Positions 1-64,000 of a stretch of DNA of 64,000 bases are shown here, in pieces; position 1 is the first letter of the stretch, and each line of letters starts with the position of its first letter. Position numbers and translations under genes: made by a program. The notes beneath the pieces are model-generated. The model had not been told where the DNA came from. It searched no databases and worked only from the letters and a program-made list of their open reading frames with translations. The stretch is from the IMG/VR virus record IMGVR_UViG_3300017774_006254, positions 1 to 64,000 of that record; one strand, 5' to 3'. This stretch comes from a virus.

Positions 1-620
1 GGCGTGTAAGTCTTGATGAACTCCAGGAAGTTCTTCAATGCGGCATCGCCACCGACGACATCAGCGTCGATTCCCCTGGCCCCTGCATCGAAGTCGGCCG
101 CCGCGATGAGCAGGTGCGCGAACTCCGCAGTGAGGTTGACCGCATCGTTGAACAGGCTTTCCACAGCGTGGCGCCGGTGCAGTCCGGTTTGCTTGTACCG
201 ATCGAGGTCCGTTGTGAAGCTGCTGGCCACGAAGCGAAGGAGGGACATCCCATGTCCTGCCCTGATGAGCGGGGGCAAAGCGTTCCAGCGCTGGAACAGG
301 TTTACGAAGACCTCCTCGACGGGTTTCGTGTCCATGTGCCCGTGAGGAAGGACCACTTCCAACGGGATGTGCTCGCGGCCGAGCGAAATGCAGTCGCCTG
401 ACCGGATCCTGATGTGGCTTGCCAGGGTCATCCCGTCATTGATGTAGACGTTCGCGCCAGTGGGAAGAAGCTCGACACGGTCGTCAAAGGACATGATGTA
501 CGCATGCCGCTTGGCGGCCTTGGGCACATACACGTCAGCCGTTTCTTCGCTTCCGATGATGACGATCGACTTGTGGAAATCTTGCCAGCGTCCGTCGTTC
601 AGAATTCTGATTGGGATCAT
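1..620 (-). CDS. FHA-like domain protein (runs off the window start; not in the ORF track)
   Basis: Translated by hand from ATG 620: MIPIRILNDGRWQDFHKSIVIIGSEETADVYVPKAAKRHAYI...NVYIN...IRSGDCISLG. This is the FHA pattern with degenerate GR and SxxH motifs. Frame stays open to position 1. Confidence 0.55.
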   Translation of the reverse strand, partial: MIPIRILNDGRWQDFHKSIVIIGSEETADVYVPKAAKRHAYIMSFDDRVELLPTGANVYINDGMTLASHIRIRSGDCISLGREHIPLEVVLPHGHMDTKPVEEVFVNLFQRWNALPPLIRAGHGMSLLRFVASSFTTDLDRYKQTGLHRRHAVESLFNDAVNLTAEFAHLLIAAADFDAGARGIDADVVGGDAALKNFLEFIKTYT

Positions 621-627
621 GTGGTCC

Positions 628-1125
628 TCAGAAGAAGATGTCGTTCTCGAAGCTGGCTGAACGAGCCATCGGTTTGAAAGCTTTGTAGGCTGCCAACGGT
701 AAGCCTTTCATGTGTTCGCGCACGAACGGGCCCCCGGTGACCGCCCACGCAGAGGCGATCTTCCTGATGGCTCCCGCACAGTCTTGGACGCCTGCGTCGT
801 CCAGTTCGATGTTCCAGCTCATCACCGTGTAGACTGGCAATGGGTAGCCGTACCGACCAAGGCACGCGAACACGGCGTTGCGTGCTCGGGCGCCTGGTCG
901 AAGAAGGGCTTGGTCGACAGAGAGGTCGTTAAGTCTGCCTTGCGCTGACCATTCTCTGGAGGCGAGCCAGAGGACGCTGTTGGTACTTTCGGTGCTCTCA
1001 CCAAGCGCTGCCAGAAGCGTTCGCAGGGCGCCGAAGTGCTCCGGGTTCACGCTCTTAAGACGCGCGTCAGGCGTGACGTCTGCGACGACCGTGGAGCGCA
1101 AAAGTTGTGAGAGCGTGTCGGTCAT
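628..1125 (-). CDS. hypothetical protein
   Basis: 165-aa ORF, ATGA-coupled to the upstream gene. Confidence 0.6.
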   Translation of the reverse strand: MTDTLSQLLRSTVVADVTPDARLKSVNPEHFGALRTLLAALGESTESTNSVLWLASREWSAQGRLNDLSVDQALLRPGARARNAVFACLGRYGYPLPVYTVMSWNIELDDAGVQDCAGAIRKIASAWAVTGGPFVREHMKGLPLAAYKAFKPMARSASFENDIFF

Positions 1126-1727
1126 CCGTCGGCCCGAGCGCGGCCGTGAAGCCTCGCGCGCTTGCGGTTCTTCAGGAGCTTCTTGGCGATGCTCGGGATC
1201 AGGTCGTGGCCGCGCTCAAGAGCGATGGTGTGGCACTCGTAGAGCGTGTCCTCCAGGAAGACGTCGACGGCGGGCTTCTTGTCGTCACGCCAGGATTCCA
1301 TCGCTTTCGTCATCAGCGAGATGAACGGCCACACCGTGACCTCGAACGCATCGTGAACGCTCTTGGGAGGCGTCAATTCAGCTGACGTGGTTCGAATCGT
1401 CTTCACCAGTGCGACGAGGTCCGTCCGCGGTTCCCAGTCAGGCCTGAACGACACGACGATGTCGGCTGTGCGGATCCAGACGTCGGCGATCTCCTCCTCG
1501 ACGGGGTCCTTCCCGACGCCCTTGTGACCCTGCACGGCCTCGTCCGCTTCGGTAACGATCAGCATCAGCTTGGTGGGCAACTTCTCCCACGTGGGGGCTT
1601 CCCAGCCGTTCTCGGCGTTGATCGAGCGCACCGTTGCCGCAAGCGTCGCGAGCAGGAAGGGGGCCTTGAATTTGTCGGATCCTTCAGCAATTGCGGTCAG
1701 ATCGTTATCCGTGAAAACGAGCGTCAT
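1122..1727 (-). CDS. MazG-like all-alpha NTP pyrophosphatase
   Basis: KLMLIVTEADEAVQG...VEEEIADVWIR...KKLLKNRKR matches the MazG ExxE/EExxD signature. Confidence 0.75.
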   Translation of the reverse strand: MTLVFTDNDLTAIAEGSDKFKAPFLLATLAATVRSINAENGWEAPTWEKLPTKLMLIVTEADEAVQGHKGVGKDPVEEEIADVWIRTADIVVSFRPDWEPRTDLVALVKTIRTTSAELTPPKSVHDAFEVTVWPFISLMTKAMESWRDDKKPAVDVFLEDTLYECHTIALERGHDLIPSIAKKLLKNRKRARLHGRARADG

Positions 1728-2017
1728 CAGTTCTCTCCTTTAAGGCGCCGAACCTCTTCGACGCGCTGCTTCTTCTCTTCGGCCTCTCGCGCTTGCTTGA
1801 GGCGGTTCATGTCGTTGTTGTGGAGCGTCTCCGAGTGAAGGTTGTCTTCCCATCGGTCACGATCGCTCCCGTCGTCGTCGGGGTAGCCTTGCTGAAGGAG
1901 AATGGGCTTTGGTTCCGGGGCAATTCTCGTCGCAAGGATTGAGGTGCCAGGATCTTCAGAGGAAGCCCACTCAAGGAACCTCTTCCTGAGTTCATCCCGG
2001 GTTGGCTTTTCGGTCAT
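1727..2017 (-). CDS. hypothetical protein
   Basis: ORF in the operon; start refined to MTEKP. Confidence 0.5.
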   Translation of the reverse strand: MTEKPTRDELRKRFLEWASSEDPGTSILATRIAPEPKPILLQQGYPDDDGSDRDRWEDNLHSETLHNNDMNRLKQAREAEEKKQRVEEVRRLKGEN

Positions 2018-2393
2018 CGTTGGCCTTTCTCCAGGCAAGAACGCTCTCGACGACGTGGTCCACAGCTTCTTCTGCTTGGTCGTTGTCGAGCATGTTCAGC
2101 CGCAAGATGCTGTGCTCGGTGTCTCCGAATTTGATTGTCACCGAGTACCCAATTGGGCTGTCGGCCATACGCATTGTCACGCCAGGCGTAGTGCACAGGT
2201 CGCGAAGCTTCATGAATGCTTTCCATCGCGGCCCAGGAACGCTCGGCTTGCCTGACAGCGTTTGGCGTCCTCCGGGCTCATGCGCACGCACGCTCAAGCC
2301 GACGGCCACGTCTGGATGCGATGCGTAAGCCTCATCCCAGTCTTGCCGAGCTTTCGCCCAGTCATCTCGCGTCCACTTGTCCATAGGTATCAT
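1992..2393 (-). CDS. hypothetical protein
   Basis: 133-aa ORF with a GAGG RBS. Confidence 0.55.
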   Translation of the reverse strand: MIPMDKWTRDDWAKARQDWDEAYASHPDVAVGLSVRAHEPGGRQTLSGKPSVPGPRWKAFMKLRDLCTTPGVTMRMADSPIGYSVTIKFGDTEHSILRLNMLDNDQAEEAVDHVVESVLAWRKANDDRKANPG

Positions 2394-2702
2394 TCGTCCT
2401 CGTCTTCCTGGTCATGCAGGTACTTCGCGTACGCGTAGAAAATTTCCACGAGAAGACCCGCGGCCATGACCAGTCCAACCAGCAAGGCCAGGTCTCCCGT
2501 GCTCATCGCCTCTCCCTGATGCTTGGAGCGATCGACCCGTCAGCGCGCATGCGGGCGACGATGCTGTCGTGGTCAATGTAGGCACTGCCGTCCGACTCCG
2601 TGTGATTGGCGTGTGCCTCGCTCTGTCCGCAGCGGGCGCAACAGTCCTCTTCTGGGATCTCGTCGATCCAACGCCCACCAGGCTGGAACTCGTGTTTGTC
2701 GG

Positions 2703-3005
2703 TCATCGGCATGGCTCTACGCGCCTTGGCACTTTCTCCAGGCACTCTTGGACGAATTCCTGGCCAACCGTGCTGCCAAGCCATTGAATTACAGTGGCTG
2801 CGACCACGGCATCTCGCTGTGTGAGCATTTCGTCGAGATCTCCGCGACCTCGCTGACCCTTAGCGTCGCGCATGAGGGTCTCCAGAAGACGACTGCTCTT
2901 CTGAAGCTCCTTCCACTTCTTCGCGAAGGCGACCTCCAGGGCGTTCGACATAGGGCTGCGCAGGCGAAGCTTGTGCTTCCCCTCGTGGCGAATCTTCTTG
3001 GGCAT
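2703..3005 (-). CDS. hypothetical phage protein
   Basis: 100 aa, contains VAATVIQWLGS; translationally coupled. Confidence 0.55.
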   Translation of the reverse strand: MPKKIRHEGKHKLRLRSPMSNALEVAFAKKWKELQKSSRLLETLMRDAKGQRGRGDLDEMLTQRDAVVAATVIQWLGSTVGQEFVQECLEKVPRRVEPCR

Positions 3006-3274
3006 CAGAACTTCGTCCCCTCGGTGATGACGGGTGTCGGCGCTTCCAGGATGGGCTCAGGCGCCATGAACGGGTCCTTCTTCAGGTCATCCGATGACGC
3101 GCCCGCAGCGGCACGGGCGAAGAACACAGCGGCCTCATAGGAACGTGCCTGCACGATGACTTCCATCTTGCGATCGATCCCAGAGGGGCCTTCGACCACT
3201 GCCTGGCACCACGTGGCGTCCGTTGGGGTCTCTTGGACGATATAACTTCCAAACGTCTGGGTTCGAGCTGTCAC
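3005..3274 (-). CDS. hypothetical protein
   Basis: Coupled ORF in the operon. Confidence 0.5.
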   Translation of the reverse strand: MTARTQTFGSYIVQETPTDATWCQAVVEGPSGIDRKMEVIVQARSYEAAVFFARAAAGASSDDLKKDPFMAPEPILEAPTPVITEGTKF

Positions 3275-3678
3275 AGTTTCGTACCTTCCGGGAGTTGAAT
3301 GAAAACCTTGTCGCCGATCATGACCTTCTCTTGGCTGATGTAACCGGCTGGAACTTCGAGGACGAAGTTAGACTCTGACGAGCCGAGGACAGGCGTCGTT
3401 CCTCCAGGCTGAACGTTCTTCGCCAAGTCCACGACACGGCCAACGCCTCCCCCAGCTTGGATGAAGATGAAGTCGATAGGGAACTTCATCTTGTCCACCG
3501 CCATCGCGATGGGCCGCTTGCGGGTGCGAAGGTTCTCGAAGTGAAACAACATGCCTTCGCCGTTGGCGAGACTGGGACTGCCATTGAGGCCCTGGACCTT
3601 TTCGCTCTCCGTGATAGCAAGGCGGGCGACCACCTTCGCGGTCACTCTGGGGAAGCGAACTTCCGCGATGGTGGTCAT
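3271..3678 (-). CDS. DUF192 family protein
   Basis: A.T..E...GL...GEGMLFHF...MKFPIDFIFI...VLEVPAGY...IGDKV signature. Confidence 0.85.
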   Translation of the reverse strand: MTTIAEVRFPRVTAKVVARLAITESEKVQGLNGSPSLANGEGMLFHFENLRTRKRPIAMAVDKMKFPIDFIFIQAGGGVGRVVDLAKNVQPGGTTPVLGSSESNFVLEVPAGYISQEKVMIGDKVFIQLPEGTKL

Positions 3679-3977
3679 TACTCCACTTCCAATTCTTCGA
3701 GCTGGTCCAGAAGCTTACGAATGCTGGGAATCGCCGCCGTCTTGAAAGCAGCGGCGCTGACAGGAACACCGTCCCCACCGCTCGTCATCGTCAGCTGGTT
3801 GCTCGTGAGTTCGAACGTGGCGTGTGGCACGTGCACGTGCACAAGCCACTCGCCCTCTGCGAGTTCTGGCTCCTTGACGAGTTCGCGCAGCTTGTCTGCG
3901 ACGTCGCGTCCTCTGGCGCCGTTGTCCGCCAGCTTGATGATATCGACGAGGTGCTGCTTGGTCCTGAGATCGATCAC
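3678..3977 (-). CDS. hypothetical protein
   Basis: Coupled ORF. Confidence 0.5.
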   Translation of the reverse strand: MIDLRTKQHLVDIIKLADNGARGRDVADKLRELVKEPELAEGEWLVHVHVPHATFELTSNQLTMTSGGDGVPVSAAAFKTAAIPSIRKLLDQLEELEVE

Positions 3978-5137
3978 TCTTGATTCTCCCGCAGTCCAGC
4001 AGCGACCGCCCCGGTCAAGGGGGCAACGCCCGCCACTGCGGCGGCGGCGCCGAACTGCTCACCGTGCTTGACGAGGAAGGCGATCTCGTCCCGGCAGGAC
4101 GTGAAGAACTTGGTGCTGAGCGCGGAGGTGCTGAAGGTGAGCTGAAGCTTGGCGACGTCTTCGAGCGTCTTCGAGCCTGCCACCTCGGGAGCGGATGCGG
4201 CGATGGTGTGGATCGCGCTCGCCATCGCCATCTTGACCAGTTCTCGCCCGGACTCCGAGCTGAGCAGATAGGCGGTGAGCGGGCTGTCGCCGAACATCTT
4301 CTCGGCCATCGCGAGGATGACTTCTCCTCCCTGGTTCACAGACGCGAGCTTCACGCCGTTGCCGATGGCGGAGAGCAGACTTGCGCCCTGTTCTTTGATG
4401 GGAGTCATCTCGGTGCGACGTGCGGGAGCGGCGGTTGCCTTGTCGATGGCCATTGGTTCTTCCTTCTTTGGTGGTTGTTGAGAAACGGTGAGCGGTTGAG
4501 AGCAGATGTTGGCTGCTGTGTCGAAGAGGGACTTGCCGGACAGGCTGTTTTGGAGGTCGAAAAGCATCACGACTCTTTCCCACATGGCCTTGGATTTGGC
4601 GGAGGAGGAGTAGCGTTTGCCAAGACCAGCTACGTCAGAAAGCAGAGCTGTGTCGCCGTACGTGTTGTACAAAACGACCTCGTCGTGAGCCGACGCGGAT
4701 CTGATTCGGAAGGTGTTTCCTTTGACAACAAGAACCAAGCCGTCGTCGTGCGAGGAATTGTCTTGGTAGTCGTTGATAGTCTTGGCAATAAGCCTCAGGT
4801 AGTCACCACGCGAAGCTGTCTGAATCCCGAACAGATTCTTGATATCTGTCACAGGGTCACGGCTCGCACCCAGTGTGTAGATGGCGCCTCGAACCCTGTC
4901 GTACGAGTCGTTGAACGAGTAGGGGCGTTGGGCTTTGCCTATGAAGTCTTCGATCTTCATAGCGCTGACGCACTGCGTTTTCCGATTGAACACGAAGACG
5001 TTGATGTTGGCGCCATCACCGAGAAGATCATGCTCTTCCTCGGCTCTGTTAACAGAGATGTCTTGGAAGTCCCAAGAGCGGCAGTGCTTGTTCACGTACT
5101 CGATGACAAGGTCACGGGCTTCGCGCTTGCTCATCAC
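3974..5137 (-). CDS. hypothetical protein
   Basis: 387-aa ORF, coupled at both ends. Confidence 0.65.
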   Translation of the reverse strand: MMSKREARDLVIEYVNKHCRSWDFQDISVNRAEEEHDLLGDGANINVFVFNRKTQCVSAMKIEDFIGKAQRPYSFNDSYDRVRGAIYTLGASRDPVTDIKNLFGIQTASRGDYLRLIAKTINDYQDNSSHDDGLVLVVKGNTFRIRSASAHDEVVLYNTYGDTALLSDVAGLGKRYSSSAKSKAMWERVVMLFDLQNSLSGKSLFDTAANICSQPLTVSQQPPKKEEPMAIDKATAAPARRTEMTPIKEQGASLLSAIGNGVKLASVNQGGEVILAMAEKMFGDSPLTAYLLSSESGRELVKMAMASAIHTIAASAPEVAGSKTLEDVAKLQLTFSTSALSTKFFTSCRDEIAFLVKHGEQFGAAAAVAGVAPLTGAVAAGLRENQE

Positions 5138-5820
5138 TCGTCTCCAGAAAGACGGTCGAGGGCTTCAAGGTTGGCAAGCTCTGGGTACCGCTCGAACAGC
5201 GCCTTGTTCAAGGCAACATTCAACACATCCTCGCGGATGTTTTTCACCATGGCCTCTGCGAGATCTGCGGCCCTCTTTCGAAGCAGAGCGTCCACTTCTT
5301 GCGCTACGCGCCCCTCGAACATACGCAGGTCTTCCTTGCTTGGACCTTCGGAAGTCAGTCTGTCGACGACCTTCTTCAAGCTTCCTTGAGAAAGCCAACC
5401 CGCTAGGACGGTCTTTGCCTCTTCCTTAGCAATGGACAGAAGCTCAGCGGCAATGACAGAGCCGTCCTTGATGCGACTCTCTCCGAATCTCTGCTCAAAG
5501 CCGATGGCAGCCATCATCATCTCGTCGAGCTTGTTCGCGAGCTTGACCCGGAGACGATTGCCCAGCTCTCCTCTCGAAAGAGGAAGCGATGGTGGCGCCA
5601 GCGCAGCCCTGAGCGAGGCCGCATCCTCAACGGTAAGAGGTACACCCGCTCGGATCGACTCCGTCGCCCGAAGACGATCAAGCGCGACGTTCTCGGCTTC
5701 CAGCTCTTCACGCGACTTTCCAAATTGCGTCCTGAGCGCATCGTTCACAAGCCTGTCCAGCTGAGTGAAGGCTCTTCCGCTAGGCTCTGGAACGAAACTG
5801 TACTCGTAGCCGGTCTTCAT
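5134..5820 (-). CDS. hypothetical helical protein
   Basis: 228 aa, AGGAG RBS; first gene of the leftward operon. Confidence 0.65.
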   Translation of the reverse strand: MKTGYEYSFVPEPSGRAFTQLDRLVNDALRTQFGKSREELEAENVALDRLRATESIRAGVPLTVEDAASLRAALAPPSLPLSRGELGNRLRVKLANKLDEMMMAAIGFEQRFGESRIKDGSVIAAELLSIAKEEAKTVLAGWLSQGSLKKVVDRLTSEGPSKEDLRMFEGRVAQEVDALLRKRAADLAEAMVKNIREDVLNVALNKALFERYPELANLEALDRLSGDE

Positions 5821-5822
5821 TG

Positions 5823-5851
5823 TTGCTCCTGTCTGACAGCCGGACTATAAA
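5823..5851 (+). promoter_or_regulatory. sigma70-like promoter with a TGTCTGACA palindrome in the spacer
   Basis: TTGCTC-17 bp-TATAAA; the spacer contains CTGTCTGACAG. Confidence 0.55.
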
Positions 5852-5879
5852 CAGTGTGTCGAAAGAATCAAGAGAAAAG

Positions 5880-6554
5880 ATGCCGACGTACCAATGCGTG
5901 AAGATCGCCGAGTTCTGGCATCTGACTCAAGAGCAGATGAACCCGCCGCCCATTCTGAGAGTAGGCAGCTACACCTCGTGCGCGAGGTGGGGGGAATTCA
6001 AGGTTGGCTACGAAAAGCGGATCCCGACGTGCCCAGAGTGCATGCGCCACGTGGCCGACTGGGAAAAGCGCTGCGCTGCACGTGCGCCCGCCGTCGTCGT
6101 GAAAGCCGAAGTAGTTGTCACCGTGTCTGACAAGCCTGCTATCGTACTACCCATGGAGAAGAAGATGCCCGAGAAGAAGCCAGAAACCGTTGCGAAGCCC
6201 GAGTCCCAGAACTTCCTGTGGGTGTGGTGCTGCACGTTCGACCCCGCCCACACGATCGATCGCGTCAAGCGTGTTGAGCAGGCCATCTCGGACGGCACGG
6301 TCGCCAAGTTGCTCAAGTTGCATGGCAAGGACGGCATCAACGCCGAACTCATGCGCTTGAAGATGTTGTCCAGCCTGAAGAAGGGGACCGACGTTGTCTG
6401 TGCGGAGTGTCAGATGCCGATGGAGAGGCTTGCAGGGCCCGAGGGTGTCTCAAGCAAGCTGGAGGCTACGCGAGCCGTGACCTCGGACTTCGGCAAGTAC
6501 ATCGAGCGCACGCGCTGCTTGCTTCGCGGGATGAACGAGGGGAACGATGAGTAA
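5880..6554 (+). CDS. Cys-containing hypothetical protein
   Basis: Start refined to MPTYQC; contains CPEC and CAEC motifs. Confidence 0.6.
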   Translation: MPTYQCVKIAEFWHLTQEQMNPPPILRVGSYTSCARWGEFKVGYEKRIPTCPECMRHVADWEKRCAARAPAVVVKAEVVVTVSDKPAIVLPMEKKMPEKKPETVAKPESQNFLWVWCCTFDPAHTIDRVKRVEQAISDGTVAKLLKLHGKDGINAELMRLKMLSSLKKGTDVVCAECQMPMERLAGPEGVSSKLEATRAVTSDFGKYIERTRCLLRGMNEGNDE

Positions 6555-6957
6555 GGCGAAGCTCATGCCAGCCAGGGGTCAGATTTGGATATCAAAGCCA
6601 AGGACTGGCGAGCGGATGAAGACCATCTACATCATCGGAACGCTTCGAGAGCACGGCTTTTTGAAGTCGGTCTGGGTTCACACTGCTGGCCTCTTGCGTG
6701 AGAAGCGAGTGTTGAAGGAGAAGACTCTGCTGGCTGGTTACACGTTCTTGAGGGAAGGCAGCGCTCTAGAAGAGCGAGTGATCTACGTCTCGAAGGACGC
6801 CTTGTTCGCAGTTGAGCAGACCGTTGTTGGTAATTCCGTGGAGACAGATCGTTTCCAGTACAAGGTCGTTGGCTTGAGCTTTCCGAAGAACTGCGGCGTG
6901 TTTGAGTCGAAATCGGCCGCCGTTGCTGCTGCGGAGAACGCTTCGCACGCGTGCTAG
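6547..6957 (+). CDS. hypothetical protein
   Basis: 136 aa, overlapping start with RBS. Confidence 0.55.
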   Translation: MSKAKLMPARGQIWISKPRTGERMKTIYIIGTLREHGFLKSVWVHTAGLLREKRVLKEKTLLAGYTFLREGSALEERVIYVSKDALFAVEQTVVGNSVETDRFQYKVVGLSFPKNCGVFESKSAAVAAAENASHAC

Positions 6958-6994
6958 GTTCCTGGGGTGTGAAGGGCCAGCGCGATGCTGTCTT

Positions 6995-7104
6995 AGCTCT
7001 GGCTTCGTGAGCGCCCATGTCCTTCATACCTGCGCCCAGCGAAAGCGACCCCACGCTAGACTGACGGAGTGGAATCGTCAGGCGCCACGCCCCCAGCCAG
7101 AGCT
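6995..7104 (-). ncRNA. candidate structured RNA between convergent genes
   Basis: 10-bp closing inverted repeat AGCTCTGGCT/AGCCAGAGCT enclosing CTGACG/CGTCAG and CTAGCG/CGCTGG hairpins. Confidence 0.3.
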
Positions 7105-7120
7105 GGTGAGGGCGGAGGTG

Positions 7121-10015
7121 CTACTTGCGCCAGTGCCCTTTGCGAAGCTCGGCGATCTTGTCCATGGCTGCGATCTGAGCTTCAGATACTGAGGAGTAGT
7201 GCTGCTGCTGCGAGTCAGCGTCGATGCCCGCAGGCCAGTCGACTATGTACTCATCGTAACTGGGAAGTATGTATACCTGAGCCGAAGAGTCGTCGTTGGA
7301 CCACTCAAGCCCCTTGAGCGACTTCGTGTCTTGCAGTGGCAAGAAGAGCGAGTTCTTGACCGAAGCTGGGTACCAAACGTACGTGTTCTCCCCCAGAGGG
7401 ATAGGACGCGTCTCATGGTTCCCGCCTTCGCTGTCTCTCTTCTTTTTGAAGTACGTGTTGATCAGCGCCGAGGTGATCTCTCGCTTGGCCCAAGCACTGC
7501 CGTCTTGAACGCCAACGAAGTCGCCCTCACCGAATCCGGCGTGCAGCGCTTCACCAACCCACGTGAACAGATTCAACTGCGGACCAGTGGGGGCACCCTT
7601 CGTTTCCGCTCTCGGGCGTGGGTCCGCTGGCATCTCCTCCACCTGTGAAACGAGGGACACAGCCTGCTTGTCATCTACCTCGTCAAAAAGGCCAGCTTTG
7701 TTCGCCTCATCGTAGAGCTGCATGATGACCTTCGGATCCAGCTCGATGCTCATTACATACAGAGCCTTTTGCGCCTGCTCCTTGAGTTCATCCTTATAGT
7801 TCTTTGCGCTCTGGACAATTACCGATGGTGCAACATCGAGAGTCTTACGGTGGAGCTGCCTGAAGCTGTCCCACCATCCCAGAAGCACGGCGACGCGGCC
7901 GACGATTACTTTCCACGGCGTTGCCTCTGGCTTCTTCTTGGCGGCGGTCTTCTCCTTCTTGATCTCCGCGAACCGCGCTCGCGTCTCGGAGCGAATCGTC
8001 TTCACCTGCTTCTGCATGAACGTGGCCATGCCTCGGTGAGCGGCCTTCATGTTGACGGTCAACTGACTTGCGTACCCCTGGTCATGGTCCTTGAAGCCCT
8101 GCATGTGGGTAATCTCGTGGATGGCCGTAGAGCACAGCTCCTCAATGTCGCTGTCCAAGCTCATATCGAGACGGTCGCCTTCCAACGTCCACTCGTACTC
8201 ACCGGCGTCGTAGTCGTAGCGCCCACGCTTGAACTTCACCGGGTTGATCATCAACCAGTCGGTGTCCTCCTTACGGGTGTAAGCGCCGAGCGCGGGCTGC
8301 TGGTTCATGCCGTCGAGCAGCATGACGAATCCGACGCCGAACGGCCTGAAGTCGCCCAAAGCGTTGAGACCGAACTTGCACGCCTCTGTCCATGCCCGGA
8401 GAAGCACTACGTACTTCTGCTCCATCGTCTCTGGCTCAAGGCCTTTGGGCATCTTCCAGAACGGCATCTGGTTCGCGACGTACAAGTCCGGCTGCCACAT
8501 CGCGAAACGCACAGCCGCCGCGACCTGCTCTGTTGACGTCGCGTGCCCGAGGAAGTTCTGTACGAGGCTGACCACTGTCTCTCGGGAGGACTGAATGCGC
8601 TGAGCGGTTTGCTCTTCCAGCGTCACGGGTTCCGGCGCCCTAGCCTCGTCTTCTTCGAACGCGATCTCGATGTACTTGGAAAGGCTGTCCACGTCAGCTT
8701 TCGACGTCTTCTTCTTCGTGATTTGACCGGCGATCTTCGCGACGGCCTTGGCAGCGACTTCAGCGGCGCGACCCTCACGCACTTCGATTTCGCCAGTGCC
8801 TCGGTAGATCTTCTCCGCCTTCCACTTCTTGGAACGGAGGACCGACTCGGGCTCCTTTGCGAGGCTGGCTTTGAGCTTCTCAACGAACTGGCGAGCGGGA
8901 CCGATGAGAGAGTTACGACTTGCATCGAACACGTACTTCGCTGGTGCGTTCACGTCGACGTAGACGACGCCTGGGATGTTCGGAGCGTACTCCTCGAACA
9001 TGAACACGCCGCGGGCGCGCACATAGAGCCCCTTGTTCGCGCGAGCGTTGCGCTGATGGTGCGCGACAATTTCTCCGACGATCTTCCCGTCTTCGTCCTT
9101 GATCTGCGCGGTCGAGACCTCTTCGCCGCCGATCAGGTCCGCTGGAATCGTCTTGCCGTTCACACGCACTGTGACTCCGGGCAGGTGCGATCGTCCAAGT
9201 AGCTGAAGCGCGTACGTCTCGCTCGTGGTCTGCGTCAGAGGCATCCATGTGGTGATTCGAGTGCCCTGGATGCCCGAGGGCACCTGATGCACTCCAGGCG
9301 GCTCCAGGACGCTCTCGTGCTGCCCCACAGCGACGAGGTCTCGCGTCTCAACCTTCCAGCCGTACCAGGGGAACAGAATGAGGTTCTTGGCGTCGCCAAA
9401 GCCGCCCACGGCCGACTCAGGCTTCACAGACCCTCCGCGGGTCAGCAGAGCGCGCCGCAGGATGTCGGCGTCCATCCCTACGCCGTTGTCGTAAGCGACC
9501 ACGACCATCGCCTCCACGGAGTCGCCAGTTTCAACATCCCTGTACGTGCCAGGCGTGACCGAGAATTCCATCCGAGTCGCTTGGGCGTCGCGCGAGTTCT
9601 GCGCGACCTCACGCCACCAGGCGAGTTCCCAATTGCGGTAGCGCTGAAGAAGCTTGCTCCAGAAGTCCGGGGACACTCCCATGGCCACGAGAGCGTTCCG
9701 ACGAAGCGAGGTGTCGCTAAGGATCTCTCCCTCGGGCACAACGCCCGGTAGCGCCTCGCGCTCTGGAGTCTCCAGCACCTGGAAGAAGAAGACGTCCCCT
9801 TCGACGAAGGGCATCGTCATCCCGCCCTTGAAGAGTGGATGCCACCCATCAAGCGCCTTCACGACTGGATAGGCGGGAAACGTGCTGGTCGTCTGGTAAT
9901 GACCAGGGGAACCCAGGAACGCATCGACGTCGGAGATGCTCTCGATGACGACGGGGTTCTCTCGGGTTCCGGTTTCAGGGTTTCTGGTCGGACGGCGACT
10001 TGAGCGGCGAGTCAT
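7121..10015 (-). CDS. GHKL (HSP90/MutL-like) ATPase fused to an HExxH zincin-like domain, with an Arg-rich N-terminal leader
   Basis: Bergerat motifs REVAQNSRDA, DNGVGMD and GGFGDAK; AIHEITH...H motif; N-terminus MTRRSSRRPTRNP. Confidence 0.75.
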   Translation of the reverse strand: MTRRSSRRPTRNPETGTRENPVVIESISDVDAFLGSPGHYQTTSTFPAYPVVKALDGWHPLFKGGMTMPFVEGDVFFFQVLETPEREALPGVVPEGEILSDTSLRRNALVAMGVSPDFWSKLLQRYRNWELAWWREVAQNSRDAQATRMEFSVTPGTYRDVETGDSVEAMVVVAYDNGVGMDADILRRALLTRGGSVKPESAVGGFGDAKNLILFPWYGWKVETRDLVAVGQHESVLEPPGVHQVPSGIQGTRITTWMPLTQTTSETYALQLLGRSHLPGVTVRVNGKTIPADLIGGEEVSTAQIKDEDGKIVGEIVAHHQRNARANKGLYVRARGVFMFEEYAPNIPGVVYVDVNAPAKYVFDASRNSLIGPARQFVEKLKASLAKEPESVLRSKKWKAEKIYRGTGEIEVREGRAAEVAAKAVAKIAGQITKKKTSKADVDSLSKYIEIAFEEDEARAPEPVTLEEQTAQRIQSSRETVVSLVQNFLGHATSTEQVAAAVRFAMWQPDLYVANQMPFWKMPKGLEPETMEQKYVVLLRAWTEACKFGLNALGDFRPFGVGFVMLLDGMNQQPALGAYTRKEDTDWLMINPVKFKRGRYDYDAGEYEWTLEGDRLDMSLDSDIEELCSTAIHEITHMQGFKDHDQGYASQLTVNMKAAHRGMATFMQKQVKTIRSETRARFAEIKKEKTAAKKKPEATPWKVIVGRVAVLLGWWDSFRQLHRKTLDVAPSVIVQSAKNYKDELKEQAQKALYVMSIELDPKVIMQLYDEANKAGLFDEVDDKQAVSLVSQVEEMPADPRPRAETKGAPTGPQLNLFTWVGEALHAGFGEGDFVGVQDGSAWAKREITSALINTYFKKKRDSEGGNHETRPIPLGENTYVWYPASVKNSLFLPLQDTKSLKGLEWSNDDSSAQVYILPSYDEYIVDWPAGIDADSQQQHYSSVSEAQIAAMDKIAELRKGHWRK

Positions 10016-10286
10016 GCGCAATGCTAGCGCAGCTCGCGCTGGCGAGGAATCTCTGGTCGAACGTCTTCAGGTAGTCGAGGATGCCGGGGCCGACATCGAT
10101 CTTCATCTCCACGGGCGTGTCCTTCGGAACCGTGAGGAACATCTGGGACGGGACAGGTTTCATCTCTGCGAGCCTGACTCGCGGCGTGAGCCTCGAAAGG
10201 GCTTCGGCTCTCCGGTTTTGCTCGTCGATCGAATCCTGAGCGCAGTGCACGAGGTCCGCGATGTCTGCGTCTGGGTGCGTAGTCAC
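9975..10286 (-). CDS. hypothetical protein
   Basis: 103-aa coupled ORF. Confidence 0.45.
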   Translation of the reverse strand: MTTHPDADIADLVHCAQDSIDEQNRRAEALSRLTPRVRLAEMKPVPSQMFLTVPKDTPVEMKIDVGPGILDYLKTFDQRFLASASCASIAHDSPLKSPSDQKP

Positions 10287-10612
10287 CGGCGAGTGCTCCG
10301 TCTGCCAAGGCGATTGGACGTTCTCCTGTTTGGAGTAGGCGCTTCCCTAGGAGGCCATTCCCATCGAGGTTCACCGCTGGCCGCTGGAGTGCTCGATACC
10401 TCTTCCACGATCTCCCCTAGGCACGTCCAGGTTCCACGATCGTCAGCGTGAATTGCTGACGGGTACATGACGTTCAGGTTCACCGTGCCGTCATGGTTCA
10501 CTGCTACGACAGTGGCCGCGAACGGACCGCTCCAAGTGGCACCCCTTCGCTCTCGGTGCCATCTCAGTCGTGAGCTGTAGAAGTGAACGATGCGACCGAC
10601 TGTTGGGTTCAT
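10283..10612 (-). CDS. small phage beta protein (PTVGRIVH...WPPR type) with an Arg-rich tail
   Basis: MNPTVGRIVHFY...AATVVAV...VNLNV...WEWPPR followed by TPNRRTSNRLGRRSTRR. Confidence 0.65.
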   Translation of the reverse strand: MNPTVGRIVHFYSSRLRWHRERRGATWSGPFAATVVAVNHDGTVNLNVMYPSAIHADDRGTWTCLGEIVEEVSSTPAASGEPRWEWPPREAPTPNRRTSNRLGRRSTRR

Positions 10613-10904
10613 CGGCCTGTTATACTTCGATGAGCTTCCTTTCGCATCCGCATGTGAATCAGGCGCAGTTCCGCGTTCAGTAATTCGACTCGCTCTGACA
10701 GTTCTGGAGTTTCAAGGCCGAGGAGGCGAAGGCAGCGAATGCACCGCGGAGTCTTTTCTGGGGCGTCTCGTGAAGGGCGGGACGCGTAGCGCGCCGCTCC
10801 ACAAATGGTCCGCTCTCGCGTGTCTCCCTCGTACCTCAGTTGCCATGCGTGCGCGACAGGCCCGCACTCGTAGCGCCACGAAGGGCTCAAAGGCAATCGC
10901 CTCC

Positions 10905-11807
10905 TCATCGCCTCACGACTCGCATCGTAGCGGGATCGAGCTTCTCCATGTCGGGGTTGAGTCCAGCCGCCTTCCTCATGTCGTAGAGACTGCGTCCCGC
11001 AAGATGCTTGTAGAGGTCTTGGGCTAGTTTGTAAGCCTCGTCCTCATAGAGGTTCTTGGTGAGCCACTCAAGGTCGTGCGCCTTGAACAGTTCACCCTCG
11101 CGCATGCGCCAGTACATCTGGGCGCTCTCAAGCTGTTCTTTCAAGGAGCGGCCGGAGTCCTCGACGGGTCCGAAGCGTCGCAGTTGCCCCCGGTAGAACT
11201 CGTTCAGGGTCTGCCTGGCCTCGATGTTTTCTAGCTCAGCCACTCGTAACGCTTCGAGGGCTGGGCTCTTCTTGAGCTTGGAGACCGAGTGCTTCTTCAG
11301 CAGGGGCGCGCCATGTGCCCTCTGCGCCGCTCTGATCACCCTGTAGAGCTTGTCGTTCAGGCCCTGGTCGATGTCCTGCTTGGTGCTGTCTGAAATCATC
11401 ACCCACGACATCGACGCCCCGGCAGCGATTGCCGCGAACGTCCTGTGATTGCCGTCGCGTACCTGCGCTGTCAGCTCGCCGTTCTCAACGAGCAAGTCTG
11501 CGTACCCGGGCTCAAGCACGACTTCGCCGTGCCGGATCGCATCGACGAGAGTGCTGAATTTGACGGCGTCGAAAGAGTTGCCTTCGATCTCTTCAAGGTT
11601 CTCAGCTTCGATGGGGACCATCGTGCCATCGGTACTCCCGACGTAGCAGACTCCACGCATCGGACAGAAGAGGTCTTCGCCCTTTCGAGGCTTGAGAGTT
11701 CCCGCCGCGGTTTCAGGGAAGAAGTCGCTCAGGTCACCTGGCGGCGCGGTGAGGAGATCCTCCAGGAATCGCAAGTGCCGCGGAAGACTCACAGCGGCTG
11801 GTCCCAC
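10905..11807 (-). CDS. ParB/Srx N-terminal-like domain protein
   Basis: VRDGNHRTFAA motif. Confidence 0.55.
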   Translation of the reverse strand: MGPAAVSLPRHLRFLEDLLTAPPGDLSDFFPETAAGTLKPRKGEDLFCPMRGVCYVGSTDGTMVPIEAENLEEIEGNSFDAVKFSTLVDAIRHGEVVLEPGYADLLVENGELTAQVRDGNHRTFAAIAAGASMSWVMISDSTKQDIDQGLNDKLYRVIRAAQRAHGAPLLKKHSVSKLKKSPALEALRVAELENIEARQTLNEFYRGQLRRFGPVEDSGRSLKEQLESAQMYWRMREGELFKAHDLEWLTKNLYEDEAYKLAQDLYKHLAGRSLYDMRKAAGLNPDMEKLDPATMRVVRR

Positions 11808-14650
11808 GAGTCGATGACCATCGAGTCCAGCATGTCGTCAAACCCTGCCTGTTCTCGCTTCGCCTTCTCGTAATACAAGTGGTCCGCCGCATGACCCGGG
11901 TACATTTCAGCAGGCTGTTCATACCGATTCGGCGTCATCTTCTTGCGCAGCTTCGCCGCGAAGTCTTCGATGTCGTCGTCGATCTCCGCCTCTGCCTCAG
12001 CAGTGGCCTGATCGAAGGAGACGCCCTTGGCGATTTTGGCGTCGCGGAACTGCTCTTTCTGCCGCTCCATTTCTTTGCGAGCCTTCACCAGCTCGTCGAG
12101 GCTTTGCGCCATGTCGATAGCTTCCATCTCGGCCTCGTCGATGAGTTCTGCGAGTGACTCGACCGCCTTCAATTTCGACGAGTCGATCTTGCGACCGTCC
12201 TTGCCAACCATGTCTCCGAAGACGCGGAAGAACGACTGATCGCGCGTCAGGTCTTGTCCGTCGATGATCGCGGCGGCGGTGTCCGTCTTGTTCATGAGCA
12301 TGAGCCCGAGCTTCTGATCGATCGTGCCAACACCGTCGAGGTACGTGATCTGCGCGGTGTTCACCTGGCCAATTCGGTGAATGCGGTCTTCAGCCTGAAC
12401 CTGGTCGGCTGGACGCCAGAGTCGCTCAAGAAACAGCATGTCCTGCGAGCGCGTCAGCGTGAGCCCGGTGGCCAGTGGAATCGAGAACAGCAGCACGTCG
12501 ATGTCCCCGTCCTTCTGAAAGCTCTCGGTGATCTTTGCGCGCTTCGACATTGGCGTAGATCCAACAACAGCTGCCCAGCGGACCTTGCGACTGATGCTTG
12601 GCATCTCGCCCTTGGCCACGTCCTTGTCGAACTGGACGTTCATCTCGTCCAAGCCAGCTCCGATGGCCGTAAGCGCGTCCGCGTGTACACCCATAACAAT
12701 CAGAGGCCGGAAGCCGGTGCTCTCCAAGTGGTTCTCGATTCGATCGAGCGCTGCTTCCACCTTCCCGTTTGCGCTGACTCGACGCATGGCCGTCAGCCGC
12801 GTCAAGGCTTCGGCACGTGACGCCTTCATGACTCGTTCGGGGCCGCCGTGCGCGTACACCCAGGCAAGGAAGTCTCGGGTGAGCTGGACATAGGCGCGAC
12901 GCCACTTCTCGCTGAGGCTCACGAGAATCGACTGCCTGGACTTCGGCGGAAGCTCAGTGAGCACCATGTCCTTGGTGTGGCGCACCATGTACCGCTTCGC
13001 GCGAATGTGGAGTTCCTCCGAGTTGGTGCGACCGTTGGCATTGATGATCTTGCCGCGAGGGGTGTCCTGCTCGAACGCGCCACAGTAGCGTCTGTGGTAC
13101 TCGGCCTGGCTGTTCCACTCTTGCTTGTTGCAGAGGTGCAGGAGCGGGAACAGTTCCTTGGTTCGGTTCATCACCGGTGTTCCCGTGAGGAGCAAGAGCT
13201 TCGGAATGCCGAGGTGCAGGTCGTAGAAGGCGTTCGCTCGTCGCGGCGACTTCTCGGTTGGCACGTGCCTCTTCAGCTTCGGGTCCCAGTAGACGGATAA
13301 GTTCTTGAGGTACTGAGCTTCGTCAGCCAAGAGCGTTACGGCGCCAAGGGGAATGAGCCACGAGAGATGGTTCTGGATGATGTCGTAGTTGATGATGAAC
13401 ACGTCAGCGCGTTTTCGGTCCGCGATGGACGGTTCCTCGCTTCCGACTACGACGTAAACGGCAAGCTCTGGTCGCCACTTCGAGAGTTCGCTGACCCAGT
13501 TGTGCTTCAGGGTGGCGGGGCAGACGATGATGGCGGGCTGGTCGATGCAGGTGATGCCCACGAGCGACTTACCCAAGCCTTGCTCGTCAGCGAGAATCGC
13601 GCGGCGATGTTTCTCGATGAAGGCGACGCTTTCGATCTGGTACGGCTTCATCCCAGCCGGGATGACGCGGTCGATGACGATGTCTTCAGCTGCCTGGCCA
13701 ACCTCGGCAGCGGCCTTCTTTCTCTCTTTGGACGCTTGGCCAGCGATGACCTTTCCGTTGACGGTCTCGATGACCTCGAACGAGTGGAAGGTGTACTTGC
13801 CTCCCTTGGTCTCTCCGACGCCGATGTTCTTCTTGCGGGGGTCGATGAACTGAACGATCGACGTGCCGCCTCCGGGGATTTGGATCGTGTCGCCGAGGCG
13901 GATGCCGGAGGTGTCATCGGTCGATGTCTCGTTGGTCGACTTGAGACTTGGCTTCGAAGGGGCCTTGCCGAAGTCGTCCTCCTTGGGCAACGGCATCGAT
14001 GGCAGCGAGAACAGCATGTCGTCCGTCCCAAACGCCAGCTGGTCGCCGTAGGCCCCCTGAAGCATGTTCACTACCTTCCGCAGTTCTGAGCCATGGAACG
14101 TCCTCCACCAGAACTCCCCCTCCTTCATGGGTGGGGCGAAGAAAATGTGCTTGGACTCGCGAGCAATGCGGTTCCACTCCTCGTTGTAGGGCGTGTGGAC
14201 TTGGAGCGTGCCGCGCTCGGTGGCTCGAAAACGGATGAACTCTTTCGGCGAGTTCAGTCGGAACTTGAGGAGCCTAGCTGCAACGTCTTTGTAGCCGAGG
14301 ACGAGCGCTAGGTTGTAGGCAGAGGCGACAGTGTGCTTCCCCTCGTCGATGCGATTGGCGACGGTGTCGATGGCGCTGTCCCCGAATTCCATCGCCAGAG
14401 CAACGTGCAGGAGGCTGACCACAATGGCATGGAAGGCATGCTCTGGAACAGTGAGCGCGCCCTGCTCCTCGACGTCAGCTCGAAGGACGGGAGGAATCTT
14501 GCTGACGACAGCGTCAATCTCAGCTGCGGACGCTTTGATAACCGTCAGCGGACGGCGAATTGCCTTCCAGCACTCGGGGCAGATGCCGTTGTCCTCGGGC
14601 GTCAAAGGCTTGTCGTCAAAGGCGCATTTTGTGGGTTCTTGAGTGCTCAC
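11789..14650 (-). CDS. SNF2-family (SMARCAL1-like) helicase/translocase
   Basis: ILADEQGLGKS, IINYDI, ADEAQYLKN, LLTGTPVMN, GLTLT, QAEDRIHRIGQ. Confidence 0.92.
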   Translation of the reverse strand: MSTQEPTKCAFDDKPLTPEDNGICPECWKAIRRPLTVIKASAAEIDAVVSKIPPVLRADVEEQGALTVPEHAFHAIVVSLLHVALAMEFGDSAIDTVANRIDEGKHTVASAYNLALVLGYKDVAARLLKFRLNSPKEFIRFRATERGTLQVHTPYNEEWNRIARESKHIFFAPPMKEGEFWWRTFHGSELRKVVNMLQGAYGDQLAFGTDDMLFSLPSMPLPKEDDFGKAPSKPSLKSTNETSTDDTSGIRLGDTIQIPGGGTSIVQFIDPRKKNIGVGETKGGKYTFHSFEVIETVNGKVIAGQASKERKKAAAEVGQAAEDIVIDRVIPAGMKPYQIESVAFIEKHRRAILADEQGLGKSLVGITCIDQPAIIVCPATLKHNWVSELSKWRPELAVYVVVGSEEPSIADRKRADVFIINYDIIQNHLSWLIPLGAVTLLADEAQYLKNLSVYWDPKLKRHVPTEKSPRRANAFYDLHLGIPKLLLLTGTPVMNRTKELFPLLHLCNKQEWNSQAEYHRRYCGAFEQDTPRGKIINANGRTNSEELHIRAKRYMVRHTKDMVLTELPPKSRQSILVSLSEKWRRAYVQLTRDFLAWVYAHGGPERVMKASRAEALTRLTAMRRVSANGKVEAALDRIENHLESTGFRPLIVMGVHADALTAIGAGLDEMNVQFDKDVAKGEMPSISRKVRWAAVVGSTPMSKRAKITESFQKDGDIDVLLFSIPLATGLTLTRSQDMLFLERLWRPADQVQAEDRIHRIGQVNTAQITYLDGVGTIDQKLGLMLMNKTDTAAAIIDGQDLTRDQSFFRVFGDMVGKDGRKIDSSKLKAVESLAELIDEAEMEAIDMAQSLDELVKARKEMERQKEQFRDAKIAKGVSFDQATAEAEAEIDDDIEDFAAKLRKKMTPNRYEQPAEMYPGHAADHLYYEKAKREQAGFDDMLDSMVIDSWDQPL

Positions 14651-14691
14651 ACGTGGATTCTACACGGTCACGAATACGTCGCCCACCTGGC

Positions 14692-14720
14692 TTGACGCTG
14701 CGAGTAGGCACGTGTACTTT
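14692..14720 (+). promoter_or_regulatory. sigma70-like promoter giving a leaderless transcript
   Basis: TTGACG-17-TACTTT-CGACAC-ATG. Confidence 0.7.
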
Positions 14721-14726
14721 CGACAC

Positions 14727-15101
14727 ATGCCTACGTACCAGTACAAGTGTGACACCTGCGGCTCTGAATTCGAAGTGGAGCAGCGCATCTCCGATGCCCC
14801 GTTGACCGAGTGCAAAATGATCGACGCGCGTCTCACGGAACGTTCGCAGATGTTCAAGCACTCTGTCGGCGTTTTCTCGTGGCACGGGAAGTCCGCCGAG
14901 GGGCACCCGCACCGCTGCTCATGTCAGGCGGGCGATTCGACTCCGCACAAGCACAGCGAGGATGAGCCGCATGCGTGCCACCGGTGCTCGTGTAGTGCGT
15001 ACTCTCCTGCGGAGCCACGCTGCGCTGGCAAGGTGACTCGGCTCATCAGCTCGACGAGCTTCGTCCTGAAGGGCCCTGGCTGGTTCAAAGACGGGTACTA
15101 G
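14727..15101 (+). CDS. FmdB-family zinc-ribbon protein with a His/Cys-rich insertion
   Basis: MPTYQYKCDTCG..FEV.Q.ISD.PLTEC...C.GKVTRLISSTSFVLKGPGWF..GY. Confidence 0.8.
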   Translation: MPTYQYKCDTCGSEFEVEQRISDAPLTECKMIDARLTERSQMFKHSVGVFSWHGKSAEGHPHRCSCQAGDSTPHKHSEDEPHACHRCSCSAYSPAEPRCAGKVTRLISSTSFVLKGPGWFKDGY

Positions 15102-15106
15102 GCAGC

Positions 15107-15523
15107 ATGTCAACCGACGAGGCTATCGCCGCCGCGCAGAAGCTGGGCGCACGCGTTCCGACCAATCGAGCGATGACTGCCGGGATCGATTCCAGAGGGC
15201 ACGCGTTCTGCCCTACCTGCTCCTTTGGCGTGGATCGCTACTCGTCATGTGAATACTGCGGTCAAATGCTGGAGTGGGGATGGCTGCACGGTCACATCGA
15301 ACATCTGATTGAAACCGACAAGAGCCCAGAAACCACTGATCCGTTCATGGCCGTCCTGTCGCACTGGCCAAGCACGCTGCTAGTCCGGCTCTCGTTCATC
15401 ACTCGACGTGAACTGTGCGCGGTCCTCCTAGCCGAGAACAACCGTAGGCACTGCGTCGAGGTGCGCCGAAGATGCGCCGAAGAATTGGACCGCCGATCAG
15501 CTCGCGGGATCGAAGATGACTGA
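15107..15523 (+). CDS. double zinc-ribbon paralog 1
   Basis: CPTC...CEYCGQ; C-terminus ELDRRSARGIEDD. Confidence 0.7.
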   Translation: MSTDEAIAAAQKLGARVPTNRAMTAGIDSRGHAFCPTCSFGVDRYSSCEYCGQMLEWGWLHGHIEHLIETDKSPETTDPFMAVLSHWPSTLLVRLSFITRRELCAVLLAENNRRHCVEVRRRCAEELDRRSARGIEDD

Positions 15524-15953
15524 CGATGACGTCACGGCGATCAATAGGCTTGGAGTAACCGTTCCCTATGGGCGAGCCGTGATGCCCTTCGTGGGTGTCA
15601 CATCAGGAAGGCCATACTGCCGTACTTGCAAGAACCCCCTACGCATGTACCGCACATGTGCTGAGTGCGGGCAGATGCACCACTGGGAGTACGTGCACCG
15701 CGTCTCCGCCGCGAACCGAACTTGGTGTCCGCCTGTGCCGAAAGAAGAGATCGAGTACCTGGACAAGTGGAACTGGGAGGCTACCCCAACAAGGCACCTG
15801 GTGGGCTGGGCCCTAGTCATCACCGAACTTGAACTGAAGAAAGTGACCAAGGCCGAGGAGTTAGATGTGACTCGGCCTCACACAGCGCTAGTTCGAGAGC
15901 TGGCAACGAAAGAACTGGACCGCCGATCCAGAAGAGGCATCGAAGATGAGTGA
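15516..15953 (+). CDS. double zinc-ribbon paralog 2
   Basis: CRTC...CAECGQ; C-terminus ELDRRSRRGIEDE. Confidence 0.7.
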   Translation: MTDDDVTAINRLGVTVPYGRAVMPFVGVTSGRPYCRTCKNPLRMYRTCAECGQMHHWEYVHRVSAANRTWCPPVPKEEIEYLDKWNWEATPTRHLVGWALVITELELKKVTKAEELDVTRPHTALVRELATKELDRRSRRGIEDE

Positions 15954-16404
15954 CAAGTCGGCGACAGAGGCTTTGCATCGGCTCGGCGTGCCCATTCCGT
16001 TCCCACATCCCATTCACCCTCCGATGCGCGAGAGTGGTGGAACGGATGACTGTCCAATCTGCGGCGCACCCATCGAGCCTATGCGCTGCTGTCAAGAATG
16101 CTCTCAAGTGTTTGGCTGGGGATGGGTCGAAGTGTGGATAGGCGCGTGGATGGACGACGAATACTGCTGGCCACCACTGCCACAAGCAGACGTCGATTCC
16201 ATGAGAAACCAAGCTGCCACGGCAACCTCCGAGCACTTGGTCAAATACTCCAACTACTGGAAAGACTCATTCACCTTCGTATGCCTCATGCGCTCGACTT
16301 GGACAGCCGAAGAGCAAAAGAACCAGCGAGCTGTCTGCACCTGGAAACGCATCATGGAGGCAGAACTCGACCGCAGGGCCGCGCGAGGGATTGAAGATGA
16401 GTGA
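15946..16404 (+). CDS. double zinc-ribbon paralog 3
   Basis: CPIC...CQECSQ; C-terminus ELDRRAARGIEDE. Confidence 0.7.
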   Translation: MSDKSATEALHRLGVPIPFPHPIHPPMRESGGTDDCPICGAPIEPMRCCQECSQVFGWGWVEVWIGAWMDDEYCWPPLPQADVDSMRNQAATATSEHLVKYSNYWKDSFTFVCLMRSTWTAEEQKNQRAVCTWKRIMEAELDRRAARGIEDE

Positions 16405-16615
16405 GGATTGGCGCGAGCGTCACAGGAACGACAACGCGATCGAAGCTCTCAACAAGCTTAGCGGCGAAGATGTCCCGTTCGACCATCCTGTTCCTCCGCG
16501 GCTCGACCAGTACAAGAACCACTGGTGCCCAGTGTGCCGATACGGCCTACTTCGAGACGACAGCAAGTGCCACAACTGCGGGCAGGAGATTTCACTCGAA
16601 GTCTCAGAACGTTGA
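16397..16615 (+). CDS. double zinc-ribbon paralog 4 (short)
   Basis: AIEALNKL..PF.HPV.P...CPVC...CHNCGQ; lacks the C-terminal helix. Confidence 0.6.
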   Translation: MSEDWRERHRNDNAIEALNKLSGEDVPFDHPVPPRLDQYKNHWCPVCRYGLLRDDSKCHNCGQEISLEVSER

Positions 16616-16644
16616 ACCAGCTGACCAGAGCGCTACGCTTCCCT

Positions 16645-17436
16645 ATGCGCACGAGCCGAAGACGAACAAGTAGAAGGCGTACGAGCCGAAGGCCAGAGAG
16701 CAGGCGGTCCGTGCGGCCGAACCCTATGCGCGGCTACCATGTCGACGCGGGCGTACTACATGGTGTCGCCGAGGTTCTTCGAGCCGCTGGCCTGGAGAAG
16801 AAAGCCGCCCTTCTACGCGCCGCCCAGGCTCGCGCGACAGCCGCATACGACCGGGGGAACCTTGATGAAGGTGACCGACAGGCTGCGCGGGCAGATGTTC
16901 TTGTCGACGACATCGAGAACGCACTCCTTGCCCTCGAAGAAGAAGGCGAGGCGCAGGAAGAGCCGATTAATCAGAGCCTTACGCGCCAGATGGCCGAGGC
17001 GTGGCAAGAGTGCATGCGTGACGACCAATGGGGGGCCGCATGTCGAGCTGGTGTTGAGGAGTATCGCCGAACAGGACAAGGGCGATGGGTGCCACCGAGC
17101 CAAACGTTTTTAGGGCCGCCAAGTCGATGGATTGGTCTCCCCAAGACGAGTCCCGAAGCCGTGCGCCAGGTGGCAGAGCATCCAGAGTGGTACCGAAATG
17201 AGCCTGGCTACTTCGAGGAGCCGGGAGTGCTGCGCCGACTGCGGGATCTGCTCGGCTACCCAGACGGCCCCAACGCTGACGGCAGGCAGCTTCTGGACGC
17301 CGCCGAGGACGCCTGGCAGGCAAGCCTTGCTACCGCTTCACGCATCCGCGCTGGGGCGGCCAAACGGCGCGCTGCTGGTGTGGATCCCCTGAGGGAGGCG
17401 AAGCGGTTCGTCCGCCGAGTTTCGAGGCGACGATAG
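16645..17436 (+). CDS. hypothetical protein with an Arg-rich N-terminal leader
   Basis: MRTSRRRTSRRRTSRRPESRRSVRPNP; preceded by TTGAAC-16-TACGCT-5-ATG. Confidence 0.65.
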   Translation: MRTSRRRTSRRRTSRRPESRRSVRPNPMRGYHVDAGVLHGVAEVLRAAGLEKKAALLRAAQARATAAYDRGNLDEGDRQAARADVLVDDIENALLALEEEGEAQEEPINQSLTRQMAEAWQECMRDDQWGAACRAGVEEYRRTGQGRWVPPSQTFLGPPSRWIGLPKTSPEAVRQVAEHPEWYRNEPGYFEEPGVLRRLRDLLGYPDGPNADGRQLLDAAEDAWQASLATASRIRAGAAKRRAAGVDPLREAKRFVRRVSRRR

Positions 17437-17642
17437 GCACGCCAAGAGCAGGCCGAAAAAGAGGAACACGAGGACGGCAAACAGAAAGAGCGGGGGCGTA
17501 GGCGGGGCGAGGGCGACGTAGCTCGTGCACGCGTTGCAGTGGGCCAGGCCCTTCTCATCAGGATGAACGTTCTTTGGCTTCAGAATCACGCCGACACCCG
17601 CATAGAACGGACAGCGCGGATTGCGGCACTCGTACCCTTCGC

Positions 17643-17909
17643 TCATTGGCCTGCCGGACAGAAGGCGCCGCCAACGAAGTGTCCGACAGTCTCTTCTCCG
17701 TTCAACACGCGCACCAGGCGCCCCGCTACTTCAGGGTCAGAGTGATAGCGAGCTACGGACGGTGGCAGGTCGAGCACTACGCCTGGCGTGGCGAGGGCTC
17801 TGGCCGCGCGTCTGAGAGCTGCGACTCCCTCTGCAATGTTGCGCTTCCGCTCGGCTCCTGATGCTCGTTCGGTCTCGATGGTGACGGAGCCAAAGGTAAT
17901 GGTTGCCAT
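17643..17909 (-). CDS. hypothetical protein
   Basis: Start refined to MATITFGSV. Confidence 0.55.
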   Translation of the reverse strand: MATITFGSVTIETERASGAERKRNIAEGVAALRRAARALATPGVVLDLPPSVARYHSDPEVAGRLVRVLNGEETVGHFVGGAFCPAGQ

Positions 17910-17911
17910 GA

Positions 17912-18169
17912 TCAGCGAGCGCCTTCGCACGTTGAGATGGGAGTTGAGACGGGAGTCGGATACCCACTGTTCAAAACGTACGTCGTGCGCACTGTTCCAC
18001 CCCGACTCGCACACGTCCGCAGGGCTGCGGCGTTCCGCGACGCGACCACCATGTTCAACACGGCGAGCCCTGTTGTTACGGCGAAGAACGAAACGAAGCC
18101 GACGAAGCCCCAGTCGACTTCCTTCGGCTTTTTCCTGCGCACTTCTGGCTTCGACTGAGTTCGGTACAT
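17912..18169 (-). CDS. small membrane protein
   Basis: Hydrophobic segment WGFVGFVSFFAVTTGLAVL. Confidence 0.5.
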   Translation of the reverse strand: MYRTQSKPEVRRKKPKEVDWGFVGFVSFFAVTTGLAVLNMVVASRNAAALRTCASRGGTVRTTYVLNSGYPTPVSTPISTCEGAR

Positions 18170-18182
18170 GGTCCCTCGTTTG

Positions 18183-19616
18183 TCAGATATCCATCGGCTT
18201 GCCAAGCTTCTTGATCACGTCAGCAACAAGACAAGCCCACTGGTACCCAATGTAGTCGGACACGCCGTCCGCTATGCCTACTGGATCGTCGATGGTGACG
18301 ATGCTGCCTCGGTACCCAACGCCATTCGCAAAAGCTTCCATCTCGGCGCGCTGCTGCTTTGGTCCGATGAAGAACGGGAACTCGTCGAGGGAGATGACGC
18401 GGCGCCCCTTGGCTTCCCCGTAGGCGTACTTGTCGAGCGTCCCAGCCACTCTGGTGTTCGCCGCGTCGAACTCTTGCTCCGACATGTTCCGGTTGAAGAT
18501 CTGACCGCGTCTCCTGGCCACTGCGGCAAGTTGCGCCGCTGTCTTGATCGGACGACTTCCTCCCGCCGGTCCGCTGAATATCTCGGCTGGTGGCCCGAGT
18601 GTCCAGAAGTTGTGCCCGTACAGGTAGTCCTCATGCCCGTGCATCTCGCCAAAGAGGCGGATGGCAACGTCGGTCATCAGTTCCCGCGTTTTGATTGTCC
18701 AGGCGTCATGCTCGTAGACCCAGCACGCAGGGTCGACGCCGCGCTTTTTGTATGGCTTGAGACCGTCGAGTACGAGGCCCATGTGTCCCACCAGAGTGAA
18801 CGCGCCGAAGTTCGCTGCCGGTGTGGGGCCGTATGAGATCGAGGGAAAGAGAAGCCCGCCGCACGTGCGTACGCCCTCGATGGCGTAGTTCAGTTCTTGG
18901 TACCTGTACGAGGCAGGCAGATTTGCTCCGTGGCTCACTGGCAGCGACATCGAGTGAGCGACGACGATGTCTGTGCCTTTTGCTCGGGCCCAGAGAGGCC
19001 ATTCTTGCCTCTGTGGCTCTGCTGGGAACACCAGGCACGGGTTTATCCCAAGGGCGGTCTTTGGCGGGTTCTCAGAGTCATCCTCAACCTGAATGAGCCA
19101 TGCTGGACGCTCAGGGGAAATCATCCTCGCCTTCTTGGCTGACCAATAAGAGAACGGTTGCCTGTCGTTCTCTGGCCACGGGTAGCCAGGGTCCAAGATC
19201 CACGCGCCGTGCACCTCGTCAAACGGCATCTCGTCGTTGGCGAACTCGTAGATGGCTTGCCCGCACAGTCGTCCGAAGAAATCGGGAATGCCAACCTGGC
19301 GGTCGTGTCCGAAGCCTTCAGCGGTGCTCTTGGCTCGTAGGTGCTGACGCGTTGCTGAAGCAATTGGGCCCGTGCGAGCACCAGCCATGATGTCCTCGTC
19401 GGACTCGTCTCCCGTGAGCGAGTAGCCAAAGACAGCGGCGAGCTTGGCCGCATCGCCCACTAGGGCAAAATGAAACGAGCTGTACTTCATCGTCGTTTCA
19501 CCCTCCCAGGCGACAACGTCCGTGACGGTTCCGCGTGGGAATGCGGCCTTGCCGAATGCGAGAAGGGCTTCTGTCCAAGCGTGGACGAATGCCGTTTGTT
19601 CTTCGGACCAAGTCAT
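18183..19616 (-). CDS. hypothetical protein (477 aa)
   Basis: Long coupled ORF with globular composition. Confidence 0.7.
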   Translation of the reverse strand: MTWSEEQTAFVHAWTEALLAFGKAAFPRGTVTDVVAWEGETTMKYSSFHFALVGDAAKLAAVFGYSLTGDESDEDIMAGARTGPIASATRQHLRAKSTAEGFGHDRQVGIPDFFGRLCGQAIYEFANDEMPFDEVHGAWILDPGYPWPENDRQPFSYWSAKKARMISPERPAWLIQVEDDSENPPKTALGINPCLVFPAEPQRQEWPLWARAKGTDIVVAHSMSLPVSHGANLPASYRYQELNYAIEGVRTCGGLLFPSISYGPTPAANFGAFTLVGHMGLVLDGLKPYKKRGVDPACWVYEHDAWTIKTRELMTDVAIRLFGEMHGHEDYLYGHNFWTLGPPAEIFSGPAGGSRPIKTAAQLAAVARRRGQIFNRNMSEQEFDAANTRVAGTLDKYAYGEAKGRRVISLDEFPFFIGPKQQRAEMEAFANGVGYRGSIVTIDDPVGIADGVSDYIGYQWACLVADVIKKLGKPMDI

Positions 19617-21085
19617 CGCTGCCTAGGGGCGGAGCGCAGTGTGCTGTTGATCCTTCGGGTCATGGCTCCATGGTCCAAGATCATCTTGATGTCCTCTTCG
19701 GTCATGTCTTCGTCAGGGGTCGCGCCGTATGACTCTATGCGAGCAGCTGCGGATGGGTCGTAGACGCCCTTGGCTAGCCACTTCTTGGCTCGGACTGCGC
19801 TGTCGGCTCCGAGTCCTTTCGCCCAGCGACTGATGAGGTTGAAGTCATCTGAAAACTCAAGCCAGTCTTCTTTTTCGTCAACGTGAAACACGCCGATGCT
19901 GAACCACCGCTCGGGTACGAACCGTGAGGGGTCGTCGTGGAGGCCGTGGGCTCGGCCTTTGTGCTTTGGATCGTTCCAGTCCTCAGCAAGTTCCATGGCT
20001 TCGCTGGGGTCGACGCCATGCTTGACCATGGCCTCTGCGATTCTAATGAGGCTCGGCGGCTTGCCATCGGTCAGCGCAGCCCGGAACTCTGAATTCTTGA
20101 CATCGGTCGGGGAGTAATCAGCTCCCGCCAATTCACGAGCGATGTCTCCGTTCTTCACTCCTGCCTTGATCCAGCGGTAGGGACTACCCTCGCTCCAATC
20201 CCACTGTGCGGCAAGTTCCTCTTGCCCATTTATGTCTGTGGGTACGTCCAAGAGGTCGTCGAGTGTCCCAAGTAGCTCCACGTTGTCTTCCGACAGCTCT
20301 CTCGTGCCTAGGTGCTCTCTGAGGAACTCGTCGACCATCTTCTGGTACTTGGCAATGGGTGCTTCGTTTTGCTTTCCCTTCACCTGCATGACGCGGTTCT
20401 TCGGGATGTTCCACTCAATCGTCGCATGTGGCCGACCAGCCTTGTCACGCAACGAGTAGATCTTCGTCGTCCCGCTCTCCACAGCTTCGTCGTAACCGCC
20501 CTCTCCGACGCAGTGCTGCATCACCGTGGTCTCATCCAGAAGGCATGACTGCGGAAGATCTTGCATGGTGTAACCGTCCGCGAACTTGTAGACGACGGTG
20601 CCAGCGGACACACCACCCTTGTCGCGCTGCCAGTCGGCCACGGCGGCGAACGCTTGAGCCAGCGTGACCTTCCCGAGGTCGACTCGCTCGTGCTTGGCCC
20701 ACTGAGCAATCACGGGCCCTTTCTTGATCAGCAGGCTCACAGCTCCGCTGTACGTTTCGAGATCGGGGCGCGGTCGCTCAAGCGTCGCCTTCCGAAGAAG
20801 AGACAGCTGCTGCGCAATCCACGGAATCAGAAAGTCCGACACGTGATGCGCTGGCAGTAGATCGAGAGCCCTTTCGATGGCTTCGAGCGGGTCCACAGCG
20901 TTAGGGTCGCCAGCGTCTTCATACGAATTGTTGGCCGCGTTGATGAGGCGCTTCCACTCGCTATTGTTCTCTTGGCCGAGCAGAGATGTGAGTAAGTACG
21001 CCGTAGTGACGACGACTCCTGGGTCCTTCTTCCAGAATCGGTCGATCACAAACCTCATCCGCGGCTTGGGCGCATTCGGCTGCAT
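19613..21085 (-). CDS. PcfJ-like domain protein
   Basis: E...MQHCVG..Y...IYSLRD..GRPHATIE...QVKGKQNEAP. Confidence 0.75.
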   Translation of the reverse strand: MQPNAPKPRMRFVIDRFWKKDPGVVVTTAYLLTSLLGQENNSEWKRLINAANNSYEDAGDPNAVDPLEAIERALDLLPAHHVSDFLIPWIAQQLSLLRKATLERPRPDLETYSGAVSLLIKKGPVIAQWAKHERVDLGKVTLAQAFAAVADWQRDKGGVSAGTVVYKFADGYTMQDLPQSCLLDETTVMQHCVGEGGYDEAVESGTTKIYSLRDKAGRPHATIEWNIPKNRVMQVKGKQNEAPIAKYQKMVDEFLREHLGTRELSEDNVELLGTLDDLLDVPTDINGQEELAAQWDWSEGSPYRWIKAGVKNGDIARELAGADYSPTDVKNSEFRAALTDGKPPSLIRIAEAMVKHGVDPSEAMELAEDWNDPKHKGRAHGLHDDPSRFVPERWFSIGVFHVDEKEDWLEFSDDFNLISRWAKGLGADSAVRAKKWLAKGVYDPSAAARIESYGATPDEDMTEEDIKMILDHGAMTRRINSTLRSAPRQR

Positions 21086-21088
21086 GGT

Positions 21089-21700
21089 TCATCCCCGCGC
21101 GAGCGACATGACCGTGTATCCCGCGACCAGTCCCAATCCCGCAGCGCCACCGACGACAGCGCCGAATACCGGATGCTTCGTCTTGTTGCCGACATAGGCG
21201 CCAGCAACCAGCCCTCCCACGATCGGGGTCAACCCCATCAGCAGTCTCACGCTGCCTGGGAGCGACCCGATCGTCCTGGCCACCGTAGTGGGAGCCTGTC
21301 GGGGTGCCTGCGCAAACATTGGAGCGAGGTCGTTCGAGTACGACGCAGATGCTGGCGCGGCGGCCTGCCCCAGCGACCTCGGCCGCTCAATCTGTGGCAC
21401 GTCGAGCCGTGGCGCCCAAGATGGTCTTCCAAGAACACGTTGAGCTGCGGCGTTGAAGATAGACGGAGCGCTCACGCGCCCTGCGGGAGGAGGCGCCATC
21501 TCCGTACGTGTGTAGCGCGGTTCTCGGTTCCCGGAGACCACGCCAGGGGCTCTTGGAGCCATCTGAGTCTGCGTGTACGAAACCGGCACGTAGGCCGTCG
21601 TCGCAGGTGGTGCCATGGGCGCCAAAGAGACCGTCGGCTGCGACGATGGCGTTTGGTATGACGAGGGAGGGCGAAGTTGACCAAGGCCGCTGTAACTCAT
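21089..21700 (-). CDS. Pro-rich membrane protein of the MSY/GLG type
   Basis: Starts MSYSGLGQ; two C-terminal hydrophobic helices. Confidence 0.65.
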   Translation of the reverse strand: MSYSGLGQLRPPSSYQTPSSQPTVSLAPMAPPATTAYVPVSYTQTQMAPRAPGVVSGNREPRYTRTEMAPPPAGRVSAPSIFNAAAQRVLGRPSWAPRLDVPQIERPRSLGQAAAPASASYSNDLAPMFAQAPRQAPTTVARTIGSLPGSVRLLMGLTPIVGGLVAGAYVGNKTKHPVFGAVVGGAAGLGLVAGYTVMSLARG

Positions 21701-21740
21701 CCCCAATCGTCGCTTGAAATCGACGACGGCGCAATCCAGC

Positions 21741-22004
21741 TCAGGTCGCCTTGATGCAGTCGATCGCGGGCCAAACGTCAGGCACCCCGGGCCTGCCTTT
21801 TACAGCAACCACAAGCCACGTCTGCTTGGCGAGCTGCTGAACCCTAAGAACCGTGCGTGGGTGTTTCAGTTTTGAGAAGTAGACCTTGTCACCGCAACGG
21901 ACCGTCTTGCGGTCCGCTACTCGCGCTCGGTCTCGAACGAGACCAAACCCAAACCGCACAAAGTCCGCACCTTCGAGGTTCCGCTTCACGCGTAGCGCGG
22001 TCAC
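21741..22004 (-). CDS. hypothetical protein
   Basis: MTALRVKRNL start; coupled ORF. Confidence 0.45.
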   Translation of the reverse strand: MTALRVKRNLEGADFVRFGFGLVRDRARVADRKTVRCGDKVYFSKLKHPRTVLRVQQLAKQTWLVVAVKGRPGVPDVWPAIDCIKAT

Positions 22005-22269
22005 GAATGTCTCACGAGAAAATCGTCAATCCATACTGTACTGTTGAGCTTGTGAGCTTTGGCTCCAGCACGTGATTCGGCTTCGAGCTTGATGGCGCAT
22101 TCGTGTGTGCACGCATGCCCCATGACCTTGCTCCCCTTTGACTCCTCATCTAGGTCAAGCCACAGGCGACGCAGAAGAATCGCCTGAACTTCAAAGAGCC
22201 ACGTGCGGCAACATCCACACTGGACCGCAGGTGGCCCTCCAAGTCGAGAAAGCGAGTCGATCGCTACGC

Positions 22270-22755
22270 TCATGGGCACTTGATGCACTTCGCTGCGGGA
22301 TAGGTGTCCGTCAAGGTTGAGTTGCGACTGCGGTACACCACGAGGTCTCGTGTCGTCTTACCGGTGACATGAATCTCCGCGATGCTACGCCCAGAGAGTC
22401 CTCGTCCGCCTTCTGCTGGAACAAGAACCTTGTCGCCGACATGAACGATGCGCCCAGCCGAATCCTTCGCGGAAGTAGCAAGGCCTACGAGCGGTGGTCT
22501 GGATGCAGGCTTCTGGGGTGAGCGCTCTGTAAGCTTGCTGGCCTTCAAAAGAATCTCAGCTGTGCGGATGAGTCTCTTCTTGAAGAACGTAGCATTCCTC
22601 TCATTCAGGCGACCCATGAGCGAAGACGCGAAGCCTCTAAAAAGCTCAAGCTCTTCGGAGTCTGTGCGAGAAGAACGCTTTGACTTTCGAAGCCTGTCGA
22701 CGAACTCGTCGTCGACAAAGCCGAAGATTGATTCAAGAACTTCTCTCTTGTTCAC
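22270..22755 (-). CDS. hypothetical protein, possible SH3/KOW-like C-terminus
   Basis: DSAGRIVHVGDKVLV motif. Confidence 0.5.
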   Translation of the reverse strand: MNKREVLESIFGFVDDEFVDRLRKSKRSSRTDSEELELFRGFASSLMGRLNERNATFFKKRLIRTAEILLKASKLTERSPQKPASRPPLVGLATSAKDSAGRIVHVGDKVLVPAEGGRGLSGRSIAEIHVTGKTTRDLVVYRSRNSTLTDTYPAAKCIKCP

Positions 22756-23147
22756 GACAGCAGTCTCCCCTCCGGCATGAGCGCGAACGGGGCCACACCT
22801 TCGATCTTCACGTACTCAGGACCAAGAGCGTTCATGCATGCGTCACTGTCACATGTGTTTGGGCGCTCGTAGATGGTGAACATGCTCGACTCCGGGGGCC
22901 TGCTTGCCGTCCGGTAGCAGTAGTAGGTGGAGTCAGGATCGTCTTCCACCGCGCGCTTCTGCGGCTCTTGGAACTTGCCCAAGTCCACTGATGTCTCAGC
23001 GGTGGTGATGAGCTTTCGTCTGTTCACGAGCCTGGCTGGGCCATCCACCCACAACCAGCCATCACGCGTGCACGTTCCAAGTTTCCGGTGACAGGCGGCG
23101 CACTTGACAACTACTACGCGAGCGGGCTCGTTAGGCTCGTCGCTCAT
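22752..23147 (-). CDS. Cys-containing hypothetical protein
   Basis: CAACHRKLG...CDSDAC. Confidence 0.55.
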   Translation of the reverse strand: MSDEPNEPARVVVVKCAACHRKLGTCTRDGWLWVDGPARLVNRRKLITTAETSVDLGKFQEPQKRAVEDDPDSTYYCYRTASRPPESSMFTIYERPNTCDSDACMNALGPEYVKIEGVAPFALMPEGRLLS

Positions 23148-23779
23148 GGAAGAAGCTTCCCTGCGTCGAACTCAGCGAACGCAGCGCGCATGCGCGTGCA
23201 GTACCCCGGGTTCGGCCCTCCATTGTATCGACGAACGAACTCCTCGACGTTGCCTTCCTTCGCGGCTGCGAGCGCTTTTGGGTTGTCCAACAGCCACGCC
23301 GCGAGAAGCTGGTCAGACACTTTGACCGGGTTCGATTTGAAAGCCTGGATGGCTGTCACGGCAGCGTACGAAGTTGTGATTGGCTGCCCGATCACGTGAG
23401 AGAACGAACTGCCGAGCTGTTGGTACGCGCCCCACGATGTCGAGATGACCGCGTTCGCCGCGTGAATCTTCTCGGCGAACTCAAACGCGGCCTTGTCGGT
23501 CTCGCTCGCAATGGAGGACGCTGACCGGTTGGCTCCGCTTCTTGTTCTTCCGGGGGTATAGGGAACCTTCCCTCCGGCACGGATAGCTTCCCTCATCTTC
23601 ACAGCAGATGCCGGAACCATGTTGCGTGGAATCGTCACGACCATGTCCGGCATGTGCCGCTTGAAGAGGTGCGGCTCGAAGCGAATTGCCTTTGGGTCGC
23701 CTCCGCTCTCGACAGCGCGAACGCCAACGAGGAAACGAATCGGACATCCTGTTCTCTTGGCGACGTCTGCAAGGCTCAT
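23144..23779 (-). CDS. N-acetylmuramidase (DUF3380-like) endolysin or virion lysin
   Basis: AVESGG, IRFEPHLF, STSWGAYQQLG, FVRRYNG; start refined to MSLADVAK. Confidence 0.85.
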   Translation of the reverse strand: MSLADVAKRTGCPIRFLVGVRAVESGGDPKAIRFEPHLFKRHMPDMVVTIPRNMVPASAVKMREAIRAGGKVPYTPGRTRSGANRSASSIASETDKAAFEFAEKIHAANAVISTSWGAYQQLGSSFSHVIGQPITTSYAAVTAIQAFKSNPVKVSDQLLAAWLLDNPKALAAAKEGNVEEFVRRYNGGPNPGYCTRMRAAFAEFDAGKLLP

Positions 23780-24393
23780 GGCTTCTCCTCGAAGTCGACG
23801 ATGGTTGATTTTCCAGACATCTCTTCGAAGCGCAGTCCGCTCTTGAAACGGACCGTGTGTCTCGGGCCTCGAAGCATGATGTGGTCGATTGGATCTTCTT
23901 CCGAAGACCCCGGGGCGAACGACTTGGCGCACTGCCAATTGGCGCGGATCACCTGCCAAAGATCTTCTTCAGCTGCGACGCGGGTTCCGCGGACGCTTGA
24001 GATCTGAGACATCTCACCGAAGACGCGCTCTTTGGTTGTCGGAATGACGAAAGAGACACAGGCGTGGTATCGCGCCTGCCAGCCTTGGTCGCCAGCCCAG
24101 GCCTCGACGCGGTGCCGGAGTCCAGCGTTCTCCAAGAAGTCGTCAAGCGACTTGGCCGTGTCCGGCGTCACATCCAGCGGCACCAGATCCTTCTCCAGCT
24201 TTCTAGCCGAGTCATGATAGTCACGACCAGCTTCTGGACGGCCTTTGTCAAACTCCGCATCTCCCTCGCGACGAAGCCAAAGAATCCGCTCCATAGTACG
24301 GATGTTCCCCAGCGCTCGGACCTTTCGAGCGCCCTCGCTCATCTTGATGTGCTGCTCTCGAAGTTCATCGAGCTTCTTCTGGTCGTAGTTCAT
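23776..24393 (-). CDS. hypothetical protein
   Basis: 205 aa, GGAG RBS. Confidence 0.6.
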   Translation of the reverse strand: MNYDQKKLDELREQHIKMSEGARKVRALGNIRTMERILWLRREGDAEFDKGRPEAGRDYHDSARKLEKDLVPLDVTPDTAKSLDDFLENAGLRHRVEAWAGDQGWQARYHACVSFVIPTTKERVFGEMSQISSVRGTRVAAEEDLWQVIRANWQCAKSFAPGSSEEDPIDHIMLRGPRHTVRFKSGLRFEEMSGKSTIVDFEEKP

Positions 24394-24400
24394 CGGACTC

Positions 24401-24982
24401 CTATGTTGTGACGTTGCGAAGCCTGAGCATCACATCGCGGGCTCGCGTTACCTCTTCGAACTTCAGAACCATGGCTTCCTTCTGCGCTGTCGAATCAGGC
24501 CCCGGCGGAACACGGTCTGGGTGGTACGTTGCGGCAAGTCCCTTCCACGCCTTCTTGATTTCGTCGGCGGACGCGTTCTTGTCGATTCCGAGAATTGTCC
24601 ACGGGGGCGTGACCGCTGCGGCAGGTGCAGTAGCGCCGGGGGCGACGGCTCCTTGTGCCCTTTTCTTGAGGTAAGCGATCTTTTCTGCTGCGGCCTGAAA
24701 ACCGAAAGCGAAGCAAGGCTTGCAGAGCCCGAACTCGCGGTCTGGGTGGACCAGTTCCATGCCAGGAAGATGGACGCCTTTTCGGCAGTACAGGCAGATG
24801 TAGACCGCTGGACGAGTGCCCGGGGGAGAGGCTGCTGCTGGGCTCGCGGGCGGGGCCGCCGCTGCCTTCTCCTGCAAGCCGTTGAACCAATTCGCTCCCT
24901 TGTCGAATGCAGTCTCTACCGCCTTCTCGACGATATCGTCGAGTACATCCAATGGGTTCGGGCGGCGTGGCTGTCGAGGCAT
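24401..24982 (-). CDS. J-domain (DnaJ-like) protein with CxxC pairs
   Basis: PWTILGI...ADEIKKAWKGLAATYHPDR...FEEVTRARD; CLYC and CKPC; leaderless start at MPRQPRRPNP. Confidence 0.85.
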   Translation of the reverse strand: MPRQPRRPNPLDVLDDIVEKAVETAFDKGANWFNGLQEKAAAAPPASPAAASPPGTRPAVYICLYCRKGVHLPGMELVHPDREFGLCKPCFAFGFQAAAEKIAYLKKRAQGAVAPGATAPAAAVTPPWTILGIDKNASADEIKKAWKGLAATYHPDRVPPGPDSTAQKEAMVLKFEEVTRARDVMLRLRNVTT

Positions 24983-25037
24983 GCCCCATCTTACACACTC
25001 TCGGGTGTCTGACAATGGCGCGTGATACGCTCTGTAG

Positions 25038-25598
25038 ATGAACTCGTACTCGGCTACATGGTTTCTTTTTGCCCCTGGCACTCCAGTTTCGGAAGCGGGG
25101 ATTTCCGCGGCTCAGAGCCTCCTGGCGGGACGCGGTTTTTCTGTTGGGCGCGTGATACGCACGCTGGGCACTGCGGCGGTCTCGTCGATCGTCCATGAGG
25201 CTCCCGATGGGATTCCGGACCAGGGTCTCACCGTGCAGATCGCTTCTTCGCTCTCTGACGCGAGAGGTGGCGGAGCATGGCCTGTCGGCGACCCAAATCA
25301 GCCGCCGTTGGAAGGTGCAGCGCTCGCCAGCGCGCTCGACGCGCTCAGAGACAGGCTGAAGCGAATCAACTCGGTCATGAAGATCGAGGTAGCCTTCGCC
25401 TCCGCTCGCGCGCTCTCAGCGGCCGAGACGAGGGCGCTGGGTTCGAGCTTGACGGCTGCCGCCCGAGCAGGTCTCCCCACTTCGCAGATCCTTGGCAGTT
25501 CTGGCGTTCGCGTTCGCGCTGTCTCGGCTCCCAACTACTGGGCCTGGGGCCTCGGCATTGCGGCGGTGCTTGGCGCTGGCTACTACTTTTCCAAATAG
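25038..25598 (+). CDS. C-terminally anchored membrane protein
   Basis: C-terminus YWAWGLGIAAVLGAGYYFSK; TGnTACGCT-6-ATG upstream. Confidence 0.6.
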   Translation: MNSYSATWFLFAPGTPVSEAGISAAQSLLAGRGFSVGRVIRTLGTAAVSSIVHEAPDGIPDQGLTVQIASSLSDARGGGAWPVGDPNQPPLEGAALASALDALRDRLKRINSVMKIEVAFASARALSAAETRALGSSLTAAARAGLPTSQILGSSGVRVRAVSAPNYWAWGLGIAAVLGAGYYFSK

Positions 25599-25680
25599 AG
25601 AAGGCCGCCCAGCAAGAAAGACTGAGCGGCCTTTGGTTTTAGTTCCCAACAACGAAGGAAGAACGAGACTCGTGATCTTA

Positions 25681-25878
25681 CTACATCACGGCGAGGATGC
25701 CACTGAGGCCGCTCAGAGACGGGGCCTGCTCCTGGCGAAGACGAGACTGAGCCTGACGACGGGCTGCCTCTTGCTGAGCCGCCATGCGCGCCAAGAATGC
25801 ATGTTGCGAGGGTAGCGCCCGACGCCCTTGCGAGGTTGGGGGCTGCTGGTTCGAGGGGACGGTACGGTGGTAGCTCAT
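25681..25878 (-). CDS. small MSY-type protein
   Basis: MSYHRTVPSN...LSGLSG; extended -10 TGATACAAT lies 6 nt before the ATG. Confidence 0.5.
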   Translation of the reverse strand: MSYHRTVPSNQQPPTSQGRRALPSQHAFLARMAAQQEAARRQAQSRLRQEQAPSLSGLSGILAVM

Positions 25879-25913
25879 GCCAGTATTGTATCAGGCCAGC
25901 CGAAGCCGTCGAC

Positions 25914-26672
25914 CTAGTACCCGAACACGGCGCGAAGTTCGACGTTGACCATGTCTGCATCTGCCACGATAAGGTCGGCGTCCTGGCCGCCTGCAAGGTT
26001 CGTAAGCGTTGCCGGGGTGAGCCCTGGGACGCTCCCAGCGTCGAACCGGTCCTGCGTCTTTCCGGCGATCGGCTGGGCAGCGAGAGCTTGCCGCGTGGCC
26101 GTAAACCATGCTCGAACCTCAGCATCGGTTGGCAGCGCGTTCCCGCCAGCCATGCTGTTGACGAAACCATCTTGCGGCGAGATCTGAAGCGACGTGGTGC
26201 CTGGCACGTAAGCAAGCGTCTCTACTTGCTCAGCGACCCTACTGCCGTCAACCCAAAGCACGTACCGGAAGCCTGCATTGACAGGCTCGACCGTGACCAA
26301 CTGAACGACAACTCGAACCTGAAAGTCTGACAGCGGAGCGTTGTACGTAGGAACAACAACGCTGAGAGCATCGAGCGTTGGCTCTACCTCGGCAGAAGAC
26401 TGAACCACGAGCCCATCCCACCGAAGCCTGGACCTCCAGGCCGATGCTCGTTCGACATCCGAGATGAGTGGAAGAGCTGGAGCGCTCGTCGCCTGAACGG
26501 AGCCGAACCAGAACGGAGGAGCGGTGCCGCCTGTCGATGGCGACGGATCTGGCTGCAAGTAGAAGTCCCCAGAAGAACTGGAAAAGAACCACATCAATTG
26601 CGTACCGGCACCCAGCGCGGGCTTCTGTCTGCGCCACGACGTCTTCCACTCAGAACCGCGCCTTGCTGTCAT
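25914..26672 (-). CDS. beta-rich protein, possible ConA/LamG-like spike
   Basis: Beta-strand pattern including YVLWVDGSRVA; lies at the end of the structural module. Confidence 0.45.
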   Translation of the reverse strand: MTARRGSEWKTSWRRQKPALGAGTQLMWFFSSSSGDFYLQPDPSPSTGGTAPPFWFGSVQATSAPALPLISDVERASAWRSRLRWDGLVVQSSAEVEPTLDALSVVVPTYNAPLSDFQVRVVVQLVTVEPVNAGFRYVLWVDGSRVAEQVETLAYVPGTTSLQISPQDGFVNSMAGGNALPTDAEVRAWFTATRQALAAQPIAGKTQDRFDAGSVPGLTPATLTNLAGGQDADLIVADADMVNVELRAVFGY

Positions 26673-27571
26673 GACGACCTCTCTCCGCGCTTCAGCGCAT
26701 CTTCGACTCGATACACAATCCGCCCGTCATCTCCGTACCGGCGAACAACGACTGGCCATTCTCCGTCCCAGTCAATAACCGTTACCTCAACTTCGCCCAC
26801 GTCTGCGACTCGCGCTGCGGCTTCCGCAAACTGCATAGCCGTCGCCAGGTCACTCTGTGCGACGGGGGCGCTCGCTTCATGAACCACGTAGAGTGCTCTT
26901 GCGAGCTTCTGGAGAGCGCGACGCGCTCCGCTCGGGAGACGCTGAGGGAGCCGTTTTGCGCGAGCCTGCGTTGCGGCCTCTTGAATGCGAGATGTCGTCG
27001 TGTCGTCTGGTAGGGGCAGTGGCGGGGCAGGAGGGACAACTGCCACCTGGGGCTCGGGTTCAGGAACCATCGCCACGGCCACGGCCAAGGTCGGCGCACG
27101 GGCTGGGGAGGCGAAGATCTTCGAGGATGCCGCTCGGAGCCTTAACTCGCTCTCCGCGAGAGCTTCCAGCTCAGTCAGTCTGGACATGGCGATGACGTGC
27201 TTCTTCTCCAGGTCGCGCAAGTCCCAGCTCTGCCATCTGGTTTCTGGTTCGGACATCTCCAGAAGAAGCTCAGGCGCGTTGACCATGGCCTCTGCGATGA
27301 TGGCTTCAATGGCCGCTTCCTTGAGCGCGGGAGCTGCCTGTAGAACATCCAGCGGCACGCTGAGTTCCGCACTTAGGTCCACGAGCCTCGGTGGATACGG
27401 AAGCTCTGCCTTCGAGACGACCAAGAAGGCCTTCTCTGGGAAGCCATACAAGCGCTCATGGAACTTCAAGGTCCGCCCGATGTACTCCAGGACAACGCTG
27501 TTCGTCGGCTTGTCAAAGCCGCGCTTGATGTGCGTTCTGGAGAGGACAGGGGTTCGAGCGTGGTCCGGCAT
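26669..27571 (-). CDS. hypothetical protein
   Basis: 300-aa ORF. Confidence 0.6.
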   Translation of the reverse strand: MPDHARTPVLSRTHIKRGFDKPTNSVVLEYIGRTLKFHERLYGFPEKAFLVVSKAELPYPPRLVDLSAELSVPLDVLQAAPALKEAAIEAIIAEAMVNAPELLLEMSEPETRWQSWDLRDLEKKHVIAMSRLTELEALAESELRLRAASSKIFASPARAPTLAVAVAMVPEPEPQVAVVPPAPPLPLPDDTTTSRIQEAATQARAKRLPQRLPSGARRALQKLARALYVVHEASAPVAQSDLATAMQFAEAAARVADVGEVEVTVIDWDGEWPVVVRRYGDDGRIVYRVEDALKRGERSS

Positions 27572-27589
27572 CTTCTTCTCAAGTGACAG

Positions 27590-27703
27590 TAGGCTCGTGA
27601 AAGCGAGATCGGTACCTCCTGCTACGGGCTGGGCGCCTGGTGCAATAGAGATCCTTGGGTGGAGTCGAGCACCAAAGGCACCGACCCCGCTTTCACGAGC
27701 CTA
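27590..27703 (-). ncRNA. candidate structured RNA with a 28-bp stem
   Basis: 16-bp perfect inverted repeat extended by 12 bp whose mismatches become G-U pairs only on the minus strand; inner hairpin UUGGUGC/GCACCAG. Confidence 0.5.
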
Positions 27704-27708
27704 ACCTA

Positions 27709-28335
27709 TCACACGATCAGAGACCGAAGTAGAGCCGCTGCATTGCTCTCGTTCACCAGCCACCCGGTAAGCTCTACGCTGAAGAACCGCAGATCGATGT
27801 TCGGCTCTCGAAAGATCGCGACCTTAGCTATGATTTCGCTATTCGGCGATGCGTAAGCCGCAAAGTTCTGTCCGACAGGAGGCAGGATCGAACCCGAGAA
27901 CGGATAGATTCTACCCTCTCCCGGGCTGACGCCAACCGTACCAGCGGCTCCGCTGTTGCCCAGTGAAGCAAGCACAGCACCCTGCGGGACCGGAGCGGAG
28001 TTTGTATTGAAATTCGTGAGCCCTTGGTTTCCAATCAACAGACTGAATCCCAGGGTCCCCGTAGTACGCGAAGGTGCCACCATCTCGAAGTCGTCGACGC
28101 CAACTCCAGAGTGCTGGAACGCTTTGAATTCGGCCGAACGAAGGACAATGACCTGGTTCCTTTCGACGACCAATTTCATAATCGTCAGCTCGGTAGGGAA
28201 CACTGCTCCGATACCTGGCTGAATTGGATTCGGCATCTCCTTGAAGTAGACGCGCTGGTAGAACGTGGTCTCTTTCTGCGGAAGCAGAGACGAGAATCCG
28301 CCTACTTGTCGAAAGGGAGGGGGCGCCATCATCAC
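27709..28335 (-). CDS. putative beta-sandwich (jelly-roll-like) minor capsid protein
   Basis: Alternating beta strands (KLVVERNQVIVL), terminal strand VELTGWLV; lies near the capsid candidate. Confidence 0.45.
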   Translation of the reverse strand: MMMAPPPFRQVGGFSSLLPQKETTFYQRVYFKEMPNPIQPGIGAVFPTELTIMKLVVERNQVIVLRSAEFKAFQHSGVGVDDFEMVAPSRTTGTLGFSLLIGNQGLTNFNTNSAPVPQGAVLASLGNSGAAGTVGVSPGEGRIYPFSGSILPPVGQNFAAYASPNSEIIAKVAIFREPNIDLRFFSVELTGWLVNESNAAALLRSLIV

Positions 28336-29342
28336 ATCGCAGGCGACTGCGCCTGGAGAATCTTGTAGCCAACGAGCGTGATGTAGAGCGTGCCACCGAG
28401 TGCAACGATCATACGGCCGCTCTGAGCGGGATCGTTCGCGATCGGGTCAGGCGGCGGCGAGACGCCACCTTCCTGGAATCCGTTCGGCAGTGCTGCGTAG
28501 TTGATCTCGGCGAAGCCCAGGTCGCGCGTGAGCGTTGCGGCCACCTTCACCGACGAGCCGCGTTCGTAGAAGTCCGAGACGGGCAAGTAGAGTGGCCGAT
28601 CGAACTCGGAGAACATGAAGCGGCTAGGAATCGGGATCTGGTTCTGACGTTGACGGTCAACGCCGTCGTCGGAGAACTCAAACAGGAAGTCGATCGTTCC
28701 AGGGCGAAACGTCTGAACTGCTTGGGCAGCTGCTGTGTTCGCTGCCGCAGCTGGGATTCCACCAAGGCCGACGCCCAGGTACGCGCCAGAGAAGGGGTCT
28801 GCGGTCGACGCGGTCGGACGGAACCTGCCCGAGAGAGGCGTGATGACTTCCGTGCCAGCGGGCTGGTCGTTCGGACGACCAGGAGCGTCACCAGTGCCTG
28901 CGTACGGGCCAATGGAGTACGTCTTGAGAAGGAACGCGCTCATCAAGGTCGTGCAGACGAACGGGCCGTCCTGGCTGATCTGCTTGCTGTCGACGAGACG
29001 CGACCCAGCGAGAGAGACCGACGGCGAACTCTGGCCAGGAACGTTGATCTGCGTACCAAGAAAGTAAGGCACCCTCTTCCCTGGGATGTCCTCGATGTAC
29101 CTGATACGATCTGCGGCCTTCTTGAGCGCGATGCCCAGGCGCTTGATCTCCATCTTGTCGTCAGCGGCGGCGGCGGCCAGCTCCTGATAGCGCTGCTGCA
29201 CAGCCTCCATCTGTGCTTCCGTGCGCCTCTGCTTTGAGGCCAGTTGACGGGCGAACGCTTCCAATTCCTGTGACATCTGCTCTCCAGAGTTCGGGCCAGC
29301 CGCTGGACTCCTTGTCCTTGGCCAACCGGAAGAACTACTCAC
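28332..29342 (-). CDS. putative jelly-roll-like capsid/penton protein with an N-terminal coiled coil
   Basis: Coiled coil, then QISQDGPFVCTTL...PLYLP...ITLVGYKI; alternative ATG at 29276 has an RBS. Confidence 0.5.
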   Translation of the reverse strand: MSSSSGWPRTRSPAAGPNSGEQMSQELEAFARQLASKQRRTEAQMEAVQQRYQELAAAAADDKMEIKRLGIALKKAADRIRYIEDIPGKRVPYFLGTQINVPGQSSPSVSLAGSRLVDSKQISQDGPFVCTTLMSAFLLKTYSIGPYAGTGDAPGRPNDQPAGTEVITPLSGRFRPTASTADPFSGAYLGVGLGGIPAAAANTAAAQAVQTFRPGTIDFLFEFSDDGVDRQRQNQIPIPSRFMFSEFDRPLYLPVSDFYERGSSVKVAATLTRDLGFAEINYAALPNGFQEGGVSPPPDPIANDPAQSGRMIVALGGTLYITLVGYKILQAQSPAM

Positions 29343-29361
29343 CTTGAGGTGGTGAAGTACC

Positions 29362-29379
29362 TGTCTGACATGTCAGACA
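29362..29379. promoter_or_regulatory. 18-bp perfect palindrome (double TGTCWGACA), candidate operator
   Basis: TGTCTGACATGTCAGACA, intergenic, upstream of the 29342 gene. Confidence 0.6.
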
Positions 29380-29469
29380 AATACCGCTTGACTTCAGAAG
29401 AGTAGCGTATGGAGAGCGCGCGAGCACGTCAAGACGACATGCCGTGTCAAAACAGCCACGGCTGGCGAC

Positions 29470-30120
29470 TCAGCGTCTTCGGCTGGAGCGGCGTCGCGAA
29501 GAACGCTTGCGACGATTCGCTTGAATTGTTGGGGCTTTTGGGAGATTGGTGTGCGTCAGGGAGGCCTTCCCTGGCGCGCCAGTCCGATCGACTTTGACCT
29601 CAACGTTCACTTCTCCATGCCCCAGACGAGAGAGAAGGTCTCGGCCTGCCTGCGGAATGGCCGTTCCCTGTCCGACCCAGCCCATGCCTAGTTGCCATCC
29701 AAATTCTTCGGCATTGCCTGGGGCGTCGTACCTGTCTTTACGGGCCAAGTCGTAAGCCAGTTCGACAGGGACCTGCCAGCCTCCAGCGGAGTCAAGCTTG
29801 CTGTCGAAGAGAAGCGTGACGCGGTCGACGAGTTCACCGGGCACCGATGGGACGTACTCGGAGACGTCGTCTCCGCCACGCCATGGAACATCTTCTAGCT
29901 CGCCAGACTCGACCATTTCTTCTACGGCCTGAGCGTAGGCTTGAGCCCAGATCGACTTCGCGAAACCGTTGACAACATCGTGATGCATGGTGCCGATTCT
30001 AGCACCGATGCCGGTCACGGCTCGGCTGTGGTTACGAGTGGTCCTCCTCTTCCCACCGTTCTTTTTGAAGTTCGAGAAGCTCAAGCTCGGCCTGCGAATG
30101 CGCTGCCCGTAAGACAGCAA
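29470..30120 (-). CDS. hypothetical protein with basic termini
   Basis: Acidic core; C-terminus IQANRRKRSSRRRSSRRR. Confidence 0.6.
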   Translation of the reverse strand: MLSYGQRIRRPSLSFSNFKKNGGKRRTTRNHSRAVTGIGARIGTMHHDVVNGFAKSIWAQAYAQAVEEMVESGELEDVPWRGGDDVSEYVPSVPGELVDRVTLLFDSKLDSAGGWQVPVELAYDLARKDRYDAPGNAEEFGWQLGMGWVGQGTAIPQAGRDLLSRLGHGEVNVEVKVDRTGAPGKASLTHTNLPKAPTIQANRRKRSSRRRSSRRR

Positions 30121-30415
30121 GTTCCTCCGTCTCCTTGTCAGTGGGAGACGACAGTGCCTTCAGGACATCAAGACGCTCGCTGAGCCCGAGCGACAAAGTA
30201 CCAAGGCTGTCGATCCTCGCGTTGCGAGCCTTCTTCTTGTCCATGGCCATCTTCAGGTCGTAGTCTCCCCAGTATTGATCGAGAGCATTACCAACGCGTG
30301 CATTCAGCATCTCGACGACGTGCAATAGGCGCACGACCTTCGCATGAAGGTGCCAGAAGATGATGAAGATGAACAACGCGAGAAAGATGACGGACGTGAC
30401 TTCGAGCATGTTCAT
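30032..30415 (-). CDS. N-terminally anchored membrane protein
   Basis: VIFLALFIFIIFW hydrophobic helix; GGAG RBS. Confidence 0.55.
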   Translation of the reverse strand: MNMLEVTSVIFLALFIFIIFWHLHAKVVRLLHVVEMLNARVGNALDQYWGDYDLKMAMDKKKARNARIDSLGTLSLGLSERLDVLKALSSPTDKETEELAVLRAAHSQAELELLELQKERWEEEDHS

Positions 30416-30557
30416 GATTCATCTCCAAATGGTGGAGGGTCTACTTGCTCGTCGACCCAAGCTTGCGCGTCCGAAACGTCGCAGAACCATGCTCGCGCAA
30501 GTGCGTCCTGAAGTGCCTTGGCAATCTTCCGCGAAGCTCTTCTGATCGCTTTTCTGA

Positions 30558-30971
30558 TCATGCCTGTTCTCCGAATCCGACGAGACCATCCTTAGCCGCA
30601 GCGGCGCGGATGGCATCTCTTTCGATCAGGTACTGCGACTCGGCCTTGATCGCTTCGCTGCGAACCGAGATGACCTTCTCTGTCGCTTCTTGAAGCCGAA
30701 ACTCGTACTCCCTCTTCGGCGTCCATGGCCCCTTCGTTCGCTGTACCAGTCGCATCCATGACACAAACCACTTCTCCGCTTTTTGAAGGCAGAGTTCTTG
30801 TGTGGATTCGGTGAACCACGCCGTATGGTTTCCCACGGAGCACCTGTAACCTTTACCGTACCGGTGAAGTTCCACGTCGGTACCTGCGATGCTTCCCGAG
30901 AAGTAAGACCGTTTTCGAACTAAAGAGACCCCAAAAATACGAGGGGCTGACACTGCTTCCTTCTTCTTCAT
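30558..30971 (-). CDS. hypothetical protein
   Basis: Coupled ORF. Confidence 0.5.
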   Translation of the reverse strand: MKKKEAVSAPRIFGVSLVRKRSYFSGSIAGTDVELHRYGKGYRCSVGNHTAWFTESTQELCLQKAEKWFVSWMRLVQRTKGPWTPKREYEFRLQEATEKVISVRSEAIKAESQYLIERDAIRAAAAKDGLVGFGEQA

Positions 30972-31291
30972 GAAATCTTCCTCTTCGCCACGGCCGCGTT
31001 GATGTGATCGATGAGCGCCGTAAGAACGTCTCGCTCAGCGGTGATGGCCGCGATCATCGCCGCCTCAAGTTCGTCAAAAGTATCCGCCTCGACATCGAAT
31101 TCGACTTCATCACCAGCGCTGTCTGAAAGGACTTTGCAGCACGCGTTCATGGCTTTGGTGCCCCATCCGCTGACGCGAGCGTCTGGCCAGACACGAATCC
31201 AGACGAGAGCCCCGAGAAGCTTCACGGACCCTGCCGTTCTGTACGACTCGTCGTCCGGGCTCCAGTCCAACGCAATGCCCATGAAGTTCAT
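30968..31291 (-). CDS. hypothetical protein
   Basis: Coupled ORF. Confidence 0.5.
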   Translation of the reverse strand: MNFMGIALDWSPDDESYRTAGSVKLLGALVWIRVWPDARVSGWGTKAMNACCKVLSDSAGDEVEFDVEADTFDELEAAMIAAITAERDVLTALIDHINAAVAKRKIS

Positions 31292-31953
31292 GTGCTTGCC
31301 TCTGCGTCGAGGAGGATGTTGAGCGCGTACTCGTCAGAGCATCGTTTGATGGTCGAGAGCTTGCTCAGAACGGCCGAGATCTCTTCAGGGCGCATGAGTT
31401 CCCGTAGTCGCCGTGTTGCCTGCTTGGGCGTGGCCAGAGCCGCCAGCTTCTTCTTCAGATGCTTCACGGCGTCTTGGTTGCTGCTGTGCGCGCCAAGCGC
31501 TTGGCGGATCGGAGCGTTCACGCGGTCGAAGTGTGCCTGAGCTAACGAGAACTCCTCTTTGAGCGCCCTCATCTCTTCCTTGAGCGCCATCACTTCGGGA
31601 TGCTTGCCAGCCGCCAAAGAAGCAATACGGGTCACTGCGGCGTCTACGGCAGAGGCAATGTGCGGCCCCAGATCGGCGGCGGTTGCGTCGCGCGAGATGC
31701 CGCACCAATCCGTGACGGCAATTCGTACGCGCGTATCGACACGCAATTGTATCGCTGTTTTCCCGAGCGTCTTCGCGTACTGGTCCTTCTTGTCGAAGTA
31801 CCGTCGAGTCGCTTCAGACTGAGATGTCATCGCAGCGGAGATTTCGTCCTTGAGTAGCTCCTTGGTATCGATCAGTCGCGCATAGGACTCTTTCTGCGCC
31901 TGCTGAGCGATCTTCAGTTGAGCTTGGAGAGCCGCTGTCTCGATGTCATCCAT
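31288..31953 (-). CDS. coiled-coil hypothetical protein
   Basis: Start refined to MDDIETA. Confidence 0.55.
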   Translation of the reverse strand: MDDIETAALQAQLKIAQQAQKESYARLIDTKELLKDEISAAMTSQSEATRRYFDKKDQYAKTLGKTAIQLRVDTRVRIAVTDWCGISRDATAADLGPHIASAVDAAVTRIASLAAGKHPEVMALKEEMRALKEEFSLAQAHFDRVNAPIRQALGAHSSNQDAVKHLKKKLAALATPKQATRRLRELMRPEEISAVLSKLSTIKRCSDEYALNILLDAEAST

Positions 31954-32065
31954 GGCCCCGAGGGTGTGTCGAATCTTCTTTGTCGTCAAGAAGAAGATCG
32001 AGTACCCCAAACGACATTACGCCCACCTCAGCTCCGTAGAGCCAAGATGGGCGCAGTGTCATGTG

Positions 32066-32087
32066 TGAGCGGAGAAGGCTCCGCTCA
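32066..32087 (-). terminator. hairpin just after the capsid-candidate gene
   Basis: TGAGCGGAG-AAGG-CTCCGCTCA; no U-tract. Confidence 0.5.
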
Positions 32088-32092
32088 TGTCC

Positions 32093-32905
32093 TCAGAGGA
32101 CGTCGCGGGAGTGGATGCCGTCGATGAGGTACTTGACGTCCTTCTCGATGTCATCGCGACCCGCCGTCGACAGGCCGGTGCCCGAGGCGCCCGACGCGAC
32201 GATCGTTCCGCCAGGACCGTTGCCCCACGCGTCGTTGTTCGGCACGAGGCCGTTCAACTGATCCACAACCGACGCGCCCGAAGCCTGGCCGATCGGCGAT
32301 GCGATCGCGATGACGACGAAGCCCTGACGAGGCGGAATGAGGATCGGACGCGCAAGACGCATGAGCGCCGAGCTGGTGGGCACGCCGTTGTTCGCGCGGG
32401 GAAGGCGCGAATCAGCGAAGAAACCATCGAGACCACCAGCAAACGGCGTGTACGCCGTGTACGTGGTGAGCTGGGGCTTGTCACCAGCTTGGAACTGCCA
32501 GAACAGCTGGTTCTGGGTCTGGTGGTAGAGCTTGTGCACGCGGTTGATGCGGTCTCCGGAGACCGTGCCAACTGCGCCAACCGGCGTCGCGTTGCCCGCG
32601 TTGATCGCAGGGAAAGTCTGGTCCGCGCCGGTCGTCGAACGCGGCGACTCGGTATTGAACCTGAAGTACGTCCAAACGCGGACCGCGAGGGTCACGAACG
32701 TCTGGTCGGAGGGGAAGAAACCACCGGTCGTCAGGTTGCTGACGGCGATGTCCGCACCCTGCTTGGTGAAGAGCTGCGAGCGGCTCTGCACGGCCCCGAA
32801 CACGCCCACGTTCGCCTGACGGAGGTCGCCCTGACCGTCTACGCGAAGGAGGGAATCGTAGAACGGCTGATGGATGCGTTCCCTGGTACCAACAATTTTC
32901 GGCAT
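32093..32905 (-). CDS. putative major capsid protein (single jelly-roll-like)
   Basis: 270 aa from MPKIVG; QPFYDS...LF...SNLTTGGFFPSDQTFVTLAVRV...PILIPPRQGFVV...YLIDG. Strong codon bias, structured leader and downstream hairpin. The fold is inferred, not shown. Confidence 0.55.
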   Translation of the reverse strand: MPKIVGTRERIHQPFYDSLLRVDGQGDLRQANVGVFGAVQSRSQLFTKQGADIAVSNLTTGGFFPSDQTFVTLAVRVWTYFRFNTESPRSTTGADQTFPAINAGNATPVGAVGTVSGDRINRVHKLYHQTQNQLFWQFQAGDKPQLTTYTAYTPFAGGLDGFFADSRLPRANNGVPTSSALMRLARPILIPPRQGFVVIAIASPIGQASGASVVDQLNGLVPNNDAWGNGPGGTIVASGASGTGLSTAGRDDIEKDVKYLIDGIHSRDVL

Positions 32906-33067
32906 CTTGACTTGCTTTCCAAGTGTGTTGAATGTACTACTCAACACCGGTCCCGCTGATTGAGGATTCCACGGTCCATCCATGGAGCCCACGACCCAAA
33001 ACTTCGCAGTGGTACGGAGCTTTTGCCTTGCGGCTACTGGGTCGCATGATTTGCGCTTGGCTGACTA

Positions 33068-33883
33068 TCAGCCGAGCATTCCGGAGAAGATGTGACGAGC
33101 GAACACGCCGCCCGCGTAGCCCTGATCGCCCGAAGCGAAAGACTTCGAGACGCGGCGGACCTGAGGCCTGGACTGCATGGGAATCGCGCCGTCCGTAGGC
33201 GTGATGGTGGTGACCGCTTCCATGCGGTTCATCGAGCTGTCGACTGCACCTTGGTCACCGGGCTCGCCAAGGTCGCCGATGCCAGAGATGCCGTCGCCAG
33301 AGTCGCCGAGGCCGCTCATCGGCTGATCGACGTACTCACCGATGCCAGCCGCGGCGTACATCGTGCCGAGACCAAGCATTCCCTTGTAAGGCGCGCCCGC
33401 GTGGGAGATGTCGTATCCACGACCCATCCCAGAGAGCATGCCTTCGTTGTAGTAGCCCGCCGTAGCCGTTGGAGCCGCAGTCGCCGGAGCGCTTGCGACA
33501 GCCGGAAGGATGGCAGCTGCTGGTGAGCCGCCGAGCATCGGCATGTTGCGAATGAACGATTCCGATGCAGCAAGCCCCGCTCCGATCACCGCCGCATTGG
33601 CCATTGGGCCGCTGACGAGGGAAGGAAGCGAACGCTGGGCAGCGAAGTAGGCCGGGATGAGAACGGCCGCAGCGGCAACCTTGCCATACCGTGGGTCGGC
33701 AAGCAAGCTGATTTTGCTGGAGGCGATGTTTCCAGCGACACGGGTGGCGACAAAGCCAACCGTGCCACTGAGAACCGGACTTACGACGTCCCGCACGATG
33801 TCAGAGTCCAAGAAATTCTTGAGAATCCGACGGACTCCCCGCTTCGAGCGGGCATTTTTGCGACTGGTACGGCGACGTGCCAT
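33068..33883 (-). CDS. core/membrane-associated structural protein, paralog of the C-terminus of 33931-36696
   Basis: Basic N-terminus, hydrophobic helices, GEYVDQPMSGLG, C-terminus GYAGGVFARHIFSGMLG. Confidence 0.65.
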   Translation of the reverse strand: MARRRTSRKNARSKRGVRRILKNFLDSDIVRDVVSPVLSGTVGFVATRVAGNIASSKISLLADPRYGKVAAAAVLIPAYFAAQRSLPSLVSGPMANAAVIGAGLAASESFIRNMPMLGGSPAAAILPAVASAPATAAPTATAGYYNEGMLSGMGRGYDISHAGAPYKGMLGLGTMYAAAGIGEYVDQPMSGLGDSGDGISGIGDLGEPGDQGAVDSSMNRMEAVTTITPTDGAIPMQSRPQVRRVSKSFASGDQGYAGGVFARHIFSGMLG

Positions 33884-33930
33884 GAGGAACTCCTTGAGAG
33901 ATGTTGCTGCTGAAGCTCAAGAGCCTAGGC

Positions 33931-36696
33931 TCAGAGCATTCCGCCGAAGAGATGACGTGCGAACACGCCGCCTGCGTAGCCCTTGCCCTCTGGCGTGACG
34001 AGCGATGCGTTGATCTCGCGATCAAGCGGCATCTGGCCCGTGACCGGAAGCGCTCCGGAGACTGGCATCTCGATCGACGCCCACGGCGGCTGGCGCTTGG
34101 AGTACATGGCGGCCAGGTCTGCATCCGCTTCGCCCGAGCCCATTTCATCGGACCCGAAGCCAGCTGCGGCCTCCATGACGCCGCCTTCCATGGCGTTCAT
34201 GGCGCCATCAATTCCGGCCATGTTGCCCGGATCGATGCCCTCGGCGTACGAGCCGACGCCCGCTGCCGCGTACATCATGCCCATGCCGCTCATCGGCTGA
34301 TCGACGTACTCGCCGGTGCCTGCTGCGGCATAGAACGCGCCCATGCCGTTCATCGGCTGGCTGACGTACTCGCCGATGCCGTTGACGTACTCACCGAGGT
34401 ACGCAGCAGCGCTTGTTCCCGCCGACACGCGCTGAATGACGCGGTCAGCGAGGGCCAGGCCCATGCCGGTGACGAGTGCGCCACGATGACGCCTCACGAT
34501 GCCCACCTTGGTCGCGAGACCAAGCGTTGCAGCGATGCCGAGGATGTTCGCGGCGATCTTGGTGTTCGAGGCGCCCGAAGCGTCCGAAGCGCCCGAGTCA
34601 AGCATGCCTCGGACCGCGCCGATGTTCGCGACACCGTTCGAGAGCAAGCGTGCTGCGATGAAACCAGCGGTGCCGCCAAGAACTGGCGTTGCGACATCAA
34701 GGATCGCGCCCATGCCGTTGCGACGAACGCCACGACGCGAACCACGACGACGACGTGAGCTGCGACGATTCATGACCACGTACTTCTGATTCCTGCGCAT
34801 CGACGACCTCTTTCTCGACGAACGACGCCTTTTGTTCGCCGTCATCTTCCTGCTTGACTTCCTGGACTTGCGCCGCCCGTACCATGCGGGGGGCTTGCGC
34901 CAACGGCTGTAGCGCCTGCGCTCCGCGTATCCACCAGTGGTGGCGCGTGCGTGCGCGTCCTTCGCAGCTCCGCCGAAGCGGAATTTGCGCACGTACGAGT
35001 GCTGCGAGACGTGCGGCGGAACGAGGACCGGATAGCCCGCGTTGCGGAACTTCCTGCCGGACTTCGGGCCGTACTCGACGAGCTGGTAGTAGCGGCCCTT
35101 GGGCGTGCCGACTCGGCTGGAGCCTGAGCCTCGGTACTTGACCTTCGAGACGGCCAGCATGTTGCGCGTCAAGCGCGAGCCACGACGGCGCGAACCACGG
35201 CGTGATCCGCGACGCGAACCGCGACGCGAACTGCGGCGCCTGTTCATGACCACGTACTTCTGGTTGGCCGTCACACGACGACGCGAACCACGACGACGGC
35301 GTGAGCCTCGACGCGATGAACGACGACCATTGGCCGTGGCGTACATCACATTCTTGCTCATGCGACGGCGCGAGTTCCGGCGAACCGAACCCCGACGCGA
35401 CCTGCGACGACGGCGACCGTTGGCTGTTGCGTACATGGTGTTCTTGCTCATCCTGCGACGTGAGTTGCGACGAACCGCTCGGCGCGAACCTCGGCGCGAC
35501 GAACGACGTGACGATCGGCGCGACGCGCGACGCGACCGGCGACGACCATTGGCCGTCATGCGGCGCTTCCTGCGACCACGGTACGTGGCGCCAACCGCGT
35601 AGCCACGCTTCGAGGAACCACGGGGCTTGCCACGCCTGCTGGTGAGACGACCAGCCGAACGCGGGATCGGGTAGGTGAGAATGCTCGGGCGTCCAGAACG
35701 GCTGAGCGGAAGTCGACCAACCCTCGTGATCGTGGGCATCAGCCCGCGCGTGAGGTACTTGTCGATGTACTCGCGGCCCGTCGTGCGAACACGCTTGCCA
35801 TGAAAGTAGCGCTTCTTGCTGGCGCGCCTGCGGGACGAACGGCGACTGCGCTTGCGCCCATTCGCCTGCATGCGGCTGTTGCGGCGACGGCGCGCTGCTG
35901 CACGCGAAGCCCTCGTCGAGTGGCGCTTGCTTCCGCGAGCGACGGCCACACGGCGACTGCCCCTGCGCGAAGACTTCTTCGAGGTCTTGCGTGACGTCTT
36001 GCGGGCCCTCTTCTTTGGACCAGTGCCAGCCTTGCGCGTGAGCGCGGCCTTGCGACCAGCCCGACGACGCGACGTGCGACGCGCTGATGTCTCGCGAATC
36101 GAAGCTCGGCGACGAGCCTTTCCGCGAGGGGTCTGCCTCGATGCGCGACGGCGACGACCACGCGACGAAATGGACATGCCACCCGCCGAACGCGTCTCAG
36201 TCACAGCCTCATGATCTTGACCACCACGAGCAGCTGCGCCCATTCCTGCGTACATCTCGTCTTCGTCGAACCCGTAGTTGCGACGAAGCCCATTGGACTT
36301 CATTGCCTTCCTCAGGGCGCTGATGTTGTATGCCATTCCACTTCTCCTCTTAGGGTTCCTGAGCATCGAGCCAGGGATCGCTTTGGTTAGGACCGTTCCG
36401 TACTCATCGGTCGCGTAGAGACGAGCTTTGCCTCGGCCCTTTCCGGTCTTGTCCGGATGACGCTCCGCCCAAGACTTCGCACCTTGCAGCGTCCTGTACT
36501 GCGGGCTTTCATGGATCTGCTTCCTACGACCAGAGATCCATTGAAATGGATTTTGCTGCGGAGGACGGCCTGTGTTCACGACAGTCAGCGCATTGACCCC
36601 AGGGTTCGAACGAAGACCACGATTCGGCTCCATGCCAGGCGATCTCTCGTACTGGCGCGCCGACTGCTTGGTGCTTCGTTTGTAGACTAGGGCCAT
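33931..36696 (-). CDS. giant Arg/Ser-rich protamine-like core protein with a hydrophobic C-terminal domain
   Basis: 921 aa; SRRGSRR repeats punctuated by xxN motifs; C-terminus GYAGGVFARHLFGGML. Confidence 0.75.
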   Translation of the reverse strand: MALVYKRSTKQSARQYERSPGMEPNRGLRSNPGVNALTVVNTGRPPQQNPFQWISGRRKQIHESPQYRTLQGAKSWAERHPDKTGKGRGKARLYATDEYGTVLTKAIPGSMLRNPKRRSGMAYNISALRKAMKSNGLRRNYGFDEDEMYAGMGAAARGGQDHEAVTETRSAGGMSISSRGRRRRASRQTPRGKARRRASIRETSARRTSRRRAGRKAALTRKAGTGPKKRARKTSRKTSKKSSRRGSRRVAVARGSKRHSTRASRAAARRRRNSRMQANGRKRSRRSSRRRASKKRYFHGKRVRTTGREYIDKYLTRGLMPTITRVGRLPLSRSGRPSILTYPIPRSAGRLTSRRGKPRGSSKRGYAVGATYRGRRKRRMTANGRRRSRRASRRSSRRSSRRGSRRAVRRNSRRRMSKNTMYATANGRRRRRSRRGSVRRNSRRRMSKNVMYATANGRRSSRRGSRRRRGSRRRVTANQKYVVMNRRRSSRRGSRRGSRRGSRRRGSRLTRNMLAVSKVKYRGSGSSRVGTPKGRYYQLVEYGPKSGRKFRNAGYPVLVPPHVSQHSYVRKFRFGGAAKDAHARATTGGYAERRRYSRWRKPPAWYGRRKSRKSSRKMTANKRRRSSRKRSSMRRNQKYVVMNRRSSRRRRGSRRGVRRNGMGAILDVATPVLGGTAGFIAARLLSNGVANIGAVRGMLDSGASDASGASNTKIAANILGIAATLGLATKVGIVRRHRGALVTGMGLALADRVIQRVSAGTSAAAYLGEYVNGIGEYVSQPMNGMGAFYAAAGTGEYVDQPMSGMGMMYAAAGVGSYAEGIDPGNMAGIDGAMNAMEGGVMEAAAGFGSDEMGSGEADADLAAMYSKRQPPWASIEMPVSGALPVTGQMPLDREINASLVTPEGKGYAGGVFARHLFGGML

Positions 36697-36765
36697 TTGG
36701 ACACACGTTCGCCTCTCGACCCGCCGTAGCAGGGAGGGACACGCCCTAGGTCTTCGATGGTTAAG

Positions 36766-37044
36766 CTACTGTGTCGGGGTACTCAAGTCCAACTTTTTCG
36801 ATGTCTGACAGTTATTTTGCGAGATCAGCGCTGCGAATGGCGACGTTTTCGCTTCGGCGAACCGTTGACGCACATGACGCATGTATCCACCGCGAAAGAT
36901 CCGCTCAGCACGAAGCAAGCTGTCGCCACACCAGACGCCCTCGAACCAGATATCAGCGGCTTCTTCGGCACGTTCCGCTAGGGCGTCCGACGTGTCTTCG
37001 CGCACCGCGACGCGCAGCTGCACCCGTGGGCCGTTGGCACGCAT
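36766..37044 (-). CDS. hypothetical protein
   Basis: MRANG start, coupled. Confidence 0.4.
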   Translation of the reverse strand: MRANGPRVQLRVAVREDTSDALAERAEEAADIWFEGVWCGDSLLRAERIFRGGYMRHVRQRFAEAKTSPFAALISQNNCQTSKKLDLSTPTQ

Positions 37045-37358
37045 CAGTCGTCCTCCGGCTCTCGCCGAGGATCTATGGTGGGTTTCTTGAGAATTCTTTC
37101 CAAGCGCTGATGTGACTGCTTGATGGTCGACTGCACGTTCCGAAGAATCGCCGCATCCGTCTGCTGAGCCGGAGGCTTTTCTTTCGTGATCGTTGTCAGT
37201 CCGAGCGCAAGCTCGCAGTCCTGAACGCGCTGTCTTGTCCTAGCCAAGTCTGACTGAAGCTTGGCGACCGCGTTCACAGCGCCTTTGACCAGCTCGTCCG
37301 ACTCTTTGATATGGGCTTGGAGTCGAATAATGAGCTTTTGCGTGGCGTCGTCAGACAT
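37044..37358 (-). CDS. coiled-coil protein
   Basis: Heptad pattern. Confidence 0.55.
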   Translation of the reverse strand: MSDDATQKLIIRLQAHIKESDELVKGAVNAVAKLQSDLARTRQRVQDCELALGLTTITKEKPPAQQTDAAILRNVQSTIKQSHQRLERILKKPTIDPRREPEDD

Positions 37359-37360
37359 GG

Positions 37361-37690
37361 TCAGTCTTGGTGCGCTCCACGCGACAGGAGCTGATCGATT
37401 GACTTCATCACATGCCGCATGTCCGCTTGGACCGTCGCAATGTCCTCGCGCTTGGCCAAAGTGCCAAGCTGAACCTCCATCGAATTGAAGCGCTTGTCCA
37501 CCTGAGCTTCCAACGCAACGACGGTTTTCGACGAGGCGAAAGCGACCTCAAATTCCTTGCGGATTTTCGCGTTCTCTTCGTCCAGCATGGACTTGACGTC
37601 GTTCTTGATCTTCATCCCGAGCGCCCACAGGAAGAACGGGACGATGATGGTTAGGCCTGTTTGGATATGAGTCCACTCGATAGTCATCAT
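37361..37690 (-). CDS. membrane protein with a coiled coil (holin-like architecture)
   Basis: N-terminal TM GLTIIVPFFLWALG followed by a coiled coil. Confidence 0.55.
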   Translation of the reverse strand: MMTIEWTHIQTGLTIIVPFFLWALGMKIKNDVKSMLDEENAKIRKEFEVAFASSKTVVALEAQVDKRFNSMEVQLGTLAKREDIATVQADMRHVMKSIDQLLSRGAHQD

Positions 37691-38355
37691 CCGTCGATCC
37701 CGTCCTTGAGAACACACAGTCCGCCGCCAGCCATAACCATCAGGAAACCATCCTTCGGCGAGTAAAGGGCGAGCATGTCTCCCTTCGGCGTGCAGTAGAG
37801 GTAACAGCCGCGAGGGTTGATCTCGTAGACCTCGTTGTCGTCGAAACGCTCGACGAAAACACCGAGGCAGTATCCAAGAAGCGTCAAAGCTCCTGGGGCG
37901 CGGACAGGGAGCTTCTCAGCTTTAGCTGGCGCTGCCCTGCGTTTGCCACCGATGGTGCTCTTTGACGCCTCACGTGCAGGCTCGTACGCAATGACGCCCT
38001 TGCCAAACTCGTACTCCTTGTCGGAGCCGCCACTGCTGTCGTCGTGAACGTGCTTGTAATCTTCGTCGTCGCCGTCTTCATGCCACTTGTCAGTGCGGTA
38101 CATCGTGGATACAACTTGTCCAACGGGTACCACTGACGTGGGCAGGTCGTGATTCAGCTCGACGGTCCTGAGCGGGCGCTTTGCATGAAAGGTCTCGTAT
38201 CGACCCATGGCCCCGTCAAGATCTTTCCCGTGCCGTCCCGAGACTTCATCGGGGTCGATGTCGCGACCAACGTGACTCGTGTCCATCGAAGCGCGGCCAT
38301 TCAGTGTGGACCCGTTGGGCGCAAGGCCCGTGTCTGCTTTGCGTAGGAATCGCAT
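37687..38355 (-). CDS. hypothetical virion-module protein
   Basis: MRFLRKADTGLAPNG leader; RYETFHAKRP...YRTDKW...YKHVH. Confidence 0.6.
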   Translation of the reverse strand: MRFLRKADTGLAPNGSTLNGRASMDTSHVGRDIDPDEVSGRHGKDLDGAMGRYETFHAKRPLRTVELNHDLPTSVVPVGQVVSTMYRTDKWHEDGDDEDYKHVHDDSSGGSDKEYEFGKGVIAYEPAREASKSTIGGKRRAAPAKAEKLPVRAPGALTLLGYCLGVFVERFDDNEVYEINPRGCYLYCTPKGDMLALYSPKDGFLMVMAGGGLCVLKDGIDG

Positions 38356-38356
38356 A

Positions 38357-38698
38357 TCACTTCTTCTTCCGAAAATGATAGTACAGCGCAACCACGCTTG
38401 CACCAGCTGCGAACATGAGCCAGGGCGATCCTGTCACGCCGCTGATCGCGCCAGCATCGTCGCCCAGGTCCATCATGCTGTTTGGTAAGCGCCGGATTTC
38501 TCCATGCGGCAAATGGTCCCATCCCATGAATGCAGCGCCTCCAGGCAACGGCTTCACATCCGTGTCCGGATTGGCGCCGATAGGGCTGTCTACGATAGGT
38601 TTCGGCGGAAGAGCATCATCGCCGACGGAGACATGAGCCGGAGTCGTGTAGATTCCGTACGCGTTTCTGTCCCAGTTCCATACGGAGTAGAGCGCCAT
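38357..38698 (-). CDS. tail-anchored membrane protein
   Basis: C-terminal TM followed by RKKK. Confidence 0.65.
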   Translation of the reverse strand: MALYSVWNWDRNAYGIYTTPAHVSVGDDALPPKPIVDSPIGANPDTDVKPLPGGAAFMGWDHLPHGEIRRLPNSMMDLGDDAGAISGVTGSPWLMFAAGASVVALYYHFRKKK

Positions 38699-38752
38699 TT
38701 TGACTCGCTGTTGTGCACCAAGGCGCCCACCGTCAAGGTAGCACGGTCTCGC

Positions 38753-39142
38753 TTATCCACGCACTTGGATTCGAAGCATAGCTTTCAGTAGTGCGCGCAG
38801 GCCCGGAACCAAATCGAGCTTCAGCGCGTCTTCGGCATCGGCCCAGCGCATGTCGCTCGATTCCCAGTTGGGTTTGGGAGTGCCAGTCCACGCTGTGCAC
38901 ATGTACGTCGTCAGAGTGCCCCATTTACCTCTGGACTCGGCCACTTTTAAGAGCCCTTTTACTCGCAAATTAGCTTCTTCGAGGGTCTCGCGGATGACTG
39001 CCTGTCGCGGTGTTTCTCCGGGATCGACCTTCCCCATGGGGGTATTCCACCGGTCCGGCATCCATGGGGCTGTCGAGCCTCGACGCAGGAGAAGGATGCG
39101 CCCTTGCTTGTCCACAAGGATGCAAGCTGCGGCGTCCGTCAC
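38753..39142 (-). CDS. NUDIX hydrolase
   Basis: ILLLRR...W..PMGKVDPGETPRQAVIRETLEEANL NUDIX box; GTG start at 39142. Confidence 0.9.
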   Translation of the reverse strand: MTDAAACILVDKQGRILLLRRGSTAPWMPDRWNTPMGKVDPGETPRQAVIRETLEEANLRVKGLLKVAESRGKWGTLTTYMCTAWTGTPKPNWESSDMRWADAEDALKLDLVPGLRALLKAMLRIQVRG

Positions 39143-39423
39143 CTGACCGCTCGTCGTGAGTTCTTCTTCATGTTCGACGCGCCGAAAAAGACAGCGGCTG
39201 CGACGCCCACAAGGCCTGCCCAGCCAAGCACCACTGGCCACCCAATAGCCTGCCGAGGAGGTGGCGTTGGGTCTGAAGCTTGCCCAAGAGCCCGAGCTTG
39301 AGCAATCTCCATTGGGGAGTGGCGACAAGGTGCCGTTGAGATCCGCAACTCGTGGGGTCCCATACAGCGACACCTCGACGTCACGACACCGCACCGGCAT
39401 CTCTCGATGTAGTGGCCCATCAC
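39139..39423 (-). CDS. tail-anchored membrane protein, Cys-rich N-terminus
   Basis: CRC..CRC, ALGQ, TM, MKKNSRR. Confidence 0.6.
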   Translation of the reverse strand: MMGHYIERCRCGVVTSRCRCMGPHELRISTAPCRHSPMEIAQARALGQASDPTPPPRQAIGWPVVLGWAGLVGVAAAVFFGASNMKKNSRRAVR

Positions 39424-39719
39424 TTCCTTCGGAAAGCGAAGAAAGCTCCAACGCCAAGCAGGAGCGCTCCACCGATGAGGTACGGGGTGTACGAGACCTC
39501 AGGCGCCTGTCCGTATGGGAGTCCGGTCGCGGGGTTGATCGCGCCGTACGGCATGCCTGTCGCCGGGTTCATTGGAACCTGGCCTGCGGTTGCGGAAGGA
39601 TCGGCAGCTGGAGGGGTTCGCCCCGCTGCGATGAGCTGCGCCGCAGCGGTACCCACTGCGGTCGTAATTGCCGCGACATCCTCAGCTGTGGTTCCCATCG
39701 ATCTTGCGTACGACATCAT
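39420..39719 (-). CDS. tail-anchored membrane protein (MSY type)
   Basis: MSYARSMG; NPATG(M/L)PYG twice; TM followed by RRK. Confidence 0.65.
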   Translation of the reverse strand: MMSYARSMGTTAEDVAAITTAVGTAAAQLIAAGRTPPAADPSATAGQVPMNPATGMPYGAINPATGLPYGQAPEVSYTPYLIGGALLLGVGAFFAFRRK

Positions 39720-39910
39720 CTACTCCTTCGGTTGCGTTTGACACGACGACGAGCAACTGCGTATGCCGCCCAGCTCAAGGCAACCGCTGCGACTCCAAGT
39801 GCGATTGTACCGCCGATGACAGTGTTCGCCACAGACGTGACGGTCTGCTGAATGGCATGCTCAACAGCTGGCGTGGACTGCCCAAGAGCGCGAATGTGTT
39901 GGTAGCTCAT
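39716..39910 (-). CDS. small membrane protein (MSY type)
   Basis: MSYQHIRALGQ; TM; VKRNRRSR. Confidence 0.6.
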   Translation of the reverse strand: MSYQHIRALGQSTPAVEHAIQQTVTSVANTVIGGTIALGVAAVALSWAAYAVARRRVKRNRRSR

Positions 39911-40539
39911 TTTCGCCTGTTCCTTCGCACTCGTCCACGAGGGCTGTAAGCAAGAGACCGCGCCGTCCGCTGCGACACGTAAACGGCCGCCCCAACAAGA
40001 CCAATGGCTACCACAGCCGCAGAGCCGATGATGAGAGGCGAGGTGGGAGGTGTCAGACCAACCGTGTCTGGTGGATCTTGCGGAGATGTGCGCGGCGGAG
40101 GATCGGGGACCGGACCGACCGGATACACGTAAACGTCATCCCGAAGGGGAGGCATGATGATCCTGTATCTGCGCAGAATGATTTGTGATCGCGGGCTGAT
40201 CTCCAACGAGGCCCGAAGCAAAGCATCTCGAATGGAGGTCGCATAAGCCACAGCGGGACGCTCACTCGTCGGCCTCCAGCGCGCATACAAAAAACCACCC
40301 GTGACCCACCTGACATCAAGAACAGTCCCCATAGAAGACAGCGTAGACCGAACGATCGCTTTTGCCGTCTCAGCCTGCTCTGGGGTGATGTTCCTGACGA
40401 CCAAGTTTGCGTCGAGAGCTGGGACAAACCCATAAAGCCCAACGCCAAGCCTCGTGACGCCAACAGAGAGACCTTGGACCTCAGTTGTGTTTGCTGTCGG
40501 AATGGAAACCGGAGTTTCGCCAGAAAGTGCGTAGCTCAT
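39907..40539 (-). CDS. tail-anchored membrane protein (MSY type)
   Basis: Start refined to MSYALSG; TM; VRRNRRK. Confidence 0.65.
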   Translation of the reverse strand: MSYALSGETPVSIPTANTTEVQGLSVGVTRLGVGLYGFVPALDANLVVRNITPEQAETAKAIVRSTLSSMGTVLDVRWVTGGFLYARWRPTSERPAVAYATSIRDALLRASLEISPRSQIILRRYRIIMPPLRDDVYVYPVGPVPDPPPRTSPQDPPDTVGLTPPTSPLIIGSAAVVAIGLVGAAVYVSQRTARSLAYSPRGRVRRNRRK

Positions 40540-41102
40540 CGAAGCCTCCTGCGGCGGTTGAACGTGAGCTTGGACAGCGTCTTGATTCTCGCGTAGTTGT
40601 TCAACAAGTACCCCGCACTCACAGCGCCTGCGATACCGATGACAGCCCAAGCCATGAGCGTGTAGTTCGCCGAACGAACAAGATTTGGTTGCTCATCCTC
40701 AGAGAGCCGAGCGTACTGCGTAGGACTTGATCCCGTCAGCGCTCTGTATCGATCTTCGAGCAGGTTGTACCTGTTGACGTACTCCTGGGCCGGAGAGATC
40801 GATCCTTGCGCCCACCATGTAGAAGCCGTGTGGTTGAACGCGAGCCACTGATTTCGCAGCTCGTCCCAGTCAGCGAGAAACCGCGTGCCGACAGCGTTGG
40901 CTCGAAGCGCAGCTCGCCGTGGGATGATGTCACGGTCAAGAGACGTGATCTGCCCGTTGATCTGGTTCAACCACGCCCTGACTTCGCCAGGAAGCCAAGC
41001 CAGCCGACTCGGAGTCACCAGTTCGCCAAGAGACGAACGATTCGAGCGCATCGAGCACCCGCAACCGAGCCCATGCACGTGCGGGCGCAGTGCGTAGCTC
41101 AT
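40536..41102 (-). CDS. tail-anchored membrane protein (MSY type)
   Basis: MSYALRPHVHGLGCGCSMRSN; TM; LTFNRRRRLR. Confidence 0.65.
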   Translation of the reverse strand: MSYALRPHVHGLGCGCSMRSNRSSLGELVTPSRLAWLPGEVRAWLNQINGQITSLDRDIIPRRAALRANAVGTRFLADWDELRNQWLAFNHTASTWWAQGSISPAQEYVNRYNLLEDRYRALTGSSPTQYARLSEDEQPNLVRSANYTLMAWAVIGIAGAVSAGYLLNNYARIKTLSKLTFNRRRRLR

Positions 41103-41644
41103 GACCGCCTCCGCCTCCTGCGGTTCGCGCGCACCGGTGCTCCTGCAAGCATGAAGTACGCACCCAAGCCAACGAGAGCCGTGCCACCAAGGATCCACGG
41201 AAGGAGGCTCCTTCGACTCACCTCGACCTCAGCAGGCTTCTCCTCCAAAGCTGACTCTGAGGTCGCCGAAGTGTTCCCTTGGGGCCGTGGCGTGACCGTT
41301 GGATCGGCGACCCGCTGGAGAGCCTCAAGACGGGTCGCCAGAGTCTTGGAAACGAGAACACGCGGCGTAACTGCGATGTTCGTTGGGAACGTGGACGGCA
41401 CTGGCAGTCCTGGTCCCGCTTCCGTCAGACCAGCAATCGTTAGGGGGCCTGCACGACCGTCGACCGCGATGGAAGCCTGCCCCCGAGAAGCGCGGAAGGC
41501 GTTGACGGCACGTTGAGCCCAGGTGGCCGTGGTGTCCCAGTACCGAGCGTCAGGTGCGTATGCGCGCCGTTCCCGATCGGGGCCCAAGGCCGTCGATGCG
41601 GTAGGCACGAACGAGTAGTCGATTGCTTGACCCAGATACGACAT
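41099..41644 (-). CDS. tail-anchored membrane protein with a peptidoglycan-binding-like motif
   Basis: MSYLGQ; WAQRAVN...IAVDGRAGPLT resembles PG_binding_1; TM; VRANRRRRRRS. Confidence 0.6.
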   Translation of the reverse strand: MSYLGQAIDYSFVPTASTALGPDRERRAYAPDARYWDTTATWAQRAVNAFRASRGQASIAVDGRAGPLTIAGLTEAGPGLPVPSTFPTNIAVTPRVLVSKTLATRLEALQRVADPTVTPRPQGNTSATSESALEEKPAEVEVSRRSLLPWILGGTALVGLGAYFMLAGAPVRANRRRRRRS

Positions 41645-41683
41645 CACACCCTCTTCTCGCAGCGATCACCTCGCGGCGTTTCT

Positions 41684-42355
41684 TCAGATCTCTTGCCCGT
41701 CGTCACGCAACGCGTCGACGTAATCTTCCCACTGCTTTCCACGTTTTCCAGTGGTAGCTGGGTACAGGCCAACCGTGCCATCGCTGTGCACGATCGCCGA
41801 AAGGCCTTCCTTCTTGCACAGCTTCTCGAAGCCCTTGTCCACCTTGTAGGCGGGCTCGAACTTGATGTTGATCAAAGGAGAGATCTCCTTGAACTTCGCG
41901 CGCTTTGCATCGTCAGCATCGCTGAAGACCTTTGCTCCCGCGACACCGGCCTTTGCGAAGTAGCGAGTCACCTGGTCAGCGAAAGCACTACGACTCGGAC
42001 TCCACCCTCCCGCGCTCTCGCCCTCATCCGGAAGTGCATACGAGGCAGACCCCTCGTCCTCATCATCACGGCTGTTCTTCGTAGGAGCCTTGATGTTTTG
42101 AAGCAAGAAGTACCCGCCGATTCCAGTGCCGACGGCGGTAACCAGCCAGCCCCAAATTGGGAGCGGGCCCATCTTGCGCTGCAAGAACCCCGTCTCCTGG
42201 ATTGGAGCGGGAGCTTGCGCGAGAGACAAGGGGTAAACCGGCATCCCGTTCACGTTCATCATGGGCGCAGGCTGCGCCGCCATGACCGGAGTTGGAGCTG
42301 GAGCCGCTTGCCCGCCGCCGTAGATTTCATCGAGATCGAATTGTTGTTCAGTCAT
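41684..42355 (-). CDS. membrane protein
   Basis: Internal TM GPLPIWGWLVTAVGTGIGGYFLL. Confidence 0.65.
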   Translation of the reverse strand: MTEQQFDLDEIYGGGQAAPAPTPVMAAQPAPMMNVNGMPVYPLSLAQAPAPIQETGFLQRKMGPLPIWGWLVTAVGTGIGGYFLLQNIKAPTKNSRDDEDEGSASYALPDEGESAGGWSPSRSAFADQVTRYFAKAGVAGAKVFSDADDAKRAKFKEISPLINIKFEPAYKVDKGFEKLCKKEGLSAIVHSDGTVGLYPATTGKRGKQWEDYVDALRDDGQEI

Positions 42356-42415
42356 GCCCAGCCTTCAATTGTGAGTTCGAGATCCACCCAAAGATCTCGT
42401 CAGGTTCAGAACAGC

Positions 42416-43492
42416 TCAGTCCCATCCCATGTCGAGGCTTCGGACTTCCCCGGGCTTCGCGATGCGCACGTTCTTTGGCTTCAACGTGACGGTCATCCCG
42501 CCGCCCCTGTGGGTATTCGGCTTGCCCATCTCAGTGGCCAGTCGCGTCGCTTCAGTTTTGCTCGAAGCCAAGGCAGTGTTGTATCCGCCGCCGACCCAGT
42601 TCCACACCCACAGCTTCTTGGTGCTCTTGGGACGCGGGTTCCGAGTGACACGTCGCGAACTGGACTTTCGCTTCCGCTTTGGAATCGAGAAGGTCGTCTC
42701 TTGGGTTTTGATCTTGCAGCCAGGCCCGTGGCCGCGCTTGCCCAAGTCGGGCTTGCCACATGACGGACACGGAAAACTGCCAGCGTTCATGCGCATGCGT
42801 GATCGGCGCCTCGACCCGCGCCGACGCCTATTTGGCGTAACCACCCTCTTCGGCTTCAGGGCGAAGAATGCAAGCGCCCCCACAGCGAGCGTGCCTCCCG
42901 CGAGAACACCCCACATCGGGATGCCTCCAACGGTCTGCGTGAGGAAGGTTGGTTCAGCACTGCCGTCGTAGTACGGCTGCGCTCCAGGCATAGCGCCGGG
43001 AATGGTCGCTGGAGTGGTCGCTGGGGCCGGAAACAAGCTCGTCAGCAAGCCCGTCACCGCCGAGGTCGCAGCTGCCCCCGCATTCGCACCGCTGGAAGCA
43101 CCAGGGCTACTGGATGCGCCAGGAGACGAGGGAGGCGACCCGTACGTCCAGGCGTGCGTGTTTGTGACGCGCGATCCTGAAAGCAGAGCTTGAATCTGCG
43201 CGCCCATGCGAGCGAAGGCCTGATTCACAGCTTCGCCAGTCAGCGCACCCGACGCACGGACGGTCACCCAGAGACTGCCCGCGGGGACGCCACCAGGCGC
43301 AGAAGGGCCGCCCCAACCACTGCCGACGATCGTCCCTGGGAACGAAGCTGCGGCGGTACGCAAGGCCTGAAGCTTCTGCTCAGCCGTGCCGTTGGCTTGA
43401 ACAAGGAATCCGCCGACGAATTGCTGACCTGGCACGTAGCTCGCGCCCGTCGCCAAACCACCAAGACCACTGAACCCTCTTGTGTAACTCAT
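42416..43492 (-). CDS. membrane protein (MSY type) with a basic, Zn-knuckle-containing tail
   Basis: MSYTRGFSGLG; TM; VTPNRRRR, MRMNAG, CPSC..H..C, VTRNP. Confidence 0.65.
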   Translation of the reverse strand: MSYTRGFSGLGGLATGASYVPGQQFVGGFLVQANGTAEQKLQALRTAAASFPGTIVGSGWGGPSAPGGVPAGSLWVTVRASGALTGEAVNQAFARMGAQIQALLSGSRVTNTHAWTYGSPPSSPGASSSPGASSGANAGAAATSAVTGLLTSLFPAPATTPATIPGAMPGAQPYYDGSAEPTFLTQTVGGIPMWGVLAGGTLAVGALAFFALKPKRVVTPNRRRRGSRRRSRMRMNAGSFPCPSCGKPDLGKRGHGPGCKIKTQETTFSIPKRKRKSSSRRVTRNPRPKSTKKLWVWNWVGGGYNTALASSKTEATRLATEMGKPNTHRGGGMTVTLKPKNVRIAKPGEVRSLDMGWD

Positions 43493-43848
43493 CGCCTGCT
43501 CCTTGGGCGCCTGTTGGCGCGAACTTGCCTCGACGGCTTCAGGGTGTTCCATGCGAACAGCCCAAAGCTGCCAATCGACAACGCGAGTCCAATCAGCGAG
43601 TAACGCTCCATCCGCTGGGCTCGCTGCTCTTCCTTCGACAACTCCGTGACTTGGCCAAGGTGCGACGACTGAAGGTACGGACGACGCGGTCCGAGATGCT
43701 CAGACCGAAGACGAGGCGGCTGCGTGGTGTAGATGAATTGCGACACCGAGCCCCGCTGACGCTGCGGCTGACTGAGGTCCGCAAATACCCACGGGTTCGT
43801 AACTCCCCATGGCTGATAGCCAAGGGCTCTGTTCACTCGGTAGGTCAT
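43489..43848 (-). CDS. tail-anchored membrane protein
   Basis: MTYRVNRALG; HLGQ; TM; VRANRRPRSRR. Confidence 0.6.
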   Translation of the reverse strand: MTYRVNRALGYQPWGVTNPWVFADLSQPQRQRGSVSQFIYTTQPPRLRSEHLGPRRPYLQSSHLGQVTELSKEEQRAQRMERYSLIGLALSIGSFGLFAWNTLKPSRQVRANRRPRSRR

Positions 43849-44117
43849 CACTCCTCCTGACCGCGGCGAATGCTCTTCGCGACGTTCTTCTTGATACGAG
43901 GCATGAGCCAACCCCAGACCGCGTAGCCAATTCCAATTCCCGTGGCAACTCCCAATGGAATCGTGAACGCAGGGCGCTTGTACCAAGCAAGGGCGCTGGT
44001 ATCGACTTGCCCAACGCCGTACAAGGGGACAACGCCTGCTGCCGCTGTGCGGACGCCGGTCATGTTCTGTGCGTAAGCCTCACGAGCTTGAGGCGTGACG
44101 AAGTCCTGTGCGTTCAT
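43848..44117 (-). CDS. tail-anchored membrane protein
   Basis: LYGVGQ; TM; IKKNV. Confidence 0.6.
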   Translation of the reverse strand: MNAQDFVTPQAREAYAQNMTGVRTAAAGVVPLYGVGQVDTSALAWYKRPAFTIPLGVATGIGIGYAVWGWLMPRIKKNVAKSIRRGQEE

Positions 44118-45541
44118 CGAAGTCCAGCCTTCCTCGCAAGCTTCTTGGCGTTGCGCGTGATCGACTTGCGGTTGCTCCAGGCGAAGTAGCCACCAATGCC
44201 GATCGCTGCTCCGATCAGCAAGCGTGTCGGCGTGATGAACGAAGGCGAGGCGGGAGCCACGGGCTCTGCTGTGACCTGGCCCATGCCAGCGACAGCCGCC
44301 GAGCTGAAGAGTGCCCCGAGGTCACCCTTCATTGCATTCTGGTCGCGCACCAGCGGACCAAGATGCGCCGCCGCCGCCGCCTGCATCGGAGCGCGAGTGC
44401 GCCTTACGCTCGTCGACAGACGATCGAGGTTCGGAAGCGATCCTTTTGACCGAGCGACCCCCTGAAGGTCTTTGACCGTTGCGTGCATGATGGCATGCGC
44501 GAGCGTGTCTTCGAGCGCCGACTCGGGCTGCTGCCCAAGGTCCACGAGCCGCTTGGCTGTGCTGCCAGTGCGAGCCGCTGTTCCAGCCCCGAGAGAGTCA
44601 GCTGCCTGAGCGACGAACCTCGACCGCTCCTTGGGAGCCAAAGACCTCGCCTCCGTCATGATGAGACGAGCGGCCTTCCGTCCGAAAGCTTCGACGTGGC
44701 TGCGTGGACCAGACTCGCTCTGACGCATCTCTGGCACAGGCTTGGAGACGAAGGGCGAGTACCCAGGCTTGTACGAGTTGACGTTCGTGGCCAGCGTCAC
44801 GCCGCCAGCCGAAGGCTGAACGACACGCCACTCATTCGCGGTTGTGTCCCACATCTCACTCTGTTGGACGCCAAGATCGTCTTCATCCGCGAGGTAGGCA
44901 GGTAGCGCGTACTGGTTTGCGAAGGAGCCGTCACGCGGACGCCACGTAACCCCTTCTTCCATGTCAAACACGCCGCTTCCGATCGTGCTCTGTGTCGAGT
45001 CGTTGAACTCGTAGCTCTCGCGATCGTACAGCATGTCAGAGGGGATTCCCTCGTTCGATGGCTGCTGGTTGCGGTTGCCATGCCAGGACGCTGGGGGAAC
45101 CTGAACGTCATCGTGGACTTCGAGAACTTCTGGCTCGTTGTGCATATCGTCTCGCGCGAACTTTCTGGGCGGGCTCATGTCAACATCGCCGAGGTTTGAG
45201 TCTCGGAGTGCCATGTCCGTCCGTTGCATCGAATGAGGGCGGTAGCCTACCGCGCTTCCTGGGCCCCAAGGATACGAGCCGTAGGTGGTCGCAGCCGCGT
45301 CCGGACTGTCCACGTCGTCTGCGATCTTGAATCGAGACATGCCTTCGACATCTGGAGCTGGAGCTGCGCCGGGGTTCCTTCCTGGAGTCGACAGTGTGTC
45401 TTCCTGAAGGTCGTCATCGAGGAACGATGAACCTTGCCCATTGGGACCACGGGCGTAGTCCTGCGCGTCAAGGTTCGCGTTGCCTCGCATGGTCGGAATG
45501 GCCATGTCGCCATCATCGTCAAACCCGTAATCGTTACTCAT
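44114..45541 (-). CDS. acidic, tail-anchored structural protein
   Basis: Acidic disordered N-half; helical domain shared with the 46252 and 46902 proteins; VAGMGQ; TM; ITRNAKK. Confidence 0.7.
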   Translation of the reverse strand: MSNDYGFDDDGDMAIPTMRGNANLDAQDYARGPNGQGSSFLDDDLQEDTLSTPGRNPGAAPAPDVEGMSRFKIADDVDSPDAAATTYGSYPWGPGSAVGYRPHSMQRTDMALRDSNLGDVDMSPPRKFARDDMHNEPEVLEVHDDVQVPPASWHGNRNQQPSNEGIPSDMLYDRESYEFNDSTQSTIGSGVFDMEEGVTWRPRDGSFANQYALPAYLADEDDLGVQQSEMWDTTANEWRVVQPSAGGVTLATNVNSYKPGYSPFVSKPVPEMRQSESGPRSHVEAFGRKAARLIMTEARSLAPKERSRFVAQAADSLGAGTAARTGSTAKRLVDLGQQPESALEDTLAHAIMHATVKDLQGVARSKGSLPNLDRLSTSVRRTRAPMQAAAAAHLGPLVRDQNAMKGDLGALFSSAAVAGMGQVTAEPVAPASPSFITPTRLLIGAAIGIGGYFAWSNRKSITRNAKKLARKAGLR

Positions 45542-45553
45542 GTCTCTCCTCAC

Positions 45554-46252
45554 TCACTTCAACAGGAAGTATCCGACGCCGAGGGTGGCCACAACTGCGC
45601 TTCCGCCCATCAAATAGAGGCGAATCTGCGCACTGCGCGCGTTGGCCTGGTTGGCTGATGCCTGAGCCGCTGCCGCTGCCTGAGCCATCTGAAGGTTCGC
45701 CTGAGCTTGCGCCGCCGCCGCCGCTGCCTCGCGACTCTCGCGCCCACAGTCAAGCTCTCCTCCAGCAATAGCCGATCCGATGCTTAGTACACCGCCTACG
45801 ATTTGACCGTACACGGGAATGACACTGGCCACGCCACCGACCGTCGACGCGCCGCTCGCAATGCTACATGCGGTAGCTCGGTCATTCGCGGAGAACGCGC
45901 CTAGCGCCTCTGCTCCGTGGATACGTGCCGCATCCATCCGAAGCGACTCGATACCTTCGCCACGCTTGAAGTTCGCGATGGCAAGTCGGATCGCGTCGAA
46001 CAAAGACTGGTCGTTGCCTTTTCCAGACGATACGATCTCCTGGTACATCCGATTGACATGGCGAGCCATGCCAGGAGCGATAGCGTCCAGGCTATTGCTG
46101 ATGAATCTGCGGCGTACATCAACTGGCTTCCGTGCCGCTTTGAGTAGTAGCTGCGAAGCGCGCAGTGATGCGTTCGCAAGTACCGCGTCGTGTTGCGCCG
46201 CGGAACCTACCGTCATGGCCCTTGACGGGCGAGCTGCTAGTGAGTACGTCAT
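45554..46252 (-). CDS. tail-anchored membrane protein, paralog A
   Basis: ASLRASQLL...DQSLFDAIRLAIAN; C-terminal TM. Confidence 0.7.
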   Translation of the reverse strand: MTYSLAARPSRAMTVGSAAQHDAVLANASLRASQLLLKAARKPVDVRRRFISNSLDAIAPGMARHVNRMYQEIVSSGKGNDQSLFDAIRLAIANFKRGEGIESLRMDAARIHGAEALGAFSANDRATACSIASGASTVGGVASVIPVYGQIVGGVLSIGSAIAGGELDCGRESREAAAAAAQAQANLQMAQAAAAAQASANQANARSAQIRLYLMGGSAVVATLGVGYFLLK

Positions 46253-46902
46253 TACTTCAGAGCGATCTTGGCTGCGACAGCTAGCGCCAAAATCCCAGCG
46301 ATTCCGACGCCCGCATAGAGTACCGTGCGATTCGTCTGCGCGCCCGTGTTTAGCCTTGCCATCTCTAGGGCGGCGGCGGCCTGCTGCGCGGCCACTTCAG
46401 CTTGTAGGCGAAGGGTCGGGAGGTTGCAATTCCCAATCGCCGCTCCAGCATTCGCTCCTCCGACGATGGAGGTGTCTGCTCCAGATCGAAACGCTCCAAC
46501 CCAGCCGCCCGTGCTCGCTGAGAGCGAGGCACCTGTGCAGGCAAACGTGTTCGCATCCGCGGCGAAGTCGCCAAGCCCCGACATGCCACGAGCCGCCTGA
46601 CTTCCAGCCCATTCCTGTAGGCGATTGGCGAGCACGAGCCGAATCGCGTCGAACACCGCTTGATCCGGAGTGCGCGTGCGAGAGATGATGCCGATCTTTG
46701 CGATCGCTTCGTCTCCCATCTTTGGCCACAGGTTGTTCAGGCGGTTGCGAAGCCAAGCCATTCTGGATGAAGCGTCAACCTTGGCCATGTGGAGCATGAC
46801 TTCGCTCGCCATGAGCGAAGCTTTGCTCACGAACGGATCTGTCTGAGCAAGCTGCCCCGAGACGACTTGCCCGAGCCCAGCCATTGCTTGTGCGTAGCTC
46901 AT
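46252..46902 (-). CDS. tail-anchored membrane protein, paralog B
   Basis: MSYAQAMAGLGQ; ASLMASEVM...DQAVFDAIRLVLAN; MSGLGD; C-terminal TM. Confidence 0.7.
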   Translation of the reverse strand: MSYAQAMAGLGQVVSGQLAQTDPFVSKASLMASEVMLHMAKVDASSRMAWLRNRLNNLWPKMGDEAIAKIGIISRTRTPDQAVFDAIRLVLANRLQEWAGSQAARGMSGLGDFAADANTFACTGASLSASTGGWVGAFRSGADTSIVGGANAGAAIGNCNLPTLRLQAEVAAQQAAAALEMARLNTGAQTNRTVLYAGVGIAGILALAVAAKIALK

Positions 46903-47234
46903 CGACTTCTCCGACGCGACTTTCGGCCGCTTCTGTTCTTGGTGACACCAGGACGCGCAAAGCCTTGCGTGAACGCAATCACCGGGACAACAACAGGGAG
47001 CATCGCGCCCCCAAGAAACCACGCGAGCGTCCACCCGAGGTCGCCGCGATTCCGCTTGTACCCATGGTACGCAGAAACCGCTGCGCTGATAGTCGAGAGT
47101 CCCCAACCAGCAACCACCATCGCTCCTGTCGGTCGGAACGTGACGGTGATCGGAGACGGAACTGAATCGATCGCCTGTCCGAACGCTGAGAGGCCGATTC
47201 CGGGACCGTCGTAGTAGTTCGTCTTGGTGGTCAT
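46899..47234 (-). CDS. two-TM membrane protein
   Basis: AYHGYKRN between two hydrophobic helices; VTKNRSGRKSRRRSR tail. Confidence 0.65.
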   Translation of the reverse strand: MTTKTNYYDGPGIGLSAFGQAIDSVPSPITVTFRPTGAMVVAGWGLSTISAAVSAYHGYKRNRGDLGWTLAWFLGGAMLPVVVPVIAFTQGFARPGVTKNRSGRKSRRRSR

Positions 47235-47235
47235 A

Positions 47236-47832
47236 TCAGTCAATCTCGAAAATGGTGTATTGCTTGATCCGACGAAGCATATTCCCTGTCCGGCGCCCCG
47301 CAACAGGATCGAGGACCCACCACTGCTTCGTGCGGGGATCTTGAGCACGCGCAAAGACGTGCGTATGAATTTTCGGCTCGCCAGCCAACTGCGGCTTGAA
47401 GCCACAAGTGACAAACTGACCTCGGGCCCCGATTGTCAGACAAGATGTAGCAATCGCGAGAGCGATGTCGTCACAGTCGCAAGCGGCACGCCCCGCAAGG
47501 GCATCAGCCAGAATACGGTCGGGACTGCGAATCAGCTCAACGTGCAGAGGATCGCGCGTGTACCTGGTTGCGTTTCCCCACCAGCGGGAGATCGCGATGC
47601 ACTCGCTCGAATAGTCCTTCGGCCGCACGTTGTTGATGATCTGTTCCGTGTGTCTGCGGAAACTGATACTGCGCTCCCCCTGCAACGCATTCTGCACCAT
47701 CACTCGCGGGTCGACGAGACCCTTTGCGAGGTTGATCATCACGGCAACAGTGTGATCAGTACCTCGGTATGGTTCCGTGGTACCAACTGCGTTGTTGTAG
47801 GTCGGTGAGTATGAGTTTGCTCTGAGCTGCAT
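47236..47832 (-). CDS. transglutaminase-like (papain-fold) cysteine enzyme, putative maturation protease
   Basis: RYTRDP..VELI.SP, CDCDDIA (Cys), HTHVF (His), WWVLDP (Asp). Confidence 0.8.
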   Translation of the reverse strand: MQLRANSYSPTYNNAVGTTEPYRGTDHTVAVMINLAKGLVDPRVMVQNALQGERSISFRRHTEQIINNVRPKDYSSECIAISRWWGNATRYTRDPLHVELIRSPDRILADALAGRAACDCDDIALAIATSCLTIGARGQFVTCGFKPQLAGEPKIHTHVFARAQDPRTKQWWVLDPVAGRRTGNMLRRIKQYTIFEID

Positions 47833-47881
47833 GCAGATACCTGTGCCCAGGCGCCCACATGAAGTCTCGCACGATCTCTAC

Positions 47882-48058
47882 TCAGCGCGCAAGGAAACGA
47901 CTCGACCTTGCCTTGTCCCTGTCACCTGGCCCTGGACGCTCCATCCGCTCGAAGCGAGCCTCAAGTTCTCGTCCAATTGCCTCGCCTTGTCGCATAAGCT
48001 CTGCCACTTCCGCTCTCGTGAGAGTGCGCGGTTTTGAGACTGGCGAGCCTTGCGTCAT
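47882..48058 (-). CDS. small hypothetical protein (below the ORF-track cutoff)
   Basis: 58 aa, MTQGSPVSK..., ATGA-coupled to the upstream ORF. Confidence 0.4.
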   Translation of the reverse strand: MTQGSPVSKPRTLTRAEVAELMRQGEAIGRELEARFERMERPGPGDRDKARSSRFLAR

Positions 48059-48393
48059 CTGGTCGACATCTTCTTGCCGTCACGCTTCAGGAATTTCGGA
48101 GTCTCTGTCTTTCGTTCCATGATGGGACGCGCTTGCGCAATCAACTCCGCACGCACCGAGATCGGTCGCTCGCCCTGCCACGTAGTCACAAGGGTGAACT
48201 GGCCGCCTTCCGGTATCTCGATCGACCGCATCAGCTTCGACGGTATCGTGTAGGTACTACCGTCGTGAAAGCGAACGTGCGCCCGCTCCCCTTGGTACTT
48301 GACAACCATTGCTGGTTTTCGTTCCTCACGCGGGGGAGCGGGCGTCGCATAGCTGCCAAGCCCTCGAAGACCCTTGGAAGTCGGGGCAGACAT
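48055..48393 (-). CDS. hypothetical protein (small beta barrel)
   Basis: LRGLGS near the N-terminus. Confidence 0.55.
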   Translation of the reverse strand: MSAPTSKGLRGLGSYATPAPPREERKPAMVVKYQGERAHVRFHDGSTYTIPSKLMRSIEIPEGGQFTLVTTWQGERPISVRAELIAQARPIMERKTETPKFLKRDGKKMSTR

Positions 48394-48665
48394 TAGGCCT
48401 GCTCGGTCTCCTTCGACTGCACGAAGCCCCAGAGGCGCATCATCTTCATGGGGTCTTGCATGATGGATCGGAATGCCTCCTTGGCCCCAGATGCATTGTC
48501 GCCGACGAGTTCGCCAAGTTCAGCAACGACTGCATCCATCTCCTGCATTTTTTCACGCAGGAGTGAGTCCGGAGCTTCCAAGTTCAAAGCCACGAGAAGC
48601 TCCTCGCCGATGGCGATTGCCCTCATCGCTTTCTCTCCGACGCCCTTCAGCTCTTCTTCGGTCAT
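48393..48665 (-). CDS. hypothetical helical protein
   Basis: Coupled ORF. Confidence 0.55.
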   Translation of the reverse strand: MTEEELKGVGEKAMRAIAIGEELLVALNLEAPDSLLREKMQEMDAVVAELGELVGDNASGAKEAFRSIMQDPMKMMRLWGFVQSKETEQA

Positions 48666-51082
48666 TGTTGCAATCCTGCGGAAATACGAGCAAAAGCTTC
48701 GAGTACGAACTTCTGTCCAGCGGGCGTTGCGCCTGCCGAATTGGGTGCGGTCTCCATGATACCACGAGCGATATCCTCAGGCTTGTAGACGCTCACGACT
48801 TGGCGCAAGGTCGCCGCGGGCCAGTCTCGCAGAACCGCCTCTGCGAACTCTTCTGGTTCGTCCGCATTGGAGACCGCCTTGTGGACCAGCGTGGAGAGGA
48901 GGGTGAGCCCTTGCCGCTCTTGTGAAGTCATCGTGCGCGCGACTCGGGCTGGCGGCTCTGGTGGCGGCGCAGGTGGCTGATCGAAGATCGTCGGTTCTTG
49001 ACGCCGCTCTGGGCGCCTCTCAGGGCGACGCGGTTCTTCTTCTCCGCCGCCTTCCCACGGTGGCCTGCGCCGCGTTGGAAGCGGTTCGGAGCCGTACTGA
49101 CTGGGCTCCGCGAAGTTCTGCGTTGCCGACACGGTCTTCCGGCGCGGTGGCTGTGCGAGGTCGTCCGCGTCAGGAATTCCTTGGCGTCTCGGCGCTACAA
49201 CTGACTGTCTGCGCGGGGGAAGCATGCGTCCTTGCGGCGGCGCTTGCATCGCCGCTTTCGGAACAAGCCCCAGTCCTCCTTGCGGAGTCTCGATCACAAC
49301 CATCTCTCCGTTCGGAGTGTTGACGATCTGGCCGACGGTGTACTGCGGCGCTTGCTGCGGCGCTTGTTGCTGGGGTGCCATCATGGCGCCGATTACCTGC
49401 ATCAGCTGTGGCAGTCTGTCTGTCACACCTTCGGCAAGTTGCGTCTTCCAGTCGTCGCCCGTTGGAGGAGAGATTCCGCCGCCACTGCTTCCGCCGCTGT
49501 TCGACGGCACGCCGAAAGCGTCCCGAAGCTCGTTCGTCTTGTGGAGCAGGGCGATCGGATCGCTGTTGTCAACCATGCGACTCTTCATGTCGGCGCCTTC
49601 ACTTCGAAGGCGATCGATCTCCTGCTGAAGCCATCCAGCGCGGTTCTCCATGCTCGCGACGACTGTCTGGTGACGGCTCTCCCAGTTCTGGTTTGTCGTG
49701 GAAAGCTGCATTTCCATGCGGTCCTTCCACGCGCGGTCTGACGCCTCGTTCAATTCTCGATGACGCTCTTGGTCGCGGCGACGCTCTTCGCGTTCGTTCT
49801 TGAGCAGGTCTTCGATGCGTTCTTCACGGCGCTTCGCCTCGGTCCTGTCTGCTGCAAGCTCTCGTTGATGGCTCTCACGCATCGAAGAGAGTTCTTGCGC
49901 GTGCGACTGCCGCATCGAGTTGACCAGGTTGTCGTGCTGCTTCGACTGCGTTTCCAGCAGTTGCTGTGTCTGCGCGCGAACAGCTTCGAGATCGGTCTGG
50001 TGCTTTGACAGCACGCTTTCCAGCATGCGCTCGGCGGACTTACCGCTCTCCCCCTTGTCACCGCTGCCTTGCATCAGCGCGAAGATGTTTTTGATTGTTT
50101 CAGAGGGCGATTCGCGCTGACGGTCCATTTCTTCCTGTCTCTCTCGGATGATTTTCATCTCCGCTGCCTGAACGCTCAGCTGTTCCTGGAGATACCGACG
50201 CTCCAGTTCAGAGCGCTCTTTTTCCGCCCTCACCAGATCGTCCGCGCGTTGCCGTTCCATGTCGATCAGGGGGCGCATGTTTGCTGTCGCGATCTCAGCC
50301 ATCTTCGACGCGCGCTCCTCAGAGCGAATGCGTTCCTGACGTTCGTCCTTGGCCAACTCAGTTGCCATTTTCATGGCCACTTCTGTCGACTTCGGATTCT
50401 CGGCTGCGGGATAGTGCATCTGTGGGATGGATGCTGCTGCCGCCGACTCGCGAGCGGCCACGGCTGCTGCGCCGTTCTGAATCGCCCTCGGCTGACGATT
50501 AGAATTCGGGTCTCCAGCCAAAGAGATCGTGATCGAGTCGTAGTGCTTGAGCACTTGCGGCTTGTCTGGGGTCGGGCCCATCACGACGATGCGATACACG
50601 CCGCCGCCGTACTCGGACATCAGGAACTCTTCAGTGAGAACCTGCTGCCACGTGTCGTAGTACCCATCTGCCTTGATCCCGCCAGGAAAAATCTTTGGCC
50701 AATTCCTGTAGAGGTAGAGGCAATACTCGGTTGTCTGCCCGATGTTGTACTTGGACATCAAGTCGCCGAGAGACTTCTCTTTCTCGACAACTTTCATCAC
50801 TTTCTGCGGAGGAAGGATGGCATCCAGAACTTCGGAAGAAACCGTCTCCTTGGGCTCTCTCACCCTCGGCGCACGCCTTGGCTTCGGTGCTTCCTCGGCG
50901 TCGATGTCCTGCACCTTCTCCTCTTCGTCATCCTCTTCCTCCTCGTCGTCGTCCTCTTCGCGAGCGCGTACTCGCGAAGGCGGAAGACTTTGAGGTGCCG
51001 TGACAACACGTCGTGTTCCAGCTCCAGAAGCGCGAGACGCGATGTCTGCAACTTCGTCGTCGATATCAAACATCGTCGACAT
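48662..51082 (-). CDS. large coiled-coil protein
   Basis: About 806 aa: acidic N-terminus, small globular domain, long E/R/Q-rich coiled coil, Pro-rich C-terminal part. Confidence 0.8.
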   Translation of the reverse strand: MSTMFDIDDEVADIASRASGAGTRRVVTAPQSLPPSRVRAREEDDDEEEEDDEEEKVQDIDAEEAPKPRRAPRVREPKETVSSEVLDAILPPQKVMKVVEKEKSLGDLMSKYNIGQTTEYCLYLYRNWPKIFPGGIKADGYYDTWQQVLTEEFLMSEYGGGVYRIVVMGPTPDKPQVLKHYDSITISLAGDPNSNRQPRAIQNGAAAVAARESAAAASIPQMHYPAAENPKSTEVAMKMATELAKDERQERIRSEERASKMAEIATANMRPLIDMERQRADDLVRAEKERSELERRYLQEQLSVQAAEMKIIRERQEEMDRQRESPSETIKNIFALMQGSGDKGESGKSAERMLESVLSKHQTDLEAVRAQTQQLLETQSKQHDNLVNSMRQSHAQELSSMRESHQRELAADRTEAKRREERIEDLLKNEREERRRDQERHRELNEASDRAWKDRMEMQLSTTNQNWESRHQTVVASMENRAGWLQQEIDRLRSEGADMKSRMVDNSDPIALLHKTNELRDAFGVPSNSGGSSGGGISPPTGDDWKTQLAEGVTDRLPQLMQVIGAMMAPQQQAPQQAPQYTVGQIVNTPNGEMVVIETPQGGLGLVPKAAMQAPPQGRMLPPRRQSVVAPRRQGIPDADDLAQPPRRKTVSATQNFAEPSQYGSEPLPTRRRPPWEGGGEEEPRRPERRPERRQEPTIFDQPPAPPPEPPARVARTMTSQERQGLTLLSTLVHKAVSNADEPEEFAEAVLRDWPAATLRQVVSVYKPEDIARGIMETAPNSAGATPAGQKFVLEAFARISAGLQQ

Positions 51083-51632
51083 TTTCACTCACTTCTGACG
51101 AGTCCGCGGCGGCATCGCCTGAGGCAGCTTCCGGCTCCGCATCGCCCTCAGTGGGCTTCTCGTCGTCTCGCGTGCCCATCAGATCTTCTGCAAGATCCTC
51201 GATGCTCTCGCTGCAACGGTTGAAGGCCGCCTGAAGCTCCTCGTCGTCAGGGTACTTCTTCTGAAGAAGAGAGCCTAGCGCGAAGAAGTCTTCCTCAAGC
51301 GCTTCCAGAGCTTCAGCACCGGGGACAATCAGCTCGCCGTTGGCCCCCTCGACAGGAGTGCCGAGCTTCGCCAGTGCGCCGCCGTACACCTGGCGCATGC
51401 TCAAGACCTGCTCTTCGGTGCTCACCGCGAGGGTGTAGATGTCGAAGAGGCCCTGGCCCATGAGCGTGACGATGTCTTGCAGGCGCGGGTAGAGGAACTG
51501 CGCGAGGAACGCCTTGAGCTGCTCCGGCTTGGCGAACTCCTTGTCGCGGACAAGCTTCTGACGATCTTCCTTGAGCTTGCCGATCAGGTTGACGAATTCT
51601 GGAGCGAGGGGGACTTCGTTTTCTTGCGCCAT
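51066..51632 (-). CDS. acidic helical protein
   Basis: Start refined to MAQENEV. Confidence 0.65.
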   Translation of the reverse strand: MAQENEVPLAPEFVNLIGKLKEDRQKLVRDKEFAKPEQLKAFLAQFLYPRLQDIVTLMGQGLFDIYTLAVSTEEQVLSMRQVYGGALAKLGTPVEGANGELIVPGAEALEALEEDFFALGSLLQKKYPDDEELQAAFNRCSESIEDLAEDLMGTRDDEKPTEGDAEPEAASGDAAADSSEVSENVDDV

Positions 51633-51664
51633 TTTGGACTCTTCTTTCTGATGGATCTGGTGGA

Positions 51665-52189
51665 CTAAAAATCGAGCTTTCCGCTCTTTTCTGAGGTTTC
51701 GGCCGCCAGGTCTTTCTGACGCTGGCGGAAGTCTCGAACGATGCGAATCGAGACGAGATCTTGCGGGCTCCGAGCGTTGCACGCGTAGACGTTTCCGCGG
51801 TGCTCCCACTGTTCGGATCCAGTGGCGAGCCAGCGGCAAAACTGCCGAATCTGGCGCATCTCGCCAAAGCCTTTTGCGACGCCATCAGCTGGCAACACGA
51901 GCGTGACCAAGTGCACGCACTCGGGGCGCGTTCCGTCGGATGACTCTGCGCAGATGAAATTGGCGTCCGTAAGGCCGTCTTCTTGTTCTGGAGGGCCATC
52001 TCCACCGACAGCAGGCATGCCGTCCGCTGCCATGCTGACTCCGACGAATCCGGTCTTGTAGTATTTTGACGAGTCGACCTCCATGCGCTGCTGGCCGTGG
52101 TGTCCGACCTCGGTTTCGCTCAGATCTCCTGGCTGATCTCCGCTTTCAGGCGAGTTGGGGTCGAAGATGCCGTTCTCGTTGGGATTCAT
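51665..52189 (-). CDS. Cys-containing hypothetical protein; first gene of the leftward module
   Basis: Start refined to MNPNENG; four spaced Cys residues. Confidence 0.6.
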   Translation of the reverse strand: MNPNENGIFDPNSPESGDQPGDLSETEVGHHGQQRMEVDSSKYYKTGFVGVSMAADGMPAVGGDGPPEQEDGLTDANFICAESSDGTRPECVHLVTLVLPADGVAKGFGEMRQIRQFCRWLATGSEQWEHRGNVYACNARSPQDLVSIRIVRDFRQRQKDLAAETSEKSGKLDF

Positions 52190-52196
52190 CTGGCCG

Positions 52197-52225
52197 ACCT
52201 TAGGGAGTGGGCCTTGACAAGGCAA
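52197..52225 (-). promoter_or_regulatory. leftward sigma70-like promoter
   Basis: TTGCCT-17-TAAGGT-7-ATG. Confidence 0.5.
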
Positions 52226-52463
52226 CGCGTTAGTTTTTATCGGCACTGCTCGCCGACTGAAGAGCCTAGAAAACGTGTACAGAACGGCTAGGCGATGCCC
52301 GGGCTTTTGAGGGGAGGGTGCCTGGGCCCCGAGGTTTAGTACCTGGGCGCCCAGGTCGAGCTGCCCCCCGCTGGCTGCGCCAGCTCGGCGGAGAGACGGG
52401 CCGCTCGGGCGGATCGAGGGGCGCGGGCGCGGGGCGCAGCGCACCCGCACGCATACACCGCAC

Positions 52464-52500
52464 GCGCGAGGGCGCGCGAGGGCGCGCGAGGGCGCGCGAG
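52464..52500. repeat. tandem 10-bp repeat GGCGCGCGAG (about 3.7 copies) in the GC-rich strand-switch region
   Basis: gcgcgag ggcgcgcgag ggcgcgcgag ggcgcgcgag. Confidence 0.85.
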
Positions 52501-52706
52501 CGATGGCGAGCCTAGCCTTCACGCGTCAAGGTCGCGCGAGGGACGCGCGAAGTGTCGGGAAAGGTCGCGCGGCGGCGAAACAGCCCCCAGGGGGGCGCCC
52601 GGAAGGGGCGCCCGAAGGCCTCCGAAGGCCGAAAGCGGCGGCCTATGGGCCAGCGGCGGCCAAAAGTCGGGGGATAGTGCCCCCGAAAATAATCGTTTGG
52701 CATCGC

Positions 52707-52734
52707 TTGACACCGCGTGAGCCGTGGTTAAGAT
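52707..52734 (+). promoter_or_regulatory. rightward sigma70-like promoter
   Basis: TTGACA-16-TAAGAT with an AT-rich element upstream. Confidence 0.65.
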
Positions 52735-53171
52735 AGCGATGTGCCCGGGCCATTGCCCGGACGCCTCGCCCGGTTCGCCGGGTGAGTGATAGGGCGCCTC
52801 GCACTGTAGGTGGCGCTTTTGGGCGTGTAATCTCTCCCATAAGAGAGACTAACGCAGCGGATCTACCGCGCAACGTTCGGCGTGTGTCGACGGTGCAACC
52901 TAGGCGGATTGACTCTAACGCGCTTGCCTTCGGGCGAGGTGTTGGGGCGGTACCGGCCGCACTAGGGCGGATTGGATCGCGGCGACCCCTAAGAGCGACG
53001 CCACATCCCAGCGAGCGACGGAAAGTGTCCTAGGCGCTTTTCGTCAAGCTCTACCTATGCCCGGTGAGCCGGGTTCACCCTAGCGGGTGACGCTTAGCGA
53101 GTGCGACGAGCACGCGAGAGGACTCTTGCGCGCTGGTCCTGCTCTCTAATCGAGCGGGAAAGGTTGACCGT

Positions 53172-53519
53172 ATGCGCCTTTGTTCTTTGTGCGGCGAAGA
53201 TCTGGATCACGCGCCGCAAATTTTCATCCACGAGTGCAATCGCTGGGCGTTAGGTGCGCCTCGCCGATTGCGTCCGCCCGCCCCATCGCTAGGGGTTCAC
53301 CGTTACGGGCGTGGCGTGCTCCACGTTCTTTCGCTGGAACGCAGAATTGCGGGCGGTTCCGTGGTGCGGGTTGCCCGTTGCCAGGATAACCCCGCGCAAC
53401 GCTTGGCCGATGGCTCGATCCATCCGGCGCACCGTGCGGGGTTTGCGTGGGATGAACCAGCGCAAAACGTGATCGCGCTAGTCGATCTTTCGGTTCTGCG
53501 CTTTGTGATGAGCCGATAA
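53172..53519 (+). CDS. hypothetical protein
   Basis: AAGG RBS; CSLC...H.C. Confidence 0.5.
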   Translation: MRLCSLCGEDLDHAPQIFIHECNRWALGAPRRLRPPAPSLGVHRYGRGVLHVLSLERRIAGGSVVRVARCQDNPAQRLADGSIHPAHRAGFAWDEPAQNVIALVDLSVLRFVMSR

Positions 53520-53523
53520 CGGC

Positions 53524-53628
53524 CCGGGCAAGCTCCGCGCTTGCCTTTCGGCGAACGTCTCAGATCTCCCGATCTGGCGTGTTCGCCGGGAGATAACCCG
53601 GCCCAGAAAGGTCAGATAATGACATCCA
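53524..53628 (+). repeat. 105-bp structured direct repeat, copy 1
   Basis: 102/105 identical to 54308-54412; three hairpins plus RBS and ATG. Confidence 0.95.
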
Positions 53629-54302
53629 TCGAATCCGCCGAAACGCTTGAGCGTCCGCCCACGGTGCGCCGCGCATCGCGCGAAACCGAGGTTCCCACCA
53701 TCGCAGAAGCGCCCGCACCCGTGCGCATGATGGGCGAGCGTGGTTTGCTCCTCACGCGTGAGGACCAAGAGCGCTATATTCTCGCCGGAACGGTCGACGC
53801 GGCGGGGCATGCCCACGGCGGGCGAATAACGGTCGTGTCGCGTGCGACCTCCAAGCGGTTCACCTTTCAGATCAAGCCCCCTTCTTCTGGTCGACGCGGC
53901 GACCGTTGCCAAAAGTGCGTCGGCGGTTACTTACGCGGCGACAGTCGTTATCCGTGCTTCGCTTGTGGCTCGACGGGGATCGTCGGATCTGCACCCCCGG
54001 AGCGCTTTTTCGTCTCGGTTTTGACCGGGTGCGACAATACGCGGGACTACACCTTTATCGGACAGATCGTAACGAGCGGATCGCGCCGCTACGACCACGG
54101 AAAGCGGGCTCATATCAGCCCGGACGCGCCCAGCGGCAAGGCTGCAACGTGGTACTTCTCTCGTGTCATCGGTCGCGGGGATGTGTCATCGGTCGAAGTC
54201 TGGCATGACTCGACGTGCGGGCGCTGCGGGAGAGACCTCACCGACCCCGATTCGATCTCGCGCGGCATCGGCCCCGATTGCTGGGAGAAAATGGGGTTCT
54301 AA
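53619..54302 (+). CDS. DUF6011 family protein
   Basis: FFVSVLTG.DN..DY..IG...CGRCGRDLTDPDSISRGIGPDC. Confidence 0.8.
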   Translation: MTSIESAETLERPPTVRRASRETEVPTIAEAPAPVRMMGERGLLLTREDQERYILAGTVDAAGHAHGGRITVVSRATSKRFTFQIKPPSSGRRGDRCQKCVGGYLRGDSRYPCFACGSTGIVGSAPPERFFVSVLTGCDNTRDYTFIGQIVTSGSRRYDHGKRAHISPDAPSGKAATWYFSRVIGRGDVSSVEVWHDSTCGRCGRDLTDPDSISRGIGPDCWEKMGF

Positions 54303-54307
54303 GGCCA

Positions 54308-54412
54308 CCGGGCAAGCTCCGCGCTTGCCTTTCGGCGAACGTCTCAGATCTCCCGATCTGGCGTGTTCGCCGGGAGATAACCCGGCCTAGAAAGGTCAGA
54401 CTATGACATCCA
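54308..54412 (+). repeat. 105-bp structured direct repeat, copy 2
   Basis: Matches 53524-53628. Confidence 0.95.
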
Positions 54413-54675
54413 AGAAAAAGCGCCCTAGCGGCTCCCTTGTGGACGCATTCGGCGCAGCATTCGGCAAGTACATCGAGGCCAGCAGTACCTCGCACCTTGC
54501 AGCGGCAAAAGCCGCGCACGCTAAGGCGGTCGAAGGCGGGGAAAGCCTCGCAACGCTTCACGATTGGGCGAACAAGATCGGCGATCGCGTGATGCAAGAC
54601 ACGTGGCCAGACGAACGCGCCAATTTCTGGATGCCACCCATGCGAGCGGGAGCGGGAAAGAAGGCTTCGCGATGA
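54403..54675 (+). CDS. hypothetical protein
   Basis: Start lies inside the repeat, with RBS. Confidence 0.6.
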   Translation: MTSKKKRPSGSLVDAFGAAFGKYIEASSTSHLAAAKAAHAKAVEGGESLATLHDWANKIGDRVMQDTWPDERANFWMPPMRAGAGKKASR

Positions 54676-55514
54676 CGGCCCCCGAATTCAAGGCTGGCGA
54701 TAGGGTGCGCAAGTCCTACGGCGCCGCCGTGCCGGGATCGACGGTTTACACCGTGGTCAGCGTTGATACAGTTTTCGACTGGAAATCCGCAAAGCATGTT
54801 CCACGGGTCAACGTCGAGTGCCCCAAAGGGAAGGCTTACGCGCGGTATCCACACACGCTCGTCAAGGTTCCAGACGAAGACAACGGCTCCAGCCAGAAGA
54901 AAGAAGGTTTCGCGATGATTATCCCCGAATTCAAGCACACGACCTCCCCGCGACGACTCGGCCGTGACTACGTCACGGCGTCAATCAAGTGGGAGACCTA
55001 CGGCGGAAACAAGCACCCGCACTTTTCGATCTGCGGGACCGTTTACGGGCCGGAACGGATCAGCGGCGAAACGCCGATCACGATCGACGGAAAAAGCTAC
55101 TGGCCACATTCGGGCGGCCAGGTCAGAGAAGCGATCAGCCTTGCCTTCCCCGCGCTCGTGCCCTTCCTCCGCTGGCACTTGTGCGATCCTGATGGCCCCA
55201 TGCATTACCGTGAAAACGGGCTTTACCAGGCCGAATTTGTGTTCGGCGTATCCAAGTGGGAAGCGCCAAACTACGACACACGGAAGGCGTTCGCGGAAAC
55301 AGTCGTGCTCGGGGCAGTTGAGGGCGATGCATTCCCCGCCGTCATCCTCTCCGACGATGAGCTTTCCCCGGCCGCGCACAAGGCGGAGGTGCATCGGCAG
55401 GTGGGCGCATGGCTCGACGCACGGCGGCCCGCCCTGCTGGCCCAGTTCGCCAGCGATATGCGCAAGGTGATCGATCTCTGCGCGAAAGGGGAGCTTCGCA
55501 ATGCGCAAACTTGA
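54672..55514 (+). CDS. hypothetical protein with an in-frame second start at 54915
   Basis: Duplicated RBS/start block; PHFSICG...GGQ...LRWHLC...GPMHYRENGLY. Confidence 0.65.
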   Translation: MTAPEFKAGDRVRKSYGAAVPGSTVYTVVSVDTVFDWKSAKHVPRVNVECPKGKAYARYPHTLVKVPDEDNGSSQKKEGFAMIIPEFKHTTSPRRLGRDYVTASIKWETYGGNKHPHFSICGTVYGPERISGETPITIDGKSYWPHSGGQVREAISLAFPALVPFLRWHLCDPDGPMHYRENGLYQAEFVFGVSKWEAPNYDTRKAFAETVVLGAVEGDAFPAVILSDDELSPAAHKAEVHRQVGAWLDARRPALLAQFASDMRKVIDLCAKGELRNAQT

Positions 55515-56004
55515 AGCGACCGACGTGGAATTCACGATCTCAGTCGAGCCTGAAGATACGCCCGTGCGCGGTAGCTTCGCCTCCGGCGACGCCGATGCGG
55601 ATCGCGCGCTTGAGGATGATATCCTCGCTCGTCTCGCCTCGGGTGACGTGTGGGCGTGGTGTCACATCACGGTCACCGCAAAATGGGAGAGCCCAGACGG
55701 TACCGTTTACGGGGGGCGGGACACCTTGGGCGCGTGCTCCTACGCGAGCGAAAAGGACTTCATCGCGTGCGATGACTATTACCCCGACATGAGGGGGCGT
55801 GCCCTTGAAGAACTTAACGAGCAGATCCCCGCTACCCCGCTCGACGGCGCTTTGAGGGCGCTCGACTTGACGGAAGCTAGGCAACTTCTGCGCGACATCG
55901 CCATGCGCCTTTCTGGCCGCGCGTACGACTCCGACGCGTGCACGGATGTTGCGCGCCTGCTGGCAGCTGCTGGCCTCCCAGTTGAAAGCGAGCTTACGCC
56001 ATGA
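55501..56004 (+). CDS. acidic hypothetical phage protein
   Basis: EPEDTPVRGSF...WAWC...DTLGACSY...YYPDM. Confidence 0.65.
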   Translation: MRKLEATDVEFTISVEPEDTPVRGSFASGDADADRALEDDILARLASGDVWAWCHITVTAKWESPDGTVYGGRDTLGACSYASEKDFIACDDYYPDMRGRALEELNEQIPATPLDGALRALDLTEARQLLRDIAMRLSGRAYDSDACTDVARLLAAAGLPVESELTP

Positions 56005-56237
56005 ACAAGCCATGGCGCGGCGTTCGTCGCGACGGCCAACGTGAAGCGTTGCGAGTCCGAGCGGCGGCAGTGGTCCAGGCGTTGACCGGATCGGAGCGCT
56101 TTGACGTGGTTCGTTGCGGTACCGCATTCACGACGTATGAGGAGCACGGATCTCGCGCGTGTGAATGGATCCGGGAGATGTGCGCGGCGTGGCTCCGCGA
56201 CAATCGTGACATGCCCCGATCCTGCCCCTGGTAGGGG

Positions 56238-56266
56238 TTGACGCTCCCTCTAATCGTTATTACTTT
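56238..56266 (+). promoter_or_regulatory. sigma70-like early promoter
   Basis: TTGACG-17-TACTTT-CGACAC. Confidence 0.75.
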
Positions 56267-56294
56267 CGACACACCCCACCCCAGGAGAACGACC

Positions 56295-56888
56295 ATGTTT
56301 GAAGAGAATCAGAAGTTGATCGACGATGCGAAAGAGCTTGAAACCCTTCGCGCAGATAAGGCAGCACTCATCGCCGAGCTTCAGGCGATTCGCCAAGAGC
56401 GCGAGAACGAGATCAACGACGATGCACTCGAAACCGAGTGCAAAGAGATCGCGCAAAGCGCTTTCGATGAGATCACCGGGCTTCATGAAGACGACGCGCC
56501 CGAAGACCTGCGCGACGAGTTCGATCAGTACATCCACGAGACGATCGACGGCCACGATTGGCTTATTCACCCGAAGAAGACGCACCAACTGTGCGCCAAT
56601 TGCGACGTGTCAGACGGTGAAGCATTCCTCGCTGACGTCGGCGCGGGCGATTCGCCTGATTACGACAAGTTTGCCGTGACGCTCGCCTATGGCGAGATGA
56701 AGGCTCGTGCAATGAGCGCGCTCGACGACTTGATCGAAGAGTGGAACGACGCACACGAGAACGACGAGGATGAAGAAGAGGACGGCGGCAACGAGAGCGA
56801 GGAGCCCGAAGCGACTGACGCGGATCTGACAGACGTGGAGATTGACGAGCGTGCTCAACGGATCAAGGACGGCGAAGAGGACGCGTAG
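56295..56888 (+). CDS. highly acidic Ocr-like putative DNA mimic
   Basis: D/E-rich; DQYIHETIDGHDWLIH...TLAYGEM resembles the T7 Ocr core; AGGAG RBS. Confidence 0.5.
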   Translation: MFEENQKLIDDAKELETLRADKAALIAELQAIRQERENEINDDALETECKEIAQSAFDEITGLHEDDAPEDLRDEFDQYIHETIDGHDWLIHPKKTHQLCANCDVSDGEAFLADVGAGDSPDYDKFAVTLAYGEMKARAMSALDDLIEEWNDAHENDEDEEEDGGNESEEPEATDADLTDVEIDERAQRIKDGEEDA

Positions 56889-57158
56889 CCCGCTGATGAT
56901 GGCCCCCTGGTTAGGGGCCGAAACTCGCCGCCGCGAGTCCGGGAAACCAAACGAACGAGGGAACATGCTTGATAACGATCTGAAAGCGTCCGAAGAGCCG
57001 CTCGATTACCACTATTCAAATTTGCTGGATCAGATGGCCAAAATGATCGGGTGGGAACGACTGGCAAGAGAAGTCGAGCGCAAGGCTTGCATTGATATGC
57101 GCTTCACGCGCGAGGAATTTCGGGCGAGCTGCAAGGCTGTCGCGGAGCGCTCAAAGCC

Positions 57159-57398
57159 ATGAGCAGGCCGCACGCGAAGTCGCGCCACGAGCGCAGGAAA
57201 CACAACGCCCCGAGGTGCCCAAAGTGCAACGACCAAGGCGCACGCCCCGTGGTTGTCCCCGGCGGCCCGTATCAGTCCAAGCTCGCCCCGTGCCCCTACT
57301 GCCAAGCGGGGAAAGCGATGAAAGCGCACATCGCGAAGCTTTCACCGAAGGAAGCAACGACGGCGCTCGTCACTGGCGTACCAGGAGAAAAGCGATGA
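57159..57398 (+). CDS. small zinc-finger protein
   Basis: CPKC...CPYC. Confidence 0.55.
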   Translation: MSRPHAKSRHERRKHNAPRCPKCNDQGARPVVVPGGPYQSKLAPCPYCQAGKAMKAHIAKLSPKEATTALVTGVPGEKR

Positions 57399-57805
57399 CG
57401 GGCCTCCTTTGCTTGTGGTGTGACGATCGCCTTCCCGGCCCCCTTGCGGCTCAGGTATGCCTTCGATGCGCGCCGCTCGGAAACATCGTGCACCACTGCT
57501 GCGCGGGACGTAACCACCTTCCGACGTTCTCTTCGCTCTCATGCGCCACGTGCGACGAAAGCGCGACACGGCTCGCGAGGGTGCGAGCAGAGATTGCGCC
57601 CCAGATCGCCGATCTGGAGAAGATGATTAGCGACCATATCCGAGACTGGCACAAGCCGTGGCCGGGAATGAACTTCGCGAAAGCGATCGTAGGCCGCATG
57701 TTCACCGGCGCGCTCGACGATCTCAACCGCAGGTTGCAGGAAGAAGAGCGGTGGGCCACGCGAATCGAGCCTGTTCTCAACTACTACCAAACGGAAACGC
57801 CATGA
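57395..57805 (+). CDS. Cys-rich hypothetical protein
   Basis: Start refined to MTGLLC; AGGAG RBS. Confidence 0.5.
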   Translation: MTGLLCLWCDDRLPGPLAAQVCLRCAPLGNIVHHCCAGRNHLPTFSSLSCATCDESATRLARVRAEIAPQIADLEKMISDHIRDWHKPWPGMNFAKAIVGRMFTGALDDLNRRLQEEERWATRIEPVLNYYQTETP

Positions 57806-58272
57806 CAGACCTCGACGCTCTAAGCGACTCCTCGCCAGCGCTGCGCAAGCTACTCGCCGAAGCAAACGCCGCCGCTCACGAAGTTGGGCGCGCGATCGTA
57901 ACGCTGGAGAAGGCCCAAGCCCGCCAGACGAAGGCCAACGCAGCGGTACAAAGCTACATCGAGCACTTGCGGAAGATCCACAAGCCTCAGATCCCTCGCG
58001 CGGGCATCGCTTGTTGCGGCGGCATGGGGGACGGCTCCGACTGCGCGCCCAGTTGCGCCGCGTACTGGACCAAGCAAACAACCTCGCCCTTCAAGGTTGG
58101 CGACCTTGTAACCCTGAACTACGACTCGCCTGACATTGTGAATGCTCGCGTGAAAAGCATACAACCGTCGTTCTTCGACATCACGAAGAGAAGCGTCACC
58201 GTCAAGTGCACACGCACGGGCTCGACGCAGACTTACGCGGAGGATGAACTCGTCGTCGTAGTCGAGCCTTAG
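57802..58272 (+). CDS. hypothetical protein with a C-terminal SH3-like domain
   Basis: FKVGDLVTL...Y.EDEL. Confidence 0.55.
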   Translation: MTDLDALSDSSPALRKLLAEANAAAHEVGRAIVTLEKAQARQTKANAAVQSYIEHLRKIHKPQIPRAGIACCGGMGDGSDCAPSCAAYWTKQTTSPFKVGDLVTLNYDSPDIVNARVKSIQPSFFDITKRSVTVKCTRTGSTQTYAEDELVVVVEP

Positions 58273-58278
58273 TCACCA

Positions 58279-58351
58279 GTCCCCATAGCTCAGCGGATAG
58301 AGCAGGTGCTTTCTAAGCACTTGGCCGGGGGTTCGAATCCCTCTGGGGACG
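58279..58351 (+). tRNA. tRNA-Arg (anticodon TCT)
   Basis: Acceptor GTCCCCA/TGGGGAC; D-arm GCTC/GAGC; anticodon loop TTTCTAA; T-loop GTTCGAATC; CCA not encoded. Confidence 0.93.
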
Positions 58352-58724
58352 TACTTACAACGCGAGGATACATGCGAACCAAGCGCAAGCAGAGAGCCCG
58401 GAACCGTCACGCCACAGTGCAGTTGCCCGAGGAGCCAAACGAGTTCCCTGGACTCCGGCCCACCTGGCTTCGCAGGTGACAGCGTGACGAAGACGATTCT
58501 TTTTGAAACCGCGATGTACCATGAAGCGTTGCGACGCATATCAACGGCCTGGGATCTCCCACATGTTGCCGCTCGCATGCGCGAAGTAGAGGACGGCCGC
58601 CCGCTATCGGGGATCGATGCTGCGCAAGTGCTAGCAGAACGCGCGTCATGCAGACTGGAACTGTGCGCATCGCTCGACTACTGGGAGAGCTTCGGCGGGC
58701 AACAACAAAATAACGATTAGGCCA

Positions 58725-58752
58725 TTGACACCGAAGCTCTAATCGTTATCTT
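58725..58752 (+). promoter_or_regulatory. sigma70-like promoter overlapped by an 11-bp inverted repeat
   Basis: TTGACA-16-TATCTT; ATAACGATTAG (58710) and CTAATCGTTAT (58739). Confidence 0.65.
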
Positions 58753-58793
58753 TCTACACACCAGGGCGCCCCCTACGGCGCCGGAAAGCAAAC

Positions 58794-59165
58794 ATGCCGA
58801 AGAAGAAAGAAAAAGATCCCGTGGTCACGCGCCTGGAAGGCGAGGTGCGCATGCTGTCCGAGTTCGTGAAGGTGCTTGAATCCGGAGCGAATCACGAGAC
58901 ATTCGTACACCATCGCCTGACCGCTCACCTGTATGCGATCAAGAACGGCGATCCTCTCGTTCGCCTCATCGCGTTTGACACTGACGGAAGCGTCATGTCG
59001 CGCGAACTTCGCTGGGCCCCCGAGTTCTTGGAGAACCCGTGCAAGGGCCTTCTCACCATCACAACCATGACAGACGGCAAGACCACGCCGCACGATCCCG
59101 AGCTTTGGGCGGCCTACTTGGAGTGCGCGACGGCATTCGGGCACGGATGCGGGACAGTGTCATGA
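58794..59165 (+). CDS. hypothetical protein
   Basis: First gene after the promoter. Confidence 0.6.
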   Translation: MPKKKEKDPVVTRLEGEVRMLSEFVKVLESGANHETFVHHRLTAHLYAIKNGDPLVRLIAFDTDGSVMSRELRWAPEFLENPCKGLLTITTMTDGKTTPHDPELWAAYLECATAFGHGCGTVS

Positions 59166-59401
59166 CACCGTTTGAAAAGGCATTCGATGTAGTTGCGGCC
59201 AAGAAGCAGGGTCAGTTGACTCTCGCCACGGTCTCATGCGCCATCGAACTCATCAGCGAAATGCTGGAGGAGAGAGCCGATGACGACGAGGCACATCGCC
59301 AAGAGGTGGAGCTTCTTCGAGACGAGAACAAGCTCCTTCATGCGCGGCTGGATCTGATCAAGCGATACGCCGACCTCTCAAATGAACAGGGGAGAGTATG
59401 A
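59162..59401 (+). CDS. hypothetical protein
   Basis: Coupled ORF; start refined. Confidence 0.5.
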   Translation: MTPFEKAFDVVAAKKQGQLTLATVSCAIELISEMLEERADDDEAHRQEVELLRDENKLLHARLDLIKRYADLSNEQGRV

Positions 59402-59649
59402 GCCAGTCCATCGATCCAGAAACGCTCGACGTTCTTCGCAAGCGAGCACGAGAAAAAACGATCTGGGCGGCCTACCAGAACGTGGCGCTCGACTCTTCGA
59501 ACGCTGGCCACATCCAACTTCTCATGGTGGGAGAAGGATGTACCTACAGCACGCCCCCCGCCCAGTACCCTGCCGATACCGCCCACGGGGCCGGGTGGCG
59601 CTACAAGTTGGCAGGCACCGTCAACCTTGAAACAGGAGTCGTCTCGTGA
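59398..59649 (+). CDS. hypothetical protein
   Basis: Coupled ORF with GGAG RBS. Confidence 0.55.
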   Translation: MSQSIDPETLDVLRKRAREKTIWAAYQNVALDSSNAGHIQLLMVGEGCTYSTPPAQYPADTAHGAGWRYKLAGTVNLETGVVS

Positions 59650-60030
59650 CTGACAAGGTCAAAACACGGCCCAGGCCAGTTCACTTCCAGCTGTACCAGA
59701 AGGCGTCCGTGATCGCGTGTTCGAGCACATCGTTGCTCAGCACGCGCGACAAGTCACAAGTCACCTGCAAGCGGTGCAAAAACTCCACGTCCTTCAAAGC
59801 GAACATCGCATGCACCTAGCACCATGGCACCGCTGCGTGCTCATCGTCAAAGAGCTGAAGTCCGAAGCGCAAGCGCGGGCCGAGTACGACCGAGCCGTGA
59901 GAGCGCATATCGCCGCTGGGATCCTCCGAAGCTCAAGTCTCGATCGCGAGGTTCAAGTACGTATCACCCGCCCCAAAGGATGGGGTCACGACGGAAGAGC
60001 ACGCTACGGCGTGTGGACAAGGGAGAAGTC

Positions 60031-60681
60031 ATGTTGACCACCGATGAAGCGAAGAAGGTCGTTCACCCTACAACCGAAGAGTTGACGGCCAAGCTCGTGA
60101 AGTTCTCCGGGAGCGGACAGATCGACGACTTCGAGGACGATTACGGCACGTGGAAGCTGCGCGAGCCGATCCTTTGCGAGGGGCCAGTTTTCCTATTCAT
60201 CCGCACGCTCGACGTGCGGGAGGCGGGACTCGCCCACGGCCACAAGTGGGGCGCTGAAGTAATCGCCGTGAGCCCGTTCCTCGCGACTGACGCGGCTATT
60301 TGCGACGCTCTTCGTTCGTCCGGCGACTACATGTCGGAACGTTGGAGCGATAGCGATGGCGAGGCCAGGATCGCCATGCTCTGCGATGCGCTCATGTCGT
60401 ACGGAGTCCAAGCCGTTCTTTTCAGCAAGACAAGCACCCGCGCGATCGGCCCCTTCCGAGCTTGCTTCAACGAGCTTGCCAAGATGAGCATCGTGTTTGG
60501 CTTCTACGCCGACCAAACGCTGAACGCCATCGGGGACACCGGGTGGGAATTCATGAAGGGGACCTACGGCTTCCAGAAGAAGGAACCCTTCCGAAAGCCC
60601 GCTGGCTTCCAAGCCAAAGTCATCCGGTGGCTGAACACCCACTACCCAAAACGCGTTGCGTTCCACAACGAAGAGAGCTGA
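60031..60681 (+). CDS. hypothetical protein
   Basis: Start refined to MLTTDEA; GGAG RBS. Confidence 0.6.
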   Translation: MLTTDEAKKVVHPTTEELTAKLVKFSGSGQIDDFEDDYGTWKLREPILCEGPVFLFIRTLDVREAGLAHGHKWGAEVIAVSPFLATDAAICDALRSSGDYMSERWSDSDGEARIAMLCDALMSYGVQAVLFSKTSTRAIGPFRACFNELAKMSIVFGFYADQTLNAIGDTGWEFMKGTYGFQKKEPFRKPAGFQAKVIRWLNTHYPKRVAFHNEES

Positions 60682-60984
60682 CATGAAGCCTGCCGCTGAA
60701 AAATGGGCCGTCGTGAAGCCAGTGCGAGTGTTCGAAGAGATGGTCGTTTCGACTCATCGGACAGAAACGGCCGCGCAGAAGAAGCGCGATGCGCTGAATA
60801 ACGACTCTGCGAAGATCGTGCGCGTCGATTCTGGTTACTACGAATTGATCGATCTTCCATGGGGCTTGTCGATTCGCCCCCGATCGAAGTAGCTACGACC
60901 CGGCGAACACCGTTCGCCGCTTGGTCCAGACGGCTCCACGCGAGACTTCTGGACCAGGCGCAACCCCCTGGACTGGAGAACCCC

Positions 60985-61359
60985 ATGAACCGACTCTTTT
61001 TCGCCCTCGTTGCCATCCTCGCCATCCCTGCGTGCTGTCCCCCAGTCGACTGCCCCAAGCTGGAGCCCGCAGATCTCATCACCGCGACCACCATCGAAGG
61101 CCGCTTCGGCACTTGCGGCGCCATTGCCCCCGATGGACTCGCGTACTGCGGCGCGTACAACCCTGACGCGGATGCCAGCGCGCCCGCTTGCTACGTGGAC
61201 GGGTGGGCGTGCCAGGGCGTGATGATGGCTGACGGCTCGCTCCTCTCGCGACTGGACCTGCATGGTCCGATCAACGGGCGGACGATTACCGCGACCGGCA
61301 TCGGCTACCTGCGCGACGGCACGACTTGCGCTGCGAGTTACACCATCACACTCGACTGA
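60985..61359 (+). CDS. Cys-rich lipoprotein
   Basis: MNRLFFALVAILAIPAC signal peptide with a lipobox-like Cys. Confidence 0.65.
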   Translation: MNRLFFALVAILAIPACCPPVDCPKLEPADLITATTIEGRFGTCGAIAPDGLAYCGAYNPDADASAPACYVDGWACQGVMMADGSLLSRLDLHGPINGRTITATGIGYLRDGTTCAASYTITLD

Positions 61360-61389
61360 GCGCAAAAGCGACAAGCCAAGCGTGTTTAC

Positions 61390-61773
61390 GTGAAGAAAAC
61401 GAAAGCAAAGCCCTGGAACGAGAAGACGTTCGACCCAACAAGCACATACGAGTTCACGCTGAACGGCATGCTGTTCGTGCGCTCGACCACGCTAAACGTA
61501 GACGAGGTCAACTACTTCACCATCCTCGCGGAAACGTCATGGCGGAAAGGGCACCTCGTCACCCTTTGGTTCCGCAAGAGCGCCAACAGCCAGAGGAGAT
61601 GGACGGCGTACCTTTGGGACGCGAAACCAGGACGCGGCAAAACCCCCGATTTGGCAATCGCGGATGCGATGGTGCTGGCGTATCGCAAGCTTCGCAAGGA
61701 AGAGCTGGAACTGAAACGGGTACGCGACGATCTCGTGCATGCGGGCCTTGCGCTGCGTGAGAACGCGCTATGA
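61390..61773 (+). CDS. hypothetical protein
   Basis: 127-aa ORF. Confidence 0.5.
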   Translation: MKKTKAKPWNEKTFDPTSTYEFTLNGMLFVRSTTLNVDEVNYFTILAETSWRKGHLVTLWFRKSANSQRRWTAYLWDAKPGRGKTPDLAIADAMVLAYRKLRKEELELKRVRDDLVHAGLALRENAL

Positions 61774-61870
61774 CCGATCGCAACCGTTACTCTACGATCC
61801 TGCCGAGCCCGCTCATTCGCATCGAGAACGGCCACCCAATTTCTACTTGAGCACCCAGGTCGTTTCGCCC

Positions 61871-61899
61871 TTGACGCTGTCAGACATAATCATTACTTT
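61871..61899 (+). promoter_or_regulatory. sigma70-like promoter with TGTCAGACA in the spacer
   Basis: TTGACG-17-TACTTT-CTACAC. Confidence 0.75.
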
Positions 61900-61917
61900 C
61901 TACACACGGGAGACGAC

Positions 61918-62319
61918 ATGAACAAGCTTTCGAAAGAGCAAGAGAGGCGGGTATCTGACCTGCGCGCACGGTGGCTCACGGCAAAGGCGGAGCTTCGCGC
62001 TCAAGAAGAACTCGCGAACGAAGAGATCTCGGTGATGGAAGCGGCGCTAGGCGAGAGGATTGACGGTCTGAACGCTTTGGTCGAAGAGGCCAATGCTCTG
62101 CGCGAAGAGATTGCCAGTGCCGCGCAAGAGTCACACGACGCGAAGTCGGAGAAGTGGCAGGAGTCTGATCGCGGATCGAACTTCAGCGACTGGATCTCTT
62201 CGTGGAACGAAGAAGTCGAAGAAGTCGAGCCGATTTTGCTCGACCGCATCGAGCGCGCCATCGATCTCCCGGAAGATCTTCTGTCAGAAGACGAGTACCC
62301 AAGCGAGCCAAGATCCTGA
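61918..62319 (+). CDS. acidic coiled-coil phage protein
   Basis: SEKWQESDRG..F.DWI motif. Confidence 0.65.
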   Translation: MNKLSKEQERRVSDLRARWLTAKAELRAQEELANEEISVMEAALGERIDGLNALVEEANALREEIASAAQESHDAKSEKWQESDRGSNFSDWISSWNEEVEEVEPILLDRIERAIDLPEDLLSEDEYPSEPRS

Positions 62320-62593
62320 ACGGAGAAAAGATGACTTGTCCATCATGCTCGCGCGAGACGTTCCGTGGTTTTGGCCTTTGTGAGTCGTGCGCTGCGCGAA
62401 AAGCAAAGCAGCCAGAGAGACGCTCGCTCTCCCGGTCAGAAATGCGGGCAGAGTGCAGTGACGCAGAATTTAGCGACTTGTGCGCCGCCGTGGCCGACAG
62501 TGGTGGTGCCCTCTACTGGGTTGCCTGACCGCATCCCCCAGATACTACTTACGACACACGAAGGCGCCCCTTACGGCGCCCAGGAGAGAGACA

Positions 62594-64000
62594 ATGACGC
62601 AGGTTTATTCGATGAGCATCATGGGCGTTACTGGCCGCCTCGCCGCCGTAGCGCACAACCATGATGACAAGGCGCTCCGCGTTAGTGGCGTGTCAGACGT
62701 GGTGGCACGAGACCTCCTCGTCCGTGCCAAGGCTGCCCTGCACAGCTATCAGCTTCAGGCAAAGCCGACGGGTGTCGTGACAATCGAGCATCGCGGCGGG
62801 CCCGCAACGCAGTACGACTTGGCGGTGGCCATCGCTTCCGCCGTCCACGGGGCGCCCGTTCCCGACGACACCGTGTTCCTCGGAGAACTCTCGTTCAGCG
62901 GAGAATTGCGCCCGATTCGCGGTCTCATTCCGATGCTCTTGGAGGCCCGGGAGACGGGATTCTTGAAGCGCGCAGTGGTCCCGATGTCGCAACTTCACGA
63001 AGCTTCCATCGTGACCGGCATCGACATCCGTGGCGCTCGCTCACTCGCCGAAGTTATGGCGAATATGCGAACCAACGACTTGCCAAGCGCTCCCGAGTGG
63101 AAGCATCCGCCGTCCATCTTCACGCCTGACCTCGAAGAGATGGTCGTGAACCCGCTCGTCATCCGCGCGATGGAGATATCCGCTGCCAGTGGCCTCGGGT
63201 TGCTCCTCATGGGAACCAATCGGAAGACCACGGCGCTTGCCCGGTGCATGCCTGGGATCTTGCCAGCGCTAACACCCGAGGAAGCGCTCGACATCGCCGC
63301 CATTCAGAGCGCAGCTGGCATTCGAGTTGAGCGTTTCACAAGTCGCATGCGTCCTTTTCGAGCGCCTCATCACACCGTGTCGGCCCCTGGTCTCACTGGC
63401 GGAGGCAAGCCCGTGCACGTTGGAGAAGCGAGCCTTGCAGACGAAGGCGTGCTCTTTCTCGACGAGCTTCCAGAGTTCCGCCGACAAGTGCTTAGCAGCC
63501 TGTCCGATGTGATCGGCAATGGAAGCGCGACGTTCCTCGAAGGCGAGACCAAAGTTCGTCTGCCAGCAACCACGCTGCTCATCGCCGCGATGTCACCGTG
63601 CCCTCGCAGGTGCTTTGCAGTGAACTACCCCCTCATCGACGCTGACGGGAAAATGGGCAGCAAGCCCCCTTGCCGGTGTCCCCTTGACCGCGTGAACGCC
63701 TGGATGTCACGCATCACGCCGATCGTGCAACACCTCCCGCTTTGCGTAGACGTCGACTCGCCCGGAGAGGTGCGATCGCAACCGTCCAGCGTCATCCGTG
63801 AACGAGTGGCCGCCGCGCAAGAGCGATGGCAGGCGCAGGACGAAAGCCCTTCCAAGATGCCGATCTCCGATGATGCACAGCGTGAGCTTGCGGCGCTATT
63901 CGGGCGCAATCAGTCGATAGGGCGACAGATCGCAACCGCCATCGCGCACCTTGCTGGTTGGCCGATCATCGCAGAGAAGCACGTGCGCGAAGCCCGTGAG
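62594..64000 (+). CDS. comM: ComM/YifB-family Mg-chelatase-like protein with degenerate ATPase motifs (runs off the window end; not in the ORF track)
   Basis: Translated by hand: YDLAVAIA, FLGELSFSGELRPIRG, PGILP, RPFRAPHHT, GEASLADEGVLFLDELPEF; Walker A position reads GTNRKTT. Confidence 0.85.
   Translation, partial: MTQVYSMSIMGVTGRLAAVAHNHDDKALRVSGVSDVVARDLLVRAKAALHSYQLQAKPTGVVTIEHRGGPATQYDLAVAIASAVHGAPVPDDTVFLGELSFSGELRPIRGLIPMLLEARETGFLKRAVVPMSQLHEASIVTGIDIRGARSLAEVMANMRTNDLPSAPEWKHPPSIFTPDLEEMVVNPLVIRAMEISAASGLGLLLMGTNRKTTALARCMPGILPALTPEEALDIAAIQSAAGIRVERFTSRMRPFRAPHHTVSAPGLTGGGKPVHVGEASLADEGVLFLDELPEFRRQVLSSLSDVIGNGSATFLEGETKVRLPATTLLIAAMSPCPRRCFAVNYPLIDADGKMGSKPPCRCPLDRVNAWMSRITPIVQHLPLCVDVDSPGEVRSQPSSVIRERVAAAQERWQAQDESPSKMPISDDAQRELAALFGRNQSIGRQIATAIAHLAGWPIIAEKHVREARE

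Follow-up and report, generated by a model that had tools for sequence, protein, structure and literature searches.

To our knowledge, all well-studied bacterial dsDNA viruses rely on an ATPase that drives essentially naked DNA into a shell formed beforehand. Genomes condensed by proteins are found in eukaryotic viruses (adenovirus, baculovirus) and in a few small archaeal viruses, and protamine-like viral proteins such as P6.9 of baculovirus and VP15 of WSSV are free-standing and 50-100 residues long. The internal head proteins of T4 and phiKZ-like phages share a short consensus for cleavage, L/I-x-E in the case of T4 and S/A/G-x-E in that of phiKZ; besides an HK97 capsid, these phages encode a portal, a terminase, and a recognisable prohead protease. 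The Helvetiavirae (P23-77, HHIV-2, HCIV-1), with genomes of 17-31 kb, display an internal membrane and vertical single jelly-roll capsid proteins, and we know of no protamine-like protein described in them. In adenovirus, the Arg-rich pVII and pre-mu (pX) are bound to dsDNA within an icosahedral jelly-roll capsid, and several virion protein precursors carry a short hydrophobic-x-x-x consensus that is cut by the DNA-bound protease AVP (PMC4246237, PMC7998265). [quoted passage not shown]

The window analysed here is a stretch of 64,000 nucleotides (positions 1 to 64,000 of IMG/VR virus record IMGVR_UViG_3300017774_006254). It contains, on the minus strand at 33931..36696, a gene for a 921-aa polycationic protein, which with a probability of roughly 0.6 is the major internal (core) virion protein of a lineage of large bacterial viruses that seem to lack tails and have so far not been described. 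As in the adenovirus core system, a short motif (Phi-x-x-N) also marks several proteins of the virion module, yet it ends in Asn and not in Gly-Gly or Gly-x-Gly, as opposed to the (M/I/L)xGx-G sites of adenovirus. In further contrast to adenovirus, the ~490-aa polycation continues into a hydrophobic domain, the host is a bacterium, sequence similarity is lacking (no Pfam match for Adeno_VII/pX and an empty PDB profile search), and proteome-wide Pfam scans found no adenain-like (C5) protease. The first-pass annotation had proposed a DNA-condensing precursor analogous to adenovirus pVII and mu; the conservation of the gene within a particle-building module and a charge of ~+180 that fits a DNA-binding core speak for part of the proposal, while the comparison with pVII and mu holds as an analogy only, since no sequence homology to either was found. 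The overall particle plan, here deduced from genes alone, resembles that of SPV1. Yet SPV1 is a 20-kb archaeal virus and the present one a 161-kb bacterial virus, with no sequence relationship found, and SPV1 VP1 is a small filament-forming protein, whereas the protein described here is a 921-aa polycation with a predicted membrane link. Arg/Ser-rich low complexity, very high charge, and presumed neutralisation of DNA charge are shared with protamines, P6.9, and VP15, which have neither a hydrophobic domain nor Phi-x-x-N and show no homology. Capsid, portal, terminase, and prohead-protease genes like those of T4 and phiKZ were not found here, and the internal proteins of those phages are not known to be polycations this large. 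In having many small membrane proteins encoded in its structural module, the virus resembles Helvetiavirae, but these encode an FtsK/HerA-type packaging ATPase adjoining the capsid genes, and no such gene turned up in this genome.

The 921-aa protein and its gene

The minus-strand frame at 33931..36696 is open from an ATG start for 921 aa, in agreement with the first-pass annotation, and metagenomes yielded no fewer than 34 homologues of the protein, 515-950 aa long (E 1e-120 to 4e-11). They are built alike: behind a variable N-terminus lies a polybasic stretch, then come three helices rich in Gly and Ala, and the chain closes with GEYVxQPMxG(M/L)G repeats and a C-terminal peptide that hardly varies. 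The 98-kDa protein contains 19.5% R, 10.4% S, and 5.4% K and carries a net charge of +188 overall. GC3 exceeds GC2 in its frame, and CGC/CGT make up 76% of the Arg codons, compared to 50% in the rest of the genome. A tRNA-Arg(TCT) gene at 58279-58351 was considered as a supply for this gene and rejected, as AGA accounts for 3/180 Arg codons. Relatives carry full-length versions of 939-978 aa where public gene callers split the gene; the 432-aa forms in databases were thus rejected as a natural split, the frame upstream being open to give 978 aa. No Pfam family at E 0.01 and no PHROG or PDB relative was found for the protein, Pfam and PHROG scans that included the paralogue and neighbours returned nothing informative, and a PDB profile search with the C-terminal-domain family gave no match. 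Full-text literature searches found no paper on the lineage or on this type of protein. An AlphaFold2 (AF2) model of the full-length protein is of low confidence (mean pLDDT 45.6), with better values in parts of the chain.

The N-terminal region (aa 1-170; 36187..36696, minus strand) begins MALVYKRSTK, is not polybasic, and is found in about half of the called homologues. Residues 65-115 reach an AF2 pLDDT of 52-76, and aa 1-251 are 41% identical to L009, the most distant homologue. The polybasic region (aa 175-660; 34717..36174, minus strand) is punctuated by Phi-x-x-N and holds 150 R, 35 K, and 6 D+E, giving a net charge of +179. Among homologues its length differs and Lys substitutes for Arg in some, while the basic character is kept. 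It is predicted to be disordered, with pLDDT below 50 outside two islands. The first reading of this region as about 500 aa of SRRGSRR-type blocks was correct as to the basic stretch, which is however broken by these two conserved and less basic islands. Island A (aa ~295-380; 35557..35814, minus strand), seen in the alignment and in AF2, shows an occupancy of 0.74-0.91 and an identity of 0.32-0.49 among 35 homologues and, at pLDDT 50-63, is modelled with strands and a short helix. Island B (aa ~505-607; 34876..35184, minus strand) starts with LTRN followed by a predicted beta-hairpin, strand, and helix (pLDDT 59-75). It is the best-conserved non-hydrophobic part of the protein, with identity up to 0.65 and Q538, G554, R570, and A578 invariant. 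A search of the ESM Atlas with aa 505-610 gave no usable match, and the Atlas's own model of this part has a pLDDT of 0.39.

Both internal duplications noted at first pass are present at the DNA level. A tandem duplication of a 30-aa unit, VRRNSRRRMSKN(T/V)MYATANGRR..., covers aa 408-459 (35320..35477, minus strand; repeat family D7) with 90-nt spacing and 78% nucleotide identity; its alignment occupancy is 0.08-0.28, so this lineage-specific duplication is recent. The second, NQKYVVMNRR, occurs at 34759-34791 and 35233-35265 with 85% identity.

Directly after N660 follows a Gly/Ala-rich hydrophobic domain (aa 661-760; 34417..34716, minus strand) with three predicted helices (AF2: 663-689, 708-727, and 738-759). 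Its best 19-residue Kyte-Doolittle window scores 1.61 (family median 1.58), which is borderline for a membrane span. The Wimley-White octanol free energy is ~0, and each helix contains charged residues; alternatively, the helices could form a soluble or oligomerising helical bundle. The expectation that repeats follow the hydrophobic segment was confirmed by GEYVSQPMNGMG and GEYVDQPMSGMG downstream of it. These GEYVxQPMxG(M/L)G / YAAAG repeats (aa ~765-815; 34252..34404, minus strand) number 0-5 copies per homologue and correspond to DNA repeat families D5 and D6, which are common to the 921-aa gene and a 271-aa paralogue. The protein ends in a near-invariant peptide (TPEGKGYAGGVFARHLFGGML; 33934..34008, minus strand) with an identity of 0.82 among long homologues. 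This peptide is kept in both paralogue clades, and the last 50 nt of the two paralogues are 88% identical (repeat family D8).

Neighbouring genes and the virus genome

The 271-aa paralogue (33068..33883, minus strand; E 3e-11 to the 921-aa protein) has a basic N-terminus of ~30 aa followed by the same hydrophobic domain, repeats, and C-terminal peptide. It has 69 homologues, and AAGGAG lies 7 nt upstream of its ATG. The next gene encodes a single jelly-roll capsid candidate of 270 aa (32093..32905, minus strand), whose true start is residue 30 of a 299-aa ORF. With 79 representative homologues and 66-82% identity in five related viruses, it surpasses all other genes of the module in conservation. 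Its AF2 model (pLDDT 74.8) best matches the SPV1 capsid protein 6oj0_T (Z 7.1, rmsd 3.7 over 137 aa; Foldseek E 6e-3), at a Z below the level that the tool treats as distinctive, and gives Z 5.3-5.6 against HHIV-2, HCIV-1, and P23-77 VP17. Jelly rolls are also found in phage decoration and fibre proteins. A PDB profile search with the jelly-roll family yielded no sequence match, and neither the paralogue nor the jelly-roll candidate matched any of 50,697 phage records in tblastn. The order long gene, short paralogue, jelly-roll candidate is conserved in six related contigs, and the 921-aa gene always lies just upstream of the other two and co-oriented with them. Profile-profile comparison of the 270-aa family with two conserved neighbours of 336 aa and 208 aa showed no paralogy (probability below 1%), and the 336-aa neighbour retrieves only unnamed viral clusters in the ESM Atlas. 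A complex prediction of the jelly-roll candidate with aa 760-921 of the 921-aa protein scored 0.00 with an uncertain partner fold, and is evidence neither way.

The module also contains around a dozen predicted membrane proteins, at least six of which, otherwise unrelated to each other, end in Phi-x-x-N and a basic tail on the minus strand: a small one at 39139..39423 (...NMKKN-SRRAVR), a 64-aa one starting MSY at 39716..39910 (...VKRN-RRSR), and those at 39907..40650 (...VRRN-RRK), 41099..41647 (...VRAN-RRRRRRS), 43489..43986 (...VRAN-RRPRSRR), and 46899..47414 (...VTKN-RSGRKSRRRSR).

The complete genome comprises 161.5 kb with 123-bp terminal repeats. Bacterial-type genes (M23+LysM, muramidase, LexA, integrase) and the AAGGAG ribosome-binding site suggest a bacterial host for what is apparently an uncultured, large, and tailless virus of an undescribed lineage. 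A family-profile search of 185,579 species genomes retrieved two MAG contigs of ~1.5 kb (Nannocystaceae, Acidobacteriota), which are too small for host assignment. No terminase, portal, HK97 capsid, or tail genes were found when the large ORFs and 123 further ones were scanned with Pfam and PHROG, though divergent versions are conceivable. Terminase_6N, TerL_ATPase, and Pox_A32 had no match in the genome at E<=1, and FtsK_SpoIIIE gave only a sub-threshold match of 16 bits inside an SNF2 helicase ORF. No plausible Walker A P-loop was seen in the module ORFs, the lone regex match lying near the C-terminus of a 252-aa ORF at 25914-26672. The apparent lack of a packaging ATPase is thus a negative result of profile searches, in a genome in which most genes match nothing. 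The suggestion that genome and particle co-assemble rather than rely on ATPase-driven packaging agrees with these results, its sole basis being that a terminase, FtsK, or A32 ATPase was not found.

The Phi-x-x-N motif and the question of cleavage

All motifs listed in the first-pass annotation occur in the translation (MQANG, MTANG, VRRNS, MSKN, ATANG, VTANQ, VVMNR, LTRNM, MTANK, MRRNQ, and VRRNG). The pattern [MVLI]x[RAKS]N is found 11 times in the 921-aa protein compared to 1.1 +/- 1.0 in composition-preserving shuffles; motif counts lie 4-15 SD over shuffles, with a similar excess in nearly all 34 homologues. In the basic regions of 35 homologues, 308/420 Asn (73%) have M, V, L, or I at position -3, where M is enriched 12.4x and V 5.8x. 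The enrichment of M/V/L is specific to this position, while -1 is usually A or R. N660, at the junction of polycation and helix (VRRN|G), is invariant, and N512, N636, R630, R634, and R658 are nearly so. Beyond the 921-aa protein, the motif with a poly-Arg tail after a hydrophobic segment is found in six module ORFs and three elsewhere in the genome, and the same arrangement is present in the relatives L009 (5), L011, L013, and L014. Phi-x-x-N occurs at borders of poly-Arg and hydrophobic segments in either orientation. It is conserved and not a product of chance; judged by sequence, it appears to be a virus-wide functional signal at these borders, and could direct cutting, docking, or sorting. 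A role of Phi-x-x-N(G) as helix C-caps that split the polycation into short helices is unsupported, as AF2 predicts no helices there, a result that is weak either way.

Cleavage would be an addition to the core-protein model, and is possible though doubtful. Here, a virion protease or Asn-dependent self-cleavage at Phi-x-x-N would free protamine-sized Arg/Ser peptides from the membrane anchor and trim the poly-Arg tails of the membrane proteins, much as pVII and pre-mu are processed in adenovirus by its protease. The motif is position-specific, conserved, and common to unrelated proteins of one virus, a pattern also displayed by the T4 gp21 sites (L/I-x-E). Maturation-protease sites in adenovirus show it as well (PMC4246237). 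The location of the motif exactly at poly-Arg/hydrophobic borders, with the invariant N660 between polycation and helix, would likewise suit cleavage. Two candidate enzymes could be considered. A 198-aa ORF in the module (47236..47832, minus strand) starts MQLRAN and shows, by eye, a Cys...His...Asp pattern like the transglutaminase/papain core, making it a candidate processing enzyme, and a SprT-like metalloprotease ORF at 154755-155798 of the genome has an N-terminal basic VARN motif. However, Pfam returned nothing for the 198-aa ORF, either at E 0.05 or in the proteome-wide scan, and proteome-wide Pfam scans found no adenain, prohead protease, legumain, or other protease of known Asn specificity. 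Asn is followed by Pro at 37/420 sites (9%), a 2.4x enrichment of Pro that is poor for ordinary endopeptidases. Clustered sites would give products of 7-8 residues, e.g., TMYATAN, and the motif also turns up inside the conserved helical domain (LLSN, IAAN), an improbable place for a cut. Moreover, a structural role would equally account for the three nearly invariant sites. In an extended form, which we regard as unlikely, Phi-x-x-N next to poly-Arg would be a virus-wide maturation code: DNA-condensing oligo-arginine peptides would be fused to the membrane proteins and to the 921-aa carrier, membrane, DNA, and shell would co-assemble without a motor, and Asn-directed cleavage would then free the peptides. 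This would involve a new protease specificity, or an Asn-lyase chemistry that tolerates Asn-Pro and Asn-Gly.

A probable core protein and its alternatives

As a core protein, the 921-aa protein would bind the 161-kb dsDNA electrostatically through its disordered region of ~490 residues (net +179), thereby neutralising or compacting it. Its three-helix Gly/Ala-rich domain would anchor the protein to the inner, probably lipid, layer of the particle, and an odd number of helices would place the polycation and the C-terminal part on opposite sides. The GEYVxQPMxG(M/L)G repeats and the last ~20 residues could then touch the outer layers (sub-capsomer or capsid proteins), and the 271-aa paralogue would be a short-tailed version of the same connector. 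A charge of ~+180 over a region predicted to be disordered suits a core protein that binds or neutralises DNA. Together with the borderline helices and the dozen or so predicted membrane proteins, the polycation may point to a nucleoprotein core inside a lipid layer.

Other functions may be proposed for such a protein. It could be a size-determining or scaffolding protein that, like a tape measure, runs along the inside of the shell and fixes the dimensions of the particle, its charge serving only to recruit DNA or lipid. The protein is long, mostly extended or disordered, and has conserved terminal anchoring elements, with lengths of 515-978 aa among viruses whose contigs, mostly fragments, range from 62 to 298 kb. 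Yet a charge of ~+180 is difficult to account for unless nucleic acid is bound, the lengths vary through gain and loss of repeats in the basic part, and the tape-measure proteins of PRD1-like and chlorella viruses are not known to be polycations, which makes such a role quite improbable. Oligo-arginine is membrane-active, and the poly-Arg could instead act as a cell-penetrating segment of a pilot or ejection protein escorting DNA across the host envelope. While a tailless virus needs a delivery device and the protein joins hydrophobic helices to a polycation, we consider delivery very unlikely, as the poly-Arg tag on many small membrane proteins is more in keeping with a general surface that faces the DNA. 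Any polycation will bind DNA, and the protein might merely reside in a late operon and act inside the cell, shutting off the host nucleoid or organising a replication compartment. This is highly improbable, as the gene keeps a strictly conserved order and orientation relative to those of the capsid candidate and paralogue, and the protein has a C-terminal module and motif common to other membrane proteins of the module. Finally, an artefactual ORF across GC-rich, CGN-rich low-complexity DNA, in which antisense frames are open too (e.g., 33901-34758 and 35099-35602, plus strand) and sometimes picked by public gene callers, is effectively refuted by conservation, as relatives keep the minus frame from first to last residue at 40-75% identity, including the non-repetitive domains and the start MALVYKRSTK.

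The gene also bears on how such viruses are annotated. Public callers often mis-call it, giving truncated forms and antisense ORFs, and this partly explains why the lineage has been overlooked. One protein, predicted to be abundant, and a short motif common to about ten proteins now provide a testable handle. A protein of ~+180 charge tied to a hydrophobic domain, a jelly-roll neighbour, and no detectable motor together suggest that a large bacterial virus particle can be built differently. Should the maturation code prove true, it would, as far as we know, represent an encapsidation route new for bacterial dsDNA viruses, and one operating at 161 kb.

The 921-residue protein and its family

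The open reading frame (ORF) at 33931-36696 on the minus strand is a genuine gene, and its call and translation give a polycationic protein of 921 aa. When its C-terminal 267 residues were used as query, 34 proteins of 515-950 aa were matched (E 1e-120 to 4e-11), all 34 with an identical order of parts and a common last ~20 residues. The frame stays open in relatives, with conservation running from MALVYKRSTK through to the last residue, and yields 939 aa in contig L011 and 978 aa in contig L017. The 432-aa "short forms" found in databases, together with the adjoining antisense ORFs, were rejected as gene-calling artefacts in CGN-rich DNA; at L017 4300-7299, for example, the public call is a 432-aa product that begins at MTRNM, with antisense ORFs called across the Arg-rich part, whereas the true frame encodes 978 aa. 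Such errors are frequent in public annotations of the family, and database statistics on its size and length are therefore biased.

Arginine makes up 19.5% of the residues, and the net charge is +188 for the whole chain and +179 for aa 175-660, the last 261 residues being slightly acidic. CGC and CGT account for 76% of the Arg codons, compared with 50% in the rest of the genome, and AGA for 3 of 180, compared with 8% of Arg codons in the remaining genome. A viral tRNA-Arg(TCT) lies at 58279-58351. The first-pass annotation described long SRRGSRR-type blocks punctuated by Asn motifs, and the basic region is present, yet it is not uniform, being broken by two conserved, less basic islands at aa ~295-380 (island A) and ~505-607 (island B). 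The motifs themselves (MQANG, MTANG, VRRNS, MSKN, ATANG, VTANQ, VVMNR, LTRNM, MTANK, MRRNQ and VRRNG) were all recovered in the translation, as were the reported internal duplications, namely a 30-residue tandem duplication at aa 408-459 (DNA repeat 35320-35477, 90-nt spacing, 78% identity) and NQKYVVMNRR occurring twice (34759-34791 and 35233-35265, 85% identity). The hydrophobic stretch is likewise there, followed by two full GEYVxQPMxGMG units.

In the family alignment of 44 sequences, conservation is strongest in island B, a motif cluster just ahead of the helices, the helical domain and the C-terminal peptide; N660 is invariant, and N512, N636, R630, R634 and R658 show conservation of 90% or more. 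AlphaFold2 run on this alignment gave a mean pLDDT of 45.6, and 651 residues scored under 50. Confidence is higher at aa 65-115, at 305-340 and at 512-590 (modelled as hairpin, strand and helix), and in three predicted helices at aa 663-689, 708-727 and 738-759. Membrane insertion of these Gly/Ala-rich helices is plausible, though they are only borderline hydrophobic (best 19-residue Kyte-Doolittle window 1.61; family median 1.58), have a Wimley-White octanol energy near zero and each carry a charge.

The next gene (33068-33883) encodes a 271-aa paralogue whose basic N-terminus has only ~30 residues. A canonical AAGGAG ribosome-binding site precedes it, and the paralogue itself has 69 homologues. 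The 3' ends of the two genes (33074-33123 and 33934-33983) are 88% identical over 50 nt, with far lower identity over the remainder (~38% aa), which suggests that the genes underwent conversion or that the C-terminal peptide is very strongly constrained.

The Phi-x-x-N motif

The recurrent Asn carries M, V, L or I at position -3 (Phi-x-x-N) in 308 of 420 cases, a sample comprising all Asn in the basic regions of 35 long proteins, which are related, so the sites are not independent events. Enrichment over background at -3 is 12.4-fold for Met and 5.8-fold for Val, whereas Met at -2 occurs in 8 cases with no enrichment; the signal is thus position-specific. Counts of [MVLI]x[RAKS]N lie ~4-15 SD above composition-preserving shuffles in nearly every homologue, with 11 observed in the 921-aa protein against 1.1 +/- 1.0. 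After the Asn, Gln is enriched 5.3-fold and Pro 2.4-fold (37 sites). Repeat expansions differ among lineages, and the motif is retained in each.

Six small ORFs of the structural module, each with a hydrophobic segment, end in the motif and a basic tail (...MKKN-SRRAVR, ...VKRN-RRSR, ...VRRN-RRK, ...VRAN-RRRRRRS, ...VRAN-RRPRSRR and ...VTKN-RSGRK...). Three further such ORFs lie outside the module in the same genome, and relatives carry them too: L009 has five within 5 kb, and further examples occur in L011, L013 and L014. The elements can also be arranged the other way round (poly-Arg, VRRN, Pro/Gly, helix), including in the 921-aa protein. Given these tagged ORFs and both orders, Phi-x-x-N marks the borders of poly-Arg stretches across many proteins of the virus group that are not otherwise related.

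Several tagged membrane proteins open with MSY or MTY and carry (A/Y)LGQ or GMG within the next ~10 residues (39716-39910, 39907-40650, 41099-41647 and 43489-43986, all minus strand, and L011 2321-2701 and 2705-3541). The pattern has the appearance of a second common signal, placed at the end away from the basic tail, and is reminiscent of the C-terminal Y...G(M/L)G repeats of the 921-aa protein. Another tagged membrane ORF, 39139-39423, is overlapped in a different frame by the upstream part of a 239-aa NUDIX ORF (38753-39472, minus strand), whose 5' end is probably over-extended; its domain spans residues 113-230, and the L011 orthologue has 145 aa.

The first-pass annotation proposed that the protein is cut at these sites. 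The idea is attractive, in that the motif resembles a maturation-protease consensus in its behaviour, as in adenovirus (PMC4246237), it sits at junctions in either orientation and two candidate enzymes exist; yet cleavage appears unlikely, as Asn-Pro is over-represented at the sites, clustered sites would release heptapeptides, and the motif also occurs inside conserved helices. Nor was a protease family with Asn specificity detected. One candidate enzyme, a Cys-His-Asp ORF starting MQLRAN, has no profile match; the other is a SprT-like metalloprotease ORF (genome 154755-155798, minus strand, in stretch L019), whose N-terminus bears a basic stretch and its own VARN tag. Over residues 18-132, the SprT-like ORF shares 76% identity with L011 3793-4137, a segment within the structural module of that 171-kb relative.

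Capsid candidate and packaging

The gene after the paralogue encodes a 270-aa capsid candidate, whose true start is residue 30 of a 299-aa ORF, and is the most conserved of the module (66-82% identity). A single jelly roll is predicted (pLDDT 74.8), with the SPV1 capsid as best structural match (Z 7.1, 137 aa), followed by HHIV-2, HCIV-1 and P23-77 VP17 (Z 5.3-5.6) amid many other viral jelly rolls. These model comparisons support the predicted fold but, the Z values being middling, no specific relationship to any matched capsid. A 336-aa protein (28332-29342; 55-77% identical in relatives) and an adjoining 208-aa protein (27709-28335), both on the minus strand, are also strongly conserved. 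A capsid set of three paralogues, formed by these two and the 270-aa protein, finds no support at the sequence level (hhalign probability <1% against the jelly-roll protein).

The window covers the first 64 kb of an IMG/VR record of 161,502 bp, which has direct terminal repeats of 123 bp, and the module also occurs on related contigs of 62-298 kb. Gene content is bacterial-viral, including an M23 peptidase, LysM, N-acetylmuramidase, LexA-like repressor, integrase and ThyX, alongside an AEP primase, methyltransferases, and UvrD and SNF2 helicases. A 1040-aa ResIII/DEAD-type helicase (genome 81383-84505, stretch L015) contains an intein with Hint and LAGLIDADG homing endonuclease domains, and a 624-aa TnpB/Cas12-like protein with a Cas12f1-like TNB domain lies at genome 74613-76487 (L004 10613-12487). 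The N-acetylmuramidase-domain protein (23144-23959, minus strand; E 1.6e-9) at the module edge may act in lysis or entry and is one more indication that the host has peptidoglycan.

Two sets of ORFs were scanned with Pfam, the 44 largest or nearby ones and 123 more of at least 100 aa; 19 from the first set were also compared with PHROG. None matched a terminase, portal, HK97 capsid, tail protein, prohead protease or adenain. Six-frame genome searches with Pox_A32, Terminase_6N and TerL_ATPase gave no match at E<=1, the sole FtsK_SpoIIIE match (16 bits) fell inside the SNF2 ORF, and the module holds no plausible P-loop protein. Packaging without a motor, as initially suggested, is consistent with these searches, its basis being their negative outcome only.

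Proposed role and known systems

Set beside the observed conservation, architecture, charge, motif statistics, synteny with a jelly-roll protein and unsuccessful motor searches, the 921-aa protein is read, with a probability of roughly 0.6, as an internal virion protein with its polycation on the genome, its helices at the inner layer and its C-terminus towards the outer layers. We infer its place in the virion, its binding to DNA, its membrane topology and its contacts as follows. The disordered polycation would bind and neutralise the genome, the helical domain would be located in or on an inner, probably lipid, layer, and the C-terminal repeats and terminal peptide would extend to the outer layers, while further DNA-facing tails may come from the short paralogue and from the small membrane proteins that bear the tag.

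In functional terms, the nearest known counterparts are the adenovirus pVII/mu core, together with its protease, and the virion plan of SPV1, whose nucleoprotein core is enclosed by a membrane and by a jelly-roll shell (PMC8459092). The 921-aa protein belongs to neither family, as it lacks homology to them, differs in motif and size, and has a bacterial host. No relatives were found in Pfam, PHROG or PDB, and full-text searches found no description of the protein or its lineage in the literature. The virus lineage appears undescribed, and the 921-aa protein would be a variant of the viral DNA-condensing core proteins.
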